This document shows, piece by piece, positions 1-64,000 of a stretch of 64,000 nt of DNA (position 1 is its first letter; every line of letters starts with the position of its first letter). The position numbers and the translations under genes are program-made. Source of the stretch: an uncultured Gammaproteobacteria bacterium (GTDB lineage: Bacteria; Patescibacteriota; Microgenomatia; Levybacterales; UBA12049). The stretch spans positions 8,129-72,128 of the forward strand of contig CAZHKZ010000002.1 in assembly GCA_964533055.1 (NCBI GenBank). Reading direction: 5' to 3'. The notes beneath the pieces were generated by a model. That model was given only the letters and a program-made list of their open reading frames with translations. It was not told where the DNA came from and did no database searches.

Positions 1-983
1 TTGAAACACTTGCATTTAATGTTTCAGCGCTTGTTCTCGCTATGAATGGGTTTGGAGTGAGTAGCTTCACCTATGCTGTAGTGCTTCGTGGTGTGCTTGG
101 ACTCATAGCTGTTTATATTATTTCACCTTGGAAAATAAAGATTGGAATCTCAAGAAAAGCTGCAAAAGAGCTGATGTCATTTGGTATTCCTTTTCAAATT
201 AATTCATTACTCGCGCTGGCAAAAGATAATCTATTTTTTCTCTATCTTGGTGCTGTTTTGCCGCCAGCAGCACTTGGATACATTGGAGTCGCACAGAAGT
301 GGGCATATATACCGCTTCGCTTGATCATGGACAATCTTATTAGAATTACCTTCCCATCTTTTTCTCGACTTGCACATAGTCCTGAATATCTAGGAAAAGC
401 AATTGAGAAGACATTATTTAGCACCGCGTTTTTTATCTTTCCAGCAGTAACTGGAATGGTAATTCTTATGCCGCACTTTATGAGTGTTTTTCCTAAGTAT
501 CAGAAATGGGAGCCAGCTCTTGTTTCACTTACGTTTTTTGGAATAAACGCGATTCTCTCGTCAATTTCCACACCTCTGACTAATGCACTAAATGCTATTG
601 GAAAGATAAAGGTCACATTGTATCTGATGGTATTTTGGACAATAGCCACATGGGTGATTACTCCAACTATGATTCATTTTTATGGGTTTAACGGAGTATC
701 AATTGCATCTGCAATTATTGCGTTAAGTTTTGTTGGGGTTGTAATGCTTGTAAAACGGTTCATTGCCTTTTCAATATTTAAGATCATTTTATATCCGCTC
801 ATTGCCACAATTTGTATGGGAATAGCGCTGAGTGTTTTTGGAAATTACTTTATTACAAGCTATCTTACAATATTCATTGGAATAGTTATTGGCGCACTAG
901 TTTATTTTGCTGTAATGTATCTACTAGCATCAGCTATGATAAGAGCAGATATCCAGATGATAAAGGAGAATCTTAAAAAATAA
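1..983 (+). CDS. Wzx/MOP-family polysaccharide flippase, C-terminal fragment (5' end outside window)
   Basis: The reading frame is open from base 3 with no upstream stop; the first in-window ATG is at 42. The product is polytopic and hydrophobic, ending IRADIQMIKENLKK, which resembles Polysacc_synt_C-type flippase C-termini. It is followed by a GT2 gene with an ATGA overlap. Confidence 0.6.
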   Translation, partial: ETLAFNVSALVLAMNGFGVSSFTYAVVLRGVLGLIAVYIISPWKIKIGISRKAAKELMSFGIPFQINSLLALAKDNLFFLYLGAVLPPAALGYIGVAQKWAYIPLRLIMDNLIRITFPSFSRLAHSPEYLGKAIEKTLFSTAFFIFPAVTGMVILMPHFMSVFPKYQKWEPALVSLTFFGINAILSSISTPLTNALNAIGKIKVTLYLMVFWTIATWVITPTMIHFYGFNGVSIASAIIALSFVGVVMLVKRFIAFSIFKIILYPLIATICMGIALSVFGNYFITSYLTIFIGIVIGALVYFAVMYLLASAMIRADIQMIKENLKK

Positions 984-1894
984 TGAAAATCAGTGTTTGC
1001 ATCACGACATTTAATAGCCAGGAGCATATAGAAGATTGTCTAAAATCTGTTAGTTTCGCAGATGAGATAATTGTTGTTGATCATGAATCAATAGACAATA
1101 CGTTGTCAATTGTTAAGAAGTACACAAAAAATATCTATATTCAAAAGAATGACCCAGAGAAAATAGATCTTCAAAAGAATTTTGGATTTAAAAAAGCTAC
1201 TAATGATTGGATTTTGAGTTTGGATGCTGATGAGCGTGTTCCAGGTGATCTTGCAAAAGAGATTGGTCAGAAAATAAGTATTACTGGTAATGAATATGTT
1301 GGGTATAGAATACCTAGAAAAAATATTATATTTGGAAAATGGATCCAGCACTCACTTTGGTGGCCAGACCTTCAGTTGAGATTATTTCAAAGAGGTAAAG
1401 GTCAGTACTCCCAAGATAACGTTCATAAAGATCTTCAACTAAGTGGGGAATGTGGAAAGCTTGAAAATGTGTTAATACACGAGAATTATCAATCGATTTC
1501 ACAATACTTGCAGAAGATGGATGTATACACTCAGTCAGAGGCAAAAGCATATGTTGCAAGTGGGAAGAAAGTTCATATGACAGACGCAATGAGGTTTCCA
1601 GTTCAAGACTTTCTTAAGACATTTTTCCTTCAAAATGGTTATAGGGATGGTCTCCATGGCTTTGTTCTGAGTTCACTACAAGCATTTTATGCATTTCTTA
1701 TTTTTGCAAAATGCTGGGAAATACAAGGATTTAAGGAAGAGAATAGCGAAGACTTCTTAAAAGTTGTTGAGAGGGAGTGGATTAGAGCTCAGAAGGAAAT
1801 CTCATATTGGTTCTTAACATCATTTATTTCACGAACAAAGAACCCTCTAAAAAAAATGCGACTCTCTCTTCAAAGAAAGGTTAAGACTGTTTAA
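983..1894 (+). CDS. Family 2 glycosyltransferase (WaaE/KdtX-like)
   Basis: N-terminus reads ISVCITTFN...CLKSVSFADEIIVVDHESIDNT...LDADERV, the GT2 DxD context typical of WaaE/KdtX-type LPS-core GT2s. The start overlaps the upstream stop (ATGA). Confidence 0.8.
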   Translation: MKISVCITTFNSQEHIEDCLKSVSFADEIIVVDHESIDNTLSIVKKYTKNIYIQKNDPEKIDLQKNFGFKKATNDWILSLDADERVPGDLAKEIGQKISITGNEYVGYRIPRKNIIFGKWIQHSLWWPDLQLRLFQRGKGQYSQDNVHKDLQLSGECGKLENVLIHENYQSISQYLQKMDVYTQSEAKAYVASGKKVHMTDAMRFPVQDFLKTFFLQNGYRDGLHGFVLSSLQAFYAFLIFAKCWEIQGFKEENSEDFLKVVEREWIRAQKEISYWFLTSFISRTKNPLKKMRLSLQRKVKTV

Positions 1895-1895
1895 T

Positions 1896-2810
1896 ATGCA
1901 AAAAATTGTCATCTCACTTATTGACTATAAAGGGCAGCAGAAGACTGATTCATGTCTTCTGTCGTTAGACCAGATGAGATTTACGAATATGGAAGTTGAA
2001 GTGGTTGTTATAGATAACTTTCCTTCAAGCCCATTTAAGTCTGAAAGGAAATATAAAAACTTCCAACTAAAAGTAATTAGACCAGAAAAAAACTTAGGGT
2101 TTGCAGGAGGTCACAATTTAGGAATAGAGTATGCAAAAGCAAAAGAAGCTGATTTTGTGATTGTTTTGAATAATGACACAACGGTTGATGAGAACTTGCT
2201 CGTCGAGCTTGTGAGGCCATGTGAGAAGGACAGTAAGATTGGGGCAGTTGTCCCAAAGATCTATTTCATGAAAGGGCATGAATATCATAAAGATAGGTAT
2301 AGGCAGTCAGATTTAGGCAAGGTAATTTGGTATGCGGGTGGACACATGGACTGGGATAACATTAATGGAGTGCATGAAGGCGTAGATGAAGTAGACAATG
2401 GTCAGTTTGATCAAGACAGAAAAGTAGATCTACTCACAGGATGTTGTGTTCTTTTTACGAAAAGTGCCCTTGAGTCGATTGGAGGGTTTAATGAATCATA
2501 CTTTCTTTATTATGAGGATGCTGATCTAAATGAGAGATTGAAGAAGGCAGGTTTTAAAGTTCATTTTGCGGCAAAAGCGCATCTTTGGCACCTCAATGCT
2601 GGTTCGACTGGTGGGTCTGGTTCTGTTTTGCAGGACTACTTTATAAGTCGCAATAGACTGCTTTTTGGTATGAGATTTGCATCAAGTAGAACAAAGATCG
2701 CGCTTATCCGTGAGAGTTTACGAATTCTGGTCTCAGGGAGAGAATGGCAAAAAATTGGTGTGAAAGATTTTTATAAACGAAAATTTGGAAAAGGAAGTTT
2801 TGGACTGTGA
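1896..2810 (+). CDS. Family 2 glycosyltransferase (WbbL/rhamnosyltransferase-like)
   Basis: Contains VVVIDNFPSS...VLNNDT...GCCVLFTKSALESIGGFNESYFLYYEDADLNERL, the standard GT2 catalytic core. Confidence 0.8.
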   Translation: MQKIVISLIDYKGQQKTDSCLLSLDQMRFTNMEVEVVVIDNFPSSPFKSERKYKNFQLKVIRPEKNLGFAGGHNLGIEYAKAKEADFVIVLNNDTTVDENLLVELVRPCEKDSKIGAVVPKIYFMKGHEYHKDRYRQSDLGKVIWYAGGHMDWDNINGVHEGVDEVDNGQFDQDRKVDLLTGCCVLFTKSALESIGGFNESYFLYYEDADLNERLKKAGFKVHFAAKAHLWHLNAGSTGGSGSVLQDYFISRNRLLFGMRFASSRTKIALIRESLRILVSGREWQKIGVKDFYKRKFGKGSFGL

Positions 2811-3601
2811 AAAAGCGTACCCTCTCAGTAATAATTCTTACAAAAAATGAAGAATCAATGATCGCAGATTGTTTGTCATCTGTATCATTTGCCGATGAGA
2901 TTGTCGTCGTTGACAATTATTCTACCGACTCAACTGTTGAAATCGCCAAAAAACAGCATGCAAAAGTTATTAGTACAAATGCAGCAAGTTTTTCTATTAG
3001 ACGCGAGATTGGCCTTCAGAAAGCCGGGAATACTTACATTTTTTATCTTGATGCTGATGAGAGAGTGTCTCCAGAGTTAAAAATTGAGATTCAAGATTTT
3101 TTGTCATCAGCTAAAGATACAGACGCATATATTATTAAAAGACAAAATTATTATCTCGGTAAAAATCCCTGGCCTAAAATTGAGCATTTTCCACGTTTCT
3201 TTAAGAGAACAAGTCTTAAGGGTTGGCGTGGCGATCTCCATGAATCACCCATTTTTAACGGTACTCAGGGTGAATTTTCGGGGTATATCGAGCATTTTAC
3301 ACACAGGAATTTTTCATCAATGGTGGCAAAGACGAATGAGTGGTCTGGTGTTGAGGCCAAGTTGAGATTTGATGCGTCTCATCCGAAGATGTCTTGGTGG
3401 AGATTCCCTAGAGTGATGCTTGGAGCCTTTTATGAGTCATTTGTGACTGCGCAGGGATTTAAGGCAGGAAAAGTAGGCTTTATGGAGAGTGTTTATCAAA
3501 GTTTTAGTATGTTCATCACGTACGCGAAGCTGTGGGAGCTTCAGGTTAATCAAGCGAACGCTGCAAAAAGTACTCATAAAAGGGAAAAATTGCTACAATA
3601 A
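2807..3601 (+). CDS. Family 2 glycosyltransferase (WaaE/KdtX-like), paralog of 983-1894
   Basis: GTG start overlaps the upstream TGA (GTGA). Reads SVIILTKNEESMIADCLSSVSFADEIVVVDNYSTDSTVEIA...YLDADERV, the same motif order as the gene at 983. Confidence 0.8.
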   Translation: MKKRTLSVIILTKNEESMIADCLSSVSFADEIVVVDNYSTDSTVEIAKKQHAKVISTNAASFSIRREIGLQKAGNTYIFYLDADERVSPELKIEIQDFLSSAKDTDAYIIKRQNYYLGKNPWPKIEHFPRFFKRTSLKGWRGDLHESPIFNGTQGEFSGYIEHFTHRNFSSMVAKTNEWSGVEAKLRFDASHPKMSWWRFPRVMLGAFYESFVTAQGFKAGKVGFMESVYQSFSMFITYAKLWELQVNQANAAKSTHKREKLLQ

Positions 3602-3605
3602 TACT

Positions 3606-4682
3606 GTGAAGATTGCAATTTTTGATCCTTATTTAGATACCATGTCAGGTGGAGAGAAATATATGCTTACTGCAGCACTCTCTTTGGCAAAGGACCATGA
3701 TGTGACAATTCTTTGGGACACATCTCAAAAATCAGAAATAGCACTCAAAGCGAAACGACGTTTTGGATTTGAGTTAGCACCATTTGCCTTCAAGGATTCT
3801 TTTTTTACAAAAAAAGTATCACTATTCTCACGTTTGATTCAGAGTAGGGCGTATGATGCGATTCTTGTACTAAGTGATGGAAGTATTCCTCTTGTTTCTT
3901 GTGATCTAGTCCTTCATTTTCAGTCGCCAATGGAATGGGTGAGAGCAGACTCATTCCTTTCTAGAATTAAGCTTTTTCGAGTTAAAAGATTTATCTGCAA
4001 TTCAGTTTTTACAAAAGAATATATAGATAAGCGTTTTCATATTGTTAGTGATATTGTCTATCCTCCCGTCTCAATCCAGGCTGATGGAGATTTGTCGATA
4101 AAAGAGAACTATATTCTCAATGTTGGAAGATTCGGGATTACTGGAAAGGGTTCTAGTCTTAAGAAGCAGGATGTTCTCGCAGATGTCTTTTCCGAGATGA
4201 TAAAAAGCGATCTTAAAAATTGGAAAATGGTCTTTATTATGAGTGTTATGGATCAGGAGAAAATAGATTGTGATAAATTTATCCAAAAATATAAAGGACA
4301 ACCGATTGAGTTTATCATTAATCCTACAAACGCAGAGCTTTGGTCCTGGTATAAAAAATCAAGTATTTACTGGCATGCATCTGGGTTTGGGGAGGACATC
4401 AGGGCTCACCCAGATAGAGCTGAGCACTTTGGGATTGCAACTGTGGAGGCGATGGGCGCTGGCCTTATCCCTATTGTGATTAATGCAGGTGGTCAGAAGG
4501 AGATTGTTCAGAACGGGGTAAATGGGTATTTATGGGATACAAAAGAGGAATTGGTAAAGAGAACTCTTGAAGTTATTGAAGATAAGAAGAAACGAACTGA
4601 AATGGCAAAAGCCTCGATAGATAGCGTACATCATTACTCGCTTGAAGAATTTGAGAGGAAAATTCAGGCAATTTTTCTATGA
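3606..4682 (+). CDS. Family 4 (GT-B) glycosyltransferase
   Basis: C-terminal EX7E-type motif HFGIATVEAMGAGLIPIVINAGGQKEIV. I chose the in-frame GTG at 3606 (VKIAIFDPY...) just after the upstream stop at 3601; the track start at 3489 overlaps the previous gene by 113 nt. Confidence 0.75.
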   Translation: MKIAIFDPYLDTMSGGEKYMLTAALSLAKDHDVTILWDTSQKSEIALKAKRRFGFELAPFAFKDSFFTKKVSLFSRLIQSRAYDAILVLSDGSIPLVSCDLVLHFQSPMEWVRADSFLSRIKLFRVKRFICNSVFTKEYIDKRFHIVSDIVYPPVSIQADGDLSIKENYILNVGRFGITGKGSSLKKQDVLADVFSEMIKSDLKNWKMVFIMSVMDQEKIDCDKFIQKYKGQPIEFIINPTNAELWSWYKKSSIYWHASGFGEDIRAHPDRAEHFGIATVEAMGAGLIPIVINAGGQKEIVQNGVNGYLWDTKEELVKRTLEVIEDKKKRTEMAKASIDSVHHYSLEEFERKIQAIFL

Positions 4683-6910
4683 AGTCGAAGCTCATTGCAC
4701 CGTTGGTATTTGTTCTTTGTCTGATTTTCTTTTTTAAAGCATTTTTCTTTAGTGGTTTATTGCCAATTCCTTCAGATTTGCTTGTTGGTTTGTTTCATCC
4801 ATTTAGGGACTCATATGCAAAAGAATATCCAAGAGGAATTCCATTTAAAAATTTTCTCCTTACCGACCCAATTACTCAGCAGATACCATGGAGAGATTTA
4901 TCATTTCAGGAGATGGGTTCAGGTAGTCTTCCTCTTTGGAACCCATATCAAATGGCTGGATATCCGCTCTTAGCGAATATTCAATCAGCACCTTTCTATC
5001 CATTCAATCTTCTTTTTTTAATTCTGCCATTCTCCCTTGGATGGTCAATGCTTATTATCTCTCAGCCCTTAATTGCGATGATAGGAATGTATCTTTTTCT
5101 GAGGCAAGAGAAATTGAGCAAAGAGAGTAGTATTTTTGCGTCGATTATTTTTGCGTTTAGTGGGTTTATGGTCGCATGGCTTGAATGGGGGACGATAGGT
5201 TCAACTGCTGCGTGGATGCCTCTAATGCTATATTTCTTTTCAAGGACAGTTATCGATAAGAGAAAATTACCCCCCTCCTTTTTGTTAGGATTTGCAGTTA
5301 TCTGCTCTTATCTTGCTGGGCATACTCAAACATTTTTCTATGAGATGGTTATTCTTGTCTCATATATAGCTTTTTGTTTCATTAGTAAAAAGTCTCAGCT
5401 TAAAAGCATCCTACCTTCATTATTGGCTATCGGAATTGCATCAAGTATCTTGTTGCCGCTAATCTTGATGCAGTTTCAGTTTATCAATCTTTCTGCGCGA
5501 ATGGTCGATCTTGATTGGCATGCTGTTGGGTGGTTTATTCCGTGGCAGAATCTGATTCAATTTATCGCCCCAAATTATTTTGGCAATCCTGCAACGGGAA
5601 ATTATTGGGGAGTATGGAACTATAGTGAGTTTTTGGGATACGTTGGCATTCTCCCGATAATTTTTGCTTTTGCTGCGCTTCTCTTTGTGAGAAGTCGACA
5701 GGTTTTTTACTTTGGTGCTGTTGCGTTCTTAGCATTTCTTATTGGATTCCCGACTGTGCTTGCATACCTACCTTTTCAAGCGGATATTCCCTTCCTATCG
5801 TCTGCACAGCCTACGCGAATTCTATTTGTTATAGATTTTGCGCTAGCAGTACTCTGTGCATATGGTCTGGAGGCATTTAAAAAAATGCCAAAAAAATCAT
5901 TATTCTTGCCCGCTGGGATTTTGCTTATTCTTGGGGTAATTTTTATAGTTTCAAGGTCAATGATTGGTAGTAGTGCATTGACTCAGGAGAATTGGCTTGT
6001 TGCTCAGAGGAATCTTATTTTCCCAGTAATTTTTACGCTTATTTCTATAGCAATCTTTGTGTTGAGCTCTTTTCTTCCCAGAGCTAGAAGGTTTTTACCA
6101 GTTATCATAATCATTGTTGCTACTATTGACCTCTTTTTAGTTATGCAGAAGTATACGCCATTTACAACTAGTCAATACTTCTATCCAGAAGTGAAGTTGC
6201 TTACATACCTTAAAGACAAGTCGGGGATAAATAGAGTTATGAGTCTGGATAGAAGGATTCTTCATCCAAATATCGCAACAAAGTATCGGATTCAGATGAT
6301 TGAAGGGTATGATCCTCTTTATCTCCTTCGTTATGGTGAGCTCTTAGCAGCGTCAAAAAGACAAATGCCTGATATTGCACCACCCTTTGGATTCTCGAGA
6401 ATACTCACAACAGATCGTTATCTGAGTCCAATTATCAATCTTCTTGGAGTCAAATATATTCTTAGTCTTAATGAGATTAATGACCCTAATCTCAAAGAAG
6501 TGTACGCTCAGGGTCAGACAAAGGTTTATCAAAATAAGCTAGCTCTACCCCGAACATTCTTTGCAGCTCAAGTAAGCACCGTTAGTTCTAAAGAGGGCTC
6601 GATAGAGTTCCTATTTAGAGAAAAGAATTTGTTGGATAGAGTAGTTGCTGAGACAACGCAGACGATCTCAGGGGAGTACTCCAAAGGCATCGTGGAGGTC
6701 ATATCATATGAGCCTAACAGTGTTCAATTGAAGACATCTAATAAGGGCGAGGGTTTTTTGGTGCTGACCGATAGTTTTTATCCAACCTGGAAAGCATATA
6801 TTGATGGGAAGTCAACTCAAATTTACCTTACAGACTTTTTGTTTAGAGGTGTTGTTGTGCCAAGCGGCGACCATCATGTAGAATTTATCAATACTGTGTT
6901 TGCAAGATGA
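4679..6910 (+). CDS. YfhO-family GT-C membrane glycosyltransferase
   Basis: 743 aa and polytopic. N-terminal loop LPLWNPYQMAGYPLLANIQSAPFYPFN and C-terminal FYPTWKAYIDGK...HHVEF are characteristic of YfhO-like proteins. ATGA overlap with the upstream gene. Confidence 0.7.
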   Translation: MKSKLIAPLVFVLCLIFFFKAFFFSGLLPIPSDLLVGLFHPFRDSYAKEYPRGIPFKNFLLTDPITQQIPWRDLSFQEMGSGSLPLWNPYQMAGYPLLANIQSAPFYPFNLLFLILPFSLGWSMLIISQPLIAMIGMYLFLRQEKLSKESSIFASIIFAFSGFMVAWLEWGTIGSTAAWMPLMLYFFSRTVIDKRKLPPSFLLGFAVICSYLAGHTQTFFYEMVILVSYIAFCFISKKSQLKSILPSLLAIGIASSILLPLILMQFQFINLSARMVDLDWHAVGWFIPWQNLIQFIAPNYFGNPATGNYWGVWNYSEFLGYVGILPIIFAFAALLFVRSRQVFYFGAVAFLAFLIGFPTVLAYLPFQADIPFLSSAQPTRILFVIDFALAVLCAYGLEAFKKMPKKSLFLPAGILLILGVIFIVSRSMIGSSALTQENWLVAQRNLIFPVIFTLISIAIFVLSSFLPRARRFLPVIIIIVATIDLFLVMQKYTPFTTSQYFYPEVKLLTYLKDKSGINRVMSLDRRILHPNIATKYRIQMIEGYDPLYLLRYGELLAASKRQMPDIAPPFGFSRILTTDRYLSPIINLLGVKYILSLNEINDPNLKEVYAQGQTKVYQNKLALPRTFFAAQVSTVSSKEGSIEFLFREKNLLDRVVAETTQTISGEYSKGIVEVISYEPNSVQLKTSNKGEGFLVLTDSFYPTWKAYIDGKSTQIYLTDFLFRGVVVPSGDHHVEFINTVFAR

Positions 6911-7884
6911 AAATAAGTGTCGTTATCCCAAACTACAATGGAGAGAAATTGCTCCCAAAGAATATACCTCGAGTTGTCACTGTCTTGAATGAATATTGCC
7001 AAAAGTTTTCGACAACAATTCAGTTAGTTATTTGTGATGATGCGTCAAAAGACAGCAGTGCCACATACCTAAAGGAACTTGAGAAAAAAAGTACGGATGG
7101 AAAGGTCTCATACACGATCGGAATTAGAGAGAAAAATGGTGGGTTTTCGGCAAATGTAAATTATGGAGTTAGTCTAGCAACGGGAGATGTTCTTATTTTA
7201 CTTAATACAGACGTGATTCCAGAAAAAGGGTTTCTTGAACCACTGATTAAGCATTTTAAAGATGAGAATGTTTTTGCTGTTGGATGTATGGATAAGAGTG
7301 TTGAGGAGGTTGGTCAGATTGTTCTAAGAGGGAGAGGGATTGGATCATGGGTCAGAGGATTCTTGCAGCATGGTAAAGGGGATTTGGCGATGAGCAATAC
7401 TCTCTGGGTGAGTGGAGGCAGCGGCGCATTCAGTAAAAAGATTTGGGATGAAGTTGGAGGACTAACTGAATTAATGAACCCATTTTACTGGGAAGATATA
7501 GATATTTCATATAGAGCTCAGAAGTTTGGGTATAAAGTTCGTTTTGAGAAAGAGAGTATAGTCAGACATGAGCATGAAGCTGGGTCAATTAAACAGAACA
7601 CAAAACCATATAAGGTAAGGGTTATTTCATACAGAAACCAATTTTATTTTGTTTGGCTCAATATTAGTGATTGGTCACTTATGCTTAATCATATATTCTG
7701 GTTGCCATTTCATATTTTTTCAGCTGCAAAAAGGAAAGATATTGCATTTCTTAAAGGATTTTCTCTTGCAATGCTTAATGTTGTTTTTGTGCTCAGGCAA
7801 AGAGCGCTCAATCTCAGAAGGTTCAAAATTAGCGATAAGATAATTTTAGGTCAATTTGCAAAGGAATCCTCAAATGATATTTGA
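6907..7884 (+). CDS. Family 2 glycosyltransferase
   Basis: Reads ISVVIPNYNGEKLL...VICDDASKDSS...LLNTDVIPEKGF...YWEDIDISYRAQKFG, a GT2 core. ATGA overlap. Confidence 0.8.
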   Translation: MKISVVIPNYNGEKLLPKNIPRVVTVLNEYCQKFSTTIQLVICDDASKDSSATYLKELEKKSTDGKVSYTIGIREKNGGFSANVNYGVSLATGDVLILLNTDVIPEKGFLEPLIKHFKDENVFAVGCMDKSVEEVGQIVLRGRGIGSWVRGFLQHGKGDLAMSNTLWVSGGSGAFSKKIWDEVGGLTELMNPFYWEDIDISYRAQKFGYKVRFEKESIVRHEHEAGSIKQNTKPYKVRVISYRNQFYFVWLNISDWSLMLNHIFWLPFHIFSAAKRKDIAFLKGFSLAMLNVVFVLRQRALNLRRFKISDKIILGQFAKESSNDI

Positions 7885-9802
7885 AGTAGCTTTTTTTTCT
7901 TTTGTTCTCTTCATAGTCTTTTATCTACCAGGGAGATTTATAGTAAGAAAGTTTGGTTATACATTTCAATCTCAGACAATTCATCTTCCAGTCTCTTTTG
8001 CTGTCGGACTTTCCTCATTCATATTCTGTACATTCCTCCTTTCATATATCCGCTTAGACTTTCTTTATAACTTGTTCATACTCGTTCCGATAATTTATGA
8101 ACTCAAACAGATGTATAGAATTCAAAAGAAGAGAAAGAAAAAATATAGCATTCCATTTCTTAAAATTCTCTTGCTTACTGCAGGTTCGCTTTGGATGACA
8201 TTTCTTATGTGGAATTCTGGCAGAATTATTGATAACTCAATTGTCTTCTATGCAGTTAACTCAGTTGATGCTATCTGGCATCTGAGTCTTATTGGGAACT
8301 TAACCCATTCATTTCCTCCAACACATCCTGGATTAGATCCAGTAACCCTAAAAGGATACAATTTTCTTTATGATTTCCTCTTAGCTAGGTTTGTTACCTT
8401 TTATAGCTTTGATAAATTAGATTTATTTTTTAGGTTGTTTCCTCCATTCATAGCAATTTTCTACGGTCTATCTGGGTTTGCATTAGCCCAGATGCTTAAA
8501 ATGAAAAAAATTACAGCTTTCATTTTTGTCTACCTGCTTTATTTTGGATTTGGTTTCGAAGAATTGCTCTCTCATATATTTAGAATTGATCTTGATCCAG
8601 GTATAGTACACTCTTCTGCAAACATGGTTGATCCATCAGTGATTCTTTCAGTGATTTTACTTTTTTGTATCTTCATTTTATTTTTCTCTGCAAAGAATGC
8701 CAAACAAACTTTATTGCCAGCAATAATGTTAGGGATACTTCCCATGATCAAAATTTATACAGCAGTTTTGGCATTTATATCTTTTGCATGTATCGTGTTA
8801 AAGGATCTTTTATCTAGAAAGTATCAATCTATTCCCTTTTTAATTTGCGCTGGAATTGTAGCTGCGACTTTCTATGTACCAACAAATTTTGGAGCAGGTT
8901 CACTAGTGTTTGCACCATTCTTGATCTTTAAACATTACATGGAAGGTGAAAAGGTTTTTCCTGATATGTTGTGGCCATTAAAGCTTGCGACCTATCAGGT
9001 TGATCATAATTTGATTAGAATTGTACAGCTTTATCTGATTGCCGTTCTAAGTTTTATTATTCCAAGTCTTGGAATAAATATGTTGTCATTGGTAGAGTTG
9101 AGAAATATTTTTAAAGTAAGAACACTATCAGACCAGAATATATTTTTGATTATATTTATTCTTGCTGGATTTGTTATCCCTACGCTTTTTATTCAAAGTA
9201 TTGCTGTTTTTGTCATTATGCAATTCATGTGGATAGCATGCATTATTCTTTTTATTCCAACTGCAAATTCTGTCGCCTATATTCTGCAAACCCCAGGGAA
9301 AATAAAAATCTTAATTCTTTTCTGTATATTTATTTTGCTTAGTCTGATTGAGATGGCACCGATCTATAAACTTTATTCATCTGAGCCAGAAAAATTTCAG
9401 TCTAATCAATTAGAACTTCTAATGCAATTGGGGAAAGTTGTTCCAAGCTCAAACTCTGTGCTTGTGATAAAGTCACCTGAGCAATCTGAGTACAATAAGA
9501 TACTCTACACAACGCCTCTTGTCTCTGCGCTCACTTCTCGTAACGTTTATTATGAGCCAGAGGTGCTTGAATTCGCAAAGTTAGATGAAGTGAGAAATAG
9601 CAGAATTACGAATACTGCTTATTTTGAGTTGATGCTCCAGAACTGTAACCGTGACAAAATTATTGATGAAATAAAGCAATTTAAGACTAGTACAGACGTA
9701 TCGTATCTGCTAGTATTTAAAAATTATTCCTGCCTCTCATCCATCCCTAATCTTAAGAAGATATATGGGAAGGATTCGCTTAGTCTGTACCAATTCCAAT
9801 AA
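7856..9802 (+). CDS. Polytopic integral membrane protein of unknown function (possible GT-C/polymerase-like)
   Basis: 648 aa, about 14 predicted hydrophobic helices and a roughly 150-aa C-terminal soluble region. No motif I recognise. The start could instead be the second ATG at 7874. Confidence 0.55.
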   Translation: MQRNPQMIFEVAFFSFVLFIVFYLPGRFIVRKFGYTFQSQTIHLPVSFAVGLSSFIFCTFLLSYIRLDFLYNLFILVPIIYELKQMYRIQKKRKKKYSIPFLKILLLTAGSLWMTFLMWNSGRIIDNSIVFYAVNSVDAIWHLSLIGNLTHSFPPTHPGLDPVTLKGYNFLYDFLLARFVTFYSFDKLDLFFRLFPPFIAIFYGLSGFALAQMLKMKKITAFIFVYLLYFGFGFEELLSHIFRIDLDPGIVHSSANMVDPSVILSVILLFCIFILFFSAKNAKQTLLPAIMLGILPMIKIYTAVLAFISFACIVLKDLLSRKYQSIPFLICAGIVAATFYVPTNFGAGSLVFAPFLIFKHYMEGEKVFPDMLWPLKLATYQVDHNLIRIVQLYLIAVLSFIIPSLGINMLSLVELRNIFKVRTLSDQNIFLIIFILAGFVIPTLFIQSIAVFVIMQFMWIACIILFIPTANSVAYILQTPGKIKILILFCIFILLSLIEMAPIYKLYSSEPEKFQSNQLELLMQLGKVVPSSNSVLVIKSPEQSEYNKILYTTPLVSALTSRNVYYEPEVLEFAKLDEVRNSRITNTAYFELMLQNCNRDKIIDEIKQFKTSTDVSYLLVFKNYSCLSSIPNLKKIYGKDSLSLYQFQ

Positions 9803-9804
9803 CT

Positions 9805-10521
9805 ATGAAATTATCAATTGTTGTCCCGATCTTTAATGAAGAAAAGACATTAGAGAAACTGCTCACTCGCTTAAATCGTCTAGTGATCCCCGGTGTTGTA
9901 CCTGAATTTATATTAGTAGATGATGGGTCTAGTGATGACTCAAAGAAGATAGCTCAAAATTTTGTAATTAATAAGAGAAATTTTTTCCTCTTTCTTCATA
10001 AAAGAAATGCTGGAAAAGGAGCTGCGGTTAGAACTGGGATTAAAAAAGCAAAAGGAGACTTCGTTGTTATTCAAGATGCAGACCTTGAGTATGATCCAGC
10101 TCAGTTAGAAGGTCTCATGAGACCAATTCTCAATCAAGAAGCGTTAGTTGTATATGGAACGAGGATTAAGCATTTTCCTGCGTTCAGAAAGGATCTTTCA
10201 AAAACACGTTTTTTTATTCATTTTATTGGCAATAGGCTCCTAAGTCTTTTAACAAGCCTTCTCTACTTTGAATGGATCACGGATATGGAAACATGTTATA
10301 AAATAATTCCACGTAAATTTTTCGAGAGAACTCAATTGAAATCTGAAGGGTTTTCATTCGAACCTGAAGTAACTGCAAAAATTCTTAAATCTGGACTTAA
10401 AATCAAAGAACTTCCAATTACGACCAGGCCTAGGGGGTATAAGCAAGGGAAAAAACTTAGGACAATTCCTGATGGTCTAGAGGCAGTCTGGGCATTGATA
10501 AAATATCGATTTATTGATTAA
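9805..10521 (+). CDS. Polyprenol-phosphate mannose/hexose synthase (Ppm1/DPM1-like GT2, soluble type)
   Basis: Reads LSIVVPIFNEEKTLEKLL...FILVDDGSSDDS...NAGKGAAVRTGIKKAKGDFVVIQDADLEYDP, the DPM1/GtrB-type GT2 signature. There is no C-terminal TM segment. Confidence 0.75.
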   Translation: MKLSIVVPIFNEEKTLEKLLTRLNRLVIPGVVPEFILVDDGSSDDSKKIAQNFVINKRNFFLFLHKRNAGKGAAVRTGIKKAKGDFVVIQDADLEYDPAQLEGLMRPILNQEALVVYGTRIKHFPAFRKDLSKTRFFIHFIGNRLLSLLTSLLYFEWITDMETCYKIIPRKFFERTQLKSEGFSFEPEVTAKILKSGLKIKELPITTRPRGYKQGKKLRTIPDGLEAVWALIKYRFID

Positions 10522-10538
10522 GTAGAAGTGGGAGAAAT

Positions 10539-12194
10539 ATGAAAACTACTTTGATCAAAAAGAATTCTATTATTCTTATTTGTATACTTATCCTCGCAGC
10601 GCTTTTACGTTTTGTATCTCTTGATTCTAATCCACCCTCACTGAGCTGGGATGAAGTAGCCTGGGGCTACAATGCCTATTCATTAGGGATTGATGGAAAG
10701 GATGAATTTGGACGATTTTTGCCGATAGATTTTCTTGAGTCATATGGTGATTTCAAGCCACCACTTTATGCATATTTAGATATTCTACCAGTAAAAATAC
10801 TGGGTCTAACTGATGCAGCGCCTCGAATTCCATCCGCCTTTTTCGGAGTGTTTACAGTTCTTGTAACCTACTTTTTATCCTTACGACTTTTTCCTAGGTC
10901 TTTGCGAAAAAAAGAATTTGCATTAGTTGCTGCATTTATTCTCGCAATATCACCTTGGCATATTATGCTCTCAAGAGGTGCATTTGAGGCAAATGTAGCA
11001 CTCTTTTTTATAACAACAGCTGGCTACTTTTTTCTCAAAGGTGTTCAGGAAAAGAGTTGGAGCATTGTTGTAGCAGCGGCTTTATTTGCAGCATCTTTTT
11101 ATATTTTCAACACTGCCAGAATTTTTTCCCCACTGCTTGTAGTTCTTTTTATATTGGTTTTTTGGAGGACATTGTTGAGGATGAGGGTGAAGATTCTAGT
11201 AGCCATATTTGTTGGAATTGCTATGATCTTGCCACTCATCGGATTTCTGCTTTCACCTCAAGCGAGTCTACGTTTTAAGGAGGTAAATATCTTCTCAGAT
11301 ACCTCGATTGTGACAAATTCGAATCAAGAAATTACGAATGATAAAAATGCAGTTTATGGGAAGCTATTTCATAATAGACGACTTGGTTATGCGACTGAAT
11401 ATGCAAAGCACTACATGGATCATTTCAATTTTTCCTTCCTTTTCTTAAAAGGCGATGAGAACTCTCGCTTTTCAACTATGGACGTTGGTGTAATGTATCT
11501 TTGGCAATTCCCAGCTTTATTAATTGGTGCCTTAGTACTATTTAGAAAGCGAGAAGGGGAGTGGTGGATCATTCCGACATGGATACTTTTAGCGATTGTA
11601 CCAGCTGCAGTGGCACGTGAGACGCCTCATGCGCTGAGAATTGAGAATGCGATTCCTTTTTATCAGATTTTGACAGCGTACGGGCTTGTCCACCTATGGC
11701 ATTCTCTCAAAGAAAAAATATTGTCTAACAAATGGACAACGACTATAAAATCTATTGGGGGGTTAATCATTGTTGTGTCATTTATATACTTTATATGGGG
11801 ACTTACTGTGCACTATTCGCGTGAGACTTCAGTTGATTGGCAGTACGGCTATAAAGATTCTTTGAAATACGCCAAGGAAAATGAATCAAAATATGATCAA
11901 GTGCGATTTACCGGTAAGCTTGGTAGGCCATATATTTACTATCTCTACTATAATAGAATTCTCCCAGAAGATTTCCGTCGAGATTCTACGATTCGTAGAG
12001 ACGAGTTTGGGTTTGTGTATGTTGAAAGAGTGGGAAAGTATACTTTTGCGAGTCCTACGATTAATGAGGCTCCGTTTGGTGACAGTAATGTGCTTGTAAT
12101 TGAGGATAGAAAGCGAGTGCCAGATAATGTGAAAATCTTAAAGAAATTTAATCTTTTGAACGGAGAGACTATTCTTGTTGGATACACTTTTTAG
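10539..12194 (+). CDS. PMT_2/ArnT-family GT-C glycosyltransferase (protein-O-mannosyltransferase-like), paralog 1
   Basis: A GGGAG Shine-Dalgarno-like motif lies at -9. The N-terminal TM helix is followed by a loop with the DE motif (LSWDEVAWGYNAYSL) and FKPPLYAYL. 551 aa, polytopic. Confidence 0.75.
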   Translation: MKTTLIKKNSIILICILILAALLRFVSLDSNPPSLSWDEVAWGYNAYSLGIDGKDEFGRFLPIDFLESYGDFKPPLYAYLDILPVKILGLTDAAPRIPSAFFGVFTVLVTYFLSLRLFPRSLRKKEFALVAAFILAISPWHIMLSRGAFEANVALFFITTAGYFFLKGVQEKSWSIVVAAALFAASFYIFNTARIFSPLLVVLFILVFWRTLLRMRVKILVAIFVGIAMILPLIGFLLSPQASLRFKEVNIFSDTSIVTNSNQEITNDKNAVYGKLFHNRRLGYATEYAKHYMDHFNFSFLFLKGDENSRFSTMDVGVMYLWQFPALLIGALVLFRKREGEWWIIPTWILLAIVPAAVARETPHALRIENAIPFYQILTAYGLVHLWHSLKEKILSNKWTTTIKSIGGLIIVVSFIYFIWGLTVHYSRETSVDWQYGYKDSLKYAKENESKYDQVRFTGKLGRPYIYYLYYNRILPEDFRRDSTIRRDEFGFVYVERVGKYTFASPTINEAPFGDSNVLVIEDRKRVPDNVKILKKFNLLNGETILVGYTF

Positions 12195-12195
12195 G

Positions 12196-13839
12196 ATGAA
12201 GAAAAACACTTTTTTACTACTAGGGATCTTGCTAATTGCTTTCATTTTGCGTTTTTATGCGCTAGGTGATATTCCAAAGTCACCAGATTGGGATGAGGCA
12301 GCACTCGGCTACAATGCGTATTCGCTTCTGCATACAGGCATGGATGAATATGGCACTAGACTGCCAGTTGTCTTACGCTCCTTTGATGATTATAAGCCAG
12401 CTCTCTATGCATACCTCTCTGTTCCCTCTGTTGCAATTTTTGGCCTCAATGTATTTTCAATACGACTCATCTCTGCTCTTTTTGGAGTTGCAACAGTTAT
12501 AGCTTTTTATTTTCTTGTCAAAAAATTAACAAAGCATGATTTATTTTCTCTCATAGCAACTCTTCTTCTCGCAATTTCTCCATGGCATCTCCAGTTCTCG
12601 AGAACGGCATTTGAGGCAAATCTAGGCCTAAGTTTAATTGTCTTTACAGCATACTTTTTCCTCAAGGGAATTGAAAGGCACTGGTATTTGTCATTGAGCG
12701 CTTTTTTTGCTGGGCTTTCACTTTATGCTTATCAAAGTGAGAAGGTATTTACTCCTCTTTTCGTCTGCTTACTCTTAGTGATTTATTTTAGAAACCTTAT
12801 TCTTGTCAAGAAAAAATTCTTGATAACAGCCTTACTTGTAGGTGGTATTACTCTAACGCCATTTATTGTCTATACCATACAAAATCCTGAATCACTGGCT
12901 CGAGCAAAAGGAACTGTTGCTCTTATGACTGAGCGGGAGAAAATAAAAAATGATAATAGATATCACGATAATATTGCACAACAAAATAGCTTAGGAAGAG
13001 TGATTGACTCAAGGTTTTGGGTATATGGGTCTACTATTGTAAGTGGGTACTTTTCCCATTTTGATCCTAAGTGGCTCTTCCTTGAGGGAGATAATCCTCG
13101 TCACCACGCGCCTGATATGGGAATATTGTATTTTTTTGAATTCCCACTTCTTCTGATGGGTATGTACGCTCTCTTTTTTGATAAAAAGTATCTTAAAACC
13201 AAGAATACTAAGTTGTTAATAGCTGGGTGGTTACTTTTATCTCCTCTTGCTCCATCGGTAACAAATGATGTTCCTCATGCCGTGAGAAGCCTAACCATGC
13301 TGCCTATGATCGAGTTTATTGTGGCATTAGGAGGGGTCTCTTTTTTCTCATTTATTAAAAATATTAGGGTACATGGAAGAAGTCTCATGTATCCATTTAT
13401 CGTTGCTGGAGTAGTAGTCGTATTTTTCAATGTCAGCTACTATCTAGATCAGTATTATGTCCAAGCCCCTTATTTCAATGCAAAGGATTGGCAGTACGGA
13501 TACAAAGAGGTGGTGGCAAAGTTGGAGTCCCCAGAGTTTAGTGACATGAAGATTGTAGTTTCGGATGTTACCCCAATGGATCAGTCATACATCTTCTTTC
13601 TTTTTTATACTCAATTTGACCCGTCTAAATATCATGCGAGAATGGCTGAGTATGAGCGGACAGGTGTGCGTTCTTTTGATAACTATATCTTCAGAAAGAT
13701 TGAGTGGGAAAAAGATGCGCAAGAAAAAGATGCTATCTATGTTGGATCACCAGATAATTTCTCTGGTGAAACAATTGAATTTGGAGATGTATATTATCCC
13801 GATGGAACAAAAGCAATTGAGATTGTTAAACCACTATAG
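12196..13839 (+). CDS. PMT_2/ArnT-family GT-C glycosyltransferase, paralog 2 (tandem)
   Basis: Reads PDWDEAALGYNAYSLLHTGMDEYGTRLP...YKPALYAYL, clearly homologous to 10539-12194. Start placed at the ATG immediately after the upstream stop; the track start at 12175 overlaps. Confidence 0.75.
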   Translation: MKKNTFLLLGILLIAFILRFYALGDIPKSPDWDEAALGYNAYSLLHTGMDEYGTRLPVVLRSFDDYKPALYAYLSVPSVAIFGLNVFSIRLISALFGVATVIAFYFLVKKLTKHDLFSLIATLLLAISPWHLQFSRTAFEANLGLSLIVFTAYFFLKGIERHWYLSLSAFFAGLSLYAYQSEKVFTPLFVCLLLVIYFRNLILVKKKFLITALLVGGITLTPFIVYTIQNPESLARAKGTVALMTEREKIKNDNRYHDNIAQQNSLGRVIDSRFWVYGSTIVSGYFSHFDPKWLFLEGDNPRHHAPDMGILYFFEFPLLLMGMYALFFDKKYLKTKNTKLLIAGWLLLSPLAPSVTNDVPHAVRSLTMLPMIEFIVALGGVSFFSFIKNIRVHGRSLMYPFIVAGVVVVFFNVSYYLDQYYVQAPYFNAKDWQYGYKEVVAKLESPEFSDMKIVVSDVTPMDQSYIFFLFYTQFDPSKYHARMAEYERTGVRSFDNYIFRKIEWEKDAQEKDAIYVGSPDNFSGETIEFGDVYYPDGTKAIEIVKPL

Positions 13840-13840
13840 T

Positions 13841-14470
13841 TTAGGAGCGTTGCAGAACTGTGATATTAAGCCAGTGTTTTCCTTCTATCAGATCTTTATC
13901 TCTCCCATCATACTCAAAATATCCATTTGCTCGCCTCATCTCAGGCAGGTTTTTAAGAAAAATGATCGTATACGTGTCACGCTCTTTATAGATAATACCT
14001 CTTTGGTCTTTAAAGATAATTTCACGACCATTTTTGACAGTTAGATAGTCCTGTGGAAGTGCAGTTAAATCAGTAAGATAATCAATGCTATAAAGTCTTT
14101 TACTTGTAAAGAAAAGGATGGCACTACTACTTGTTGCAAGTTTTGTCTCAGGTCCCACAACCTCCTTTGCTAAAGATAGCTGTTTGGGATCAAGTCCATG
14201 CGCATTGAAATTAAAATATCCTGGTGAGTAGAACTCTCTAAATTTCCAGTATGTTTGCTCGTCAATTTTGTTAGAAGTCTTAACAGATTTGATGAACTCA
14301 TTCCAAACAAGTGTACGTTTAAAGGGAAAAAGAGAGCTTGAAACCTTTGGTACGAGTAGAAGGAATGAGAGAATGAGCGCTAGGGAGACGCCGATAAGAA
14401 ATACTACTGTTTGGCGCTCAGAACTGCTAGATGAGCTTTGTGTTTTTTGAGAGTGTTTACTATAATGCAT
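13841..14470 (-). CDS. Hypothetical signal-anchored protein (Ser-rich N-terminus, one TM, roughly 160-aa extracytoplasmic domain)
   Basis: This 209-aa ORF is the only long ORF on either strand in the interval 13840-14475. It has an N-terminal SSSSSS tract and the TM segment VVFLIGVSLALILSFLLLV. It is convergent with the upstream gene (1-nt gap) and lies 5 nt from the start of the next + gene. Confidence 0.5.
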   Translation of the reverse strand: MHYSKHSQKTQSSSSSSERQTVVFLIGVSLALILSFLLLVPKVSSSLFPFKRTLVWNEFIKSVKTSNKIDEQTYWKFREFYSPGYFNFNAHGLDPKQLSLAKEVVGPETKLATSSSAILFFTSKRLYSIDYLTDLTALPQDYLTVKNGREIIFKDQRGIIYKERDTYTIIFLKNLPEMRRANGYFEYDGRDKDLIEGKHWLNITVLQRS

Positions 14471-14475
14471 AGAGT

Positions 14476-16161
14476 GTGAGAATTAAGAGATTTGACTTAT
14501 TTTGTCTAGGTATTATCTTCGCAGAATCAATTGTATTCTTATTTGATTTTTTCATGAACCCGGGTAGATTTGCAAGTTTTGATGCCCCATTCCATATCAC
14601 CAATATTGCTCAGTTTGCAAATTCCTTACTTGACGGTAATTTCCCGGTTGTTTGGACAGATGGATTTGCAAATTATGGGCTTCCAATTGGTATTGTAGCA
14701 CACCAAATGACCTCCTATTTAGGCGCCCTGTTCTCATTACTCTTTAATGATCCCTATATGGGTTTTAAGGCTGTTGCTTTTATTGGAGTTGCGGGATCAG
14801 CACTGCTTTATTTTGTTTTTTTGAAACTTTATTTTTCTCCTCAAGTTGCACTTGCAGGAGCGACTCTTTTTAACCTCGCATCCTACAGGATCTTTAACTT
14901 TTATGTGAGAGGTGCGCTCCCTGAGATTTTTTCAGCCGTTTTTCTTCCCTTGATCCTTGTGGGGCTTTATTTTTTTATTGAGAAGAAAAATAGTAAAGGA
15001 TTGTTTCTCTTTGCACTATCAATATTCCTGTTAGCGGTGACTCATCCATTTATGCTTCTCATTTATGGAATTATCTATGGTCCTTACGCGCTCTATTTGC
15101 TATCAAAGAATGCTGGAGCAAAGTCTCTCCTTACAAAAAACTCAGTAAAGAAAGTTGTCTCGCTTTTTATTGCGCTCGGAATTGGCATTGTAAGTGCTAG
15201 TTTTTATCTCATACCTTTGAGTCGTGAAATAAGGTATTTTTATTACGGTCTCAACCCATCTAATCTTGAGCCGAATAGCTTTTTTTCATTTTCGTCATTC
15301 CTTAATTTCTCATGGCCGTATTTTACGCCAACTGAGACCTTCCCTCGTGGCCATATAGTGACATTGGGGATACTTGAGCTTGTTGGATTGTTAGCGGGGA
15401 TTGTTCTACTCGTTGTGCTTTTGAGAAAGAAAGAAAAGACAGAAAATGATGGATTTGTTATTTTTTCTGGGATTATCGCTCTCATTCTGATTTTCTTTAT
15501 GACCTCACTTTCAAGTGTTTTTTACACCTACTTACCTCTGCTTAATCAGATTCAATTTCCCTGGAGAATGATCTCTGGTCTTATTTTTATTATCCCAATT
15601 TTTTATTGCTATGTATTTTCAAAGAAGAATTCTCTCTTTCTTCTTGGCATATTTATGATGATTATTTTGTTGTTGAGACTACCTGAGTTATATGGTAAGA
15701 ATTACACATATATCCCCAAAAGTAGCTATGACAAGACTCTTATTAATGTCCACTCAGTACTTATGAACACGATTTGGACAGGAAAGACTGAAGAGTATCC
15801 TGTGAAGTCTTTGAAGGGAGAAATAATTGAGGGGAATGGCAGCATTGTTAAAAGAGAAGAGCATGTCGCAAAGAGAGAGTACGAAGTTCAAGCAGATAGT
15901 GCGATCAGGCTTGTAGATAATACATTTTACTTTCCAGGGTGGAAGGTATTTGTTGATGGGGTAGATACTCCTATTGAATTTCAGGACCCATCATATAGGG
16001 GAGTGATTACATACGCTGTGCCAGCAGGATCGCATCAGGTCGAGGTAGTATTTAAAGATACAAAGATCCGTTTAGTCAGCAAGATTTTGAGTCTTGGGGG
16101 CCTGATATTTTTGACTGGACTATTTATCATGAGAAAAAGAGTAGGTAGAATTATTTTTTAA
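14476..16161 (+). CDS. Uncharacterized polytopic membrane protein, GT-C-like with YfhO-like C-terminal domain (family A, copy 1)
   Basis: GTG start. Conserved N-terminal loop DGNFPVVWTDGFANYGLPIGI and C-terminal FYFPGWKVFVDGV...YRGVITYAVPAGSHQVEVVF, followed by a terminal TM helix. The C-terminal motif resembles that of the YfhO-like gene at 4679. Confidence 0.6.
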   Translation: MRIKRFDLFCLGIIFAESIVFLFDFFMNPGRFASFDAPFHITNIAQFANSLLDGNFPVVWTDGFANYGLPIGIVAHQMTSYLGALFSLLFNDPYMGFKAVAFIGVAGSALLYFVFLKLYFSPQVALAGATLFNLASYRIFNFYVRGALPEIFSAVFLPLILVGLYFFIEKKNSKGLFLFALSIFLLAVTHPFMLLIYGIIYGPYALYLLSKNAGAKSLLTKNSVKKVVSLFIALGIGIVSASFYLIPLSREIRYFYYGLNPSNLEPNSFFSFSSFLNFSWPYFTPTETFPRGHIVTLGILELVGLLAGIVLLVVLLRKKEKTENDGFVIFSGIIALILIFFMTSLSSVFYTYLPLLNQIQFPWRMISGLIFIIPIFYCYVFSKKNSLFLLGIFMMIILLLRLPELYGKNYTYIPKSSYDKTLINVHSVLMNTIWTGKTEEYPVKSLKGEIIEGNGSIVKREEHVAKREYEVQADSAIRLVDNTFYFPGWKVFVDGVDTPIEFQDPSYRGVITYAVPAGSHQVEVVFKDTKIRLVSKILSLGGLIFLTGLFIMRKRVGRIIF

Positions 16162-16165
16162 TCAT

Positions 16166-17863
16166 ATGAGATTTTTTAAGGATAACTTTTCATCTCTTCT
16201 TTTTCTTTTACTCCTCTCAGTAGTGACCATTCTCCCAGCACTTTTATACCCCCAGAGATCAGCCAACATGGACGGCATTGTTCATACTCTTGTTCCAAAT
16301 CTTTTCGCAAAGGCAATAAGTCAGGGCGACTTCCCTGTGACATGGGTTGATGGGTTCGCAAATTATGGGCTACCACTTGGAATTATTTCTCATCAAGTGA
16401 CCACATACTTAACTGCATTTATTATCCTTATTGTTCAAAATCCAGTAGTTGCATTTAATATAGTCGGTTTTATCGGAATTCTTCTCTCGAATATTTTTTT
16501 CTTTCTCTTTTTAAAAAAATACTTTTCAACACCTACGTCACTCACCGCAGTAGTTCTCTTTAATTTCTCACCATATAGAATTCTTAATTTTTATATTAGA
16601 GGTGCAATGCCTGAATTCTTTGCCAGCGTGTTCATACCCCTCATACTCCTCAGCCTTTTTGGCATATTTAAGGAAAGAAGAGTGTCAAGCTTTTTCCTCC
16701 TCATCCTGTCGGTGTGCTTTCTCATATTGACCCATCCTTTTATGTTAGTGGTAAGCCTCTTTCTCGTTGTTCCATACATTCTCTTTCTTACTGTTACAGA
16801 TGAGAAAATAGGTGAGTGGATAAGATCCTTTTTTAGAAAGAATATTCGTCCCATTATCGTGTCTTCTCTTGGTTTTGTAGTTGGCACAGGAATAGCATCT
16901 TATTTTCTCCTTCCGCTTCAAAAAGAGATTCAGTATTTTTATTATGGACTTTCTCCAAATCATCTAACCGCCAATAGCTATCTCACTCTTTATAATTACG
17001 TCGCCAACCCATGGGCTTACTTTACGAAGCTTGATATTGTGCATAGAGGATTCCTCATTAATGTGGGAATAATTGAATCACTTCTGGTTGTTTTAGCAGG
17101 AGGATTTTTTCTTTATAAAATTGTGAGTCTCAGAAGAGCCTATAAGGTAAGTATTGTTGATTTTGGCTTCTTTTGCTCCCTTATCATTATCTTTATGATG
17201 AGTCCATGGAGCACAGTTTTTTATGAGAAAATCCCAATGTTAAGTAACGTGCAGTTCCAATGGCGAATGCTTTCAGGCTTTATATTTCTTCCCCCTATCA
17301 TCGCAGCCTTTTTTCTCTCGAAGGTATCATCGCTAAAGTATCATGTACTTCTCATCCTCACTGTCCTTGTAGTAATAATGCCTCAACTTTATGGAAAGAA
17401 CTACACGCAGTACCCACAAGGGTATTACTCGTTTACGCCATTGAATCTTCATGCGACTGTTATGAATACGATTTGGAGTGGTGAGTCAGGAGAGTATCCT
17501 GTAGGTAAGCCTAAGGCTGAAATTATCCAGGGAGATGGATCGGTAAAGATTGAGAAGATGAAAGATTCACAGAGAGCATATCTTATTAATGCAAAGAGTG
17601 ATGTCCGCGTTGTTGATCGAACATTCTATTTTCCTGGATGGAATCTTTTAGTTGATGGCGTAAATCAACCGATTCAGTTCCAAGATCCTCTCTACAGAGG
17701 GGTTATTACCTATGATGTTCCCAAAGGTGATCATCGTATAGTGCTTGATTTTAAGCCAACAAAAACACGAATGGTTGGGGAATATCTTTCACTATTCTTT
17801 ATAGGTATAGTAGTAGGTATGTATTTATTTAGAAAAAAGATCCAGAGATTTATGCGAGAATAA
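16166..17863 (+). CDS. Uncharacterized polytopic membrane protein, tandem paralog of 14476-16161 (family A, copy 2)
   Basis: Reads QGDFPVTWVDGFANYGLPLGI ... FYFPGWNLLVDGV...YRGVITYDVPKGDHRIVLDF. It has the same architecture and similar length (565 vs 561 aa) as copy 1. Confidence 0.6.
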   Translation: MRFFKDNFSSLLFLLLLSVVTILPALLYPQRSANMDGIVHTLVPNLFAKAISQGDFPVTWVDGFANYGLPLGIISHQVTTYLTAFIILIVQNPVVAFNIVGFIGILLSNIFFFLFLKKYFSTPTSLTAVVLFNFSPYRILNFYIRGAMPEFFASVFIPLILLSLFGIFKERRVSSFFLLILSVCFLILTHPFMLVVSLFLVVPYILFLTVTDEKIGEWIRSFFRKNIRPIIVSSLGFVVGTGIASYFLLPLQKEIQYFYYGLSPNHLTANSYLTLYNYVANPWAYFTKLDIVHRGFLINVGIIESLLVVLAGGFFLYKIVSLRRAYKVSIVDFGFFCSLIIIFMMSPWSTVFYEKIPMLSNVQFQWRMLSGFIFLPPIIAAFFLSKVSSLKYHVLLILTVLVVIMPQLYGKNYTQYPQGYYSFTPLNLHATVMNTIWSGESGEYPVGKPKAEIIQGDGSVKIEKMKDSQRAYLINAKSDVRVVDRTFYFPGWNLLVDGVNQPIQFQDPLYRGVITYDVPKGDHRIVLDFKPTKTRMVGEYLSLFFIGIVVGMYLFRKKIQRFMRE

Positions 17864-17867
17864 TTTT

Positions 17868-18419
17868 ATGAAATACATTTATATTTTTATAGTATTTCTC
17901 TATCTTGCGATTACAACAGCTCTGTATTTCCAGCGAAATAGTGAGAGGATGTCATTGCCACTCACACCTTTTGTCTCTGATGATGCTTCAGCTCAAAGAT
18001 TAGCATATAGCTTTGCATATGACACCACAGATAATTCTCTTTTTATTGTAAGATTGGTTCATAATAAGGTTGAAACATCTCTCCATACATTTTTCTCATC
18101 AGCACTTAGGGCAGCAGACATACCCTTTCTCTTTGGCCTCTCAAAGACAGTTTCTTCACCTTATCAAATGGATTACAAGATACCCCCATTATTCTTAGTT
18201 GAATTACCCTTCTTTTTATTCTCTTGTTGGTACTTCATAACTAGGTACGAAAATGAGAAAAAAACTGTGATAGTCTTTGCACTTTCAGGAATAGTGAGTC
18301 TTATGATTGTGGGACTCTTTACCCCAGCTCTTCATCCATTGACTTTGCTTCCCCTTGTTCTCTGTATAAGAACGTTCACAGGTATTGGTGTTGTTAGTTT
18401 TATAAAAAGTAAAAAATGA
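17868..18419 (+). CDS. Hypothetical small membrane protein
   Basis: 183 aa with hydrophobic helices at both ends. It sits within the operon, and the downstream gene overlaps it with ATGA. Confidence 0.45.
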   Translation: MKYIYIFIVFLYLAITTALYFQRNSERMSLPLTPFVSDDASAQRLAYSFAYDTTDNSLFIVRLVHNKVETSLHTFFSSALRAADIPFLFGLSKTVSSPYQMDYKIPPLFLVELPFFLFSCWYFITRYENEKKTVIVFALSGIVSLMIVGLFTPALHPLTLLPLVLCIRTFTGIGVVSFIKSKK

Positions 18420-20077
18420 AAGAAAAAATTTGTATCGTTGTATTTATCTGTATAGGGATCTTTTTGCGTGTTTATCAATTTGGCTCAGTACCCGCGGGTC
18501 TTTTTTCGGATGAAATATCTATTGCTGTTAATAGCAAGACGATTGCTCAAAGTGGAGTTGATGAATACGGAAGGACATATCCATTTGCATTTGAATCGCT
18601 TTCAGATTATAAAATGCCTGGATATATTTATCTCAGCGCAGTTGCATACAAAATTTTTGGTCCATCAGTTGCATCAGTACGAATTACTGCACTCATTGCC
18701 TCTCTAATTAGTATCTTCTCATTCGCGTATTTAGCACAACTCCTTTTTCCTAAGAGGAAAAATATTTTTCTCTATACGTGTCTTGTTGTTTCTCTTTGCC
18801 TATTTCATATTCATTTTTCTCGAATTGCATATGAGACGATGCTGGCTACGATGTGGCTCAGTATATTCCTCATTGGTTTTTGGAAAGTTGTCCATGAAAA
18901 GATACGGTTACACTGGGTAGTCATCACTATCTGCTGTGCAATCTTTAGCATGTGGTCTTACTATGCCCCTCGTTTTATCATCCCATTATTCTCTTTTGGC
19001 TATCTATTCTATTTAATGCTAATGGCGGAGAAGGGGAAGCGACTTTCATATCGACCCTGGCTGATTGTACTTGCTGCGACAGTAATAGCGTACCTCCCGA
19101 CATTTTTTGGATCCAAAATTGACAATAGGCCTCTAAGCTATCTTATGTCAGATACGGGTGGGGGAATAATTGCATCGGTTTTACTCAAGGCAAGATCAGT
19201 TCTCGCATCATTCACTTGGATATTCAACCTTGAATTCTTATTCGATAAAGGTGATCAATTTGCTTTTAGACATGGTACAAAAAATAACGGTGTCTTTATG
19301 AGTATATTTTTAGTTCCATATATTCTTGGCCTCCTTTTTATTTTTAAAAACTTTGCTATGAAGAACAAATCAATAGTATTTATTTGCATGTTTGCGATTG
19401 TAGCGGGGCTCCCGTCATCCCTGACATCACCGGTTCCTTACGCACCAAGACTGCTTCCAATGGTCCTTCCACTAACTCTACTTATTAGCTTAGGCATTGT
19501 TGGATGCAGAACATTACTTGAGAAAACGAGGAGGTTTGTGCAGATAGGGATTATAGTGGGAGTAGTATGCTTGCTTATGTATCAAATTCTTGTCTTCAGC
19601 CATCTTTACTTTGTTCATTTTGCGAAAGACAGTCAGCCAGAATTCTCGCAAGCATCAGTTGACCTGGGAAAATATATTGCCATTCAGCATGCTAGTGCAC
19701 CTGAAAATAATATTTATTACTTGAATGGTAAGAGTTGTCATAATTGGGGGCACGATGATCTTTATTTATGGTATTACACAGAACTTCCAAATAAAGAGTT
19801 GATCGCATGGAATAATTTGTTTAGAGATGAGAGATATAAAGAATCGAGCCCATTTGATGCGTATGACCATATCATTGCCCCATCTGGTCATATCGGCTCT
19901 ATCTTTATTAATTTACCACTTGAGGAAGTAATCTCTGCTCCAAAAGGGTCATTGATAGTTCGATGTGGTATCAATGAATCGTCTATTGAGAAGAATAATG
20001 AGAAAATTGTAAAGGCCTTTTATATGTATCCAAAAGAAAGTAGAGAGCTTTTTTATATTGTGACAGTTAAGCTCTAG
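18416..20077 (+). CDS. PMT_2/ArnT-family GT-C glycosyltransferase, paralog 3
   Basis: Reads LFSDEISIAVNSKTIAQSGVDEYGRTYPFAFESLSDYKMPGYIYL, with the same loop-1 DE motif and Y(K)xPxYIY pattern as 10539 and 12196. Confidence 0.7.
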   Translation: MKEKICIVVFICIGIFLRVYQFGSVPAGLFSDEISIAVNSKTIAQSGVDEYGRTYPFAFESLSDYKMPGYIYLSAVAYKIFGPSVASVRITALIASLISIFSFAYLAQLLFPKRKNIFLYTCLVVSLCLFHIHFSRIAYETMLATMWLSIFLIGFWKVVHEKIRLHWVVITICCAIFSMWSYYAPRFIIPLFSFGYLFYLMLMAEKGKRLSYRPWLIVLAATVIAYLPTFFGSKIDNRPLSYLMSDTGGGIIASVLLKARSVLASFTWIFNLEFLFDKGDQFAFRHGTKNNGVFMSIFLVPYILGLLFIFKNFAMKNKSIVFICMFAIVAGLPSSLTSPVPYAPRLLPMVLPLTLLISLGIVGCRTLLEKTRRFVQIGIIVGVVCLLMYQILVFSHLYFVHFAKDSQPEFSQASVDLGKYIAIQHASAPENNIYYLNGKSCHNWGHDDLYLWYYTELPNKELIAWNNLFRDERYKESSPFDAYDHIIAPSGHIGSIFINLPLEEVISAPKGSLIVRCGINESSIEKNNEKIVKAFYMYPKESRELFYIVTVKL

Positions 20078-20121
20078 TATCTTGCAATTATCCCTGGTAT
20101 ATCACATGCTAAGAGGTGTAT

Positions 20122-20985
20122 ATGAGTAAAATTTCTGTCGTTTTAGCGACTTTTAATGAAGAGCAAAATATAAAAGAATGTCTTGAGTCTGTAAAAGGGA
20201 TCGCAGACGAGATCATAATTGTTGATGGAACTTCATCTGATAATACAGCCCAGATCGCAAAAGATTTTGGAGCTCGGGTCATTCTTGAGGAAAATCGGCC
20301 TAACTTTCATATAAATAAGCAGAAAGCTATATCCGAGGCAAAATATGAGTGGATACTTCAGCTAGATGCAGATGAAAGGGTCACAAAGCCTCTTGCACAA
20401 GAAATACTTTCAGTTGCTTCAATGACTAATGAGGAAATCGAGAGTTATGAGAATAGTCTTGAGAAAAAAGATCTTTTTGCAAGACACTCAAAAATTTTAG
20501 AGTCTCGTGATGGTGAAATAGGGAAAAAGACTGGGGAATATGCAGCTTTTTTCATTCCAAGACTCAACTTTTTTCTCGGAAAATATCTAAGACATGGCGG
20601 TGTCTATCCAGATGGGGTTATTCGTCTTATTCGAAATGGAAAAGCACATTTACCTGCTAAAGATGTTCATGAGCAGATGGAGGTTAAGGGTAAAGTTGGG
20701 TGGCTTCAAAATGATCTGCTTCATAAGGATTCTCCTACATTTGCAAGATATCTTGTAAGAAATAGTAGATATATCAATCTAATTGCTAAGGATCTAGCTC
20801 GAGATCATGTAGGGAAGAATCTATTTGAATTTATAAAGTATATGGTCATTCTTCCACTTCAATGGTTCTTGCTTACTTTCATCCGACATAAGGGATTCAT
20901 GGATTCTTGGCAGGGTTTTGTATTTTCATTATTTTCATCGTTACGGTTTCCGAGAGCGTATATGAGATATCTTAATAATTCATAA
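20122..20985 (+). CDS. Family 2 glycosyltransferase (WaaE/KdtX-like), third paralog
   Basis: AAGAGG Shine-Dalgarno at 20111-20116, 5 nt before the ATG at 20122. Reads ISVVLATFNEEQNIKECLESVKGIADEIIIVDGTSSDNT...QLDADERVT. Confidence 0.8.
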   Translation: MSKISVVLATFNEEQNIKECLESVKGIADEIIIVDGTSSDNTAQIAKDFGARVILEENRPNFHINKQKAISEAKYEWILQLDADERVTKPLAQEILSVASMTNEEIESYENSLEKKDLFARHSKILESRDGEIGKKTGEYAAFFIPRLNFFLGKYLRHGGVYPDGVIRLIRNGKAHLPAKDVHEQMEVKGKVGWLQNDLLHKDSPTFARYLVRNSRYINLIAKDLARDHVGKNLFEFIKYMVILPLQWFLLTFIRHKGFMDSWQGFVFSLFSSLRFPRAYMRYLNNS

Positions 20986-20986
20986 T

Positions 20987-22519
20987 ATGAAAGCTCTCAC
21001 GACATTAAATCAAGATAAATGGTGGCAGCTACTCCTAGCTCTGATAATTCTTTCCACACTTTTTGTTGGAATTGGAACAATTCTCATTGGTAACTTTCCA
21101 TTTTGGTATGATCCAGCGAGAGATTTTTTGATGGCATGGGACAATCTGTCACACCCAACATTGATTGGACCTACATCTGGAATACCCGGAATTTTCTATG
21201 GACCGTATTGGATCTGGTTACTCTCAGTTGGTGTGTTCATTTCTAAAGACCCCAGAATTGCCATGTTAATTGTCCTAGCAATCCCTTACTTGCTCATTTT
21301 GCCCATATTCTTTATCCGAGCCATGAAGTCATACGGGAAGGTCGCATTGGTGGGAGTTTGGGGACTTTATGCTGCAACATTTGGAATTGAATATGCTACA
21401 AAGCCTTGGAATCCCTATCTTGCACCAATTCTCCTCATTGTTCTCATTGCAATATTCTCCAATCTTGAACTGAAGAATATCTCTAAAAATACAATTTCTC
21501 GCTTGCTATTAGCAGGAATTGTGGGTGGGCTAATCGCAAATGCCCATCTGTCTCTTGGATCTGGGATACTGATTGGCTCAGGTTTCTATTTGATTTTATC
21601 GACAATATTTGCTGACTCAGTGAGTAGAGGAGATTTAGTGAAAAGACTCATTCATAGCGTAGCTTCGGGCGTGGTTTTTGTAATTGGGGTAGGGATTAGT
21701 TTTATTCCATATATGCTTTTTGAAGCTAGGCATGGGTTTAACCAGACTAAGATGCTTATTTTTATGGTGACGAGTCCATTCCCGGTTGTCGGAGTTTTGG
21801 GCTTAAGTAAAGATGATATTTTACGTCAATTTCCATTAGTAGCAGTTCGCCTGCTTGGTATTCCAGAGAAGTTTATTGTGATTGTTTTCGCTGTTATCAC
21901 ACTTCTATTTATCATATTGCTTGTTGAGAAGAAGATCGCTTTAACATTGTCGGACAAAAAAATATTGGGAAGCATTTCGTGCATCTTTGTAGCACTTTTT
22001 ACAATTTATATGACGTCTAAAAATCCAGTTTGGGAGTATCATTTTATAGGTATGGAAGTTCTTTTACTTTTCTACATCCTTATCATTGCAGATAAGATGC
22101 GCTTAATCAGATTTGCAATCATTATTTTTGCTGGAAGCTTGTTGATTTCACATGTGTCAAGTTTCACCCATGTTTTGCAGTCAGATGAGCGTTTTGAAGA
22201 TGTCTTGTCTACAAAGGTTGAAGTAACCGAATCTGTGATGAGAGATGCGAAAGGTTCTAATTATGTTGTATATCCACATAGTTCATCGATTTATACATAT
22301 GATTATGCCTATCTTTTTAGATGGAAAAAGGGAGTGAATGTTCCATTTGATCCTTCACAGAATACATATAAGTCAAATACCGCATATCTTATTATTCCTT
22401 CAGTGGGAACAGCTGTAAAGCAAGATTTTATTTCAGGAAAGACCAGGGACGGCGGATATGTGCTTACCAAAGAATGGGCTGTTCGAGAAGTGGAAGTGCA
22501 AAAAATTGAAAAGAAATGA
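20987..22519 (+). CDS. Uncharacterized polytopic membrane protein (possible GT-C)
   Basis: 510 aa with about 12 hydrophobic helices. The N-terminal loop carries NFPFWYDPARDFLMAWDN. No family assigned. Confidence 0.5.
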   Translation: MKALTTLNQDKWWQLLLALIILSTLFVGIGTILIGNFPFWYDPARDFLMAWDNLSHPTLIGPTSGIPGIFYGPYWIWLLSVGVFISKDPRIAMLIVLAIPYLLILPIFFIRAMKSYGKVALVGVWGLYAATFGIEYATKPWNPYLAPILLIVLIAIFSNLELKNISKNTISRLLLAGIVGGLIANAHLSLGSGILIGSGFYLILSTIFADSVSRGDLVKRLIHSVASGVVFVIGVGISFIPYMLFEARHGFNQTKMLIFMVTSPFPVVGVLGLSKDDILRQFPLVAVRLLGIPEKFIVIVFAVITLLFIILLVEKKIALTLSDKKILGSISCIFVALFTIYMTSKNPVWEYHFIGMEVLLLFYILIIADKMRLIRFAIIIFAGSLLISHVSSFTHVLQSDERFEDVLSTKVEVTESVMRDAKGSNYVVYPHSSSIYTYDYAYLFRWKKGVNVPFDPSQNTYKSNTAYLIIPSVGTAVKQDFISGKTRDGGYVLTKEWAVREVEVQKIEKK

Positions 22520-24048
22520 AAAACTTTTTTAAACCCATATTTATCCTTTTAGCGATAGTATTGCTTGCTGCGTTCCTGAGACTTTATAAAGTAGACTCAA
22601 ATCCGCCAGGACTTTACATTGACGAAGTCTCTATTGGTTATAACGCCTACACGATTCTGACTAAAGGCGTTGATGAGTATGGTACTCCGTTCCCATTATG
22701 GTTTAGGTCGTTCGGAGATTATAAGATGCCTGTCTATATCTATGCTGTTAGTGGTTCGATGTTGGTATTTGGTAAGACAGAGCTCGCAGTAAGATTGCCA
22801 TCAATTGTGGCGGGTATCATGACCGTACTTATTCTCTATCTTTTTATTAGAGGGTTTGAAAAAAAGACAGATAAGCGGGGTGAATATAAATATCTAGCAA
22901 TATTAAGCTCATTTCTCCTAAGCATTTCTAGCTATCATATTCAGTTTTCTAGAGGTGGCTTTGAAGTCAACGTAGCGCTCTTTATTTTCTTGAGCGGTTG
23001 TCTCTTCCTTCAGTACTTCTTAAAATACCAGCAAAAAAAATATCTCGCAGTAAGTTTTTGTCTTTTTGTTTTAAGTTCATACACGTATCATTCTTTCAGA
23101 GTTCTTGCTCCGATAGCTATTTTCACAGGACTCATTCTCCTTAATACTATGCGAAGTCTCACGAGGAGAGAAATTTTTTTGAGCGGAATAAGTTCGCTGA
23201 TATTATTTTTGCCGTTAATTATTTTTTCAGTAAGTCCAAATGGATCACAAAGATTTAGTCAGACCTCGATTTTTTCAGAATATCCGCTTACAAACGAATG
23301 GGCAAAGCTTTATACGTATCCAATGGTCCTTTTAAAAAATTACGTTTCGTATTTTTCGCTTCATTTTCTTTTTAGTTTTGGAGATGGCATTGGGAGACAT
23401 CAGGTTCCAGGTTTTGGCCTTCTTTTTAGAACTCAGCTCCCACTTCTGATTGCAGGTATTGCTGCACTCATTAAGATGAGAAAGACTATGCTTGCAAGAA
23501 CAATGCTATTTTTGCTCCTTGTTGCGCCAATCCCTGCAATGCTTGCAAGACCAAGTCCTCACAGCCTCAGACCACTTCTTATTGTCATTCCGTTAACAGT
23601 GATTATGGCCATGGGCCTGCGCTACCTCTTTACTGGGTTTGGAAGATGGGGTAGGGGTGTTGTACTTATCTTAGCCTGCATCTTCGTGTATGAGTTTAGC
23701 TCTTACCTTTTTAGCTACTATGTTCGCTACCCGCAGATCAATGCCCTTGATTGGGGAGCAGGATATAAAGAGATTGTTCAGAAGGCAGGAGCGCATAAAG
23801 ACGAATATCCACGTATTGTTATTGATAAAAAACTTGATAATGCTCTAATCTATTTCAAATTTTACGACGAGTCTCTTGATCCTATTCTTGTAGGCAACGA
23901 CTGGAAATTTCCATTGGGAATAAGCGGTGTTAAAACAATGTATATTCGGCCAAATTATGGCAACGTATCTGAAAATGTTTTTGATACGGTTAAATTGCCT
24001 GGGAAATATGGCGATACGTTCGCTCAGTTTTGGAGGGAAAGTCAGTGA
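22516..24048 (+). CDS. PMT_2/ArnT-family GT-C glycosyltransferase, paralog 4
   Basis: Reads LYIDEVSIGYNAYTILTKGVDEYGTPFPLWFRSFGDYKMPVYIY, with the same DE-loop signature. ATGA overlap upstream. Confidence 0.75.
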   Translation: MKNFFKPIFILLAIVLLAAFLRLYKVDSNPPGLYIDEVSIGYNAYTILTKGVDEYGTPFPLWFRSFGDYKMPVYIYAVSGSMLVFGKTELAVRLPSIVAGIMTVLILYLFIRGFEKKTDKRGEYKYLAILSSFLLSISSYHIQFSRGGFEVNVALFIFLSGCLFLQYFLKYQQKKYLAVSFCLFVLSSYTYHSFRVLAPIAIFTGLILLNTMRSLTRREIFLSGISSLILFLPLIIFSVSPNGSQRFSQTSIFSEYPLTNEWAKLYTYPMVLLKNYVSYFSLHFLFSFGDGIGRHQVPGFGLLFRTQLPLLIAGIAALIKMRKTMLARTMLFLLLVAPIPAMLARPSPHSLRPLLIVIPLTVIMAMGLRYLFTGFGRWGRGVVLILACIFVYEFSSYLFSYYVRYPQINALDWGAGYKEIVQKAGAHKDEYPRIVIDKKLDNALIYFKFYDESLDPILVGNDWKFPLGISGVKTMYIRPNYGNVSENVFDTVKLPGKYGDTFAQFWRESQ

Positions 24049-24620
24049 AGAGGATACTACTTATAGTCATTGCTATTATTCAGATTGCATACTTTTCGTA
24101 CTGGTATTCGTGTCTAAGACTCGCTGATTTCTACTATTTTTCAGCCTTTAATTTAAAGTTACGACTTGAAGATACAGCTCGATATGATTCATATCAGCCG
24201 TATCTGATTGCAAAGATTTTCAACAATAAAGTAAGCGGATTCGCTGTCGAAGTTTATTCAATACTCTCACATTATTTGGATATCACATTTTTAATCCAGT
24301 TCTTCTCACTTATAGGTTGTTTTGGGATTGTCCTCGGGTTTCATTTTATTTGGAAGCGAGAAAAGGCTAAGGCCATGGCTTTGTTTGTAGGAATTGTCTC
24401 GCTTTTGATCCTCAGTATCTTTTTGCCATCTAACAGATTCTTTGTGCCGTTTATCTTTACATTCATGGCTACAGGTCTCTTACTGTCTCTATATGGTGTG
24501 AAAAAAGCACTCGACTCAAAGCCAAGACTCTTGCCAGTTTTTGTCCTCCTCATACTATTAAGCATCTGGTGGTTTTTTGTGTTTGGTTTAAATTTGATCC
24601 AATTCTGCATAGCTAAGTAA
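24030..24620 (+). CDS. Hypothetical small membrane protein
   Basis: 196 aa with 4-5 hydrophobic helices. It overlaps the upstream gene's end by 19 nt, so the start is uncertain. Confidence 0.4.
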   Translation: MEGKSVKRILLIVIAIIQIAYFSYWYSCLRLADFYYFSAFNLKLRLEDTARYDSYQPYLIAKIFNNKVSGFAVEVYSILSHYLDITFLIQFFSLIGCFGIVLGFHFIWKREKAKAMALFVGIVSLLILSIFLPSNRFFVPFIFTFMATGLLLSLYGVKKALDSKPRLLPVFVLLILLSIWWFFVFGLNLIQFCIAK

Positions 24621-24645
24621 GGCTATTTTTATTTTCTTCGACTTT

Positions 24646-24654
24646 GCTATAATT
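24646..24654 (+). promoter_or_regulatory. Candidate extended -10 promoter (TGcTATAAT) for galE, probably giving a leaderless or near-leaderless transcript
   Basis: TGCTATAAT at 24646-24654 ends 5 nt before the galE ATG at 24660. There is no recognisable -35 and no Shine-Dalgarno motif. Confidence 0.3.
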
Positions 24655-24659
24655 ATTCT

Positions 24660-25631
24660 ATGAGGTATGTTGTAACTGGAGGAGCAGGTTATATAGGTGG
24701 ATTTATGACCGTGAGACTTCTTGAAGATGGTCATGAGGTCATCGTTATTGATAGTCTTGAGCGTAGCCATATTGAGTCACTCGATAGTAGATTGATTCTT
24801 GAACAAGGTAATCTTTTGGATAAGAAGTTCTTAAAAAATGTTTTTACCAAATATAAAATTGATGCAGTTTTTCATTTTGGAGGCTATATCTCAGTTTCAG
24901 AATCAGTCTCAAAGCCTTCAGCATATTTTGCAAATAACTTTCTTGCCACCCTCAACCTTCTAGATCAAATGGTAGAGAGTGGAGTTGAACGGATCATTTT
25001 CTCATCTAGCGCTGCAGTTTATGGAAATCCAACCATGGTTCCAATCCCTGAAAGCCACCCAAAGTCGCCAGAAAGTCCGTATGGTGATAGTAAGTGGATG
25101 GTAGAGCGTATTCTTCATTGGTATTTTGTCTCTAACAAGATTCGCTCAGTTGCTCTTCGATATTTTAATGCGTCAGGTGCAGCCCTTGATGGGTCGCGTG
25201 GCGAGGCGCATGATCCTGAGACACACATCATCCCACTGGCTATCGCTGCAGCTATGAAAGGCACTACATTTACCTTATTTGGAAGTGACTATGAGACAAG
25301 GGATGGTACTTGTGTGCGTGATTATATACATGTGCTTGATCTAGTTGAAGCACATGTGCTTTCGTTGAAAAAAATTGAGAAAGATGCTGGAAGCTTTGCT
25401 TACAATGTTGGAACTGGAAGTGGATATTCCAATCAGGAGATAGTAGATATGGTAAAGCAGGTCAGTGGCAAGACACTAGACGTTGCTCTCAAAGACAGAA
25501 GAGCAGGTGATCCTGGGGAGTTGATAGCTAAAGTGGATTTGATTAAGAAAGATCTTGGCTTTAATCCAAAATTCTCAGATCTTCAGACAGTAATTGGAAG
25601 CGCCTGGAAATGGCACTCAAAGAAAGCATGA
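24660..25631 (+). CDS. galE: UDP-glucose/UDP-galactose 4-epimerase
   Basis: Reads VTGGAGYIGGFMTVRLLEDGHEVIVIDSL (Rossmann GxxGxxG), then YxxxK as PYGDSKWMVE and YFNASGA. The 323-aa length fits GalE. Confidence 0.8.
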   Translation: MRYVVTGGAGYIGGFMTVRLLEDGHEVIVIDSLERSHIESLDSRLILEQGNLLDKKFLKNVFTKYKIDAVFHFGGYISVSESVSKPSAYFANNFLATLNLLDQMVESGVERIIFSSSAAVYGNPTMVPIPESHPKSPESPYGDSKWMVERILHWYFVSNKIRSVALRYFNASGAALDGSRGEAHDPETHIIPLAIAAAMKGTTFTLFGSDYETRDGTCVRDYIHVLDLVEAHVLSLKKIEKDAGSFAYNVGTGSGYSNQEIVDMVKQVSGKTLDVALKDRRAGDPGELIAKVDLIKKDLGFNPKFSDLQTVIGSAWKWHSKKA

Positions 25632-26686
25632 AAATAGCCCTGGATATCTCCCCACTTTCATCTGGACATAAGGTTCGCGGCGTCGGTTTCTATGTTAAAT
25701 ACCTTATGGAAGCACTGGTAAAGCATGACACACTTCATGAATATCAGTTTTTTAATAGCATTAATGAGGTTAAATCTGCAGATATTATTCACATCCCATA
25801 TTTTGATCCATTTTTCAGGCATCTCCCGATTTTGAAAAAAGCGCCGACAGTAATTACAATTCATGATCTTACGCCTATAAAATTTCCTTCACACTTCCCG
25901 GTAGGTATGAAAGGAAGTGCGCTTTGGCAGGTAAATAAGAGACTTGCCCTCTTATCAAGTGCAATTATTACTGATTCAGATTCATCGACAAATGATGTCA
26001 TCGAGCTTATGGGGGCAAGACGAGAAAGGGTTCATACGGTTTATCTTGCACCTGGTGACCAGTATTCAAGTAGAACTGCATCAAGTTTTCAGATAAAAGA
26101 CCTCATTAAAAAATATAAATTACCAAAAGATTTTGTTCTCTACGTTGGGGACGTAACCTGGAATAAAAATCTTCCTCGAATTGTTGAGGCTGCGATCAAG
26201 GCTCAAATTCCACTTGTATTGGTAGGTAAAGCAATTGCAAATACAGATTTCGATAGATCTCATCCATGGAATGCAGATCTTTTAGCTGTCCAGAAATTGA
26301 CATATGGCAATAATGATCTCTATGTGCTTGGATTTGTGCCAGATGATGAGCTGAAGGCTCTCTATGCTCACGCAAAAGCTGTCTTACTTCCATCTCTCTA
26401 CGAAGGATTTGGACTGCCTGTTGTTGAGGCAATGGCATCAGGGTGTCCAGTGATTACGTCAAAAATGGGATCGTTAAGCGAGGTAGCTGGAAATGCTGCG
26501 TACTTTGTTGATCCTTACAGTATTGAAGCAATTGCTGACGGAATAAAGGATGTTTTTCAGAGTAAGTCGCTTCAAGCGCAGTTAAGAAAAAGTGGACATA
26601 TTCAGGTTGAGAAATTTAGTTGGAAGAAAACAGCTCTTGCAACAATAGATGTTTATGAAAAAGTTGTTATGGGCAAATCATTATGA
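25628..26686 (+). CDS. Family 4 (GT-B) glycosyltransferase
   Basis: The ATG at 25628 overlaps the galE TGA (ATGA). C-terminal motif EGFGLPVVEAMASGCPVITSKMGSLSEVAGNAAYFVDP. Confidence 0.8.
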   Translation: MKIALDISPLSSGHKVRGVGFYVKYLMEALVKHDTLHEYQFFNSINEVKSADIIHIPYFDPFFRHLPILKKAPTVITIHDLTPIKFPSHFPVGMKGSALWQVNKRLALLSSAIITDSDSSTNDVIELMGARRERVHTVYLAPGDQYSSRTASSFQIKDLIKKYKLPKDFVLYVGDVTWNKNLPRIVEAAIKAQIPLVLVGKAIANTDFDRSHPWNADLLAVQKLTYGNNDLYVLGFVPDDELKALYAHAKAVLLPSLYEGFGLPVVEAMASGCPVITSKMGSLSEVAGNAAYFVDPYSIEAIADGIKDVFQSKSLQAQLRKSGHIQVEKFSWKKTALATIDVYEKVVMGKSL

Positions 26687-27960
26687 TAGTTACAGTAGTT
26701 GCATTAGTAAGAAGGTTTATCAGGCATCCCCTAATCACAGGTAGTTCAATTGTCTTTATTGGTTCATTTTTAGTTAGTATTACAAACTATATTTATAATT
26801 TGTTAATGGGTAGATTCCTTTCTGTTCAAGATTATGGATTGCTGACCTCTCTTACCTCAATTTTGGTGTTATTAGGGTTGTTCAGTAACGCATTCACCAA
26901 TGTTTTTGTTAAATTCTCTGCATCTTTTAAAAGTCAGGAGAATGAAGGTGGGATAAATTTATTAAAAGCATATGGAATAAAGTCTTTAAGAATTTTCGCA
27001 CTTTGTCTTTTGGTTTTATTAGTAGTTGCCTCACCATTTATTCAGAAATTTTTACACATAGACCATATTGAATACATATTTTTAATAGTTAGCGCTGTTA
27101 TATTCTCATTATTCTTAACACTACCCCTTGGCATTTTACAGGGAAGAATGCAGTTCCTTTTATTATCAGCAGCGAATATCAGTCAGCCAATTATTAAGAT
27201 TATTGTTTCAGTTACCCTGTTAATATTAGGCTTCTCCGTAATTAGTCCGTTAATAGCAATTTCGGTTTCTACTTTAATACCTTTAATCATTCTTTATTAC
27301 ATGCTGTTTTCAAAAAATGGGAGGGGAATAAATAAGGACTTAGATGTTGGTCTATTCAGAAAAGACTTTATACATTTTTCCTATACGTTTTTTTTGGCTG
27401 GTGTTGGAATTGCTTTATTGTCGAATACAGATATTCTTCTAGTGAGGGTTTTCTTTAGCGATATCGTTTCTGGACAGTATGCAGCACTGTCGCTAATGGG
27501 AAAAGCGATATTCTATCTGATAATGCCGATAAATTTTGCCTTCTTTCCCTTAATAGCTTATAAGAGAGAAAGAAAAGAGAGATTATTTGGAACTGTTCTT
27601 CTTGCATTTTTGATTGTAGGATCAGCATCAATTCTCTTGTCCTTTATATATTTTGTTTTCCCATCACTAGTCTTGGGAATTTTCTTTCCAGCACCTGATT
27701 ATAAAGTACTTAAAGATTATCTTGGTATCTATTCAATCTATATTATTCTATTTTCATTCGCCACGTTGTTTGCCAATTTTTTCTTATCAATTGGTAAAAC
27801 CGACATTTATAAAATTTCATTGTTTGCAGCATTTTTTCAAATATTTGCGATCATCTTATTTCACAAATCATTACTTGAAGTAATTCTTTGTCTGCTTATA
27901 GTTTCATTATTGTTTTTGCTTGTCCTGATAGGCTATTATCTTAAGCATGGAAAAGATTAA
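26683..27960 (+). CDS. Wzx-like oligosaccharide flippase (MOP superfamily)
   Basis: 425 aa with about 12 TM helices. The N-terminus resembles polysaccharide-biosynthesis (Wzx) proteins. ATGA overlap. Confidence 0.6.
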   Translation: MIVTVVALVRRFIRHPLITGSSIVFIGSFLVSITNYIYNLLMGRFLSVQDYGLLTSLTSILVLLGLFSNAFTNVFVKFSASFKSQENEGGINLLKAYGIKSLRIFALCLLVLLVVASPFIQKFLHIDHIEYIFLIVSAVIFSLFLTLPLGILQGRMQFLLLSAANISQPIIKIIVSVTLLILGFSVISPLIAISVSTLIPLIILYYMLFSKNGRGINKDLDVGLFRKDFIHFSYTFFLAGVGIALLSNTDILLVRVFFSDIVSGQYAALSLMGKAIFYLIMPINFAFFPLIAYKRERKERLFGTVLLAFLIVGSASILLSFIYFVFPSLVLGIFFPAPDYKVLKDYLGIYSIYIILFSFATLFANFFLSIGKTDIYKISLFAAFFQIFAIILFHKSLLEVILCLLIVSLLFLLVLIGYYLKHGKD

Positions 27961-29806
27961 GCTTCTTACGCTAGTTGTCCCGACCTATAAACAAGAAAAA
28001 ACCATTTTAAGAAACATTAAGAAGTTACAAGCTTCGGTTAGAAACCTTCCATTCAAAACAGAAATTATTGTTGTAATAGATGGTCACCTCGATAAGACTC
28101 CACAAATCTTAAAAAATATTCAATCTAAAAGCCTTAGAATTATTGGGTATCCAGAAAATCAGGGAAAAGGATTTGCAGTTCGCTATGGGATGCTGCAAGG
28201 TAAAGGGGATGTAATTGGATTCATTGATGGAGATTTAGATATTAACCCTACAGGTATTTCAATGTTGATTAATCATCTTCAGTGGTATGACGCAGATATT
28301 GTTATTGGGAGTAAGCTTCATCCTGTATCTCAGGTTGATTATCCAGTTTTTAGAAAAATACTTTCATGGGGATATAGGAATCTTATACGTTTGCTTTTTG
28401 GGTTAAAGGTCAGAGATTCACAGGTTGGACTGAAACTTTTTAGGAGAAAAGTAGTTATGGATGTTTTCCCGAGACTACTAGTTAAGAAATTTGCATTTGA
28501 TATTGAGGCATTAGCTGTTTCGCATCACTTAGGTTACAAGAGAATATTTGAAGCCCCCATTAGATTAGAGTTTAAATATTTGAGTAATCTCAATGCGAAA
28601 ACATTTTGGAAGACTATATTATTTATGAGTTGGGACACAATGGCTGTATTCTATCGACTTCATATTTTGAACTATTACAACGAATCTAGGAAATTATCCA
28701 ACGCTAAAAAAATTGTAATATTTAACTGGAGAGATATTAAGAATCCTTTATCAGGTGGAGCTGAAATACTCACCCATGAAATTGCTAAAGGCTTAGTTGC
28801 TGAAGGTAATACAGTGACAATCTTTTGTTCTCATTTTAAGAAAGGTAAAAGAAGAGAGATGATTGACGGAGTATTAATTATTAGACAAGGAAATCCCGAT
28901 ATTCGATCGTTGTTTAACTCTGTCCACTGGAAGGCATTTCGTTATTACTCAAGATATCTAAAAGGAAATGTCAATGTTGTTATAGACGAAATACACGGTG
29001 TACCATTTTTTACAAGATTATATGTTAAGGAAAGAATTGTTGTTTTAATATGCGAGGTTGCAAATAATGTTTGGGATACAGCATTTTCTTTTCCATGGAA
29101 TATACTGGGTAAATATTCTGAAAAATTGTTTATTAATTTTTATCGTGGACTTGCTTTCTTCACCATTTCACAATCAACTAAAAAAGATTTAGTCGATATT
29201 GGGATTTCAGCTGAGTCTATAAAAGTTATCCCAATGGGCATATCAACATATAAGTTGCCCAAAGTCAAAAAGGAGACGTATCCTACAGCAATTTTTGTTG
29301 CGCGCATTAATAAAATGAAAGGAATAGAAGACGCAATTGAAGCTTGGAAAACCGTATGTAATAAATATCCCAAAGCAATGCTTTGGGTGGTGGGAAAAGG
29401 AGATGAAAATTACCTTAACTATTTGGGTAAAAAAATTAAGTTATTAAAGCTTGAGAACAATATTCAGTTCCACGGTTACATTTCTGAAGAGAAAAAATTT
29501 AAACTTTTGGCAAAGGCTCACTTTATTGTCTCCCCATCAATTAGAGAAGGTTTCGGTCTAACAATTCCAGAAGCTGGATCAGTATTCACGCCAGCAGTTA
29601 TTTATGATGCGCCAGGCTTGAGGGAATTGGTTGATTCCACAAACGGAATTAGGTTGAAAAAAAATTCTGTAGAAGAATTGTCTAAAGCGATGTTATCGAT
29701 GTTTTCTAGTAGCCAAAAAACCTTAAGAATGGGTAGACATGCTTATAGAAAAAGTATAATATATAGGTGGGAAAATACAGTAAATTCTTTTAAGGAAGCA
29801 ATATAA
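27947..29806 (+). CDS. Bifunctional glycosyltransferase: N-terminal DPM1/GtrB-like GT2 fused to C-terminal GT4
   Basis: The N-terminal roughly 230 aa read LTLVVPTYKQEK...VVIDGHLDKT...NQGKGFAVRYGMLQGKGDVIGFIDGDLDINP. The C-terminal region carries the GT4 motif EGFGLTIPEAGSVFTPAVIYDAPGLRELVDS. It is a single 619-aa ORF. Confidence 0.7.
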   Translation: MEKIKLLTLVVPTYKQEKTILRNIKKLQASVRNLPFKTEIIVVIDGHLDKTPQILKNIQSKSLRIIGYPENQGKGFAVRYGMLQGKGDVIGFIDGDLDINPTGISMLINHLQWYDADIVIGSKLHPVSQVDYPVFRKILSWGYRNLIRLLFGLKVRDSQVGLKLFRRKVVMDVFPRLLVKKFAFDIEALAVSHHLGYKRIFEAPIRLEFKYLSNLNAKTFWKTILFMSWDTMAVFYRLHILNYYNESRKLSNAKKIVIFNWRDIKNPLSGGAEILTHEIAKGLVAEGNTVTIFCSHFKKGKRREMIDGVLIIRQGNPDIRSLFNSVHWKAFRYYSRYLKGNVNVVIDEIHGVPFFTRLYVKERIVVLICEVANNVWDTAFSFPWNILGKYSEKLFINFYRGLAFFTISQSTKKDLVDIGISAESIKVIPMGISTYKLPKVKKETYPTAIFVARINKMKGIEDAIEAWKTVCNKYPKAMLWVVGKGDENYLNYLGKKIKLLKLENNIQFHGYISEEKKFKLLAKAHFIVSPSIREGFGLTIPEAGSVFTPAVIYDAPGLRELVDSTNGIRLKKNSVEELSKAMLSMFSSSQKTLRMGRHAYRKSIIYRWENTVNSFKEAI

Positions 29807-29807
29807 T

Positions 29808-30965
29808 ATGAGAAAATTTATACATTTTACACAACCATTGTTTGGCAAAGAGGAAAGAAAGGAAGTCTTAGATGCTATGGCAAGCGGTTGGGTAACATTG
29901 GGGCCCAAAACAAAGCAATTTGAAGAAGATTTTGCTAAATATGTTGATGCTAAGTTTGCGATAGGCGTTACATCATGTACTGCAGGCCTTCATTTATCTC
30001 TTGTTGCTGCAGGTATTGGGTCAGGTGATGAAGTAATCACAACTCCATTTACATTTGTTGCCTCAGTTAACGTGATAGAGCATGTTGGGGCAAAGCCAGT
30101 CTTTGTTGATGTAGAAAAGGATTCCTTTCTCATGGATGCTGATCAGATTGAAAAGGTAATTACAAAAAAAACAAAAGCTATCATCCCTGTTCACTATGGT
30201 GGGCAAGCAGTAGATATGAGAAAAATTATGAAGATCGCTAAAAAACATAATTTAGTCGTTATTGAGGATGCTGCACATGCAACTGGTGCAATGTTTAACG
30301 GTCAAAAAATTGGAACCCACGGAGATTTTGTAAATTTTTCCTTCCATCCAGTTAAAAATATGTCAACCGGTGATGGGGGAATGATAACTACAAACAATCA
30401 AAAATACGCTGAGATTCTTAGCCAACTTAGACTGCATGGTATGAGCAAAGATGCCTGGAAGCGTCATTCAGCAAGCGGTTCATGGAAATATGACATTGTC
30501 TCTCCTGGTTATAAGTACAATATGACAGACATACAGTCAGCTCTTGGGATTCAGCAGTTAAAGAAACTGCCGTCTTTCATCAAAACAAGACAAAAATACG
30601 CCAAAATCTATGATGATTTGTTTATCAATACACCTGAAATATCTATCCCAGCTGTTTTACGCAAGGGAGAGCATATTTATAGTCTTTATACGGTTAAAAT
30701 CAATTCTGCAAATCTATCTATTGATAGGGATGAGATTATTGAATTATTAAAAGAAGCTCAAATTGGACCGAGTGTGTACTTTATTCCTGTGCATCACTTT
30801 ACCTACTATAAAGATAAATATAAATTTAATCCAAAGAAATTCCCTGTAACAGAGGAGATTTTTACACAGATTATTTCTTTGCCGTTGTACCCAGGGATGA
30901 AAGAAGCAGATATCAGATATGTTGCTAATCAACTCGTATCAATTATTTCTTCACATAGAAAATGA
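29808..30965 (+). CDS. DegT/DnrJ/EryC1/StrS-family PLP-dependent nucleotide-sugar aminotransferase
   Basis: Reads VTLGPKTKQFEEDFAKYV...AIGVTSCTAGLHL, with the PLP-lysine context FSFHPVKNMSTGDGGMITTNN. 385 aa. Confidence 0.85.
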   Translation: MRKFIHFTQPLFGKEERKEVLDAMASGWVTLGPKTKQFEEDFAKYVDAKFAIGVTSCTAGLHLSLVAAGIGSGDEVITTPFTFVASVNVIEHVGAKPVFVDVEKDSFLMDADQIEKVITKKTKAIIPVHYGGQAVDMRKIMKIAKKHNLVVIEDAAHATGAMFNGQKIGTHGDFVNFSFHPVKNMSTGDGGMITTNNQKYAEILSQLRLHGMSKDAWKRHSASGSWKYDIVSPGYKYNMTDIQSALGIQQLKKLPSFIKTRQKYAKIYDDLFINTPEISIPAVLRKGEHIYSLYTVKINSANLSIDRDEIIELLKEAQIGPSVYFIPVHHFTYYKDKYKFNPKKFPVTEEIFTQIISLPLYPGMKEADIRYVANQLVSIISSHRK

Positions 30966-31708
30966 AATATTCATGGAGAGTCCTTGAATTTGATTCTAGA
31001 ATATTTGGACTCACTTTCGCCAAAGTCCTCCTTTCAGATTCTGGAGACCATACGGATGAAGATATTGCAATTTTAATCAATGAACTAGTCGAGCAAGGAG
31101 TGTCCTATGCAAGCGTACGAATTCCAATAACTAATTTGGAAGCAGTACATCAATTTGAGAAGAACTCCTTTGTTTTAGTCGACTCACTTGTCGCGTTAAG
31201 CAAAAAAATTGACGATCAAACACCGGATCCTATCGAAAATGAAAATATAAGAAGAGCAAAGATTGAAGATCTTGAGATGCTAAAACAAATTGCAGAGGAT
31301 TCAATGGTGGAGAATAGATTTTACAGAGATCCTTTTTTTAAGAAAATGCTTCGAAAGGTTCGAAAGATATACTCTGGATGGATTGAAAATTCATTCAAAA
31401 AAATAGTAGCTGATGAAATTTTGGTTTATTTAAAAAACAATATTCCAGTTGGGTTCATTGTCCTTGAGAATTCTGGGCATATCCCACTAATAGCAGTTTC
31501 GCAAGAGCATCGGGGGAGTGGTATCGCAAGTACTCTTATTCAGCACGCGGTCGGTCATTTTAAACGTGATAAAATAAGCTTGGTACTGATTGAAGCCATT
31601 CTTGGGAACATCTCTGCGATCAGAGCTTATGAAGCCAATGGCTTTAAGATGACCGGGGGATTCTATACGCTTGCTTGGCATAATGATCACATTACTTCTC
31701 ATAATTAG
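30962..31708 (+). CDS. GNAT N-acetyltransferase with N-terminal extension (WecD/amino-sugar N-acetyltransferase-like)
   Basis: The C-terminal GNAT core reads IAVSQEHRGSGIASTLIQHAV...IRAYEANGFKMTG. The two-domain layout of about 248 aa resembles WecD, and the gene is ATGA-coupled to the aminotransferase. Confidence 0.55.
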   Translation: MKYSWRVLEFDSRIFGLTFAKVLLSDSGDHTDEDIAILINELVEQGVSYASVRIPITNLEAVHQFEKNSFVLVDSLVALSKKIDDQTPDPIENENIRRAKIEDLEMLKQIAEDSMVENRFYRDPFFKKMLRKVRKIYSGWIENSFKKIVADEILVYLKNNIPVGFIVLENSGHIPLIAVSQEHRGSGIASTLIQHAVGHFKRDKISLVLIEAILGNISAIRAYEANGFKMTGGFYTLAWHNDHITSHN

Positions 31709-33167
31709 TGTAATAATTCCAATCCTAGCATTCTTTTTTGAGATTTACCCTAGACTCATCAATAAAAAGATAGGTGTGGATATTTGGACACACCTTTTGT
31801 ACCTTAAAGAATATAAAAAACAAAAAGGTATACCAAATAATATTTCAGATGGGTTTATCATTCCTGGAGGCTATGATTATCCACCAATGTTTATAACATT
31901 GTTATCAAAGTTCTCTATTAGAATTGTTGAGAAATATGAATATCTCTTCTCTCCCTTTTTCGACTTGATACATCTTATAGCTATTTTCTTTATTACGTAT
32001 GTGATCACTGGTGATTTAGCAATGTCATTACTGACACAAGCACTCTATACTCTGACACCAATAATAATTCTTGAGAATTCAAGCGCAACACCTAGATCTC
32101 TTGGGTATCTATTATTTACGCTCTTATTTTTTTCAATTTTTAACTACACAAATAGTGGATATGAATTATTTTTGCTCTTAGCTATCTTATTCGGTTCACT
32201 AATTCTTCTTACACACAGATTCACAACACAGGGATTCTTAATTTATTCTATAGTGTTCTCGCTTGTTGAACTAAATCCTGTGTATATTGAAATTTTTCTT
32301 GGCTCGTTTCTTGGCGCAATTATCTTTTCAAAAGGATTTTATTTGAAGGTATTAGCTGGTCATATAGGAAATTTAAAATTTTGGTATAAAAATATCGAAT
32401 TTAGATTTTTCCATCAGATAAAAGGAGATTATAAATCTCATAAAAGTTCAGATTTCGTATTTAAAATCTACAATCAATTCATAAATATCCCCCCAGTTGT
32501 TCTTGCAGTAACAAATCCTTGGATATTATTTGTATTTCTGTCTATGCTTTTCTATTTTCCATCTGACCCTATTTTACAGAGGTTATTATTATGGATTATG
32601 ATCTCCTACGTTCTTGCGTTAGTTACTATTTGGGTTAAAAAACTTCGATTTTTAGGGGAGGGTCAAAGATATCTTGAGCTATCAGCTTTTCCATCTGCCT
32701 TCTTGGCAGCAAGATTTATACTTCAATATAGAGTGGATAATTTAACTCTTTCGATATATGGGCTAGCAACAATTGTGGGGATTTCCTCGCTTGTAACAAT
32801 CATTGTGATTCAGAGAAAAGCGATAATTAAGGACAGATTGCGAACACTCATTCCAGAGTTAGAGAATATGTATTTATATATCAAAAAAATGAAGAAAAGA
32901 CCAAGAATTCTTTGTATTCCTCATCAAATAACAACAAATACGATTTTTCATACTGGTGCTGATGTTTTTGTTAATGCAAATTATAGGGATATTGAAAAGA
33001 TCTCAGAGGCTTATCCGTTTTTTAGAGTGCCAATCAACAGTTTTATGAAGAAACATAAACTCGATCTAATTTTACTTAATGAAGAATATGCAAAAATCTC
33101 AGATTTAAAAATTAGAGGTTACAAAGTATTGAAGAGATTTGGGAATATCGTTCTGTTATCTATTTAG
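31671..33167 (+). CDS. Uncharacterized polytopic membrane protein (family B, copy 1)
   Basis: 498 aa with about 12 TM helices. Conserved motifs YPRLINKKIGVDIWTHLL, GGYDYPPMF, GEGQRYLELSAFPSAF and PRILCIPHQITTNTIFHTGADVFVNANY. The start could instead be the ATG at 31683. Confidence 0.55.
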   Translation: MLGIMITLLLIISVIIPILAFFFEIYPRLINKKIGVDIWTHLLYLKEYKKQKGIPNNISDGFIIPGGYDYPPMFITLLSKFSIRIVEKYEYLFSPFFDLIHLIAIFFITYVITGDLAMSLLTQALYTLTPIIILENSSATPRSLGYLLFTLLFFSIFNYTNSGYELFLLLAILFGSLILLTHRFTTQGFLIYSIVFSLVELNPVYIEIFLGSFLGAIIFSKGFYLKVLAGHIGNLKFWYKNIEFRFFHQIKGDYKSHKSSDFVFKIYNQFINIPPVVLAVTNPWILFVFLSMLFYFPSDPILQRLLLWIMISYVLALVTIWVKKLRFLGEGQRYLELSAFPSAFLAARFILQYRVDNLTLSIYGLATIVGISSLVTIIVIQRKAIIKDRLRTLIPELENMYLYIKKMKKRPRILCIPHQITTNTIFHTGADVFVNANYRDIEKISEAYPFFRVPINSFMKKHKLDLILLNEEYAKISDLKIRGYKVLKRFGNIVLLSI

Positions 33168-34662
33168 AAAGAGATACAAGCTTTACATCACCAGACTCGT
33201 ATACAACTTTCTTCTGTGATAGGCCCAGTTCTTTGAGCGTTGCAAAGCTTTCTTTTACAAGAGCGTGGGTTAGGTCATATTTCCTTGCTAGTTCATTAAT
33301 AGGCACCGTAAGTATCGGATATACCTCCTGCACTCTCATTAGGCCAGGATTGTCTGCATTTACAAATACTTGTGCTTTCGTGTGATAGATGGTCATTGTT
33401 GTGTTTTGGTGTGGAATACAGACTATTCTAGGCCTGGTATTTTGTTTATTAATAAAAGAAAAGACTTTTTCAAGGTCCGAAGTAATGCTTCTGTTTTTAT
33501 CCTTAATGACCCCCTTTATTTGGATGAATAAAATTACACTTAAATTAAGTAATAAAAGTAGGACAAATAAAACTTTAATCAGCAGTGAGAATGGACTTTT
33601 TAGTAGTTCGAAAAGAAGATATGAAGAAAGTATGGATGATGGAACAGTTGCCATCTCCATATATCTTTGTCCTTCTCCAATTGGCATGAGTTTTTTAGTT
33701 TTCAAAACTACAACACCCAGTACATAGAAAAATATTATCCAGGCTGACATTGCTTGATACAATGGGTTTTGGTGTAGCCAGCCTGCCTGAAACGATAGTA
33801 ATACGCCGAACCCAGACAGTGCCCAGGGATTGAGGCCAAATATAGCTACTGGAGAAAAAACAGACAAGAAAGTATATATTTTATTTACAAAATCAGTTTT
33901 TGTATTTTTTTTGATTACTCCTCTAATTTGATGTGCAAATCTATAATCAAGATTTTTTATCCAAAAATATATATTGAACATGTGTCCCTTCAACACTCTA
34001 ATGTAATATCCTCTTGTTGCTAACATTGCAATTGCAAATCCTAGAAGGAAGCTTTGCATAAAGACCCCGGTATTAAGCAAGAAGGTAAAGAATATTGCAA
34101 TAAATAAAAATGATTGAATAGCAAATCTGTGTGTTAGGAATAGAAGGGAGGTAAAGAGTACACCAAGAATATAAAAGAGAATATTGCCCTGAAAAACAAA
34201 TAATAATAGAGGGACTACTGCAAGTGAAAAATTAAAGTAACCAAGTGATCTTGGTGTAAGGTAGCTATTCTCAATTGCAATCATTGGTGTCAACATATAC
34301 ATTACTTGTGCTGTAAGTGCTAGTAGCTGATTTCCAGTCAGATAATATGCCAAGTAAAAAACGAAGATAACTTGAAGGGAGTCTATAAAGGGGGCAATGA
34401 TGCCCTGAATATGGAGCAATTTAGTTCTAGGTATAAATGATAATATTGTCGGGAATATCGGAGGATAGTCGAAGTATCCTTCAATTAAAAATTGGCCGCC
34501 TAATATTTTTGTAGGAATTCTATGATTATTTTTTCTAATATGGTCAGTTTCTAAAAGTCGAGTCCATACATCCACACCAAAGAGTTTATTAAATAATCTA
34601 GGATATGATTGGAGGATAAAGCTAAGTAAAGGAATGATGAGTGGTAATAATGCTTGTCCCAT
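33160..34662 (-). CDS. Uncharacterized polytopic membrane protein (family B, copy 2; inverted paralog of 31671-33167)
   Basis: 500 aa. Reads YPRLFNKLFGVDVWTRLL, GYFDYPPIF, GEGQRYMEMATVPSSI and PRIVCIPHQNTTMTIYHTKAQVFVNADN, aligning along the full length with copy 1. The two stop codons overlap convergently (8-nt overlap). Confidence 0.55.
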   Translation of the reverse strand: MGQALLPLIIPLLSFILQSYPRLFNKLFGVDVWTRLLETDHIRKNNHRIPTKILGGQFLIEGYFDYPPIFPTILSFIPRTKLLHIQGIIAPFIDSLQVIFVFYLAYYLTGNQLLALTAQVMYMLTPMIAIENSYLTPRSLGYFNFSLAVVPLLLFVFQGNILFYILGVLFTSLLFLTHRFAIQSFLFIAIFFTFLLNTGVFMQSFLLGFAIAMLATRGYYIRVLKGHMFNIYFWIKNLDYRFAHQIRGVIKKNTKTDFVNKIYTFLSVFSPVAIFGLNPWALSGFGVLLSFQAGWLHQNPLYQAMSAWIIFFYVLGVVVLKTKKLMPIGEGQRYMEMATVPSSILSSYLLFELLKSPFSLLIKVLFVLLLLLNLSVILFIQIKGVIKDKNRSITSDLEKVFSFINKQNTRPRIVCIPHQNTTMTIYHTKAQVFVNADNPGLMRVQEVYPILTVPINELARKYDLTHALVKESFATLKELGLSQKKVVYESGDVKLVSLSK

Positions 34663-34675
34663 AGATCTAAACAGA

Positions 34676-34704
34676 ATTATATGGAATAAGGAATTCTAAT
34701 GCAA
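34676..34704 (-). promoter_or_regulatory. Candidate sigma70-type promoter (minus strand TTGCAT-17 nt-TATAAT) for the membrane gene 33160-34662
   Basis: Read on the minus strand, TTGCAT (plus-strand coordinates 34699-34704), a 17-nt spacer, then TATAAT (34676-34681), then 13 nt to the ATG at 34662. It lies in the only intergenic gap longer than 100 nt in the window. Confidence 0.4.
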
Positions 34705-34718
34705 TAACACTTTATTGC
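34701..34718. promoter_or_regulatory. Perfect 7-bp inverted repeat GCAATAA-cact-TTATTGC overlapping the candidate -35 (operator or terminator-like hairpin)
   Basis: gcaataacactttattgc forms a 7-bp stem with a 4-nt loop, between the minus-strand epimerase gene's end and the promoter of the next minus gene. The downstream sequence is not U-rich, so an operator seems at least as likely as an intrinsic terminator. Confidence 0.3.
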
Positions 34719-34795
34719 ACTTAGTATTTGGCCATGAAAATCAAAAATTATCAGATTAGTTGCTCAGAGGAATTTTTCTCCACATCGGATGACAG

Positions 34796-35767
34796 TTAGA
34801 GCAGGTCTTTATATGCAGTTGCTTTCCAGTCATATTTCTTTGCAAGCTTAATCATGTTTGCTATACCATCTTCCATGCTGTATTTTGGTTCGAATCCTAG
34901 TAGCTTTTGAGCTCTCGATATATCTAATGCTCCTCTGAAAACTTGTTGGCTAGTTGGCTCTTTTACTTCATATTCAAATTTTGGAAAATATTTTTTTAAT
35001 GCTTCTGCAAAGTCTGAGGATAACCTGGGTTCACCTCTGGAAATATTGAAAGTTTGATACATAGCACTAGGTGATAATATGCACTTTGTAAATCCATCTG
35101 CAACATCACGTACATCTGAAAAATCTAATGTTTCGCCTCTAACAACCCATGCTGATTTTTTCTGAATTGCTGCATCAAACAAAAGTTGAGTAACTCTATT
35201 TGCAGCATCAGTGTATCCATAAACTGAAGTTGGCCTAACGATAACCCATTCTTTTTTTGATAGTTTGACAAAGTATTCACCTGCTGCTTTTGTTGCGCCA
35301 TAAGTGTTGATTGGATTCAGCATAACGTCTTCTGGTTGTGGAGACTGGGTGAAGTGGCCGTATGACATACTGGAAGAGGTATATATAAATCTTCGTGCCG
35401 ACGGAGAATTTTCAAATGCTTCAAGGACTCTAAGCGTGCCATCCATGTTGATCGGAATCATTGATGATTGGTAATTTGGGAGTGGTCTAGCCATTGGTAG
35501 GCCAGCAAGATGGACTACAATCTCTGGTCTAAATTTATCAAAAGCTGTTTTGAGACTAGTGCTATCCTCAATATTCTCATCGATAATTAGATGTGGAATG
35601 TTTCTGTGAAGAAGCTCTCTGTGTTCTAAGGCAGCTTTATAATAGAGGGGTTTATCAATAAAACTTAAGAATGCATCGTAGACACATATTTTATGACCTA
35701 ACGACATTAGCTGTTCAGCTAGGTAGCTCCCAATGAATCCAGATCCTCCTGTAATTAGTATTTTCAT
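34796..35767 (-). CDS. NAD-dependent nucleotide-sugar epimerase/dehydratase (extended SDR)
   Basis: Reads MKILITGGSGFIGSYLAEQL, with YxxxK as YGATKAAGEYF. 323 aa. The substrate cannot be assigned from sequence. Confidence 0.75.
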   Translation of the reverse strand: MKILITGGSGFIGSYLAEQLMSLGHKICVYDAFLSFIDKPLYYKAALEHRELLHRNIPHLIIDENIEDSTSLKTAFDKFRPEIVVHLAGLPMARPLPNYQSSMIPINMDGTLRVLEAFENSPSARRFIYTSSSMSYGHFTQSPQPEDVMLNPINTYGATKAAGEYFVKLSKKEWVIVRPTSVYGYTDAANRVTQLLFDAAIQKKSAWVVRGETLDFSDVRDVADGFTKCILSPSAMYQTFNISRGEPRLSSDFAEALKKYFPKFEYEVKEPTSQQVFRGALDISRAQKLLGFEPKYSMEDGIANMIKLAKKYDWKATAYKDLL

Positions 35768-35845
35768 CTATTGCAATTTCTATTAAATCTAGTACATTGT
35801 AATAAGAAAACGTTGAGGAATCAATAAGAAGAATTACTTTTCATT

Positions 35846-36547
35846 ATGAAACAGAACAGAATGAAGTACGTCTCAGAAAGAGATGAAAAAAGTCAGATAG
35901 TCCCAGGTCATAAGTATTTATATGACTGGGTAATGAGTAATGTTAAAAAAGGGGAAACGCTAGATATCGGTTGTTGGAATGGGCATCTTGAGTTACTTTT
36001 TAAAGATTCTCAACACCATATTACAGGTATTGATTTAGAGGAAGAACCTTTAAGATTTGCAAGAAAGAAATTTAAAAAATATTCATTTATTCAGGCTGAT
36101 ATTTCAAAACCGCTATCTTTTAAAAGCAAGTCTTTTAATACAGTTTTGTATTTTATGGTTTTGGAGCACATTCCAAAAGGAACTGAATTACAGTCACTAA
36201 AAAATATCAATAAAGTCCTAAAGAAAAACGGCTTATTATTTATGAATACAATGAATGATACCTTTCTCTCAAACCTCCTTGACCCTGCATATATTTTCGG
36301 TCACAGACATTATTCAGAAAAGCGACTTAGATCATTCTTAAAAAAAGCTGGTTTCGAAATTAAAGAGATTCATTATAACGCTGGCTTTTATACGACACTA
36401 CACATATTCCTTTTATATTTTTTTAAACATATTTTAAGACGATCAGAGCCAAGAAATGCATTTCTCGATCGGCTAATGATGAGAGATTATAGAAACAAAG
36501 GCTTTGCTGAGATAGATATTCTTGCAAAAAAAGTCAAAGATTTATGA
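35846..36547 (+). CDS. Class I SAM-dependent methyltransferase
   Basis: SAM motif I TLDIGCWNGHLELLF and the post-I acidic residue; VLYFMVLEHIP. 233 aa. Confidence 0.7.
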   Translation: MKQNRMKYVSERDEKSQIVPGHKYLYDWVMSNVKKGETLDIGCWNGHLELLFKDSQHHITGIDLEEEPLRFARKKFKKYSFIQADISKPLSFKSKSFNTVLYFMVLEHIPKGTELQSLKNINKVLKKNGLLFMNTMNDTFLSNLLDPAYIFGHRHYSEKRLRSFLKKAGFEIKEIHYNAGFYTTLHIFLLYFFKHILRRSEPRNAFLDRLMMRDYRNKGFAEIDILAKKVKDL

Positions 36548-37572
36548 AAAAAGTTTCTATATTGATTGTTAATTGGAATGGTTTAAAGCATCTTGAAAAA
36601 TGTCTCCCTACTCTAAGCAAAATTACATATAAGAATCATGAAGTTATTATGGTAGATAATGGTTCAGTGGACAATTCGATTGAATATGTCTCCAAGAATT
36701 ATCCTAAGGTTAAAATTGTTAGAAATAAGATCAATAAAGGATTTTCTGGTGGCAACAATAGTGGGTTGCCATATTGCACAGGTGATTACATTCTATTATT
36801 AAATAACGATACGATTGTCAAAGAAGATTTTGTCACAGAACTTGTGAGGGGAATTGAGGAGGACCCATCGATAGGAGTTGTTCAGGGTAAGTTATTGTCC
36901 ATGGATCATCCGGGTAGACTTGATTCAGTTGGTGCTTTCTTTACAAACACAGGATTCCTGTATCACTATGGCTATTTTCAAAAAGATCAAAGGAAGTTCA
37001 ATTATCCGATATATTTATATACTGCAAAAGGAGCCTGTTTAATGGCAAAGAAGGAAGTTATTAGTAAAGTAGGGTTGTTTGATGATGATTTCTTTGCATA
37101 CTTTGAGGAAACAGATTTTTGTCATAGAGTTTGGTTAGCCGGATACACAATTAAGTATGTTCCTGAGTCACAAATATACCATTTGATTGGTGGAACCTCA
37201 AACACAATGAAAAATGCTTTTATTCAGTTTCATTCTTTTAAAAATCGGATTAATTCTTATATTAAAAATCTTAGCATTCAAAATTTAATATTAGTTTTGC
37301 CTTTGCACTTACTACTTTGCGAGTTTGCAGCAGTAGGATTTTTGGTATATAAAAAACCAGGACATTTTATTGCAGTTAACAAAGCAATTCTTTGGAATAT
37401 CACAAATATTAACAAAACATTAAAAAAACGTACAAAAGTTCAAAAATTAAGAGTGTTTACTGATGCAGAGCTGGCACCCTTAATCTCAAAAACTGTCGGG
37501 TTATCTTATTATTACTACCTTTTTGCCAAAAGCCTTGTTGGCTATACTGACCCAAGAGTAATAAAGAGATAA
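36544..37572 (+). CDS. Family 2 glycosyltransferase
   Basis: Reads VSILIVNWNGLKHLEKCLPTL...VIMVDNGSVDNS...LLLNNDTIV...FFAYFEETDFCHRVWLAGY. ATGA overlap. Confidence 0.8.
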   Translation: MKKVSILIVNWNGLKHLEKCLPTLSKITYKNHEVIMVDNGSVDNSIEYVSKNYPKVKIVRNKINKGFSGGNNSGLPYCTGDYILLLNNDTIVKEDFVTELVRGIEEDPSIGVVQGKLLSMDHPGRLDSVGAFFTNTGFLYHYGYFQKDQRKFNYPIYLYTAKGACLMAKKEVISKVGLFDDDFFAYFEETDFCHRVWLAGYTIKYVPESQIYHLIGGTSNTMKNAFIQFHSFKNRINSYIKNLSIQNLILVLPLHLLLCEFAAVGFLVYKKPGHFIAVNKAILWNITNINKTLKKRTKVQKLRVFTDAELAPLISKTVGLSYYYYLFAKSLVGYTDPRVIKR

Positions 37573-37594
37573 TGTATTAATCTATCTCAACAAA

Positions 37595-39703
37595 ATGCGT
37601 AAAGCAATAACTCTTGTTTTTTTTGTTCTCCTCTCGATTCTATTTTATAGAAATATCTTCAATGGATATTTTCAATCTGATGAATGGTTTTACTTCTCAC
37701 AATTCTTGCCTATACTCAATGGATTAGGTGGCTTATACGTTGCTTTAATCAAAAGTATTACAGAAACCGGAGTAATATCGGGAGGTGGCCATATGACCCC
37801 AATATATACTTTAATTTGGTATCTGCATAATTTGTTTTTTAAATTAAATTACTTTCCATACATCTTCATCAGTGTTCTGGTTCATGGAGTGAATGGTGCA
37901 CTTCTTTTCTCGTGGGTGTATTCACTAACTAAACGCATCTCTATCTCTATGGTGGCAGGAATATTTTTTGTAACTAGCTTTGCTCATTTTCAAGCTGTTA
38001 CGTGGGTAATGGCATACATTCCTACGGTTTATTCAGTGTTCTTTTTATTAATTTCCCTACTGTTGCTCACTCAATCCCTTTCAGGGCAGTTGATAGGGAA
38101 AAGAAAATTAATAGCGTCATTGATCTTTCTTATTTTAGCCATCTTAACCAAGGAGACAGCAGTTGTCGGACTTGTCATCTATATAATGCTTATCTTAATC
38201 CTAAAAAAATCCTCATTTATTCCGCTTCTATTTAAATGGCTTGTTCCAATTAGTATTGCATATATTTTGTTTCGCTTCGTACTTTCAGCGGTTGTTGAAA
38301 GATCATCAGTTGCTTTACTAGATAAGCTGCCACCCTTAGATCTTAATATCTTTAGAGCAATTGTTTATCCTATTAGAATAATGGCGTTATCATTTGTGCC
38401 TGTGCCACAAATATTAAAATTATCTGACAACTTTAGTAAATTTGCATACCCATCATTTGATATTAATAGTGGTGCGCAGCAGCGAGTCATTCAGGGGCCA
38501 GTAAGTGACATCTTCCTACTATTATTTGGAGTATTAATCATCTTTACTGCGATAAAGATAGGAAGAGGGCGAAATTTGCATAGAAAAGAAATGTGGATTG
38601 TCTACATGAGCCTTGTGATTGTTCTAACCTGTGCATTGCCACTACTATTGATCTCAACGTATGCACCATGGTGGGGATTTTCAATTTTTATAGATCCGAG
38701 GCATATCTATATTGGGTCTATTGGTGCTGGAATACTGTTTGCATTCCTTTTTTCAACTATTAGCTCCTCACTTTCAAAGTATATTTCTAAAGGGGTAATA
38801 CATGGGCTTCTTTTTGTAATTTTACTAACATGGATGTGGGCAAATTACAACCTATTGCAAGCTCAAATTGCAGAGGATGTTAAGGTTGGAAGAATGAGGC
38901 AGACCGTTATAGCAAGTCTTTTAAATAGTGTCAAAGTATTGCCAGAAAATGCGATCTTTCTTGTTGAAAGCCAAAATTCTTATTATGGCTTTAGTCATAT
39001 TCCACCTTTCCAAACTAACTTAGGGCAAATAATAGCAGTACAGTATTTTAACAAAGGACAAATTGAAAAAGCTTTTGTAACAGACCTCTATTTCTCTAAA
39101 GGAATAGAAGTTCAAGGTGTTATTTCTCACGAGGGCCATAGTTTTGGATATTATTTTAATCAGAATGCATTATTGCGTGATATTCTTAATAAAAAGATTT
39201 TACCTCAAAATATTGTTGCATTTACATGGGATGAGAATACAAACACATTAAAAAACAATTCGATAGAAAAGAGAAAACTATATGCAGAATTCTCTTCAAC
39301 TGCAAAACTATTGCAGGACTGGACTAAAAAATCAGATAAGCTATTCTCATTTTCGTATCCAAAGGAGGCAGAGTTGAGCGAATTCCCTGGGCAATTGTAT
39401 AGTTATGAAATATCTAGTGTGATGGGTGGGGTTAAGATTGAAATTCTTCAGAAGAAAAAAGAAGATCCATTCCATGAATATATTGCAACTCAAATTGACA
39501 GTCGTGGGAATTTAATTCAGGATGACTTTTTGATAGATAACGCAATCAGATATGACGGTACACTTGTCACATATTTAAAATTAAAAAATTATGAAGAGTA
39601 TTTCGTTCCATTCTCATCTGGTGAGTACTATTTAAAGGTAACTTCAGACAATCCAGACAATAATGTGTTGGTAAAAGGTATTCTTAGCACTATATTTTTT
39701 TAA
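37595..39703 (+). CDS. Uncharacterized large membrane protein (N-terminal roughly 470-aa polytopic domain plus roughly 230-aa soluble C-terminal domain)
   Basis: 702 aa. The loop after TM1 contains FQSDEWFYFSQF, a possible GT-C D/E motif. No confident family. Confidence 0.5.
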   Translation: MRKAITLVFFVLLSILFYRNIFNGYFQSDEWFYFSQFLPILNGLGGLYVALIKSITETGVISGGGHMTPIYTLIWYLHNLFFKLNYFPYIFISVLVHGVNGALLFSWVYSLTKRISISMVAGIFFVTSFAHFQAVTWVMAYIPTVYSVFFLLISLLLLTQSLSGQLIGKRKLIASLIFLILAILTKETAVVGLVIYIMLILILKKSSFIPLLFKWLVPISIAYILFRFVLSAVVERSSVALLDKLPPLDLNIFRAIVYPIRIMALSFVPVPQILKLSDNFSKFAYPSFDINSGAQQRVIQGPVSDIFLLLFGVLIIFTAIKIGRGRNLHRKEMWIVYMSLVIVLTCALPLLLISTYAPWWGFSIFIDPRHIYIGSIGAGILFAFLFSTISSSLSKYISKGVIHGLLFVILLTWMWANYNLLQAQIAEDVKVGRMRQTVIASLLNSVKVLPENAIFLVESQNSYYGFSHIPPFQTNLGQIIAVQYFNKGQIEKAFVTDLYFSKGIEVQGVISHEGHSFGYYFNQNALLRDILNKKILPQNIVAFTWDENTNTLKNNSIEKRKLYAEFSSTAKLLQDWTKKSDKLFSFSYPKEAELSEFPGQLYSYEISSVMGGVKIEILQKKKEDPFHEYIATQIDSRGNLIQDDFLIDNAIRYDGTLVTYLKLKNYEEYFVPFSSGEYYLKVTSDNPDNNVLVKGILSTIFF

Positions 39704-39722
39704 ATGTATATGATAATAACTA

Positions 39723-40421
39723 TTGAGTAATAATTTTATGAAAAGTCACGAAAAAAATACTTTTGAAGAAAAATACTTCCAAGGTTGGTACAAAGCGGCA
39801 GTTGGTAATTTTGAGCCAACCGATTTAAGAATAGCTAAGAATTGGTTTTGGGCATGGCTTAAAAAAATTGAACAGTATCTTCCATTACAAAATGGAAAAG
39901 GTAAATCTGTTCTGGAAATTGGCTGCTCAATCGGTGCAGTTGCAAACCTTTTAGTTGAGAAAGGATTTGATGTGACGGCAACAGACATTTCTAAATATGC
40001 GGTTAAGAATGCAGGAAAATTAACTCCAAAAGCGAAATTTAAAGTTCTCGATATTGAGAATATTGGTTCTATTTCTAAATTATATAATTACGTTATCTGT
40101 TTTGAGGTGGTGGAACATCTTGTACATCCTGAGAAGGGTATTAGCAATATGTATAAGCTTTTGAAGAAAAACGGGTTTGTAATTATTTCAACACCATATC
40201 CATATTCATGGAACTATGGAGATCCAACGCATATTAGTGTTAAATATCCTATTGAATGGGTGCTGCTGCTTAGAAACGCTGGTTTTAGAGATATAAAGTA
40301 TTATAAATTTACCCTTATTCCCTTTTTCTATAGATTTTCGAAGTATTTTCAAATTATTATTCCATTTCACATCCAGATTCCAAAACTAAATTGCCCTATA
40401 ATCTTTATTGCTAAAAAGTGA
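39723..40421 (+). CDS. Class I SAM-dependent methyltransferase
   Basis: Reads VLEIGCSIGAVANLLVEKGFDVTATDIS ... YVICFEVVEHLVHPEKG. 232 aa. Several candidate ATGs exist at the 5' end. Confidence 0.7.
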   Translation: MSNNFMKSHEKNTFEEKYFQGWYKAAVGNFEPTDLRIAKNWFWAWLKKIEQYLPLQNGKGKSVLEIGCSIGAVANLLVEKGFDVTATDISKYAVKNAGKLTPKAKFKVLDIENIGSISKLYNYVICFEVVEHLVHPEKGISNMYKLLKKNGFVIISTPYPYSWNYGDPTHISVKYPIEWVLLLRNAGFRDIKYYKFTLIPFFYRFSKYFQIIIPFHIQIPKLNCPIIFIAKK

Positions 40422-43400
40422 AGAAGCAAACATATATTCACCTCCTCATTATTGTATCAATTGGTTTACTGCCACTGCTTTGGTTCACAAGTGGTACGTT
40501 AATTCTTGGGCATGATGCAGGTTTGCCATTTGACCCAATGACCCATTTTCTAGATAGGCTTTATGTCTGGACTCAGCGTTTTGGTATGGGATCAGACCAG
40601 AGTTCCGCATTGTTAGGAGCTGTTTTTATTCATGGAATAGAGGCTCTATTGAATCTACTTCCTATTTCTCTGCAGATGCAGCAGAAAATTCAGTTTGTTT
40701 TTTGGTTTACACTTCCTGGTATTACGATGTATATTTTTACATCAAAAATATGGCGAGAAAAGAAATATCTGCCAGTTGTAGCATCAATAATTTATATGCT
40801 GAACTACTACCTGCTACAGGGCTGGTTTATTGCTGAGAGGACTAAATTTTCGACATATGCTGCTCTACCATTAGTGATGTACTTCATATTAGTTTACTTG
40901 CAAAAAAAGATGAAGTTATTACCAGCTATTTTGGGAGCAGGGCTAACTCTGAGTATTTTGAATGGAGCCGGTAGTTTTCCCTTATATGGCGGATTATTGA
41001 TTGCAATCGGGATTAGTTATTTATTCATTTTATTTCTATCTCCTAATTTAAAGACACTTTTAAGGATATCCTACTTAAATGTAGGCGTTGGAGTAGTCTA
41101 TGTAATTTTAAATGCGTATTGGTTATTCCCATATCTTTCATATGTCACTAGTTTTTATGGTCGAGACCTGGCAATGGCCGGAGGACCAGATGGTGTATTA
41201 AATTGGGCATCCTATCTCACGCTTCACACAACATTTTTTAACCTTCTTTTCGGACAAGGTGTGCCGGACTGGTATTTGAACAAGTTTCATGCATATTCTG
41301 GAATCGTGTTGAGCAATTCATTTTTCTCTCTTTTTAGTGGATTACTATTACTATTCTTATCGATATCAGTAGTCGTCAAAAAATCTACTAAGGATAATTT
41401 TTATATTTTCCTTTTTTGGATTATAACTTTTGTCGCAATTATATTCTCAGCAGGACCAAGTTCTCCTTTTGGATTTATTTATGAGTTTTGCGTTAGGTAT
41501 GTTCCTGGTTTTGCCATGTTTAGAAGTTCTTATTACAAATTTAACTATGCAATGTGGTTTGGATTTAGTGTTTTGATCGCATTTTCTCTCGATCACATTT
41601 TGACATGGATTCACAAAACAATGAATACTAAGATTCTGGTAATTGTGTCTGCGTTATTATTCACTGGATATCTTGGGTATCACTATACAGTAATGACCGG
41701 AGGTTTTTTTGATTATAATCGTGAGCCAAATCATCAATTGAGTAATCGGATCACTGTCCCACAATATGTCTTCGATTTTGGTAAATGGGTGAATACACAG
41801 AATATTGATACTAGATATCTTATTTTGCCTGATATTAATGATTCAGGTTATATTTCATATAAGTGGGGATATTGGAGTTTGGCTACAATTAATAGTCTGC
41901 AAAACAGAAGTTCGTTTATTCAGAATAATTCATTAATGCCAGAGCGTGAACGTAGCGAAATTAAGCAGATGTCTCAGGCTCTTCTTAGTGGTGAGATAGA
42001 TAGTTTTCTAGATTATGCATCTCTTTTTGCAGTAGACAAAATTGTTCTTCAAAATGATGTTGACTGGGATAATTCATCTTGGATTTCTACCAATCCTGAA
42101 AATTATAGAAATATCATTGAGAGAAATAAAATCTTTAAGAAGGAACGGGAGTTTGGTAAATGGACTGTATATTCAATTGAAAATAGTAAAAGACTGCGTG
42201 TTTCAGCCTCGCCATCTGTTAGCTATCTTCAGGGCTCACTTCGAGATATAGTCTCTTTTAAGGACTTTGATGCTACAGTCCCACTCTATATTACAGGTGA
42301 ATCTGCACAGAAGGATTTATATTACTTGAATCAATCCAGCAACAAATATATCTCAGCAGATTGCATAGAGTGTGATGGTATTGAGACAGGTTACAAATTT
42401 GAATTTTTTAATCCAAAAATTTTGCCTAATTCACCTTTATATTTTCTTGTGAGGGAAAAGGAGGATAAAGTTGAAAAGAGTGCGAATGATTTTGAATCAA
42501 AAGTAAATTTCTACTTAACAACCGCTGATAGAAGAGCTATTGAAATTAAGTGGATGATGGATACAGGGGAGAAATCTGCCGTAGGCCCAACGATACTTCG
42601 TTATAAGAATAGTTTATCTTCACTTGAAAATTTAATTAATAAAGGTGGATCACCTTCTGATTTTGAGAAAAATAATTCTATTTTTCAGACAGTAAATGGC
42701 CATCTTCAAAAGCAACAAGAACTACTTGGATCTTTGGATGATGATTCAGTGCTTACTGAAGTATCTGGGAGATTAAACAAGCTTATCAGGACGACAGATA
42801 GATTAAAGTTTATAACCAGGCAGTTGAATCAGAAACGATTCATTATCAACGCTCCGATAGAGGACGTCTACAAGATATATGTAAAACACCCAAGTAACGA
42901 TTCGAAGTTAGACGTGCAATCGCCAATCTTGACCATAGACGGTGCCTCTCAGCTATTTGTAAGCCAAGAAGGTAGCTGGAGTAATTTTGGGGAGGTAGCC
43001 TTAAGTAAAGGTCAGCACAAGATCGAGCTAACTGAATCTACGATTAAGAATTTAGTAACAGAAAAAGCCACGTTTCCGTTCGGTGAGAGTGGGATTATGA
43101 GTAGTAATAATATACATACTTTTAATAACGCTAGTATAGGAAGGTGTATTGCCTTGCCTATTCCAGATCAGTCTGTAACAACTGATCAATCGTACCTAGT
43201 CTCATTTTCTTATAGAAATAATAATGGCCCGCTCGCATTAGTGGCTTTTGTAAGTCCAGATAAAAACCTCTCATCCCCCCATATTTTGGACACAAAGCTG
43301 AAGTCATCTAGTGAATGGTCATCATTTACCTATCTTGTGACACCTGCTGTAAAAAATACTACTTTCAATATTTGTAATCCAAATCAAGAGGGGGAGAAAG

Positions 43401-43840
43401 CCTCGAAGACTCGAGCCATAGCTGAAATATCACAAGTAAAGGTCGAGAGAATTACATATCCAAGTATTCTTTTGTTTAAAAAAAGAGATATCAGCGTGCT
43501 TGCAAATATAAAAACTTCCTATAAGAAGCTAGATCCAGTAACGTATAGCATAAGTACTTCAGGATCTACCGGGTCAGCCTCAATTGCAATGAGAGAGTAC
43601 TATGGTCAAAACTGGATTCTCTGTGATGAGAAGGAAATTTGCACATCCCCAAATGACAAATCGCATTTCGCGTCAGCAGGTTATGCAAATGGATGGTATT
43701 TTGAAGATGGGTTGTCGGGTAAGGTTACGCTTAGGTTTCAATCGCAGGGACTATATGTTAAAGGTGCCTTTTTGTCTATTATTGGCTATATAGTTTCAGC
43801 AATTATATTAATAATATGGAAAAGAAGAATAAAAAGTTAA
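40418..43840 (+). CDS. Giant membrane protein: N-terminal polytopic (GT-C-like) domain, roughly 700-aa extracytoplasmic region, C-terminal TM anchor (AftD-like architecture)
   Basis: 1140 aa with a GTG start overlapping the upstream TGA. About 12 TM helices in the first roughly 420 aa, then a long hydrophilic region. It ends ...ANGWYFEDGLSGKVTLRFQSQGLYVKGAFLSIIGYIVSAIILIIWKRRIKS, which includes a terminal TM helix. Confidence 0.55.
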   Translation: MKKQTYIHLLIIVSIGLLPLLWFTSGTLILGHDAGLPFDPMTHFLDRLYVWTQRFGMGSDQSSALLGAVFIHGIEALLNLLPISLQMQQKIQFVFWFTLPGITMYIFTSKIWREKKYLPVVASIIYMLNYYLLQGWFIAERTKFSTYAALPLVMYFILVYLQKKMKLLPAILGAGLTLSILNGAGSFPLYGGLLIAIGISYLFILFLSPNLKTLLRISYLNVGVGVVYVILNAYWLFPYLSYVTSFYGRDLAMAGGPDGVLNWASYLTLHTTFFNLLFGQGVPDWYLNKFHAYSGIVLSNSFFSLFSGLLLLFLSISVVVKKSTKDNFYIFLFWIITFVAIIFSAGPSSPFGFIYEFCVRYVPGFAMFRSSYYKFNYAMWFGFSVLIAFSLDHILTWIHKTMNTKILVIVSALLFTGYLGYHYTVMTGGFFDYNREPNHQLSNRITVPQYVFDFGKWVNTQNIDTRYLILPDINDSGYISYKWGYWSLATINSLQNRSSFIQNNSLMPERERSEIKQMSQALLSGEIDSFLDYASLFAVDKIVLQNDVDWDNSSWISTNPENYRNIIERNKIFKKEREFGKWTVYSIENSKRLRVSASPSVSYLQGSLRDIVSFKDFDATVPLYITGESAQKDLYYLNQSSNKYISADCIECDGIETGYKFEFFNPKILPNSPLYFLVREKEDKVEKSANDFESKVNFYLTTADRRAIEIKWMMDTGEKSAVGPTILRYKNSLSSLENLINKGGSPSDFEKNNSIFQTVNGHLQKQQELLGSLDDDSVLTEVSGRLNKLIRTTDRLKFITRQLNQKRFIINAPIEDVYKIYVKHPSNDSKLDVQSPILTIDGASQLFVSQEGSWSNFGEVALSKGQHKIELTESTIKNLVTEKATFPFGESGIMSSNNIHTFNNASIGRCIALPIPDQSVTTDQSYLVSFSYRNNNGPLALVAFVSPDKNLSSPHILDTKLKSSSEWSSFTYLVTPAVKNTTFNICNPNQEGEKASKTRAIAEISQVKVERITYPSILLFKKRDISVLANIKTSYKKLDPVTYSISTSGSTGSASIAMREYYGQNWILCDEKEICTSPNDKSHFASAGYANGWYFEDGLSGKVTLRFQSQGLYVKGAFLSIIGYIVSAIILIIWKRRIKS

Positions 43841-44211
43841 TAAATCAAAGTAATATTTTGATTAGAATCTTGTCTAAGGACAGCGTGCGACTATTGATCT
43901 TAGTCACTTTACTAGTGTTAACAATTATCTCAGGCAAGTTCCCCTACGTAAATCTGATTGCAAATCATTATTTCTATGGAATTGGAGTCGTGATGGTGCT
44001 TGCGTTGTTATTTTTTAAACAATACATTAATGAAAGGAGAAATAAGATTATACTAATTTGCGAAATTGTCATAGCAGTAATAGTCAAGATTATCGGGAAT
44101 CAACAGGTAGAAGATATAGTTGGTTTTATTTTATTCGTTACATTATTATTAATTGTAATACTTGGCATAGCATCGCAAAGAAGTAAGCTCGCTTTGTATT
44201 TGAAGAAATGA
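43816..44211 (+). CDS. Hypothetical small membrane protein
   Basis: 131 aa with 3 hydrophobic helices. It overlaps the end of the upstream gene by 25 nt, and the downstream gene is ATGA-coupled to it. Confidence 0.4.
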   Translation: MEKKNKKLINQSNILIRILSKDSVRLLILVTLLVLTIISGKFPYVNLIANHYFYGIGVVMVLALLFFKQYINERRNKIILICEIVIAVIVKIIGNQQVEDIVGFILFVTLLLIVILGIASQRSKLALYLKK

Positions 44212-46100
44212 ATACATTACTCAGGGGAGATTGGAGATTTTTTTGGCCAGAGAATCTCAATTATTTTATTGGATTTCCACAAGCATGGGATAGTAGTCTA
44301 AATACTGGCATTGGTCAGTCTGGAATCGCAACGCTTTGGATATCTGGATATCTTTATATAACTAATACATTGTCGCTACTAGGCCTATCTTGGACTATGA
44401 TCACATTGGTCTGTTGGATATTGCCAATTGTGTTGCTATGTTTTTTTGGTACCTACTCTCTCTTTAAGTATCTTTTTCCAGAACAGGGTAGATATGCATT
44501 TTTTGCAGGGATACTATACCTCTTTAATACCTATTTTCTATTAATTCTCTCAGGTGGACAGTTAGGCGTAGGATTAGCGTATTCAATATTTCCATTTACG
44601 ATATATTTCTTCCTAAAATTATTGGGGAACGTTTCAAGATATAATATTCTATGTTTTTCGTTAGTTTTCTCAGTACTTTTATTATTTGATTTGAGGTTTG
44701 CTTATATGTTCCTATTGGTTGCTCCAGTACTACTAATAGTTGGATTTAGAAAAGATTCAGTTAAATCCTATATTTACTCACTACCAATTATTGGAATAAT
44801 AGTTTTCCTTTTACATAGTTATTGGATAATTCCTTTGCAGATATTTAAGCCAACTGTAAATAAGGTTGTTTCTGGTGGTATTGAGGAGTTCAAATATTTT
44901 AGTTTTGCCGACTTCTCGCATGCATTAACATTTATTCATCCTAACTGGCCAAATAATATTTTTGGAAAAGTATCATTTCAAATTCCGCAATTTCTTCTCG
45001 TCCCATTATTAGCATTTTCCTCATATTTATTTCTTACAAAAAAGAATATGAAAAAGATTTTATGCTTAATGACTCTGCTATTTGTCGGTGTGTTTCTCGC
45101 AAAAGGTTCTACGGATCCGCTCCTCTTCGTAAATGATTTTATCTTTATGAATATTCCAGGAATGAGTCTATTTCGAGATCCAACAAAATTTTATGTATAT
45201 ATCTCAGTATCATTCTCTATGCTTCTTCCATTTGCTGCGTACCATATCTCCGAGTTGGTGGCTAAGAAATTCTCATCTGCAAGGCAATATCTTTTCTATA
45301 GCTTCATAATCGGTTGGTTATTATTACTTTTCTCTTCAGGGAATATAAAACTATTGCAATCATTTCTTCCAAGTCCTGTCCCTGATGACTATAGAGAGCT
45401 TACAAAATTTATTTCATCACAAGATCAGTCATTTAGAACATTTTGGGTGCCTCAGTGGCAAAGGTACGGATATTTTTCTCCAATTCATCCCGCTATAGGT
45501 AGAAATGAATTTATTGAAAATTCTTCTATATCATCTATTAAGAAATGGTTCGGACAGAAAGAAGCGGAGAAAACATTGATCGCTTCTGGAGTAAGATTCG
45601 TAATAGTCCCATTTGATTCTGAGAGTGAGATCTTTTTAACCGATAGGAAGTTCGATAAGAAAGTTTATCAAGATTTAGATACTTTCTTAAGTAAGGTCAC
45701 CTTCCTTGAAAATAGGCGCGCTTTTGGAAGGATAATTACCTATGAAGTCATAGATTCAAAGCCTAGAATTTGGGCGAACAATTCAAAGGTTAAGTTTTCA
45801 TACCTAGGTAATAACGGGTATTCACTAGAGGTAATGAATGGGAAAAAGGGAGAAACTATTCATTTTTCTGAAGGTTTTGACAATGGCTGGAGACTTATAG
45901 CTGATCAAGGAGAGGTAAATCCATTAAGGGATGGTAACTATTTTATGAAGTTTGAATTACCCAGTGATAGTGAGGAGCTAAAGTTGATTTATCGTCCTCA
46001 AAAACTTGTTGAAGTTCTCTCCATCATGAGTCTTGTCCTATTCATTGCTATGACATTCATTATCATAAGGGACAAAAAACTATTTAAATCTTCTAAGTAA
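44208..46100 (+). CDS. Large membrane protein, AftD/YfhO-like architecture (polytopic N-domain, extracytoplasmic domain, C-terminal TM anchor)
   Basis: 630 aa. The C-terminus DNGWRLIADQGEV...IYRPQKLVEVLSIMSLVLFIAMTFIIIRDKK parallels the xNGW...terminal-TM ending of the gene at 40418. Confidence 0.5.
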   Translation: MNTLLRGDWRFFWPENLNYFIGFPQAWDSSLNTGIGQSGIATLWISGYLYITNTLSLLGLSWTMITLVCWILPIVLLCFFGTYSLFKYLFPEQGRYAFFAGILYLFNTYFLLILSGGQLGVGLAYSIFPFTIYFFLKLLGNVSRYNILCFSLVFSVLLLFDLRFAYMFLLVAPVLLIVGFRKDSVKSYIYSLPIIGIIVFLLHSYWIIPLQIFKPTVNKVVSGGIEEFKYFSFADFSHALTFIHPNWPNNIFGKVSFQIPQFLLVPLLAFSSYLFLTKKNMKKILCLMTLLFVGVFLAKGSTDPLLFVNDFIFMNIPGMSLFRDPTKFYVYISVSFSMLLPFAAYHISELVAKKFSSARQYLFYSFIIGWLLLLFSSGNIKLLQSFLPSPVPDDYRELTKFISSQDQSFRTFWVPQWQRYGYFSPIHPAIGRNEFIENSSISSIKKWFGQKEAEKTLIASGVRFVIVPFDSESEIFLTDRKFDKKVYQDLDTFLSKVTFLENRRAFGRIITYEVIDSKPRIWANNSKVKFSYLGNNGYSLEVMNGKKGETIHFSEGFDNGWRLIADQGEVNPLRDGNYFMKFELPSDSEELKLIYRPQKLVEVLSIMSLVLFIAMTFIIIRDKKLFKSSK

Positions 46101-46102
46101 TT

Positions 46103-46130
46103 TTGCGTTTATCAAATAGAATGCTAAAAT
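46103..46130 (+). promoter_or_regulatory. Candidate promoter (TTGCGT-16 nt-TAAAAT) for the GtrB-like gene, leaderless geometry
   Basis: The -10 ends 6 nt before the ATG at 46137. It lies in a 36-nt gap following a 13-gene translationally coupled run. Confidence 0.25.
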
Positions 46131-46136
46131 AGAAGC

Positions 46137-47069
46137 ATGATCAGTATCGTAGTCCCCGTATATAATGAGGAGGAGAGTCTCCAGGCATTTTATGATGAGT
46201 TGATCCTTCGTATCCCATCGTTTACCAAATCATATGAGGTTATTTTTGTAGATGATGGATCAACTGATGACTCCTTGAATATTCTTAAGAAATTAGCTCA
46301 AAAAGATAAGAATGTTAAGATATTTTCTCTCAGAAAAAATAGTGGCAAGGCAGAGGCTCTGACATTAGGCTTTCAGATGGCTAAGGGAAATGCAATTGTT
46401 ACTCTAGATGCAGATCTTCAAGATCAACCAAAAGAAATTCAGAAGCTTCTTTCACTGCAAAAAAATGGCGTGGATGTTGTCTGTGGCTGGAGAAAAGATC
46501 GTAAAGATAAATCCAAGATGAAGGTGATCTCGAAGATCTTTAACCTTTTAGTGCGTAAAGTCTTTGACATAAATATTCATGATTATAATTGCGGAATGAA
46601 ACTCTATACCTCTGAGGCAGCAAAAAGCCTGAGGTTGTATGGTGGGATGCATAGATTTATCCCAATCCTTGTGAGTGAGCAAGGCTTTAGTGTTGATGAA
46701 ATGCCAATAGAGCATGTACAACGTATGTTTGGCAAATCTAAATACGGCTTTTCAAAGATCTTCAAAGATGTTCCCGATATGTTCACTATGATATTTCTGA
46801 TGAAGTATCGCAAGCAGCCACTCCATTTCTTTGGCGCTATTGGTGGCGCAGTTTTTTCAGGTGGATTCGTTATTTTGTCTTATCTCACGCTCATTAAGCT
46901 CTTTTCAGGACAGTCTATCGGCGGGAGACCCCTTCTCTTTCTAGGAGTACTTCTTGTTGTAGTAGGTATACAAATCTTCTTTACTGGATTTCTAGCAGAG
47001 TTGATTATAAATATTTCGCAGAGAAATAGGCCAATATTGCCTCTTCGTTATAGTACTGATTCTCAATGA
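46137..47069 (+). CDS. GtrB/ArnC-like polyprenol-phosphate glycosyltransferase (GT2 with C-terminal TM helices)
   Basis: Reads ISIVVPVYNEEESLQAFYDEL...VIFVDDGSTDDS...NSGKAEALTLGFQMAKGNAIVTLDADLQDQP. Two C-terminal TM helices follow (FFGAIGGAVFSGGFVILSYL, LLFLGVLLVVVGIQIFF). Confidence 0.8.
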   Translation: MISIVVPVYNEEESLQAFYDELILRIPSFTKSYEVIFVDDGSTDDSLNILKKLAQKDKNVKIFSLRKNSGKAEALTLGFQMAKGNAIVTLDADLQDQPKEIQKLLSLQKNGVDVVCGWRKDRKDKSKMKVISKIFNLLVRKVFDINIHDYNCGMKLYTSEAAKSLRLYGGMHRFIPILVSEQGFSVDEMPIEHVQRMFGKSKYGFSKIFKDVPDMFTMIFLMKYRKQPLHFFGAIGGAVFSGGFVILSYLTLIKLFSGQSIGGRPLLFLGVLLVVVGIQIFFTGFLAELIINISQRNRPILPLRYSTDSQ

Positions 47070-47281
47070 AGCTTCAAGATATATTATTTCTCTTTATTGC
47101 TCTTCTCTTGCTACTTAGGGGAAGTTCGAAATTAGCAGGTTTATTTTCAATTGTCTGTATTGCGATATCAGGTATATTGTTTTATTTCTCTATATTCTTT
47201 ACAGCGCAAAGACTCACGATGTATGCCTGTGTTTTTGCCCTAATGTCTGTCATACTATTTATTATTAAGTTAAAAAAATAA
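47066..47281 (+). CDS. Mini membrane protein (2 TM), possibly a GtrA-like partner of the GtrB-like gene
   Basis: 71 aa and strongly hydrophobic (ILFLFIALLLLL..., ACVFALMSVILFII). ATGA-coupled to the upstream GtrB-like gene. Confidence 0.35.
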   Translation: MKLQDILFLFIALLLLLRGSSKLAGLFSIVCIAISGILFYFSIFFTAQRLTMYACVFALMSVILFIIKLKK

Positions 47282-47282
47282 T

Positions 47283-47810
47283 ATGACAATTGGTATAGAT
47301 GTTTCACAGTTAGCATATCGGAATACTGGTGTTGCTAATTATCTCAAAAGCCTCCTGAACGCGCTGGTAAATGAGGACAATGATGTAAGGTACATCTTTT
47401 TTTTCTCAAGTCTACGTGGACAACTCGACGTATCAGATCTACCAAAAGGCCCGAACATTACTCTTAAGAAGTTTCCTTTCCCACCTGCGCTTCTTGCCCT
47501 TATTTGGAATAGGCTCCATATCCTGCCAATAGATTTGTTTATTGGTAAAGTCGATCTATTCTTGACATCAGACTGGACAGAGCCACCACTGAGAAACGGA
47601 AAAAAAGCGACAATACTTTATGACCTCATTGTCTATAAGAATCCAAATGAATCAGCAGATCTTATTGTTCAAAATCAGAAAAGAAAGCTACAATGGGTTA
47701 AGAAAGAGTCAGATCTAGTTTTTTGCATATCAGAGGCTACTAAGAATGACGCTCAAGAAGTACTGGGGATACATCCGGATAAAATGCATGTAATTTATCC
47801 AGGAATATAA
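47283..47810 (+). CDS. GT4 N-terminal domain only (truncated glycosyltransferase; possible pseudogene or stand-alone acceptor-domain protein)
   Basis: 175 aa starting MTIGIDVSQLAYRNTGVANY and ending ...KMHVIYPGI*. It aligns with residues 1-178 of the next gene (MIIGIDVNEAN...KVHVVYPGIKETM) and stops exactly at the boundary between the N- and C-terminal GT-B domains. Confidence 0.5.
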   Translation: MTIGIDVSQLAYRNTGVANYLKSLLNALVNEDNDVRYIFFFSSLRGQLDVSDLPKGPNITLKKFPFPPALLALIWNRLHILPIDLFIGKVDLFLTSDWTEPPLRNGKKATILYDLIVYKNPNESADLIVQNQKRKLQWVKKESDLVFCISEATKNDAQEVLGIHPDKMHVIYPGI

Positions 47811-47814
47811 AAGT

Positions 47815-48933
47815 ATGATAATTGGAATTGATGTAAATGAAGCAAATGTCGATCGAAAGGTTGGGATAAGTGAATATGTGTTCCAGCTTATGCGCCAGTT
47901 TAGCCATCTTGCATCAAAAGATATTGATTGGCAAGTCTATTTGAAGAATAACCCCTCAAAGGACTTCCCTGAGATGTCTGAGAAATGGGAATACAAAGTA
48001 TTTGGTCCTAAAAAATTCTGGACCCAATTTGCCCTTCCCCTAAAACTAGCTTTGACGAATAAAAAGCCAGATGTTTTTTTCTCACCAGGTCATTACTCTC
48101 CTCGATTCTCGCGAATTCCCAGAGTGATTTCTATCATGGATCTTGCTTTCCATCATTTTCCAGAGTATTTCACGACAAAGGATCTTGCCCAGCTTAAGTC
48201 GTGGACGAAATATTCCATACTTAAGGCAGATGCGATCATTACAATTAGCCAAGCAACTAAAGATGATATACTCAAGTTGTACGGTGTCAAAAGTGAAAAG
48301 GTTCACGTCGTTTATCCTGGAATTAAAGAAACTATGTCACTTGAGCCGCATATCTATCCTATGAAAGAATTAGAAAATAAATTTGGGATAACAAAGAAGT
48401 ATTTACTCTTTGTTGGTACTCTCCAGCCTCGTAAAAATATTAGACGCCTCATTGAAGCATTCTCAAAAGTTCATATAATCGATTCTGATTTGCAACTCGT
48501 TATTGTTGGAAGAAAAGGGTGGAAGTATGAAGAGATCCTTTCTGCTCCTGAGGAGTTTGGCGTGAAGGACTCTGTTGCGTTTCTAGATTTCGTCAAAGAT
48601 GAAGATCTCCAGATGCTTTATAAAGGAGCTCAGTGCTTTGTATGGCCTAGTCTATATGAGGGTTTTGGACTGCCAGTGCTTGAAGCAATGCAGTATGGAT
48701 GTCCAGTTATCACGAGCAATATTTCAAGTCTTCCAGAAGCGGGTGGAGATGCTGCTATCTATGTTGATCCTGAGAATGTCGATGATATTTCAGAGAAAAT
48801 TAAGAAAGTCTTGGAGGATAAAGAGCTGCGAGAAAGTATGATTAAAAAAGGGTATCAGCAAGTGAAAAAATTTAGTTGGGAAAAGGCTGCCAAAGAGACA
48901 CTTGAGATTATTAAGGAAGTTGTAAAAAAATGA
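47815..48933 (+). CDS. Family 4 (GT-B) glycosyltransferase
   Basis: Full length (372 aa). Reads KKYLLFVGTLQPRKN ... EGFGLPVLEAMQYGCPVITSNISSLPEAGGDAAIYVDP. Confidence 0.8.
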   Translation: MIIGIDVNEANVDRKVGISEYVFQLMRQFSHLASKDIDWQVYLKNNPSKDFPEMSEKWEYKVFGPKKFWTQFALPLKLALTNKKPDVFFSPGHYSPRFSRIPRVISIMDLAFHHFPEYFTTKDLAQLKSWTKYSILKADAIITISQATKDDILKLYGVKSEKVHVVYPGIKETMSLEPHIYPMKELENKFGITKKYLLFVGTLQPRKNIRRLIEAFSKVHIIDSDLQLVIVGRKGWKYEEILSAPEEFGVKDSVAFLDFVKDEDLQMLYKGAQCFVWPSLYEGFGLPVLEAMQYGCPVITSNISSLPEAGGDAAIYVDPENVDDISEKIKKVLEDKELRESMIKKGYQQVKKFSWEKAAKETLEIIKEVVKK

Positions 48934-49535
48934 AAGATAAATCAGGAGCACAATTATCACCTAGTAAAGTGGTAGCTAAAGGAGCATTTAGAATCTCGAC
49001 AATTGTTCTTGAGTTAGTGAATTATGTTCTCCATACAGTCTGCAATTTCCCATCGCATCACCTGCGTAGAGCTTTTTTGCGAATGGCTGGAATGAAAATT
49101 GGCAGAGGGTCGTCAATCCATATTGGGCCGAGGTTTTATGATGTCTCAAAGATAATTATTGGAAAGGACAGTATTGTTGGTGAATATGCAGTGCTCGATG
49201 GACGAGCCCCGTTGAAAATTGGTGATCATGTAGATATCGCATCAGAAGTTATGATCTATAACTCACAGCATGACATGGGTGCACAGAATTTTGCCGGAGT
49301 TGAAGATGTAGTGCTTGCACCAGTCGTGATTGAGGATTATGTGTTTATTGGGCCAAGGGCAATTATTCTTCCTGGCGTCACAATTGGGAAAGGAGCCATC
49401 GTGGGTGCTGGGGCAGTAGTTACAAAGGATGTTGATCCATTTGCGATTGTGGGTGGGGTGCCTGCAAAGGTTATTGGGGAGCGATCATTGAAGGATCCTG
49501 CCTACAAGCTTGGGAGAGCAGCATGGTTTCGATAG
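48930..49535 (+). CDS. Hexapeptide-repeat (left-handed beta-helix) sugar O-acetyltransferase (WcaF/WbbJ/MAT-like)
   Basis: Imperfect [LIV]GxxxxI repeats: IGRGSSIHIGP, IIGKDSIVGEYAVL, IGDHVDIA, VIEDYVFIGPRAIILPGVTIGKGAIVGAGAVV. The N-terminal amphipathic segment resembles that of WcaF. Confidence 0.75.
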   Translation: MKDKSGAQLSPSKVVAKGAFRISTIVLELVNYVLHTVCNFPSHHLRRAFLRMAGMKIGRGSSIHIGPRFYDVSKIIIGKDSIVGEYAVLDGRAPLKIGDHVDIASEVMIYNSQHDMGAQNFAGVEDVVLAPVVIEDYVFIGPRAIILPGVTIGKGAIVGAGAVVTKDVDPFAIVGGVPAKVIGERSLKDPAYKLGRAAWFR

Positions 49536-50371
49536 TCATACTCTCATACAATACCTCAGAGCTCTTGAAGAAATGTCTTGAGTCGATCTACCTTCATCTT
49601 CAGGGTAAATTCGAGGTCATAGTCGTTGATAACGCATCCAAAGATGAAAGTGTCAAAATGGTCAAAGATACTTTCAAGAAAGTTCGCCTTATTGAGAATC
49701 CTCATAATTCGGGATTTGCCGGCGGGTGCAACTTGGGAGCTGCGAGTGCAAAGGGTGAGCATATCCTATTCCTTAACTCTGATGCTGAGGTAAAGGATAA
49801 TCCACTTCCAATTCTTCTTCAGACATTTAATGATCACGATAATGTTGCAGTAGTGGGTGGAATTTTGGAGAACTATAATGGCTCTCTTCAGCGATCGTTT
49901 GGCGATTTTTATACAATTCCCAATATTATCACCTTACTTTTTGTTGGTGAAAATGGAGAGCTCAAAAAATACACAGATGAAAAAGAAATGGAGACTGACT
50001 GGGTGAGTGGGGGATTTATGATGACTGATTCGGCGCATTTTAGGTCTGTTAAGGGCTTTAATGAGTCATACTTTATGTACATCGAAGATATGGATCTTTG
50101 TTATAGATTGCGAAAGAAGGGGCTGAAGGTATTTGTGAATCCAGATGCGCGTATTAAGCATCTAGGACAGGGTAGCTCGAACAAAGCATTTGCAATTATT
50201 CACATCTATATGGGGCTGCAGATTTTTTATCAACAGCAAAGAGGTATACTGGAATACTACACCGTCAAGCTGTTATTATTAGTGAAGGCAGTACTAGCAC
50301 TGATAGTAGGTCTCCTAACCTTGAGGAAAAATCTTATCTCGACATATTACAAAGCACTAAAAACTTTATGA
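49523..50371 (+). CDS. Family 2 glycosyltransferase
   Basis: Reads VSIVILSYNTSELLKKCLESI...VIVVDNASKDES...LFLNSDAEV...GGFMMTDSAHFRSVKGFNESYFMYIEDMDLCYRLRKKG. Confidence 0.8.
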   Translation: MVSIVILSYNTSELLKKCLESIYLHLQGKFEVIVVDNASKDESVKMVKDTFKKVRLIENPHNSGFAGGCNLGAASAKGEHILFLNSDAEVKDNPLPILLQTFNDHDNVAVVGGILENYNGSLQRSFGDFYTIPNIITLLFVGENGELKKYTDEKEMETDWVSGGFMMTDSAHFRSVKGFNESYFMYIEDMDLCYRLRKKGLKVFVNPDARIKHLGQGSSNKAFAIIHIYMGLQIFYQQQRGILEYYTVKLLLLVKAVLALIVGLLTLRKNLISTYYKALKTL

Positions 50372-53300
50372 AAATATTAAAATTTGCAAAGAATAATGTT
50401 TTTCTGTTACTCACTCTTTTTCTTTTGGCATTTATACCTCTCTACCCAAAGCTTCCATTAGTTGATATCACTAATACATGGGTGTATATTCGTATTGAGG
50501 ATGTGCTAGTTGCGCTTACTTGGATCACCTTTTTTATTCTATTTTGGCGTAAAAAGGCTACTCTCAAGACTCCGTTAACGTATCCAATTCTTATATTCTG
50601 GGCAGTTGGAGCGCTTGCAACAATTCATGGTGTTATCTTTCTCTTCCCGAAGATCTCAGGACTTTTCCCACACTTGGCTCTCCTTAATTTCCTGCGAAGA
50701 GTTGAGTACCTTTCGGTCTTTTTTCTTGCTTTTAATGCAATGAGAAATAAAAAGTTTGTGACACCACTTATCTTCACCCTGGCTATTACGATGATTGGGG
50801 TCTTTATTTATGGTGTTGGGCAGAAATTCTTGGCCTTTCCAGCATTCTTGACCATGAACGAAGAGTTCGCAAAGGGAATTCCGCTGCGACTATCTCAAGC
50901 AGCACGTATTCCATCTACCTTTGGTGGTCATTATGATCTTGCTGCTTACCTTACACTCCTTATTCCAATTATGGGTGCTATGGTTTTTGGCTTTAAGAGT
51001 TGGTATGCAAAGATATTTTTTCTATTAACTTCAGTGAGCGGTCTTATCTTGCTCCTCATGACTGCTTCTCGCGTCTCCTATGGCGTATATCTTGTCTCAA
51101 TTGTCTTCCTCCTTGTGCTTCAAAAGGGAAAAAAATTCATTATCCCAGTTGTAATATTAAGTCTTTTATTAATGAGATCATTTGATGGCATTTCTCAGAG
51201 ATTTGCAAGTACATTTCAGCAGGTTGACCTCGCAGTTGATTCAAGAACTGGCAAAGCAATAGGTGTTATCTCACAAGGCGGTCAAGATACGGGTAAGATC
51301 GTGATTGAAGATAAAGAATCAACTGGTGAAAGTCTTCCACAGGGCTCAAAATACATCAATTTCCCAAGCACATCAGGTAAACAGTTTGAATCAGAGATCC
51401 TCTTTAAAAAATTAGGGAGCAATGGTCAGGAAGGAATGATTATTAGTAAGACAGGGACTATCATCGTGAAGAAGGCATTTGCTTATGACGTTTCATTTAC
51501 GACTCGCTTCCAGGGTGAATGGCCACGAGCAATTGAAGCACTTCAGCGCAATCTACTACTGGGAAGTGGTTATTCATCCATCAATCTAGCAACTGACAAT
51601 AATTATCTGCGCATGCTCGGTGAGACAGGGATACTTGGATTTGGTGCTTTTATCATGATCTTTGTTATCGCGACTATTTATGCATGGCGAGTTCTCCCAT
51701 CCATAACTGATCGAAAGACAAGAAGTCTTGTTTATGGGGTGATGGCTGGCGTATTGGCGCTCTCTCTGAATGCTGTTCTAATTGATGTATTTGAGGCATC
51801 GAAAGTTGCTTTTGTTCTCTGGCTGATAATGGGTTCGACTCTGGGACTTGTCCATCTGTATCAAGAAAAAGCTGTAAATTATGGTAAAGAGCTGCTTCGC
51901 ATCATTACATCAATTCCAGTTCTGGTCGCAGGAATTGCAATCTCAGGATCAATTATATTTTGGTCAATGATCTCGAATTATTTTGTTGGAGACGACTTTA
52001 CTTGGCTTCGTTGGGCAGCAGATTGCTCATCTCTTGTTTCACAAGGTGGGCCAAAAGTTTGTGGTTCATTAATTGAGACTATTTTGAGCTTTTTTACTCA
52101 TTCTCAGGGATTTTTCTATCGACCTGGAACGAAGACATTTTTCTATCTGATGTACCCATTGTTTGAATTATTCCCAACACCATATCATGTTGTCTCCCTA
52201 ATGCTTCATCTTATAAGCACATCTTTACTTTTTTTCATCTTTAAAAAGATTTTAGGCAGTAAATTATGGGCATTTGCTGGAGCACTTCTATTTATGGTCC
52301 TAAGTGTTCACGCAGAGTCAATTTACTGGGTCTCAGTTACGGGGCATATGATAACAGCCGTACTTATCTTACTTGCACTGCTTGCATATATGTATTGGAT
52401 GGAGACGAAGAATCATCTCCTCTTTATACTGGCATGGATAAGCGTGCTTGTCTCTACCTTCTTTCATGAATATGGAGCGATGGGCTCATTAATTCTTATC
52501 GCCTACGATATATTTAATTCACAAAAAATTACTTTTAAGAATGTTTTAAAGAGGTGGCATTACCTTGTGCTTCTGGCTCCGATTGTCATCTACGCAGTCC
52601 TTCGGACTAATGCATCTAGCTTCGTAACAGGGGGAGATTATTCGTATAGCTTGACAAATCTTCCATTTAATTTTGCCGGTAATTTAGCAGGTTATTTCTT
52701 TGCGACGATTATTGGACCGGTCTTCAATCCTATTTATACAGCTGTGAGAATGTACGCAAATTCACATATTCCAGTAGCAGTATTAGCGATGGTAGCTATC
52801 CTAATCGGGGCTATATCACTCTTTTTAAGGGCAAAGAATGTGAGGGAGCATCTTTTTGATAAGCAGATCTTATTTGCACTTACATTCTTTGTTGTAGGAC
52901 TAATTCCATTCTTAGGTTTGGGCAATCTTTCTGATAGATATGTTTATCTTGCCTCGGTAGGCCTAGTACTTGCTGTGATTATTATTCTTAAAAAGACGCT
53001 TAATATGAAAAGTAGAAATGTAGTTGTTGGTGCAGTCGTATTAGGTATTATCTACGGCTTTACCCAGATCTTTCAGCTTTTTTCAATTAATTCTGATTGG
53101 AGACAGGCAGGGAGAACATCAAATAACGCGCTCGTCGCATTATCATATGCGTATGCTAATACCGGCGCTCTTTCCTCAAAGCCAATATTCTATTTTGTAA
53201 ATGTCCCGATTAAGTATGGCGATGCTTGGGTGTTCCCCGTTGGGCTTCAGGATGCGCTGTGGTTTTCTTTTCAAAATACGCCATTGGTGATTGTGCAAAC

Positions 53301-53481
53301 TCAAGATGAAGCATCAGCTATGGAGCATGCCAAAAATGATACAGAGAATGTTCATGTGTTTAAATTTGAGAGTAATGGTGATTTGCTAGAGTTGAAAATC
53401 CCTGTAATTCCGGCTCCAATTAAATCGGGGCTAACTCCTACTCCAAAAACATCGGTAAAGTCAAAAACATCTGTTAAGTAG
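50368..53481 (+). CDS. Fusion membrane protein: O-antigen ligase/polymerase-like (Wzy_C) N-terminal domain plus a second polytopic GT-C-like domain, with a K/T/S-rich tail
   Basis: 1037 aa. The Wzy_C-type motifs are LLLMTASRVSYGVYL, a roughly 140-aa loop, then DNNYLRMLGETGILGFGAF. The WaaL consensus at that position is HNxYLxxLxExGIxG, but here the His position reads N. The second half is another roughly 10-TM domain containing NYFVGDDFTWLRWAAD. The C-terminus reads PTPKTSVKSKTSVK. Confidence 0.5.
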   Translation: MKILKFAKNNVFLLLTLFLLAFIPLYPKLPLVDITNTWVYIRIEDVLVALTWITFFILFWRKKATLKTPLTYPILIFWAVGALATIHGVIFLFPKISGLFPHLALLNFLRRVEYLSVFFLAFNAMRNKKFVTPLIFTLAITMIGVFIYGVGQKFLAFPAFLTMNEEFAKGIPLRLSQAARIPSTFGGHYDLAAYLTLLIPIMGAMVFGFKSWYAKIFFLLTSVSGLILLLMTASRVSYGVYLVSIVFLLVLQKGKKFIIPVVILSLLLMRSFDGISQRFASTFQQVDLAVDSRTGKAIGVISQGGQDTGKIVIEDKESTGESLPQGSKYINFPSTSGKQFESEILFKKLGSNGQEGMIISKTGTIIVKKAFAYDVSFTTRFQGEWPRAIEALQRNLLLGSGYSSINLATDNNYLRMLGETGILGFGAFIMIFVIATIYAWRVLPSITDRKTRSLVYGVMAGVLALSLNAVLIDVFEASKVAFVLWLIMGSTLGLVHLYQEKAVNYGKELLRIITSIPVLVAGIAISGSIIFWSMISNYFVGDDFTWLRWAADCSSLVSQGGPKVCGSLIETILSFFTHSQGFFYRPGTKTFFYLMYPLFELFPTPYHVVSLMLHLISTSLLFFIFKKILGSKLWAFAGALLFMVLSVHAESIYWVSVTGHMITAVLILLALLAYMYWMETKNHLLFILAWISVLVSTFFHEYGAMGSLILIAYDIFNSQKITFKNVLKRWHYLVLLAPIVIYAVLRTNASSFVTGGDYSYSLTNLPFNFAGNLAGYFFATIIGPVFNPIYTAVRMYANSHIPVAVLAMVAILIGAISLFLRAKNVREHLFDKQILFALTFFVVGLIPFLGLGNLSDRYVYLASVGLVLAVIIILKKTLNMKSRNVVVGAVVLGIIYGFTQIFQLFSINSDWRQAGRTSNNALVALSYAYANTGALSSKPIFYFVNVPIKYGDAWVFPVGLQDALWFSFQNTPLVIVQTQDEASAMEHAKNDTENVHVFKFESNGDLLELKIPVIPAPIKSGLTPTPKTSVKSKTSVK

Positions 53482-53487
53482 CATCCT

Positions 53488-54945
53488 ATGTTTGGTAAAG
53501 ATAAATACACATTTCTCCTCCTTGTAATATTGATTGGCTGTATCTGCATTAGACTTTTTAGATTTAATGGTCCAATTGCTGACTGGCATAGTTGGAGACA
53601 GGCTGATACCTCATCTGTCTCTCGAACTTTCATCAATGAAGGATATGATCTTCTCCATCCAAAGTTTCATGACATATCTAATGTTGCTTCAAAACTTGAT
53701 AACCCAAATGGATATAGATTTGTTGAGTTTCCAATTTACAATGTTCTTCAAGCAGGTCTGACTCAATTTATTGGTATTCTTACTCTTGAGGAATGGGGGA
53801 GGATGATTAGCATCATTTCATCCGTATTGAGCACCTATATTCTTTATAAATTAGTTAGTAAATATACCAATAAAACTGCGGGGCTTTTTACTGCTTATTT
53901 CTATGCATTTATTCCCTTTAATGTTTATTATGGACGTACCATTTTGCCGGATCCATCAATGGTTTCGACCTCACTACTTGCGATCTACCTTTTTGATCTT
54001 TATTTGAAAAATAAGAGAGGTAAGTATCTTTTACTTGCTGGAGTGAGCGCATCGCTCTCGCTTCTTCTTAAGCCGTATGCGATTTTTTTTCTGGTTCCTC
54101 TGCCAGTCATGGCAATTTACACTTATAAGCTCGCGATCTTTAAGCAATGGAAGATCATTCTTGTCGGTATTTTTACAGTTATACCATTAATTCTCTGGAG
54201 GCAGTGGATGGTGCAATTCCCCGAGGGTATTCCAACAAATCAGTGGCTATTGAATGGAAATGGAATACGATTTAGACCCTCATTTCTCCGTTGGATGCTC
54301 TATGAAAGACTAACCAAGCTTATCTTAGGCTATTTCCTAGCCCCTATTCTCTTGCTGGGCGCATATAAGGTTTTTAAAGAGAAAGCATTTATGCTTTATT
54401 CATCAATTGTGCTTGGTGCTGCTCTCTATGTCGTAACGTTTGCGACTGGGAATGTGCAGCATGACTATTATCAAATACTTATTATGCCAAGCGTTGCATT
54501 ACTCCTAGGTCTTGGCGCATATCTTCTCAGTCAGAAAATTAGTGCTTGGTTGCCTTTACATTTGCGTAAGCATAATCCATATTTCGGAGTCCTTTTTATT
54601 CTCCTGATAAGTCTGATGAGTATGGGGCATTCCTGGATGAGCGTTAAGGAGTATTTTAATATCAATAATCGAGCGATCATAACTGCTGGGGAGGCAGTGG
54701 ATCGATTAACACCAAAAGATGCTCGTATTATAGCGCTCTACAATGGTGACACTTCATTTCTTTATCAAACAAAGAGAAAGGGTTGGGCGTCTCAGCAGAG
54801 TTCACTCCCGGAGATGATTAAGCTCGGCGCTTCATACTTGGTGATTACGAATCCAAATGGGTCTGATTATAATTTTTCTAAAGAATATCAAGCAGTAGTT
54901 TCAAATAAGACATTTCTTTTAGTAGATCTAAAAAAGCCATTATGA
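53488..54945 (+). CDS. GT-C family membrane glycosyltransferase (PMT_2/ArnT-like; WRQ-motif subgroup), paralog 5
   Basis: 485 aa and polytopic. The first loop reads PIADWHSWRQADTSSVSRTFINEGYDLLHPKF. The architecture matches the other PMT_2-like genes. Confidence 0.6.
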   Translation: MFGKDKYTFLLLVILIGCICIRLFRFNGPIADWHSWRQADTSSVSRTFINEGYDLLHPKFHDISNVASKLDNPNGYRFVEFPIYNVLQAGLTQFIGILTLEEWGRMISIISSVLSTYILYKLVSKYTNKTAGLFTAYFYAFIPFNVYYGRTILPDPSMVSTSLLAIYLFDLYLKNKRGKYLLLAGVSASLSLLLKPYAIFFLVPLPVMAIYTYKLAIFKQWKIILVGIFTVIPLILWRQWMVQFPEGIPTNQWLLNGNGIRFRPSFLRWMLYERLTKLILGYFLAPILLLGAYKVFKEKAFMLYSSIVLGAALYVVTFATGNVQHDYYQILIMPSVALLLGLGAYLLSQKISAWLPLHLRKHNPYFGVLFILLISLMSMGHSWMSVKEYFNINNRAIITAGEAVDRLTPKDARIIALYNGDTSFLYQTKRKGWASQQSSLPEMIKLGASYLVITNPNGSDYNFSKEYQAVVSNKTFLLVDLKKPL

Positions 54946-56126
54946 AAATTCTAATAGTTTCATCATATCTTCCGTACCCTCTGCTAAATGGTGGCAATAT
55001 TCGTCTTTACAATATTATTAAATCTTTAGGTGACAAACACGAAATAACTCTTGTGTGTGAAAAAAGAGAGGCACAAACTCAAGATGACATAAGAGAGGTC
55101 GAAAAGATCTGTAAAAAAGTTATAACAGTAAAGCGCAATAAGCAGTGGAGTATAACTAATGTTCTTAAGTCTGGATTTTCGTCAATTCCTTTTCTTGTAC
55201 AAGGGCATACCTCTAAGGAGTTCCAGGATGCCATTTCTGCAGAGCTTGATGCCGGTGGATTTGATTTGATTCATGTCGAGACATTTTATGTCATGCAAAA
55301 TGTTCCAGATTTCGCGCTCCCAATTGTGCTTGTTGAGCATAATATCGAGTACTTAGTCTATGAGAGATTTATGCAAAAAGTACCATTTATTCTTAAGCCA
55401 TTTTTAGCAATTGATATTAACAAAATTAAAAAAATTGAGATGGCTTTCTGGAATCAGGCGAAAATAATTGCAACTGTTTCGGATCAAGAAAGAAAAATCA
55501 TTGATAAGAATAATTGTTATGTTGTGGCAAACGGTGTTGATACAAAGCAGTTTGCTAAAAAAACAATTGATAAAGATTTTGCAAAAAAACAAAAGAAAGT
55601 CTTATTTATTGGTGACTATGCATGGTTGCAAAATAGCGACGCGGCACGTTATATCATTGAGGAAGTGTGGCCATTCCTCAGTTCTCAGGGAGATTTATCA
55701 CTTTGGATAGTGGGGCGCAATATGCCTCAAAGCCTTAAGGATCTTGGTAGGGGTGATAAGAGAATTTTTTTTGATGACAAGAATACTTCATCTGCTTCTG
55801 ATATTTTTACAGAGGCAGATCTTCTTCTTGCTCCAATTCGAGTTGGAGGGGGTACAAGCTATAAGATTATTGAATCAATGGCAGTTGGAACGCCTGTGGT
55901 TACGACTAGCTTGGGCCATGAAGGGATTGATGTTCAGAAGGATAGAGATATTCTAGTTGCAGATGATCCAGAGTCGTTGTCGCGAACAGTTAGTGATATT
56001 CTCTCAGATGAGGAGAGCTATCGAAAGCTCTCCAGTAATTCACGAAAAGCCGTTGAGAGTATTTATGATTGGTCCGTTATTGCAAAGAAAATGGATGAGG
56101 TCTACCAGAAGGCGGTGGGGAAGTAG
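54942..56126 (+). CDS. Family 4 (GT-B) glycosyltransferase
   Basis: Reads RVGGGTSYKIIESMAVGTPVVTTSLGHEGIDV (EX7E region). ATGA overlap. Confidence 0.8.
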   Translation: MKILIVSSYLPYPLLNGGNIRLYNIIKSLGDKHEITLVCEKREAQTQDDIREVEKICKKVITVKRNKQWSITNVLKSGFSSIPFLVQGHTSKEFQDAISAELDAGGFDLIHVETFYVMQNVPDFALPIVLVEHNIEYLVYERFMQKVPFILKPFLAIDINKIKKIEMAFWNQAKIIATVSDQERKIIDKNNCYVVANGVDTKQFAKKTIDKDFAKKQKKVLFIGDYAWLQNSDAARYIIEEVWPFLSSQGDLSLWIVGRNMPQSLKDLGRGDKRIFFDDKNTSSASDIFTEADLLLAPIRVGGGTSYKIIESMAVGTPVVTTSLGHEGIDVQKDRDILVADDPESLSRTVSDILSDEESYRKLSSNSRKAVESIYDWSVIAKKMDEVYQKAVGK

Positions 56127-57247
56127 TGAGAATAGGGATTGATGCTCGTTTTTGGAATGAAACCGGTGTGGGTCGCTATATTCAAAACCTTGTTGCCAAT
56201 ATCATTATTCTTGATAAGTCAAATGACTATGTGTTGTTTGTTCGATCTCAAGATCTCGCAAAAGTACAACTATTTACAAAGAATTCGAATTTCACATGCA
56301 TTCCGGTAGATATTCCGTGGCACTCTTTAAAAGAGCAAACGCAATTTACGTCAATCATTAAGGAGCAAAAAGTTGACCTCATGCACTTTCCTTATTTCTC
56401 AGTACCAATTAGCTTCAATGCTCCATTTATTATCACAATTCATGATCTTATTCTGCATCACTTCCCAACAGGTGAGGCAAGTACACTATTTTTGCCACTC
56501 TATTATGCAAAATGGCTTGGGTATAAATTAGTGATTGCATCAGCTGCGAGAAGGGCATTGCATGTATTAACAGTCTCGAATGCGACAAAGGATGAGATAA
56601 TTGATCATCTCGGAATTAAGAACGAGAAAATAAGCGTGATCTATGAAGGAGTGGATAGCCAGCTTTCATCCGTATCTTTGAAATCTCAAACAACAAAACC
56701 GGAAAAATATTTTCTCCATGTAGGTAATGTCTATCCTCATAAAGATCCGAAAGTTCTTGTTGATGCATTCTCAAAACTTAATGATGAGGCAGTCTCCCTT
56801 ATATTTGTTGGCAAACAAGATCACTTTATGAAGAAATTAGAGGAGTATGTTAGAAAAAAGCATCTTAAAAATATTGTGTTCAAAGGATTTGTGCCTGATG
56901 TTGAATTGGCAAATATGTATAGAAATGCACTTGCTACTGTAGTTAGTTCAAAAATGGAGGGGTTTGGTCTTCCTGCTGTGGAAGCGATGATAAATACATG
57001 CCTTGTTGTTTCATCAGACATCCCTTCATTGCGTGAGGTTACGAAAGGTAATGCACTGTTTTTTAAGCAAGGTGATGTGGAAGGCTTGAGTCAGCTCTTA
57101 CTTACTCTTGCTAAGGATGAGCAAAACAAGTATGCTTCCCAAAAGATAGACGCAGAAAAAATCGCAAAGGAATATTCATGGGAGAGAATGGCAAAGGAGA
57201 CTATAGCTCAATATGAAGGTTGCAATCGTATACGACAGGATAAATAA
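56126..57247 (+). CDS. Family 4 (GT-B) glycosyltransferase
   Basis: GTG start overlaps the upstream stop by 1 nt. Reads EGFGLPAVEAMINTCLVVSSDIPSLREVTKGNALFF. Confidence 0.8.
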   Translation: MRIGIDARFWNETGVGRYIQNLVANIIILDKSNDYVLFVRSQDLAKVQLFTKNSNFTCIPVDIPWHSLKEQTQFTSIIKEQKVDLMHFPYFSVPISFNAPFIITIHDLILHHFPTGEASTLFLPLYYAKWLGYKLVIASAARRALHVLTVSNATKDEIIDHLGIKNEKISVIYEGVDSQLSSVSLKSQTTKPEKYFLHVGNVYPHKDPKVLVDAFSKLNDEAVSLIFVGKQDHFMKKLEEYVRKKHLKNIVFKGFVPDVELANMYRNALATVVSSKMEGFGLPAVEAMINTCLVVSSDIPSLREVTKGNALFFKQGDVEGLSQLLLTLAKDEQNKYASQKIDAEKIAKEYSWERMAKETIAQYEGCNRIRQDK

Positions 57248-58307
57248 ATGGGGAGGTGCTGAACGAGTCCTCCTTGCTCTTCACGAGCTTTTTCCGAATG
57301 CACCACTCTTCACCTCAGTCTACTACAAAGAGAAGGCAGCATGGGCAAAAGATTTTGAAATTAGGCCATCTTTCCTCCAGAATTTTCCATTTGCCAAGGG
57401 TGGACACGAGCTTTATCCGATACTTATGCCACAGGTATTTGAATCATTTGATTTTGCAGAATATGATGTTGTGATTTCGGTGACTAGTGAGGCGGCGAAG
57501 GGAATTATCACCAAGCCAGGCACGTTGCATATTTGTTATTGTCTGACTCCAACTCGGTATCTTTGGAGTGGATATGATCAATATTTCCAAACTCCACTTG
57601 TTAGGTTTTTATCCTATCCATTTGTGAGATATCTGAGGATGTGGGAAAAAATTGCAGCCAATAGGCCTGATATTTTTGTTGCTATCTCACATGAGGTTCA
57701 AAACAGGATTAAGAGGTACTATCAAAGAGATTCTGCTGTAATTTATCCACCAGTAAGTCTCTTCGAGAGATATACACATTTAAGGCGAAAGCAAGGCGAG
57801 TATTATTTGGTTGTCTCAAGACTTGTGCCATATAAAAAAGTCGAACTAGCAATTAAGGCATGTAATACCCTAAAAAGAGATCTAGTTATTGTTGGTGTAG
57901 GTAGTGAGATGACTAGGCTTAAGAGGATAGCGGGCCCAACAGTGACCTTCAAAGGCTCGCTAACTGATGATGAGCTAGCAAATGTTTATGTAGGTGCAAA
58001 AGCAGTTATTTTCCCAGGTTTTGAGGATTTTGGTATTGTGATGGGAGAGGCTCTGGGTTTTGGTAAGCCAGTAATTGCGTACAAAAAAGGTGGGGCACTT
58101 GACCTCATCAAAGACAAGAAGACAGGAATTCTTTTTCAAGACCAGACGATTAAGTCCCTGACTCAGGCAATTCTGAATTTTGAAAAGACAGTTTTTCATA
58201 CAAAAGTTCTTGAAAGTGAAGCTAAACATTTCTCAAAGAAAGTATTTAAGGACTCAATCTCATTACTTATCGATCAGGCTTTGCAAAAGACAAGTTTCAT
58301 ACTATAA
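57213..58307 (+). CDS. Family 4 (GT-B) glycosyltransferase
   Basis: The N-terminus MKVAIVYDRINKWGGAERVLLAL is a typical GT4 start. C-terminal motif GFEDFGIVMGEALGFGKPVIAYKKGGALDLI. Overlaps the upstream gene by 35 nt. Confidence 0.8.
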   Translation: MKVAIVYDRINKWGGAERVLLALHELFPNAPLFTSVYYKEKAAWAKDFEIRPSFLQNFPFAKGGHELYPILMPQVFESFDFAEYDVVISVTSEAAKGIITKPGTLHICYCLTPTRYLWSGYDQYFQTPLVRFLSYPFVRYLRMWEKIAANRPDIFVAISHEVQNRIKRYYQRDSAVIYPPVSLFERYTHLRRKQGEYYLVVSRLVPYKKVELAIKACNTLKRDLVIVGVGSEMTRLKRIAGPTVTFKGSLTDDELANVYVGAKAVIFPGFEDFGIVMGEALGFGKPVIAYKKGGALDLIKDKKTGILFQDQTIKSLTQAILNFEKTVFHTKVLESEAKHFSKKVFKDSISLLIDQALQKTSFIL

Positions 58308-58320
58308 TAATTTTAATCGT

Positions 58321-59406
58321 ATGAAAGTTGTGCTTTTTGCAGGGGGAGTAGGATCAAGACTCTGGCCACTCTCAAGAAAAAATTCTCCTAAACAGTTCGG
58401 GAATATCATTGGTGACAAATCGATGCTTCAGATTGCAGTTCAGAAACTTTTCCCCACATTTGAATGGTCGGACGTTTTTATCTCTACAGGCAAGCAGTAT
58501 GCACAAACTGTGCGTGAACAATTATCACAGCTGCCAGCAGAGAATGTTATCGTTGAGCCAGAGATGCGAGATGTCGGTCCAGCGGTCGGACTCATTACCG
58601 CCCTCTTTGTCAAGAGTGATCCAAATGAGCCCATTGCTTTGCTTTGGGGAAGTGATCATCTAGTACGCGAAGAGGAGTTATTCCGAAAACTCTTAAAGAC
58701 AGCAGAGGGAATTGTGAAGCAAGACGGACAGAGAATAGTATTTTTGGCACAAAAGCCACGATTTGCAAATCAGAATTTGGGATACATAGAGTTCTCAGAT
58801 CAAGTTGACTCTGTTGATGGTATTTCAGTTTATAAATTCTCCAATCTTCATTACAGGCCTGAGCTTGAAAAGGCAAAAGAATGGGTTAAAGACGGCAAGC
58901 ATTCCTGGAATCTTGGATATTTCGTTACGACTCCTTCGTATCTCTGGAAGTTATTTGAGGAATTCTCGCCAGATCTTTTTGAAAAGCTTAAAAAAATTCA
59001 TGATGCAATTGGGACCCCAGATTATCAAAGAGTTCTTGAAGTAGTCTACCCAAGTGTTGAAAAGATCTCATTTGATAATGCAATTCTTGAGAAGATGGAT
59101 CCAAATTCAGGCTTTGTGCTTTCAGAGGATTTGGGATGGAGCGATGTGGGGGCGTGGGAGGCACTTAAAGAGGCATTATCGGATACAGAGGAAGAGAATG
59201 TTACAAAAGGAAATGTTCTTATCGAGAATACTCAGGACTCACTCGTTTTTAACTATAATGAACAGCTTGTAGTCGGAATTGATTTGCAAGGGATGGTAGT
59301 TGTAAATACAGGCGATGTTCTGTTGATCTGTCCAAAAGACTCAGTCCCCAAGATAAAAGAGATCGTGAGTAAGCTCTCAGGAACAAAACACGAACATCTT
59401 GCATGA
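58321..59406 (+). CDS. manC: Mannose-1-phosphate guanylyltransferase-like sugar nucleotidyltransferase (ManC type, no cupin/PMI domain)
   Basis: The N-terminus MKVVLFAGGVGSRLWPLSRKNSPKQF is the classic ManC/GMP G-G-x-G-x-R-L-W-P-L-S signature. The 361-aa product lacks the C-terminal isomerase domain. The track ORF at 58180 is an in-frame upstream extension. Confidence 0.8.
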   Translation: MKVVLFAGGVGSRLWPLSRKNSPKQFGNIIGDKSMLQIAVQKLFPTFEWSDVFISTGKQYAQTVREQLSQLPAENVIVEPEMRDVGPAVGLITALFVKSDPNEPIALLWGSDHLVREEELFRKLLKTAEGIVKQDGQRIVFLAQKPRFANQNLGYIEFSDQVDSVDGISVYKFSNLHYRPELEKAKEWVKDGKHSWNLGYFVTTPSYLWKLFEEFSPDLFEKLKKIHDAIGTPDYQRVLEVVYPSVEKISFDNAILEKMDPNSGFVLSEDLGWSDVGAWEALKEALSDTEEENVTKGNVLIENTQDSLVFNYNEQLVVGIDLQGMVVVNTGDVLLICPKDSVPKIKEIVSKLSGTKHEHLA

Positions 59407-59407
59407 C

Positions 59408-60073
59408 ATGCCTTATAAAGAAATCAAAAAAAGTAAAGGCTATGAGTTAATCAAGAGACTCCTTGATATTGTTTCATCTTTTTTTCTTCTCCTTTTTTTC
59501 TCTCCAATTATCATCATTGTTGCAATTGCAATAAAGCTTGATTCGCCAGGTCCTATTTTTGCTGATACCCCTCAGAGAGTCGGGAGAAATGGGAAGTTAT
59601 TCAAAATGTTTAAATTCAGATCAATGATACAAAATGCACATAACCTTTTGCGTGAAGATCCAGAGTTTGCCCTTCTTTATGAGCAATATAAGAAAGGTAG
59701 CTATAAGTTAAAGAGTGATCCGCGCATCACTCATGTTGGTAAATTTATTAGAAAACATTCACTAGATGAGGTGCCGCAGTTTCTTAACGTACTTCGAGGC
59801 GATATGAGCCTTGTTGGTCCTCGGGCATATTACCCAGACGAACTTGTTGAGCAGCAGAAGAACTATCCTGACACACAAGATGCTGTAAAGATTGTGCTCT
59901 CAGTTAAGCCTGGAATTACCGGGTATTGGCAGGTTTCTGGAAGAAGTGATATTAACTTCGATAAGAGAATAGAGATGGACGCAGACTATGTAAAAAAAAG
60001 ATCAATTGTTTTTGACATATTCTTAATGGCAAAGTCACCATGGGCAATGCTAACTGGTAAGGGTGCGCTCTAG
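59408..60073 (+). CDS. Initiating polyprenol-phosphate sugar-1-phosphate transferase (small monotopic PglC/WbaP C-terminal-domain type)
   Basis: One N-terminal TM helix, then ...IKLDSPGPIFADTPQRVGRNGKLFKMFKFRSM...DEVPQFLNVLRGDMSLVGPRA, the 'bacterial sugar transferase' signature. I prefer the ATG at 59408 to the TTG at 59399. Confidence 0.8.
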   Translation: MPYKEIKKSKGYELIKRLLDIVSSFFLLLFFSPIIIIVAIAIKLDSPGPIFADTPQRVGRNGKLFKMFKFRSMIQNAHNLLREDPEFALLYEQYKKGSYKLKSDPRITHVGKFIRKHSLDEVPQFLNVLRGDMSLVGPRAYYPDELVEQQKNYPDTQDAVKIVLSVKPGITGYWQVSGRSDINFDKRIEMDADYVKKRSIVFDIFLMAKSPWAMLTGKGAL

Positions 60074-60078
60074 AAAAA

Positions 60079-60109
60079 TTTGACAACAAAGAGCTCCCTC
60101 TCGTATCAT
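60079..60109 (+). promoter_or_regulatory. Candidate promoter (TTGACA-19 nt-TATCAT) upstream of the DUF4012-like gene
   Basis: A consensus -35 TTGACA at 60079-60084. The -10-like TATCAT at 60104-60109 ends 7 nt before the ATG at 60117. The spacer is long (19 nt), so this is weak. Confidence 0.2.
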
Positions 60110-60116
60110 TATACGT

Positions 60117-62054
60117 ATGTCAGGATTTGAGAAGATTGATTTAGACCTAAAAACAGCTCCAATTGTAGATTCACCCGATATGGCACGAAAGACAAAAAAG
60201 ACATCATTTTTTAAGCGCAACCTCAAAAAAATTAGCATTGGACTTGCAGTCTTCATTGTTATTTTTGTTGTGGGATTTGTCATTCCAGTTCTCGCAGTAG
60301 TTTCATCAGCAAAAAAGACGTATGCACAGGTTAAGCTGCTTTCTGCCGCTATGAAACAGCAGGATATAACAGTCGCTTCAACTGAACTCAAGAAGACCCA
60401 GGCTGCACTCAATGATACAGCTTCCAAAATGAAGTTCTTAGGATACCTTCATTTTGTACCTGTTGCTAACTTCTACTATAACGATGCAGATCATCTGATG
60501 AAGGCTGGTATCGAGGGGCTTAAGACCGGAGATATAGTTGTGGAGTCTCTCAAGCCATACGCAGATGTGCTTGGGTTGAAAGGTCAAGGTAGTTTTACGG
60601 GTGGGTCGGCTGAGGAAAGAATTAAGACAGCTGTGCTTACCATGGGTAAGATCACACCTCGAATTGATGAAATTGCTGCGAGCCTTACTTTAATTCAGAA
60701 AGAAATTGATCAAGTTAACCCAAATCATTATCCAGAATTTATTTTCGGTAAGAAGATTAAGTCTCAGTTGGCTCAGGTAAAGACATTGACTGATCAGGGT
60801 GCAGGTTTTGTAGACCAGGCTCGACCCTTGATCAAAGTGCTCCCATCACTTCTTGGAGAGAATGAAGACAAGCGATACCTCGTACTCTTTCAAAATGATA
60901 AAGAACTTCGACCAACAGGAGGCTTCATTACCGCCTATGCCATTTTTAAGCTTACAAATGGCGTAATTAAACTTGAGAAGTCAGATGATATCTATGTCTT
61001 AGATAACTCAATTTCAGGAAAACCAAAAGCGCCTGCGCCAATTTTGAAGTATTTCCCTAAGGTGAGTGTTCTTAATCTGCGAGACAGTAATTTGTCTCCA
61101 GACTTCATCGAGTCGATGAAGACATTTAAGTCACTTTATAATAAGGCAGGTCAGAAAGTCGATGTTGATGGGATTATCGCAATTGATACGTATGTTCTCA
61201 CATCTACCATCAAAGTTCTTGATGATCAGATCGTGGTAAATGGCCAAACATTTACTACTAAAAATGATCCACGTTGTGATTGTCCGCAAGTTATTTATGC
61301 ACTTGAAGATAACATCTCGCGTCCTGTTAATTATATTAAGACAGACAGGAAAGGTTTGCTAGGGGACATGCTTACGGCTCTTATGAGCAAGGCGCTTTCA
61401 TCCTCGCCAAAGATCTATTGGGGCCCGCTTTTCCAGACTATGCTTACTCAAACCAATCAAAAGCACGTTCTTTTTGATCTTGAGAATGCTGATGCTCAGA
61501 AAGGTATTACAGCTCTTAAAGCTGCTGGTCGGATAGAGGACTTCGAGGGAGACTACTTCCATCTTAATGAAGCAAACTTTAGTGGAGCTAAAGCTAACCT
61601 TTTCTTAAGTCAAACAGTTGAGCATAGTTATACAGTTAAGGGGGGTGTAATTTCAAAAACCGTGACTGTCAATTACAAGAACTTGCACGAGCCATCTGAC
61701 TGCAATCTTGAGCGTGGCGGGCTTTGTCTTAACGCAGAATATAGAGATTGGTTCAGAGTTTATGTACCAAAGGGAAGTAAATTAGTGAGTAGTGATGGGT
61801 CTCAAGTCAAGATGGCTACATCAGAAGATCTTGGAAAGACGGTATTTGAAGGATTTTTGACAGTGCGCCCGCTTGGCAAGGCAACATTAACATTTACATA
61901 CACTCTTCCATTTAAGGTCGAAGGAGCTTCAATCCCACTACTTATCCAGAAACAGCCTGGTACTGACGCTCCAGAATATACCATCAAGGTCAACGGAAGA
62001 ACTGTTCAGAAGTTCCCACTCCTCACCGATAAAGAATCTGAAATTAAATTCTAA
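60117..62054 (+). CDS. Signal-anchored exported protein, DUF4012-like
   Basis: 645 aa. A basic N-terminus and one TM helix (ISIGLAVFIVIFVVGFVIPVLAVV) precede a large extracytoplasmic domain containing FQNDKELRPTGGFITAY. I recall this as the DUF4012 NxELRPTGGF-type motif, but I cannot verify it without a search. Confidence 0.55.
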   Translation: MSGFEKIDLDLKTAPIVDSPDMARKTKKTSFFKRNLKKISIGLAVFIVIFVVGFVIPVLAVVSSAKKTYAQVKLLSAAMKQQDITVASTELKKTQAALNDTASKMKFLGYLHFVPVANFYYNDADHLMKAGIEGLKTGDIVVESLKPYADVLGLKGQGSFTGGSAEERIKTAVLTMGKITPRIDEIAASLTLIQKEIDQVNPNHYPEFIFGKKIKSQLAQVKTLTDQGAGFVDQARPLIKVLPSLLGENEDKRYLVLFQNDKELRPTGGFITAYAIFKLTNGVIKLEKSDDIYVLDNSISGKPKAPAPILKYFPKVSVLNLRDSNLSPDFIESMKTFKSLYNKAGQKVDVDGIIAIDTYVLTSTIKVLDDQIVVNGQTFTTKNDPRCDCPQVIYALEDNISRPVNYIKTDRKGLLGDMLTALMSKALSSSPKIYWGPLFQTMLTQTNQKHVLFDLENADAQKGITALKAAGRIEDFEGDYFHLNEANFSGAKANLFLSQTVEHSYTVKGGVISKTVTVNYKNLHEPSDCNLERGGLCLNAEYRDWFRVYVPKGSKLVSSDGSQVKMATSEDLGKTVFEGFLTVRPLGKATLTFTYTLPFKVEGASIPLLIQKQPGTDAPEYTIKVNGRTVQKFPLLTDKESEIKF

Positions 62055-62107
62055 TCGTTCCTCAGATCTTTAGGCTGCGTTCTTAATACTGTATACTTGA
62101 ACTAGTT

Positions 62108-62656
62108 ATGCGAAGCTATAAAACCGAGGCTATCATCATTAAGAGGCGTAATTTTAATGAAGCAGACAGGATCATTACTATACTCACTCGAGATCTTGGG
62201 AAGTTGCAGGTAAAGGCACAAGGTGTACGCAAGATAACAAGTCGACGCTCTCCTCACATTGAACTTCTGAATCACAGTGAACTCTCGCTCTATAAGGGCA
62301 GTAGCATGTCAGTGCTCGTTGAAGCGCAGATGATTGAGGCGTATTCTGATATCAAAAGTGATTTTGAGAAAGTAGGATTTGCTTATCATGTCTGTGAATT
62401 GATAGATGGACTCTGCCCTGAGGGTCAAGAGTATCGCGATGTATTCTTTCTCCTTAAAAAGACTCTAGCTCGAATCTCTCAAGAGCAAGACACGCTTTTA
62501 CCTGTTCATGATTTTGAGATTGAGCTACTCACAATTCTTGGATTCTGGCACAAGACTGCAGAGGACTCAAAAACGCTTAATACGCAAGATTTTATTGAGA
62601 ATATTCTTGAAAGAAGACTTAAAAGTCAGAAGATGTTCTCTCGTCTCCACGAATAG
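62108..62656 (+). CDS. recO: DNA repair protein RecO (compact form lacking the C-terminal zinc-finger domain)
   Basis: The N-terminal OB-fold pattern TEAIIIKRRNFNEADRIITILTRDLGKLQVKAQGVRK matches the RecO consensus. 182 aa. Confidence 0.75.
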   Translation: MRSYKTEAIIIKRRNFNEADRIITILTRDLGKLQVKAQGVRKITSRRSPHIELLNHSELSLYKGSSMSVLVEAQMIEAYSDIKSDFEKVGFAYHVCELIDGLCPEGQEYRDVFFLLKKTLARISQEQDTLLPVHDFEIELLTILGFWHKTAEDSKTLNTQDFIENILERRLKSQKMFSRLHE

Positions 62657-62713
62657 CTCCGCGTTTAAGTTTTGGAATAATTCTGCTATCATAGGCTCAT
62701 GGCAAGCGTGAGC

Positions 62714-64000
62714 ATGGAAGAATTACAGGCCCTTTTTAAGAGGCGAGGTTTCGTGTACCCAGGGTCTGAGATCTATGGCGGTGTGGCAAATACCTACGAT
62801 TATGGTCCAGTTGGTACTGAAATGTTGCGAAATGTTAAGAATCTTTGGTGGAAATTTTTTGTGCAGAAAAGATCCGATATGGTGGGTCTTGACGCGAGTC
62901 TTATTTCGCATCAAAGGATCTGGGAAGCCTCAGGACATACCGCAAGTTTTGCTGATGCATATGTCGACTGCAAGACATGCCGTACTAGAATTCGAGCAGA
63001 TCATCTAATTGAGGATTACTTAGAGAAATTGTCCCCTGAAGATCTTAAGGCACAGATCACAACAATTTCCGATATCGATCAAGAGAAGCGGGCTATGATC
63101 ATTCATACCAGAAAAGTTGAGGGCTTAAGTGAGTCAGAGATGGAGCAGGTCGTCATTAAGTCGAGTATCCCTTGTCCAAAATGTGGTGAGCATAATTGGA
63201 CTCCAGTGCGAAAGTTCAATCAGCTTTTCCCAGTTCAATTAGGTATTGTAGAAGGAGATCAAGGCGTGGCATATCTTCGAGGTGAGACGGCACAGGGAAT
63301 GTTTGTGGCTTTTGACAGTATCATTAACTCTACGAGAGTGAAGTTGCCATTTGGTGTTGCCCAGGTTGGAAAGAGTTTTAGAAATGAAATAACGCTTGGC
63401 AACTCTGTCTTTAGAACAATTGAATTCGAGCAGGCAGAGATTGAGTATTTCTTTGATCCTAATAAATCTAACTGGGAAGAGCTTTTTCAGATGTGGAAAG
63501 ATCTTATGTGGAAGTTTGCAGTTGATGTGATGGGCATTCGAGAGGAGAACCTGCGTTGGAGAGAACACAGTGACGATGAGCGCTCATTTTATAGTAAAAG
63601 GACTGTGGACCTTGAATACAAGTTTCCCTTCGGATTTAAGGAGTTGTGGGGTCTTGCATATAGAACTGATTATGATCTTAAACAGCATGAAAAATTTTCT
63701 GGTAAAGACTTAAAAATCAACGATCCTGAGACAAATGAAAAAATAACACCACATGTTATCGAACCTGCTGTGGGTATCAATAGACTATTCTTGATGGCTC
63801 TGATTGATAGCTATGAAGTGCAGGATGCTCGAACAATACTAAAATTAAAGCCAATTCTTGCCCCATATAAAGTTGCGGTTTTTCCACTCCTTAAGAATAA
63901 GCCAGAACTGATAGCAAAAGCAGAAGAGGTATACAAAATGCTGCAGGAAAGAATAGATGGAAAGATCGTCTGGGATGATCGTGGTAACATTGGAAAGAGA
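62714..64000 (+). CDS. glyQS: Glycyl-tRNA synthetase, alpha2 dimeric (GlyQS) type, 3' end outside window
   Basis: The N-terminus MEELQALFKRRGFVYPGSEIYGGVANTYDYGPVGTEMLRNVKNLWWKFF is unmistakable GlyRS. The frame stays open to the window end, with ...LAPYKVAVFPLLKNK...ERIDG. The last 39 nt read KIVWDDRGNIGKR in the neighbouring frame (see findings). Confidence 0.85.
   Translation, partial: MEELQALFKRRGFVYPGSEIYGGVANTYDYGPVGTEMLRNVKNLWWKFFVQKRSDMVGLDASLISHQRIWEASGHTASFADAYVDCKTCRTRIRADHLIEDYLEKLSPEDLKAQITTISDIDQEKRAMIIHTRKVEGLSESEMEQVVIKSSIPCPKCGEHNWTPVRKFNQLFPVQLGIVEGDQGVAYLRGETAQGMFVAFDSIINSTRVKLPFGVAQVGKSFRNEITLGNSVFRTIEFEQAEIEYFFDPNKSNWEELFQMWKDLMWKFAVDVMGIREENLRWREHSDDERSFYSKRTVDLEYKFPFGFKELWGLAYRTDYDLKQHEKFSGKDLKINDPETNEKITPHVIEPAVGINRLFLMALIDSYEVQDARTILKLKPILAPYKVAVFPLLKNKPELIAKAEEVYKMLQERIDGKIVWDDRGNIGKR

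Follow-up and report, generated by a model that had tools for sequence, protein, structure and literature searches.

The polyprenyl-phosphate glycosyltransferases (PPGTs) that come closest to the enzyme described here are PfDPMS, the dolichyl-phosphate mannose synthase of Pyrococcus furiosus (PDB 5mlz), GtrB (5ekp and 9nye) and ArnC (8vxh). In PfDPMS, Arg117, Arg131 and Ser135 are ligands of the dolichyl phosphate (Dol-P) phosphate group, and the enzyme remains active when its transmembrane (TM) region is deleted (PMC5526996). A TM anchor is not universal amongst such enzymes, since the D2 domain of Ppm1 in Mycobacterium tuberculosis has none; D1 and D2 are fused in that species but are split into Ppm2 and Ppm1 in M. 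smegmatis (PMC3485146). In the Gtr system the GtrB synthase works with the GtrA flippase and GtrC, a GT-C transferase, whilst in euryarchaeal N-glycan synthesis, for example in Haloferax volcanii, soluble precursors are used to assemble an oligosaccharide on a polyprenol monophosphate (PMC11407970). There are also single chains that carry two catalytic glycosyltransferase domains, as in the Escherichia coli K4 chondroitin polymerase (2z86), where two polymerising GT-A domains alternate on the growing chain.

In the window analysed here (the whole 64-kb stretch of Patescibacteria DNA), a PPGT-like GT2 domain is joined to a GT4 domain in one gene, which lies within a run of genes for glycosyltransferases and a flippase (Table 1). 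The gene begins with ATG and encodes 619 aa plus a stop in a stop-free frame, and its first 14 nt are shared with the end of the upstream flippase gene. The initial annotation had recognised the single ORF, on which the ORF list, translation and Pfam agree, but had left open that it was an artefact of assembly; its interpretation was supported in part. Around 28650-28770 the frame of the fused gene is continuous and the other two frames are stop-rich. Because a second, independent assembly from Logan (L001) matches the window base for base over 25947-31806, and three more variants in a 90%-identity cluster, with 10, 21 and 36 aa differences, all keep the 619-aa frame, the sequence at 27947-29806 is a genuine single gene and an evolutionary fusion.

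Table 1. Features of the fused gene and its surroundings (positions in the window)
Feature	Position	Strand	Basis and occurrence
Two tandem 510-aa proteins, the second PMT_2 (GT-C)	20987..24048	+	Pfam
NAD-dependent sugar-nucleotide dehydratase/epimerase, frequent accessory	24660..25631	+	Pfam; 43/81 loci
GT4a, second GT4 of the module	25610..26686	+	Pfam; 68/81 loci
Wzx-type (MOP, Polysacc_synt) flippase	26683..27960	+	Pfam (Polysacc_synt/Polysacc_synt_3); homologue in 74/81 loci
Fused GT2-GT4 gene	27947..29806	+	ORF list, Pfam; identical in independent assembly
GT-A (GT2) catalytic core, PPGT-like	27947..28561	+	aa 1 to about 205
D94-G-D96-L-D98 metal/donor motif	28226..28240	+	Aligned to PfDPMS 89-DADLQ-93
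K123...R136...S140, candidate acceptor-phosphate ligands	28313..28366	+	HMMER alignment to PfDPMS R117/R131/S135
D157, in RDxQxGxK motif	28415..28417	+	Alignment
Long aromatic-rich helix (IFH2/JM2-like), end of GT2 half	28595..28696	+	aa 217-250, AF2 secondary structure
Junction/linker L251-S-N-A-K255	28697..28711	+	Comparison with split relative L002
Complete GT4 (GT-B) domain, N-terminal NWRDxxxPxxGGAE loop	28709..29803	+	aa 255-619, Pfam, Foldseek
EX7E motif, E534-E542	29546..29572	+	Translation; 64/64 invariant
DegT-family aminotransferase, variable accessory	29808-30965	+	Pfam; 38/81 loci
GNAT acetyltransferase, variable accessory	30962-31708	+	Pfam; 6/81 loci

An indel error could have merged two genes at the A7 homopolymer of the junction (28706-28712), where the GT2 frame would close with AKKL and a stop if one A were lost; the majority of relatives are split. 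However, runs of this kind are commonplace (the 64 kb contain 41 A-runs of 7 or more, three of them within the fused gene), many unrelated fused homologues exist, and the GT4 half no longer has a start of its own: the former start codon is AAA, there is no ATG, GTG or TTG at the homologous position, and the nearest possible starts are a TTG at codon 241 and a GTG at codon 290. Together with the matching assembly and the uniform length of the variants, this effectively refutes an artefact. Programmed frameshifting or slippage at the A7 run is ruled out by the same frequency of A-runs and the same missing start codon. The linker, in which strain variants carry N252S/T and A253V, stands in place of the stop/start (ATGA) overlap of split relatives.

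In related Patescibacteria genomes, where the initial annotation had suggested looking for the same fusion, adjacent GT2/GT4 pairs are mostly split (59 split, 3 fused), with ATGA overlaps at 23 of the 59 split junctions. The split state is the common one and evidently ancestral. Read-through of the stop in those split loci where GT2 and GT4 share a frame is ruled out, since the frequency of a shared frame is about that expected by chance and an ATG of its own lies 3-12 nt past the stop for each split GT4. Fused forms occupy six or more separate positions in the tree, so that fusion is recurrent, having arisen repeatedly and independently, and we regard it as almost certain that the window contains a real fusion and that it goes back to a conserved pair of coupled genes. 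In other lineages the Wzx-type flippase is included, giving flippase+GT2+GT4 proteins of about 1,060-1,110 aa as well as flippase+GT2 fusions, and giants of the Acidimicrobiales type, which reach 2,347 aa, add a second polytopic block, for which Pfam gives only a sub-threshold match to DUF6541 (E 1.2e-3), leaving GT-C a tentative assignment. The independent recurrence of the fusion, sometimes with the adjacent flippase, suggests that these enzymes act as one membrane-bound unit that builds a cell-surface glycan. A literature search on GT2-GT4 fusions or modules in Patescibacteria, or on GT2-GT4 bifunctional enzymes, found nothing relevant.

The domain boundaries, which were also to be checked with HMMs, come from Pfam matches that are all above the curated cut-offs: Glycos_transf_2 covers aa 9-174 (E 4e-22), and the GT4 half extends over aa 270-601 as Glyco_transf_4 (aa 270-434, E 2e-13) and Glycos_transf_1 (aa 440-601, E 7e-32). 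The GT-A fold of the GT2 half is nearest to the solved DPMS, GtrB and ArnC members, at an identity of only about 19-23%. The string GFIDGDLDINP, singled out in the initial annotation as a signature of polyprenol-phosphate-sugar synthases, is found at aa 91-101 and takes in the metal/donor motif. In a family alignment of 64 sequences, D94 is invariant, whereas D96 is present in 6 and replaced by Gly in 58, so that most of the family differs from PfDPMS, GtrB and ArnC in the second Asp of the DXD motif; D98, which corresponds to Gln93 of PfDPMS, is Asp in 60 and Asp or Glu in all 64. K123, R136 and S140 are conserved in 64/64 and 45/45 sequences, and their match to the PfDPMS phosphate ligands is by sequence alignment only. 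The segment that holds them takes in the start of a predicted IFH1-like helix (aa 134-151). The equivalent of the PfDPMS A-loop residue Arg202 is not conserved. D157 is the sole residue invariant across all GT2-containing rows, and its motif aligns to HDYNCGMK of a GtrB-like GT2 of canonical length encoded elsewhere in the window (46137-47069, 310 aa).

The fused protein differs from PfDPMS, GtrB and ArnC in having no TM helix anywhere in its 619 aa (maximum KD19 of 1.31 against a threshold of 1.6), and the second predicted helix, at the end of the GT2 half, has a modest hydrophobic moment of 0.33 or less. In relatives, TM helices come from the fused flippase. The likeness to mycobacterial Ppm1 is in the TM-less polyprenyl-phosphate sugar synthase, which some species make as a fusion with its partner and others from two adjacent genes whose products interact (PMC3485146), but the mycobacterial partner is a membrane protein with six TM helices and here it is a GT4 and/or an MOP flippase. 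Being fused or coupled to a GT4, with a Wzx flippase as a further fusion partner in some lineages, likewise sets this family apart from the solved PPGTs. The GT2 half is PPGT-like in its fold and in its acceptor-site residues, and it probably acts on polyprenyl phosphate.

The complete C-terminal GT-B/GT4 with an EX7E motif that had been read from the sequence is confirmed. From its sequence and predicted structure, the second half is a retaining-type GT4 with two Rossmann-like domains, the model having pLDDT values mostly above 90 and Foldseek matches to MshA, BshA and PimA with target-normalised TM-scores of up to 0.78. The full-length model has a pTM of 0.69, and Foldseek found no two-domain template for it in the PDB, its only matches being single-domain GT4 proteins. 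Because the EX7E motif and the Gly-rich loop (G270, G271 and E273 in 64/64, A272 in 63/64) are conserved, it is unlikely that this half (GT4b) serves as a non-catalytic anchor.

GT4a, the Wzx flippase, GT2 and GT4b form a conserved module in Patescibacteria, flanked by GT-C-type membrane transferases here and in other loci; GT4a was present in 4/4 loci chosen through GT2 alone. The DegT aminotransferase and GNAT acetyltransferase genes are for an amino-sugar donor, and the PMT_2 protein is a candidate for the enzyme that transfers the lipid-linked product outside the cytoplasm. About 60 kb of the window is given to glycosylation.

In the reading that we favour, to which we give a probability of about 0.45, these proteins would work in sequence. 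The GT2 half, at the cytoplasmic face of the membrane, would charge polyprenyl monophosphate with a sugar taken from a nucleotide sugar; the attached GT4 half and GT4a would lengthen the lipid-linked sugar from nucleotide-sugar donors; the Wzx flippase would carry the lipid-linked oligosaccharide outward; and a neighbouring GT-C enzyme would hand it to a surface acceptor. Fusion would hard-wire a 1:1 complex that split genes may reach by coupled translation. What we infer here is which lipid is the acceptor, in which order the reactions run, which sugars are used and what the target is. The proposed logic is that of euryarchaeal Dol-P-linked N-glycan assembly, and there is weak homology to AglJ, but the AglJ profile (TIGR04182) scores 41.5 bits (E 1e-10) against a cut-off of 325, no STT3 domain of an AglB/STT3 oligosaccharyltransferase was seen by Pfam in any window ORF scanned, and the present organism belongs to the bacteria. 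As in the Gtr system, a PPGT-like GT2 gene adjoins GT-C transferases. However, the place of the small GtrA is taken by a Wzx/MOP flippase with 12 TM helices, and the presence of two GT4s as integral parts of the module implies a product larger than a monosaccharide.

Alternatively, the two halves may be ordinary transferases that act one after the other in a repeat-unit pathway of the Wzx/Wzy type, adding the next two sugars to an Und-PP-sugar made by a PGT encoded elsewhere, with the likeness to DPMS reflecting shared GT2 ancestry only. Und-PP-linked units are the classic Wzx substrate, every NCBIfam profile scores the fused protein below threshold, and the same island encodes a Bac_transf PGT (59399-60073, 30 kb from the module) as well as a protein that resembles Wzy_C at a score below cut-off (50368-53481). 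Because of this Bac_transf gene, the argument from the window alone, that the GT2 must initiate as there is no PGT, is weakened, and a multi-locus test was used instead. The locus has the MOP flippase but not an initiating PGT: no Bac_transf homologue lies within 7 kb in 81 loci, with a PGT elsewhere in the genome possible, and no PGT family is amongst the top 25 in a Pfam census of 130 flanking ORFs. Fusions of consecutive transferases are common, and the two-domain chondroitin polymerase 2z86 is itself amongst the GT2 matches; its paired GT-A domains contrast with the PPGT-like GT-A and GT-B combination found here. We consider this reading rather improbable.

It is also unlikely, in our view, that the GT2 product is a polyprenyl-P-monosaccharide used solely as donor by extracytoplasmic GT-C enzymes, with GT4b and GT4a separately building a different lipid-anchored acceptor (a glycolipid or a PP-linked primer) for Wzx to flip, a convergent arrangement resembling that of mycobacterial LM/LAM. 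Fusion would then balance donor and acceptor supply, not channel one intermediate. The 6-8 GT-C-type genes of the window need such donors, GT4 enzymes often glycosylate membrane lipids (matches of the PimA and MGlcDAG-synthase type were seen), and in mycobacteria the TM-less PPM synthase, whether in one chain with its interacting partner or separate from it, makes a product for which that partner has no use (PMC3485146). However, the conserved module is without a GtrA/ArnE-type small flippase for a polyprenyl-P-monosaccharide, no GtrA-family flippase being found in Pfam scans of the window or amongst the top 25 families of flanking ORFs, and other GtrB-like GT2s in the window, such as the 310-aa protein, could supply the GT-C enzymes. 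The flippase+GT2 and flippase+GT2+GT4 fusions more simply fit a single product line.

A broader extension of the favoured sequential reading is more speculative. Patescibacteria, with some Actinomycetota and DPANN archaea, might build a surface oligosaccharide in archaeal style on polyprenyl monophosphate, by a physically coupled line of flippase, PPGT-like GT2 and GT4 without a PGT; the fusion in the window, the flippase+GT2+GT4 proteins and the Acidimicrobiales-type giants of 2,100-2,350 aa, whose second block is possibly GT-C, would then be successive stages in condensing the pathway into one polypeptide.

Patescibacteria are uncultivated, host-dependent organisms with small genomes. The fused gene is an architectural variant of known enzyme kinds. 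As a Rosetta-stone link, it indicates that the DPMS-like GT2 without TM helices works as one unit with the GT4 and, judging from related fusions, with the Wzx flippase, so that a nameless series of 'glycosyltransferase' genes can be read as a four-gene pathway hypothesis that is open to testing. Should the two halves be successive transferases of the ordinary kind, the fusion is a routine one. A GT2 that starts on polyprenyl monophosphate would make the module a bacterial parallel to the Dol-P-linked glycan assembly of euryarchaea, with a Wzx-type flippase physically coupled to the makers of its presumed substrate.

The GT2-GT4 fusion is real. The gene lies where the initial annotation had placed it, with an ATG start and a product of 619 aa, and its two-part layout is borne out by Pfam HMM boundaries, every match being above the curated cut-offs; the GFIDGDLDINP string and an EX7E motif are both present. 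The remaining two frames are closed by stops around the GT2/GT4 junction. The suggestion that an assembly artefact had fused two genes can be set aside, since the locus as assembled independently in Logan (L001) agrees at every base across 5.86 kb, and three more variants in the 90%-identity cluster, from other assemblies, carry 10, 21 and 36 substitutions with all retaining 619 aa. Substitutions among these variants reach the linker (N252S/T, A253V) at constant length, so the fused reading frame is being passed on and continues to evolve. The same fusion also occurs more widely: divergent fused homologs (P0002-P0008, P0021) align at 35-50% identity over 98-99% coverage, and when 1.84 billion representatives were searched exhaustively, the two-domain layout turned up, at about 590-770 aa, in no fewer than nine distinct clusters at 50% identity. 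At the junction lies an A7 run, and with one A fewer the GT2 frame would end. An indel artefact at this site was rejected, and so was programmed slippage, because AAA now stands where the GT4 once had its start codon, the closest possible starts in frame are at codons 241 (TTG) and 290 (GTG), and runs of at least seven As are commonplace (41 in the window).

A one-genome-per-species scan gave 80 loci, mostly from Patescibacteria/Microgenomates MAGs (Levy-, Gottesman- and Roizmanbacteria), with Hakubella, an Aenigmatarchaeote and an Acidimicrobiales MAG as outliers. These loci were ranked with the full-length query, so those with both halves are favoured. Where the halves are adjacent, 59 loci are split and three fused. 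Separate genes in relatives, which the initial annotation would have counted against a genuine fusion, are thus the usual arrangement, but the fusion is a derived, minority state and not an error. The split junctions are tight, with a four-base ATGA overlap in 23/59, a one-base overlap in six and a gap of 12 nt or less in most others, the hallmark of translational coupling. In the nearest relative, L002, whose GT2 and GT4 halves are 63% and 60% identical to those of the window, the two genes are split, and synteny is complete through flippase, GT2, GT4, DegT and GNAT; its GT2 ends ...KLIKNYSL and a stop, its GT4 begins MKIVIFNW, and the corresponding window sequence reads ...KLSNAKKIVIFNW. When the two halves were concatenated and placed in a neighbour-joining tree (p-distances, without support values), fused forms fell at no fewer than six distinct positions, always beside split sister sequences, and the linker of a fused form looks like the C-terminal tail found in its split relatives, which argues that fusion has happened repeatedly. 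Many TPA-assembled MAG records with the title 'uncultured Gammaproteobacteria bacterium' (L003, L005, L009, L022 and others) hold loci that, by similarity and gene content, are clearly Levybacteria/Patescibacteria-like; the title looks like a placeholder name rather than taxonomy.

The GT4 half forms a complete GT-B domain, as first annotated, with a confident predicted structure whose nearest solved folds are the MshA, BshA and PimA-type retaining enzymes. Catalytic activity is very likely for this half, since EX7E and the N-terminal Gly-rich loop are kept in 63-64 of 64 sequences; no equivalog-level family matched it. The GT2 half differs from polyprenyl-phosphate glycosyltransferases of the DPMS/GtrB/ArnC type in that the fused protein has no TM helix (maximum KD19 1.31). 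This does not disqualify it as a polyprenyl-P sugar synthase, because Pyrococcus furiosus DPMS cut at residue 229 retains both membrane targeting and activity (PMC5526996), and mycobacteria have a PPM synthase domain that likewise lacks TM helices; the latter and its membrane partner are fused in M. tuberculosis and split in M. smegmatis (PMC3485146). The DxD signature noted initially is present in the window protein, one of the few family members to keep D96, but whereas DPMS has the canonical second Asp, this position is Gly in 58/64 relatives (consensus D-A-G-M-D) and D98, aligned to Gln93 of the Pyrococcus enzyme, is instead a nearly invariant Asp. The pattern suggests that members of this GT2 family bind metal in a shifted arrangement. 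The full-length model reached a pTM of only 0.69 and does not demonstrate a fixed GT2-GT4 interface.

Homologs of the flippase are present in 74/81 loci and of GT4a in 68/81, whilst accessory genes vary (dehydratase 43, DegT 38, GNAT 6). To offset the ranking bias, four standalone GT2 homologs were found by the N-half alone; the order GT4a, Wzx, GT2, GT4b was seen in 4/4, with GT-C-type genes (PTPS_related or PMT_2) flanking the module. A sequential pathway is favoured for the whole module, at a probability of about 0.45: the GT2 would charge polyprenyl monophosphate, in the cytoplasm GT4b and GT4a would elongate the lipid-linked sugar, Wzx would flip the product and a neighbouring GT-C would transfer it. 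In support of this, the module combines one initiator-like enzyme with two elongators and a flippase, and there is a precedent in Euryarchaeota for oligosaccharide assembly on dolichyl monophosphate (PMC11407970). An ordinary Wzx/Wzy pathway, in which both halves act on an Und-PP-linked unit, would need a distant PGT as primer. The window does hold a candidate, but this reading is less likely: across 81 loci a Bac_transf PGT is absent from the surrounding 7 kb, and PGTs do not figure among the 25 commonest families of 130 flanking ORFs, which favours the sequential pathway.

Glycosylation genes form an island of roughly 60 kb that takes up almost the whole window (1-62000) on a single strand. 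It comprises ten GT2s, eight GT4s, between six and eight polytopic proteins of GT-C-like type and two flippase genes, along with several methyltransferases and enzymes that modify sugar nucleotides. The tandem GT-C-like pairs look paralogous (a PMT/PMT_2 pair, a PTPS_related pair and a 510-aa pair). One ORF has the N-terminal (Glyco_transf_4) half of a GT4 only, directly 5' of a complete GT4, and may be a truncated duplicate or split gene.

Coordinates of the fused gene, its module and other island features (window positions unless stated)
Feature	Position	Remark
Fused GT2-GT4 gene	27947..29806 (+)	
Glycos_transf_2	aa 9-174	fused protein
Glyco_transf_4	aa 270-434	fused protein
Glycos_transf_1	aa 440-601	fused protein
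GFIDGDLDINP	aa 91-101	fused protein
EX7E	E534-E542	fused protein
Segment keeping D96	28226-28240	
A7 run	28706-28712	
GT4a	25610-26686	precedes flippase
Wzx-type flippase	26683-27960	upstream of fused gene
Tandem GT-C-like pairs	10539-13839, 14476-17863, 20987-24048	about 510-565 aa
YfhO	4679-6910	single GT-C-like
PMT_2	53488-54945	single GT-C-like
Weak PMT_2 match	18416-20077	single GT-C-like
GT4 N-terminal half	47283-47810	175 aa
Complete GT4	47815-48933	372 aa
Large ORFs	40418-43840, 37595-39703, 44208-46100, 7856-9802	630-1,140 aa; DUF5667 alone or no Pfam match
Wzy_C-like protein	50368-53481	1,037 aa
Mannose-1-P guanylyltransferase-like	58180-59406	
Small Bac_transf PGT	59399-60073	candidate distant primer
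DUF4012 protein	60117-62054	
Flippase + GT2 + GT4 ORF	L038:5666-8932 (+)	Acidimicrobiales, 1,088 aa
Polysacc_synt_3; GT2; GT4	aa 49-343; 447-609; 734-1038	L038 ORF

Fusion extends to the flippase. The single L038 ORF joins flippase, GT2 and GT4 in the gene order of the split module, and its three Pfam domains recur, likewise arranged, in P0252; about six further clusters of 1,047-1,107 aa match P0252 in length, 10-14 N-terminal TM helices and GT2/GT4 match positions (together P0252, P0254, P0260, P0261, P0264, P0265 and P0267, about 1,050-1,110 aa). P0356 and P0367 are flippase plus GT2 without GT4. Repeated fusion of the flippase to GT2 or GT2-GT4 again favours the sequential pathway over a convergent one, in which the GT2 only makes Pren-P-sugar donors for many GT-Cs and the GT4s build a separate acceptor; the latter parallels mycobacterial LM/LAM synthesis and appears unlikely. 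Other combinations are P0293 (GT2 plus a second GT2) and the GT4b-GT4b tandems P0009, P0011, P0013 and P0020 (about 735-760 aa), either half of which opens with the (N/S)W(R/K)D...GGAE family motif. Eight clusters of giants (P0256, P0257, P0263, P0266, P0272, P0276, P0314, P0351; 1,750-2,350 aa) run through about 12 TM helices, GT2, GT4, a further set of about 10-12 TM helices, a soluble stretch of about 400 residues and one last TM helix. Topology suggests that their second membrane block is GT-C-like; Pfam gave it only a sub-threshold DUF6541 match. P0272 is NCBI MGO9198142.1, from an Acidimicrobiales MAG, and some giant-cluster members are seemingly split into two ORFs on one contig.

Multi-domain glycosyltransferases are known already, as are polyprenyl-P sugar synthases that share one chain with a partner or are encoded apart from it. 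The literature searches yielded no account of a DPMS-like GT2 fused with a GT4 or with a Wzx flippase, and public records name these proteins merely 'glycosyltransferase'. The window's gene is one case of a recurrent Rosetta-stone fusion, which brings three anonymous genes, from a module widespread in Patescibacteria, together in one testable pathway.

Follow-up and report, generated by a model that had tools for sequence, protein, structure and literature searches.

Two large membrane proteins of a bacterium placed in Microgenomates (CPR) by the taxonomy of their homologs, A (1140 aa) and C (630 aa), are paralogs of one another. We consider it probable that both are GT-C glycosyltransferases of the AftD/PF11847 lineage that add sugars to a surface glycopolymer from the outer face of the membrane. 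CPR/Patescibacteria, whose genomes measure about 1 Mb, spend their lives attached to host cells, and to our knowledge their envelope chemistry is essentially unknown. The window, meaning the whole 64-kb stretch of DNA analyzed, is a glycan-assembly island, with about 60 kb given to that purpose and about a dozen GT-C-type enzymes. It encodes a phosphoglycosyltransferase, two Wzx-like flippases, a Wzy/ligase-like protein, many GT2 and GT4 enzymes, and at least eight further GT-C-type proteins. The genes around A and C are the following.

37595–39703, forward strand: family D polytopic membrane protein, 702 aa
39723–40421, forward strand: SAM-dependent methyltransferase, 232 aa (Pfam Methyltransf_23/11/12)
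40418–43840, forward strand: gene A, probable AftD-like GT-C glycosyltransferase, 1140 aa, GTG start
43816–44211, forward strand: gene B, 131 aa, four TM helices (hydropathy, family alignment)
44208–46100, forward strand: gene C, 630 aa, short paralog of A
46137–47069, forward strand: GT2, 310 aa, membrane-anchored polyprenyl-phosphate sugar synthase of the ArnC/GtrB/CsbB type

The GTG start of A overlaps the methyltransferase stop (GTGA), B overlaps the 3′ end of A by 25 nt, the overlap at the B/C junction is ATGA, and the GT2 starts 37 nt past the end of C. The ORFs of 1140, 131 and 630 aa are where the original prediction had put them and have the architecture that it described (ORFs, hydropathy and AlphaFold models), including a small membrane protein, B, between the two large ones. 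There are 210 database homologs of A and 466 of C, mostly full-length, and the gene order is kept across genomes; A, B and C are therefore real genes and not chance ORFs. The order D, methyltransferase, A, B, C is repeated across Microgenomates, to which the family is restricted (65 genome loci). An ORF of about 222–232 aa stands in the methyltransferase position in most related loci, and the adjacency of methyltransferase and A is recovered by strict BLAST in 26 of 63 cases. Family D is found upstream of this pair in 44 related loci. The D protein has no Pfam match. Its residues 104–437 align with residues 104–443 of A (hhalign 90%, E 1.6e-6), and it is probably another GT-C enzyme, distantly related to the TM domain of A.

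Protein A is laid out as follows.

40418–41698, forward strand: residues 1–427, transmembrane GT-C domain of about 11 TM helices (hydropathy, model secondary structure, PF11847 homologs)
41699–42397, forward strand: residues 428–660, soluble alpha/beta GT-C domain (Pfam GT-C_AftD match at 446–584)
42416–42805, forward strand: residues 667–796, five-helix DUF5667 bundle inserted in the ectodomain (Pfam PF18915)
42830–43417, forward strand: residues 805–1000, beta-rich CBM-like ectodomain, lower model confidence
43418–43840, forward strand: residues 1001–1139 plus the stop codon, terminal beta-sandwich and TM anchor

Polytopic N-domains had been proposed for both large proteins, and hydropathy and the AlphaFold models agree, ending that of A at about residue 427 and that of C at about residue 386. 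The hydrophilic stretch of A, put at roughly 700 aa, measures about 680 (residues 428–1107). It had also been suggested that this region could hold carbohydrate-binding modules. That suggestion survives in part: the beta-domains appear to resemble CBMs, but no CBM Pfam family was detected, and part of the region is the helical DUF5667 bundle (PF18915, E 5.4e-7, 30.4 bits against a cutoff of 27), an insert matched by helices 675–796 of the AlphaFold model. Conservation in A was read from an alignment of 28 sequences. The first outer loop has invariant G31-H32-D33, D46-R47, W51 and D60, and a later loop has invariant P363-G364-F365..F368-R369..K374-F375. The soluble GT-C domain carries P448, Y450, W457, P471, W483 and D547, together with an invariant C649-x-x-C652; in the region 805–1000, C910 and C986 are invariant. 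The protein ends, as does C, in the predicted NGW beta-segment followed by a final TM helix. In A, the motif is YANGWYF (NGW at 1091, with N1091 and W1093 invariant), located in a beta-sandwich preceding a single helix at residues 1108–1139 (hydropathy, AlphaFold model). The invariant polar residues of both the A and C families are located in outer loops, which the positive-inside rule would place on the outer face of the membrane.

A is a homolog of AftD and has the GT-C fold. In a Foldseek comparison of A to the PDB, AftD entries alone appear at E ≤ 1e-17, the best at 4.6e-19. The A-family profile also has AftD as its first PDB match, and the two align colinearly in three places, namely the loop near the N-terminus, the soluble GT-C domain, and the beta-sandwich and TM helix at the end. 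Both comparisons bear out the prediction of a GT-C fold in the N-domain. Single-sequence phmmer searches of the PDB with A and C returned nothing useful. By HMM alignment, the P, Y, W, P, W and D of the A soluble domain are also present in AftD (chain residues 439–569), and the terminal module of A aligns to AftD chain residues 1198–1266 (VNGWQQGW...). Against PF11847 (GT-C_AftD, formerly DUF3367), A itself scores 19.3 bits (E 2.9e-4) over residues 446–584 only, below the gathering cutoff of 26. That cutoff is passed by six of eight A homologs tested, which are 30–50% identical to A and score 30–49 bits over profile positions 9–547. Hence, the membership of A is by transitivity rather than direct, and the DUF3367 scan proposed as a check of AftD likeness was passed by these close homologs, not by A. 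The same architecture had been attributed to YfhO; the YfhO Pfam model (PF09586) matches neither A nor C at E ≤ 1. A YfhO-family protein does occur elsewhere in the window, at 4679–6910 (E 8e-18).

The extent of the match to AftD also bears on what kind of acceptor is involved. A or C or both could instead carry out protein glycosylation in the manner of an oligosaccharyltransferase or PMT, acting on S-layer, pilin or other surface proteins. We regard this as unlikely. The alignment is far longer to AftD (701 residues) than to STT3B (437 residues), and a C-terminal TM helix that is re-entrant, like an NGW beta-sandwich, characterizes AftD and not the oligosaccharyltransferases. The WWDYG-type motif, searched as WW[DE][YFW]G, is in 0 of 28 A-family and 0 of 32 C-family sequences, and the CBM-like domains of A suggest a glycan acceptor.

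A separate question is whether A does what AftD does in mycobacteria. AftD function, as we understand it, requires decaprenyl-phospho-arabinofuranose and hence a UbiA-type phosphoribosyltransferase (DPPR synthase) and DprE1/E2. Pfam scans that covered nearly every ORF of 120 aa or more in the 64-kb window found neither. The adjacent donor synthase is instead a nucleotide-sugar GT2 of the ArnC/GtrB type. The identity of A to AftD is just 10–13%. The essential active-site residues of AftD are K39, D41, E251, K361 and D474 (AftD structure paper), and in the HMM alignment AftD D474/E475 fall on the non-acidic L488/A489 of A. When that alignment is extended, A D33 is offset by about two residues from the projected AftD D41, and invariant R369/K374 lie near the projected position of K361, both being correspondences at the level of sequence. 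In AftD, TM12 is followed by a four-helix bundle, TM13–16, which binds the phosphopantetheine of ACP, and this bundle is absent from A. The AftD ectodomain consists of three CBMs and a structural beta-sandwich, with no DUF5667-like domain described (AftD structure paper). Finally, AftD is a common top structural match for many Gram-positive GT-C enzymes that are not arabinosyltransferases (PMC8035078), so "AftD-like" denotes an architecture here and not an arabinosyltransferase function. Altogether, it is very improbable that A is a functional ortholog of mycobacterial AftD, an arabinofuranosyltransferase using decaprenyl-phospho-arabinofuranose to branch arabinan.

C has no match at all in Pfam, and its family profile finds nothing in the PDB; 3 of 120 C homologs carry a precomputed PF11847 match and 1 of 120 a precomputed YfhO match. 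Its relationship to A is nevertheless plain. The two align by hhalign at 99.9%, and C residues 505–628 are homologous to the terminal module of A (hhalign 99.5%, E 2e-22). C is without TM1 and without the middle ectodomain of A. Its soluble part, about 210 aa long, leads to the C-terminal TM helix at 596–621. The corresponding motif is FDNGWRL (NGW at 559, DNGW at 558–561), again in the beta-sandwich preceding the last helix. The N-domain was correctly described as polytopic, except that it opens directly with the first extracytoplasmic loop instead of the first TM helix of A. In that loop, D8 is invariant and aligns with A D33. The second conserved loop is represented by P317-G318..F322-R323-D324..K327. 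Since C has neither TM1 nor a signal peptide, the presumed catalytic loop would have to be passed through the membrane as an N-terminal tail of 60 residues. From its composition of two K/R and three D/E, such an outward crossing appears plausible.

The loss of TM1 from C, the absence from A of equivalents of AftD D474/E475, and the large noncatalytic ectodomain of A would all be compatible with these proteins being inactive scaffolds or glycan-binding anchors, for example, tethering a surface polymer to the membrane. Against this, A and C have in common the first outer loop and the PGFxxFR..K loop, both of them invariant where overall identity is 28–50%, as is typical of an active site. A scaffold would also not be expected to be so tightly linked to a donor synthase. 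We therefore judge inactivity to be very unlikely and continue to treat A and C as probable enzymes.

The putative donor synthase is the GT2 at 46137–47069. Over its full length, it matches ArnC (E 2e-44), GtrB (sll0501; E 6.5e-31) and Dol-P-Man synthase (E 6e-17) in the PDB by phmmer, and it also matches NCBIfam ArnC, PgfS and AglJ and Pfam GT2. In 16 of 45 related loci, this gene recurs within 1.5 kb 3′ of C, and its product probably supplies the lipid-linked sugar donor. Wzx-like MOP proteins at 42–983 and 26683–27960 are alternative candidates for the flippase.

Another candidate for that role, or for a membrane subunit of the enzyme, would be B, which is a conserved companion of A. A B-family gene is directly 3′ of an A-type gene in 54 of 67 cases, and there are 375 stand-alone B relatives of 99–150 aa. 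Translational coupling of B to A is seen in about 80% of loci. B has four TM helices, is N-in/C-in by the positive-inside rule, and has an invariant P43-Y44-x-N46 (PYxN) at the outer end of TM1 in a family alignment of 43 sequences. The family matches no Pfam family, and its profile has no match in the PDB, AftD included. We asked whether B, which would fit in size and in number of TM helices, belongs to the GtrA (PF04138) or SMR flippase families and rejected this, with 0 of 43 members matching at E ≤ 0.1, a result that speaks to family and leaves room for flippase function. The idea of B as a split-off TM13–16 bundle of AftD likewise gained no support: fusions of B to A were absent both from 21 word-indexed matches and from the best 150 of the 375 relatives, and the long A homologs of related loci (1185–1322 aa) have no B-like tail. 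Some A-type genes are without a B neighbor. The idea that their products lack the C-terminal anchor was also discarded, as the NGW and the TM helix are still present. A more specific proposal can be offered only tentatively, and we think it rather doubtful: B may be an obligate subunit, a stand-alone counterpart of AftD TM13–16 that docks a cytoplasmic regulator or carrier, or else it may found a new family of lipid-linked-sugar flippases. If so, B and C together would amount to a separate architecture, peculiar to CPR, for assembling glycans outside the cytoplasm, and C would be an unusual GT-C enzyme, having lost TM1 and presenting its catalytic loop as a free N-terminal tail.

The following scheme is suggested for A and C. 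Working on the outside of the cytoplasmic membrane, both would accept a sugar that is linked to polyprenyl phosphate and move it to the growing or finished surface glycopolymer of the surrounding island. The donor would most likely be made in the cytoplasm by the GT2 and then flipped. Catalysis would involve the invariant acidic residue of the first outer loop (A D33, C D8) and the PGFxxFR..K loop. The 680-aa ectodomain of A, with its soluble GT-C, DUF5667, CBM-like and terminal sandwich parts, could hold a long acceptor chain. Since C is without those ectodomain modules, it may serve a simpler or membrane-proximal acceptor or act alongside A. Which sugar is transferred is not something that sequence would be expected to reveal.

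No earlier description was found in the literature on DUF3367, AftD or GT-C in CPR, and AftD homologs are known only in Actinobacteria according to the AftD structure paper. The present family extends the AftD/PF11847 lineage well beyond that phylum. The AftD-like pair and its small partner form a Microgenomates-wide module, whose presence could point to a major surface polymer with a part in host attachment. A and C are also natural minimal variants, having no ACP-binding bundle and, for C, no TM1, and they could be used to separate the catalytic from the regulatory parts of AftD. Nothing is overturned by these observations, as a GT-C enzyme with a GtrB-like synthase is a well-known scheme. 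Multi-component extracytoplasmic glycosylation by a membrane GT-A and a GT-C is established (PMC8035078; PMC11127046). The locus has a GT-C transferase by fold, with a site that would face outward by the positive-inside rule, and a linked GT2.

Compared with known systems, STT3/PglB/AglB, PMT, ArnT, AftA/AftB and ALG9/12 give shorter alignments (350–470 residues) and do not share the terminal beta-sandwich and TM anchor. The CsbB/GtcA/YfhO and GtrB/GtrA/Gtr* systems resemble the locus in that a polyprenyl-phosphate-sugar GT2 adjoins a GT-C protein that has a large domain on the outside and ends in a TM helix, and a small 4-TM protein is in the operon. They differ in that A and C match neither the YfhO nor the PMT_2 Pfam models, B is not a GtrA by Pfam in any of its 43 members, and the module has two paralogous GT-C proteins. 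AftD (Rv0236c/M. abscessus AftD; PDB 6W98, 6WBX, 6WBY; PF11847) belongs to Actinobacteria and continues into TM13–16, whereas A and C end after one TM helix, with a separate 4-TM gene following A in place of the bundle. Unlike AftD, A has the DUF5667 five-helix bundle in its ectodomain, lacks the D474/E475 pair, has no DPA pathway nearby, and is accompanied by a TM1-less short paralog. Nonetheless, AftD shares with A a transmembrane GT-C domain with about 11 helices, a soluble alpha/beta GT-C domain in which P, Y, W, P, W and D are conserved alike, an ectodomain with beta-sandwiches that in A look CBM-like, and at the end an NGW beta-sandwich, after which comes a re-entrant TM helix.

The three chained reading frames were found exactly where the original prediction had placed them, and a membrane glycosyltransferase gene follows.

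40418-43840, + strand: A, 1140 aa, GTG start
43816-44211, + strand: B, 131 aa
44208-46100, + strand: C, 630 aa
46137-47069, + strand: membrane GT2, 37 nt downstream of C, ArnC/GtrB-type homologue

The stop of the upstream methyltransferase gene overlaps the start of A (GTGA), B starts 25 nt upstream of the end of A, and B and C overlap at ATGA. The genes are real: the database holds 210 relatives of A, nearly all of 1110-1190 aa, and 466 of C, mostly of 600-690 aa. The gene order D, SAM methyltransferase, A, B, (C) is conserved, D being an upstream polytopic protein of 702 aa and a distant relative of the TM domain of A (hhalign 90%). Some Microgenomates carry a tandem copy of the A gene or of the A-B module, as A-B-A-B (L005, L006, L007) or A-A-B (L024, L041, L042).

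Hydropathy and AlphaFold2 models agree on the predicted polytopic N-domains and C-terminal TM anchors of A and C. In A (pLDDT 84.8, pTM 0.79), the TM domain of ~11 helices ends at residue 427, an ectodomain of ~680 aa corresponds to the hydrophilic region put at ~700 aa, and a single TM helix (1108-1139) closes the protein. The beta-rich NGW segment expected before the final helix is present in both proteins, with NGW (residue 1091 of A, residue 559 of C) in a beta-sandwich just ahead of that helix. Foldseek of A against the PDB gave three entries of AftD, the mycobacterial cell-wall GT-C enzyme, at E 5e-19 to 5e-17 (TM-score 0.42-0.48) as the sole strong match; all non-AftD entries were at E ~1e-4 or worse. 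In the structure comparison, AftD was followed by STT3B (19.8), Pmt4 (19.3), AftA (19.0), ALG12, AglB, PglB, ArnT and AftB. This model-based evidence is decisive for A as a predicted AftD-like GT-C protein: the N-domain has the GT-C fold, and the ectodomain does not match a protease or adhesin family instead. The proposed AftD architecture stands by fold match; by Pfam, A and C are not members of the YfhO family. The WWDYG motif of OST is absent from both.

Pfam matches DUF5667 significantly in A (residues 667-758) and GT-C_AftD (PF11847, formerly DUF3367) below threshold (446-584). Homologues of A that are 30-50% identical to it reach the PF11847 gathering score across nearly the whole GT-C region, the best with 48.7 bits at profile positions 9-547, and by transitivity A would belong to the PF11847 lineage. 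The A family profile (A1, 28 sequences) ranks AftD (6W98/6WBX) first in the PDB at a marginal E of 0.018; three stretches align in colinear order, one in the first outer loop, one in the soluble GT-C domain and one covering the terminal beta-sandwich and the TM helix behind it. AftD shares six residues that never vary within the A family (P448, Y450, W457, P471, W483 and D547). The ectodomain also carries an invariant C649-x-x-C652 (window 42362-42373) and an invariant pair C910/C986 across the 28 sequences, probably extracytoplasmic disulfides or a metal site.

C (pLDDT 83.6, pTM 0.85) is polytopic to about residue 386, followed by a soluble part of ~210 aa and a TM helix at 596-621, again by hydropathy and AlphaFold2. 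The A and C families align at 99.9% probability (hhalign E 6e-36; A 10-614 onto C 1-574), as do their C-terminal modules (A 1003-1140 onto C 505-628; 99.5%, E 2e-22); therefore, C is A minus TM1 and the middle ectodomain (about residues 615-1000 of A). Both families keep G31/G7, D33/D8, W51/W27 and G58/G34 invariant, and share the invariant loop motif PGFxxFR(S/D)xxK(F/Y). Since the invariant Asp lies only 3-8 residues from the start in 25 of 32 C-family members, and three members keep a hydrophobic TM1, loss of TM1 is derived and typical of the family. The catalytic loop of C must consequently get outside as a 60-residue N-terminal tail. We infer that this tail, low in charge (2 K/R, 3 D/E), crosses the membrane and brings the predicted catalytic loop outside. 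In a Woese-/Gottesmanbacteria-type subgroup (L052, L057, L059, L061-L063, L066), A is shorter (893-1011 aa) and C comes straight after it, the B gene being absent.

The small membrane protein predicted between A and C has four TM helices, and the K/R-rich stretches at its two ends and in its middle loop point to a probable N-in/C-in topology. A B-type gene immediately follows an A-type gene in 54 of 67 cases from 65 related genome loci. The family is poorly conserved overall (mean column identity 26%), but keeps the motif P43-Y44-x-N46 at the outer end of TM1, in which the Pro never varies and the Tyr and Asn hardly ever do. The public record apparently annotates only a 72-aa B (P0267, 100% identical over 55% of the ORF at window 43816-44211). 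That start falls downstream of the motif and omits it, which makes the 131-aa gene model the better one. Pfam gave no family, with GtrA and SMR matched by none of 43 members, and no relative was found in the PDB. An exhaustive profile search gave 375 cluster representatives, the best 150 of which are all stand-alone proteins of 99-150 aa. In AftD, a re-entrant TM12 is followed by TM13-16, four helices whose bundle binds acyl carrier protein. A has nothing beyond its counterpart of TM12, and the topology of B is the one required of a TM13-16 that had become detached, a suggestive parallel; none of the tests run (PDB profile, long A homologues, fusion searches) supported it. B may equally be a flippase. 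We consider it rather unlikely that B, either as an obligate subunit or TM13-16 counterpart or as a new family of flippases, forms a CPR-specific architecture with the TM1-less C.

Over its full length, the GT2 is homologous to ArnC (E 2e-44) and GtrB (E 6.5e-31), and also to PgfS and Dol-P-Man synthase; by sequence it is a membrane GT2 loading polyprenyl phosphate with sugar. In 16 of 45 loci, it recurs no more than 1.5 kb beyond C. In the best-supported scheme, it would make a polyprenyl-phosphate monosaccharide, which would be flipped across the membrane. On the outer face, A and C would pass the sugar to a surface glycopolymer, the CBM-like/DUF5667 ectodomain of A holding the long acceptor. 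Multi-component extracytoplasmic glycosylation by a membrane GT-A and a GT-C, with or without a small flippase, is established, as in GtrB/GtrA/Gtr* and CsbB/GtcA/YfhO (PMC8035078, PMC11127046). In one relative (locus L001 13884-19993, contig of 574 kb), the A-B pair and C are separated by an inserted block, divergently oriented, that encodes a DegT aminotransferase, SIS isomerase, GHMP kinase, nucleotidyltransferase/epimerase fusion and HAD-like hydrolase. The block resembles a pathway to a nucleotide-activated heptose or modified sugar, a hint at the type of sugar used in that relative.

Almost all of the 64 kb (window 1-62000, with nearly every gene on the + strand) forms one glycan-assembly island, a very large outlay for a CPR genome of ~1 Mb. 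It includes about a dozen GT-C-type membrane proteins, A, C and D among them, at least 15 GT2/GT4 genes, two Wzx-like flippases, a ManC-like nucleotidyltransferase, and DegT, GNAT and epimerase enzymes. No decaprenyl-phospho-arabinose (DPA) pathway genes were seen in the window.

4679-6910: YfhO
10539-12194, 12175-13839, 18416-20077, 22516-24048, 53488-54945: PMT_2
14476-16161, 16166-17863: PTPS_related/DUF6541
31671-33167 (+), 498 aa, and 33160-34662 (-), 500 aa: convergent polytopic pair E/F
47283-47810 and 47815-48933: 175-aa partial GT4 and 372-aa complete GT4
50368-53481: 1037-aa Wzy/ligase-like protein, O-antigen-ligase/Wzy_C-like N-half and second polytopic half
59399-60073: Bac_transf initiating transferase (phosphoglycosyltransferase)
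60117-62054: DUF4012

E and F are strong paralogues (hhalign E 3e-109) whose 3' ends overlap by 8 nt; they match no Pfam or NCBIfam family, and their arrangement recurs in several related Microgenomates loci. The 175-aa frame ("MTIGIDVSQ...") resembles the N-terminal part of a GT4 only, and the adjoining 372-aa GT4 begins similarly ("MIIGIDVNE..."). Because the small/large pair (~177 + ~377 aa) is conserved in related loci, the 175-aa frame may be a functional split or half-GT4, not a pseudogene. The N-half of the 1037-aa protein matches O-antigen-ligase/Wzy_C at E 2.7e-6, under the Pfam cutoff. In many related loci this protein closes a conserved downstream block of ~177 aa, GT4 (~375 aa), hexapeptide acetyltransferase (~190 aa) and GT2 (~290 aa) genes.

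Every one of the 65 genome loci belongs to a CPR MAG of Microgenomates type (Levy-, Roizman-, Davies-, Gottesman-, Woese- and Dojkabacteria). Many TPA MAG records with clear Microgenomates-type loci bear "uncultured Gammaproteobacteria bacterium" titles, and these are almost certainly placeholders or labelling errors of the source records. The paper on the structure of AftD reported homologues solely from Actinobacteria, and our literature search found no paper tying AftD, DUF3367 or GT-C to CPR; NCBI already labels some A homologues "DUF3367 domain-containing protein". The AftD-like assignment of A and C is well supported but unsurprising, and the real questions concern what B does, the paralogue without TM1 (C), and the sugar and acceptor.

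From sequence and model together, A probably works like AftD. It differs in lacking the TM13-16 bundle, in aligning L488/A489 with AftD D474/E475, which are not conserved, in carrying the helical DUF5667 insert, and in invariant ectodomain cysteines not described for AftD. The DPA pathway is absent from its neighbourhood, and identity to AftD is 10-13%. AftD is a routine top structural match for Gram-positive GT-C enzymes (PMC8035078); therefore, "AftD-like" denotes architecture, not sugar specificity.

Follow-up and report, generated by a model that had tools for sequence, protein, structure and literature searches.

A conserved Microgenomatia protein joining a Wzy/WaaL-type domain to a PMT/ArnT-like GT-C domain

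Introduction

Why should one polypeptide carry two membrane glycosyltransferase (GT) domains of different fold? The question is raised by a long open reading frame (ORF) in the 64,000-nt stretch of DNA analysed here, hereafter the window. There is almost no experimental knowledge of how the cell envelope is built in the candidate phyla radiation (CPR). The gene is found in hundreds of Microgenomatia species within a strongly conserved operon, and it unites the GT classes that use Und-PP-oligosaccharides and Und-P-monosaccharides. An original prediction described the product as a Wzy_C-like domain joined to a second GT-C domain, and we follow here what each half, the surrounding genes and the relatives in other genomes say about its function.

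Results

One conserved reading frame

The predicted 1037-codon ORF runs without interruption at 50368-53481 on the plus strand (Table 1). Its ATG and the stop codon of the GT2 gene upstream share 4 nt, and the next gene begins 6 nt beyond its own stop. Because of its length and its conservation at 38-98% identity, it is not a chance feature. Could two neighbouring genes have been joined artificially, in sequencing or assembly? The halves are indeed separate genes at some loci, and one metagenome contig (L006) has an in-frame TAG within the N-domain, inside the conserved IDVFEASK motif. However, independent assemblies supply more than 120 full-length homologues, at least 79 of the 80 related genome loci, each from a species genome, hold a single open frame through both domains, the interdomain linker is conserved among homologues, and the genuinely split genes gain about 30 residues and a basic N-terminus of their own, unlike a simple frameshift. 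This conservation already refutes the artefact, to which we give a negligible chance, and it settles the earlier worry that a frameshift or stop might divide the ORF.

At least 514 species genomes hold a relative of the fusion; almost all belong to Microgenomatia (Levy-, Gottesman-, Roizman- and Woesebacteria), and the fusion is a common, near-core gene of this CPR group. It had been called unusual, which holds for the literature searched, where the architecture is undescribed and nothing relevant was found for CPR/Patescibacteria, but not for its distribution. At three loci (L007, L008 and L092) the halves are adjacent, overlapping separate genes with the same synteny and with their motifs kept, the split at L008 being supported by gene calls and hmmsearch; such adjacency supports a functional link between the halves. 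L089 has a lone C-domain homologue, there being no Wzy_C gene within 6 kb, which indicates that a Wzy_C partner is not strictly required by this domain. Another candidate for a natural stand-alone C-domain, P0121, was rejected as an artefact of the in-frame TAG in L006; stop-codon reassignment was dropped for that contig, where the TAG replaces a conserved Glu codon. P0122, P0129, P0134, P0151 and P0167 look like fragments of fusions.

The AF2 model of the whole protein (pLDDT 79.3, pTM 0.80) predicts the interdomain packing confidently, with aa 402-417 (around D410) and a conserved loop at 162-179 modelled at pLDDT < 50. In the predicted topology every conserved motif falls outside the membrane, and R235, R380, D410, E419, D542, D543, R585, P586, E650, E701, R857 and Y858 are invariant in 59 sequences (43-98% identity). 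By the fold of both halves and by their motifs, a Wzy_C/WaaL-superfamily domain and an independent ArnT/PMT-type GT-C domain are genuinely fused in this protein, as had been proposed.

Table 1. Features of the fusion gene and its surroundings (window positions; aa, residues of the fusion protein).
Feature	Position	Strand	Remark
Wzx-type (Polysacc_synt) flippase candidate	26683..27960	+	22 kb upstream of the fusion
702-aa stand-alone paralogue of the C-domain	37595..39703	+	SDE replaces GDD; hhalign probability 97.5%
ArnC/PgfS/AglJ-like GT2, likely polyprenyl-phosphate monosaccharide synthase	46137..47069	+	E 3.9e-51 full length, below equivalog cut-off; syntenic in L002, L004
Conserved upstream genes: GT4 N-terminal half, GT4, hexapeptide acyltransferase, GT2	47283..50371	+	same order in L002, L004, L008, L092
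Complete 1037-aa ORF	50368..53481	+	>120 full-length homologues; one open frame in 79/80 genome loci
N-terminal domain, aa 1-497, 12 TM helices, Wzy/WaaL-type (GT-C_B) fold	50368..51858	+	both termini cytoplasmic
Stretch matching Wzy_C (Pfam), aa 221-429	51028..51654	+	below threshold in this copy
T232-A-S-R235	51061..51072	+	T232 and R235 invariant; hhalign pairs R235 with E. coli WaaL R215
Beta-rich insertion, aa 283-373, in the large outer loop	51214..51486	+	strands at pLDDT about 50-65, a low-confidence model
R380 within T-T-R-F-Q-G-E-W-P...L-L-G-S-G	51505..51507	+	invariant
D410-N-N-Y-L-R-M-L-G-E-T-G-I-L-G424	51595..51639	+	D410 at the putative O-antigen ligase catalytic His position; conserved
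Short basic cytoplasmic linker joining the domains, aa 498-515	51859..51912	+	split-gene break point in L007, L008, L092
C-terminal membrane domain, aa 516-928, GT-C_A fold, PMT/ArnT/TMTC-like	51913..53151	+
N537-YFVGDDFTWLRW-549, acidic DD motif in first outer loop, right after TM1	51976..52014	+	D542, D543, W546 invariant
Small C-terminal mixed alpha/beta soluble domain, aa 929-1012	53152..53403	+	predicted outside the membrane; W954, P957, D962, W965 conserved
18-nt unit x2, encoding the KTSVKS-KTSVK tail	53444..53479	+	disordered, not conserved
Stand-alone PMT_2 GT-C gene directly downstream	53488..54945	+	conserved neighbour
Three GT4 genes, ManC-like NDP-sugar pyrophosphorylase, WbaP-type phosphoglycosyl transferase	54942..60073	+	syntenic in L004

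The N-terminal half resembles WaaL but carries an acid at the His position

The N-terminal half adopts the GT-C_B fold with 12 TM helices; a large outer loop precedes the last three of them, and the best structural match of this half is WaaL (CAZy GT121; PDB 7TPG/7TPJ). It shares with WaaL a T-x-x-R after TM7, a large outer loop before TM10 and an N-x-(Y)-L-x-x-L-x-E-x-G-x-x-G segment running into TM10. Both the T-A-S-R signature and the periplasmic loop of roughly 140 aa that had been foreseen are present, the former conserved and the latter about 142 aa long (aa 271-412). In the alignment with WaaL, R235 is the counterpart of the first diphosphate-binding Arg, R215 of the E. coli enzyme; R380 would correspond to the second, going by the R-x3-W...P-l-l-G-x-G pattern of Wzy_C/WaaL and not by an alignment. 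The suggested PF04932 (Wzy_C) check was answered in part: aa 221-429 match profile positions 2-149 of 149 (E 2.7e-6), but at 27.7 bits, under the gathering score of 31.7. A precomputed match to this model exists in 83 of 120 homologues. PF13425, suggested as well, does not match the protein.

The likeness to WaaL has its bounds. The family profile found no match among PDB chain sequences at E up to 10, and none at the sequence level to any solved WaaL. The outer loop of WaaL is reported to be mainly helical, whereas that of the fusion is modelled, at low confidence, with a beta-rich insertion of about 90 residues. Moreover, the N-half is joined to a second membrane GT and, to our knowledge, Patescibacteria lack a lipid A-core and the host has no LPS.

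A further difference lies at the catalytic residue of the ligases, an acceptor-activating His in WaaL. The original prediction of a His-to-Asn change was off by one residue: in the ligase register H-[NSQ]-x9-G-x-x-[GTY] (E. coli WaaL H338-N339...G349..G352), D410 fills the His position and N411 is the canonical Asn. Residue 410 is Asp in all 59 aligned members and, by pattern match, at 77 of 79 genome loci. When a greedy hhalign run (-mact 0.02) was used to align the family with E. coli WaaL, D410 fell on H338 and R235 on R215, which at a probability of only 4.7% is support and not proof; the default run aligned the T-x-x-R region only, with very low probability. Motif spacing and this low-probability alignment together suggest that D410 is the equivalent of the catalytic His.

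SEDS enzymes and inverting Wzy families have a conserved acid (Asp/Glu) where the ligases have their His (PMC10920833). Such a residue is normal in these enzymes, so D410 points to a polymerase-like or generic GT-C1 enzyme and not to a crippled ligase. With the inverting Wzy and SEDS polymerases (CAZy clan GT-C1: GT119, GT125-129) the N-half shares the clan-level fold, and these enzymes likewise have one or two conserved diphosphate Arg (PMC10920833). The catalytic His of the ligase register, as in GT121, is absent, and the acid of the inverting Wzy enzymes is found instead. NCBI names the homologues 'O-antigen ligase family protein'; taken strictly, 'O-antigen ligase' is wrong for the fusion protein, and the database naming is corrected accordingly.

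The C-terminal half belongs to a GT-C family of its own

The second multi-helix membrane domain with an acidic loop motif, as predicted, is there, with D542, D543 and W546 invariant. The motif is followed by an invariant C553/C565 pair and then F582-F-Y-R-P-G587. The DD and F582-F-Y-R-P-G587 motifs are the counterparts of TMTC motifs M1 (DD) and M2 (SYRP), and the DD, YRP, (K/H)E and Arg-before-TM motifs match active-site and donor-binding motifs of TMTC/PMT/ArnT (PMC7801869). Like PMT_2, ArnT, PMT and the TMTC N-terminal domain (GT-C_A; GT83, GT39, GT105), the C-half thus has DD right after TM1, YRP in the first outer loop, the (K/H)E motif and a conserved Arg before a late TM helix. It differs in having His700 where the donor-phosphate Lys of the KE motif is expected, in the invariant first-loop Cys pair, in its own small C-terminal domain with no MIR or TPR modules, and in its place behind a Wzy_C domain. 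Distant relatives keep D542/D543 as DD/DE. For the PMT/PMT_2 paralogue in the window, an alignment of 38% probability pairs its loop Asp with D542.

The C-domain is matched by none of the Pfam and NCBIfam models, PMT (PF02366) and PMT_2 (PF13231) included, the latter having been suggested for this protein. Nine of ten C-domain homologues scanned with PMT_2/PMT had no match; a remote relative, P0269, passes PMT_2 at 27.5 bits against a threshold of 26.1. The closest sequence relatives are protein O-mannosyltransferase-like, and distant ones have TMTC-like TPR tails or PMT_2 matches. The downstream PMT_2 gene gave no BLASTP match to the C-domain, the sole link being a profile match to another PMT_2 paralogue. 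The C-domain defines a GT-C family that so far has no Pfam model.

These substitutions invite the reading that one half is catalytically inactive, a scaffold or lipid-carrier-binding module like the GT-C-fold PIG-U in GPI transamidase, leaving the protein a single activity. The N-half indeed lacks the canonical His, and His700 stands in for the donor-phosphate Lys of the C-half. However, R235, R380 and D410 in the N-half, and D542, D543, R585, E650, E701 and R857 in the C-half, are invariant at the expected active-site positions across 38-98% identity, and the motifs are kept even where the halves are separate genes. We regard an inactive half as improbable.

The operon fits two lipid-linked donors

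The operon keeps its gene order at 43-47% identity. The WbaP-type phosphoglycosyl transferase (PGT) at 59399-60073 is the predicted initiator of an Und-PP-linked glycan. This PGT and the GT2/GT4 enzymes would supply an Und-PP-oligosaccharide donor, and the ArnC/PgfS-like GT2 an Und-P-monosaccharide donor; the earlier idea that en-bloc glycan transfer is coupled with single-sugar addition fits this content. The GT2 at 46137-47069 is the likely source of donor for the GT-C_A domains, and the gene cluster holds many further GT-C genes that are equally possible users of the Und-P-sugar. The Wzx candidate may belong to the same pathway as the fusion.

The conserved operon yielded no second Wzy-type polymerase, and there are no lpx or waa genes in the window. 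As the one Wzy-like gene of its operon, alongside a WbaP-like initiating transferase, the fusion resembles inverting Wzy enzymes; unlike them, it has no chain-length regulator identified.

Discussion

Overall, we lean towards a fusion with two activities on the outer face: polymerisation or ligation of an Und-PP-linked glycan, and the addition of one sugar. The analysis shows how each half folds, how the protein lies in the membrane, that motifs, fusion and operon are conserved and that split-gene versions exist; the donors, the acceptors, the order of the two reactions and the choice between polymerase and ligase we infer. Speaking against this reading are the sub-threshold Wzy_C score of this copy, the lack of a profile match to any solved structure, the low probability of the alignment behind the D410-His equivalence, the low pLDDT around D410 and in loop 162-179, the 22 kb to the Wzx candidate, the lone C-domain at L089 and the other GT-C genes that could use the Und-P-sugar. 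The N-domain (Wzy/WaaL/SEDS superfamily, GT-C_B, CAZy clan GT-C1) would bind the Und-PP-oligosaccharide through R235 and R380, and D410, replacing the ligase His, would activate the acceptor hydroxyl. The glycan may then be moved en bloc to another repeat unit, as by a Wzy-like polymerase, or to a terminal acceptor, as by a ligase. The C-domain (GT-C_A) would take the polyprenyl-monophosphate sugar made by the operon's ArnC/PgfS-like GT2 and attach it at the D542-D543 loop; the recipient would be the same acceptor or product, which is thereby primed, as happens in WadA, or decorated.

WadA of Brucella and Mesorhizobium is a bimodular ligase (GT121 + GT25) whose second module is the GT producing the acceptor for the first (PMC10920833). 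Like the fusion, it places a Wzy_C-superfamily domain and a second GT acting on the same glycoconjugate in one polypeptide. The WadA partner, however, is a soluble, nucleotide-sugar-dependent GT-A enzyme (GT25) on the cytoplasmic side, whereas that of the fusion is a membrane GT-C_A domain, presumably polyprenyl-phosphate-sugar dependent, with an outer-face site.

This precedent also speaks for a true WaaL/PglL-like ligase, in which the N-domain would make a single transfer of a finished Und-PP-oligosaccharide to an acceptor that could be a protein (S-layer or pilin), a lipid or the wall, after the PMT-like domain had installed the acceptor sugar, as the GT25 module of WadA does. The structural match to WaaL, the NCBI label and the protein O-mannosyltransferase-like relatives of the C-domain agree with it, and the operon's approximately eight cytoplasmic GTs could make one long oligosaccharide rather than a repeat unit. 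Yet the ligase-defining His is absent from every member, the acid in its place is the polymerase/SEDS state, and the conserved operon without another Wzy-type polymerase and a host presumed to lack lipid A-core also stand against a ligase, which leaves this reading rather unlikely. Within the bifunctional enzyme, a Wzy-like polymerase is slightly favoured over a ligase because of the acid residue D410.

More tentatively, and at somewhat less than an even chance, the fusion could be the core machine for a Microgenomatia-specific envelope glycopolymer or glycoprotein. It would hold two lipid-linked-donor sites side by side on the outer face, the PMT-like site priming or branching with an Und-P-sugar and the Wzy/WaaL-like site at once polymerising or ligating the Und-PP-oligosaccharide onto it. 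If so, the GT-C_A and GT-C_B classes would be physically coupled in a direct way, which is so far undescribed. Should both sites share one substrate, the fusion would be a natural model for coordinating en-bloc glycan transfer with single-sugar addition. As one chain with confidently predicted interdomain packing, it would also be a compact structural target.

A last observation concerns the extreme C-terminus, where a K/T/S-rich repeat had been noted. The repeat is real, but it amounts to 2.0 copies of an 18-nt unit at 53444-53479, is missing from homologues below about 90% identity, and is a trivial duplication without conserved significance.

Architecture of the fusion protein

The fusion gene runs without interruption from ATG to TAG. 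Four nucleotides are shared between its start and the stop of the preceding GT2 gene, and 6 nt separate its own stop from the following gene, which places it in a tightly packed operon. In a Pfam scan only Wzy_C (PF04932) is matched, at residues 221-429 and profile positions 2-149 of 149, with a score (E 2.7e-6, 27.7 bits) that narrowly misses the gathering score of 31.7. Among the profiles named in the original prediction, this one is therefore recovered over its full length, though below threshold, while PF13425 and PF13231 gave no match. The NCBIfam scan returned a weak IctB-family match alone, the C-terminal half matched nothing in the Pfam or NCBIfam libraries, and a sequence search with the family profile reached no solved structure, even with E values as high as 10 allowed. 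The PMT_2 threshold of Pfam is also missed; the fusion nevertheless has both folds, of the Wzy_C and PMT_2 types, despite missing both thresholds.

An AlphaFold2 model was built from a 59-sequence alignment (mean pLDDT 79.3, pTM 0.80). Its N-terminal half has 12 transmembrane helices, with a large loop (residues 271-412) between helices 9 and 10 that carries a beta-rich insertion (residues 283-373) of low model confidence; the periplasmic loop of about 140 residues expected earlier is thus found as an outer loop of about 142. A basic linker of 18 residues leads into the C-terminal half, in which one transmembrane helix, a long outer loop with short helices and about ten further transmembrane helices precede a small alpha/beta domain (residues ~929-1012). 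Structural comparison of this half gave figures of 19.5 for ALG12, 18.8 for Pmt4, 18.6 for STT3B, 17.6 for AglB, 17.3 for Pmt2, 16.3 for AftA, 16.2 for ArnT and 14.8 for PglB. Foldseek returned the same two fold groups, and on this basis the modelled protein combines an N-terminal GT-C_B (Wzy/WaaL/SEDS-type) domain with a C-terminal GT-C_A (PMT/ArnT/OST-type) domain. By hydropathy, charge distribution and helix count, the N-terminus, the linker and the short basic loops lie inside, and every conserved motif of both halves lies outside.

The motifs read earlier from the sequence are all present: T232-A-S-R235 and D410-N-N-Y-L-R-M-L-G-E-T-G-I-L-G424 in the N-terminal half, N537-Y-F-V-G-D-D-F-T-W-L-R-W549 in the C-terminal half, and the tail PTPKTSVKSKTSVK. 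The tail, which Tandem Repeats Finder resolves into a short repeat, is disordered and without conservation and can no longer be regarded as a significant feature. Few parts of the fusion are as strongly conserved as the TM5-TM6 outer loop (FPAFLTMNEEFAKGIPLRLS...RIPSTFGGHYD); it has numerous invariant residues yet a pLDDT of ~41, and may form a substrate-binding lid.

Coordinates of features in the window and, where a handle is given, in homologous loci from other genomes
Locus	Position (nt)	Feature	Remarks
Window	50368-53481 (+)	Fusion gene	1037 aa
Window	50830-50928	TM5-TM6 outer loop	aa 155-187
Window	52024-52062	C553/C565 pair	aa 553-565
Window	53444-53479	Tail repeat	18-nt unit, 2.0 copies, 88% matches
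Window	1-62100	Glycan-assembly super-cluster	nearly all + strand
Window	42-983	Wzx-type flippase	partial
Window	26683-27960	Wzx-type flippase	22 kb upstream of the fusion
Window	4679	YfhO, GT-C-type
Window	10539, 12175 (to 13839), 18416, 22516, 53488	PMT_2, GT-C-type
Window	14476, 16166	PTPS_related, GT-C-type
Window	37595-39703	Stand-alone C-domain paralogue, GT-C-type	702 aa
Window	40418	DUF5667 and weak AftD, GT-C-type	1140 aa
Window	47283-47810	GT4 N-terminal half only (Glyco_transf_4)	175 aa
Window	60117-62054	DUF4012 protein	645 aa
L006	2985-2993	In-frame TAG	two called genes
L007		Split pair	528 aa + 516 aa; 11-nt overlap; ~30 extra tail residues; new basic N-terminus
L008		Split pair	507 aa + 498 aa
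L092		Split pair	531 aa + 470 aa
L089	6001-7482, 10492-13482	Stand-alone C-domain homologue adjoining ABC-2-type transporter

The catalytic position of the N-terminal half

The ligase motif of WaaL is H-[NSQ]-x9-G-x-x-[GTY], represented in E. coli K-12 WaaL by H338-N339-...-G349-x-x-G352. Counted back from G421 and G424, D410 occupies the His position of the fusion and the canonical Asn corresponds to N411, so that the suspected His-to-Asn change arose from a register one residue off. Greedy hhalign of the family against E. coli WaaL places R235 on R215 and D410 on H338, albeit at low probability. D410 is invariant in the 59-sequence alignment and was found by pattern in 77 of 79 genome loci, the remaining two being pattern misses. 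For clan GT-C1, Meitil et al. (2024, PMC10920833) report that the essential Asp of SEDS polymerases falls, in alignment, where O-antigen ligases have their acceptor-activating His. Asp at the His position is thus a known and catalytically competent state, and D410 points to a polymerase-like enzyme and away from a strict ligase. The defining His of the O-antigen ligases is missing from the fusion, and its database name 'O-antigen ligase family protein' can serve at most to label the superfamily. Further, the invariant R380 lies within T-T-R-F-Q-G-E-W-P...L-L-G-S-G, and we infer from its fit to the R-x3-W...P-l-l-G-x-G pattern that it could be the second diphosphate-binding Arg.

Relatives and motifs of the C-terminal half

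A profile of residues 500-1037 finds the 702-aa paralogue in the window (hmmsearch E 5.7e-11; hhalign probability 97.5%), which has S-D-E where the fusion has G-D-D. It also weakly finds the PMT/PMT_2 protein at 12175 (hhalign E 3e-4, probability 38%), with D542 aligned on the loop Asp of that protein. With this half alone as the query, 1.84 billion representative proteins yielded 12,224 matches at E ≤ 1e-3, of which 87 had E ≤ 1e-30. Ten C-domain homologues were scanned against Pfam: seven had no match, the remote members P0250 and P0255 matched only TPR families in a TMTC-like TPR tail, and P0269 alone passed the PMT_2 threshold.

In an alignment with sequences down to 20% identity, conservation is retained for D542/D543, the Y-R-P of F582-F-Y-R-P-G, H-x-E650-x3-W654, (K/H)-E701 and R857-Y858. 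The active and donor-binding sites of the TMTC, PMT and ArnT proteins comprise DD (M1), SHKSYRP (M2), KE (M4) and an Arg before TM10 (Eisenhaber et al., PMC7801869), and the conserved motifs of the C-terminal half match M1, M2, M4 and this Arg. The donor-phosphate Lys of those enzymes is replaced by His700, which is peculiar to the fusion family. Equally peculiar to it is the invariant C553/C565 pair in the first outer loop, just past the DD motif, which is missing from more distant stand-alone relatives and likely forms a disulfide.

Conservation and natural splits

More than 120 full-length homologues of ~1010-1070 aa, at 42-98% identity, came out of a database of 5.8 billion proteins. The few that are named appear as 'O-antigen ligase family protein' or 'hypothetical protein' of Candidatus Levybacteria or the Patescibacteria group; among 120, a precomputed Wzy_C match was present in 83 and other Pfam domains in none. 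With each GTDB species represented by one genome, relatives were found in at least 514 genomes, the best 80 of which belong to Levy-, Gottesman-, Roizman- and Woesebacteria and unnamed Patescibacteria. The fusion is common in its clade.

A single open frame with the N-domain IDV[FY]EASK motif is found in 79 of these best 80 loci, and bar a few truncated loci (the shortest with 212 residues after the motif) it continues for ~500-560 residues, median 544, through the C-domain. The frameshift or stop that had been feared to split the gene is excluded by this conserved frame. Many of the MAG contigs with this Microgenomatia-type gene (L009, L011, L017 and others) are titled 'uncultured Gammaproteobacteria bacterium', and Limnocylindrales, Pacearchaeota and Saccharimonadales stand in the title of one species-representative contig apiece; such titles seem to be placeholders or the result of mis-binning.

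Genuine adjacent gene pairs for the two halves were found at three loci (L007, L008 and L092), with the same neighbours and with the T-x-S-R, D-x-x-[YF]-x-R and DD motifs retained. The occurrence of one pair in fused and adjacent-split states is a classical sign of functional partnership. Moreover, L090 has the fusion and an additional stand-alone C-domain paralogue. In one lineage, at L089, the stand-alone C-domain adjoins an ABC-2-type transporter and no Wzy_C gene lies within 6 kb of it, which suggests that the PMT-like enzyme may work in pathways that depend on an ABC transporter as well.

The apparent stand-alone C-domain on metagenome contig L006 was rejected as a natural split, as the codon for the nearly invariant Glu of IDVFEASK is an in-frame TAG there; the gene may be a pseudogene, or the stop may stem from an error in sequencing. 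The representative proteins P0122 and P0129 start at the same spot, and may do so from the same cause. Several other short representatives were rejected as fragments.

Operon context and proposed mechanism

The fusion is preceded by ArnC/PgfS-like GT2 - GT4 N-terminal half - GT4 - hexapeptide acyltransferase - GT2 and followed by PMT_2 - GT4 - (GT2) - GT4 - GT4 - ManC-like pyrophosphorylase - WbaP-type phosphoglycosyl transferase - DUF4012, an order retained at loci where the fusion is just 43-47% identical. By this gene content, the operon encodes what is needed to make an Und-PP-linked oligosaccharide, the putative donor of the N-terminal half, and also a likely Und-P-monosaccharide synthase that would supply GT-C_A domains. 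The N-domain profile found no second Wzy-like gene in the window.

Beyond the observed folds, motifs, topology, conservation and gene linkage, we infer substrates, reaction order and a polymerase or ligase role as follows. Both active sites would face outward. The N-terminal half would take up a flipped Und-PP-glycan, hold its diphosphate by R235 and R380, and transfer the glycan with inversion to an acceptor hydroxyl activated by D410, the acceptor being either another unit (polymerase, slightly favoured) or the final acceptor (ligase). The C-terminal half would add a single sugar from an Und-P-sugar via its DD loop. With WadA, a bimodular ligase (PMC10920833), as the analogy, this step might make the acceptor; alternatively, it might decorate the product. 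WadA is a precedent for a Wzy_C-type domain and a second glycosyltransferase in one protein; however, its partner domain is a soluble GT25, whereas that of the fusion is GT-C_A. Neither a GT-C_B and GT-C_A fusion nor this Microgenomatia family is described in the searchable literature, and the fusion is mechanistically suggestive.

Nearly all of the window is one glycan-assembly super-cluster, with about ten GT2 and eight GT4 genes, sugar-modifying enzymes and at least 11 GT-C-type membrane proteins, several of them as tandem paralogue pairs. The GT4 half-gene, directly 5' of a full GT4 gene, is kept separate at ~180 aa in the homologous loci L002, L004 and L008, and for this reason the two may form a two-subunit GT-B analogous to Alg13/Alg14. 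The DUF4012 gene, directly after the phosphoglycosyl transferase gene, ends the conserved operon here and likewise in L004, and its product is a candidate for a role in chain length or export.
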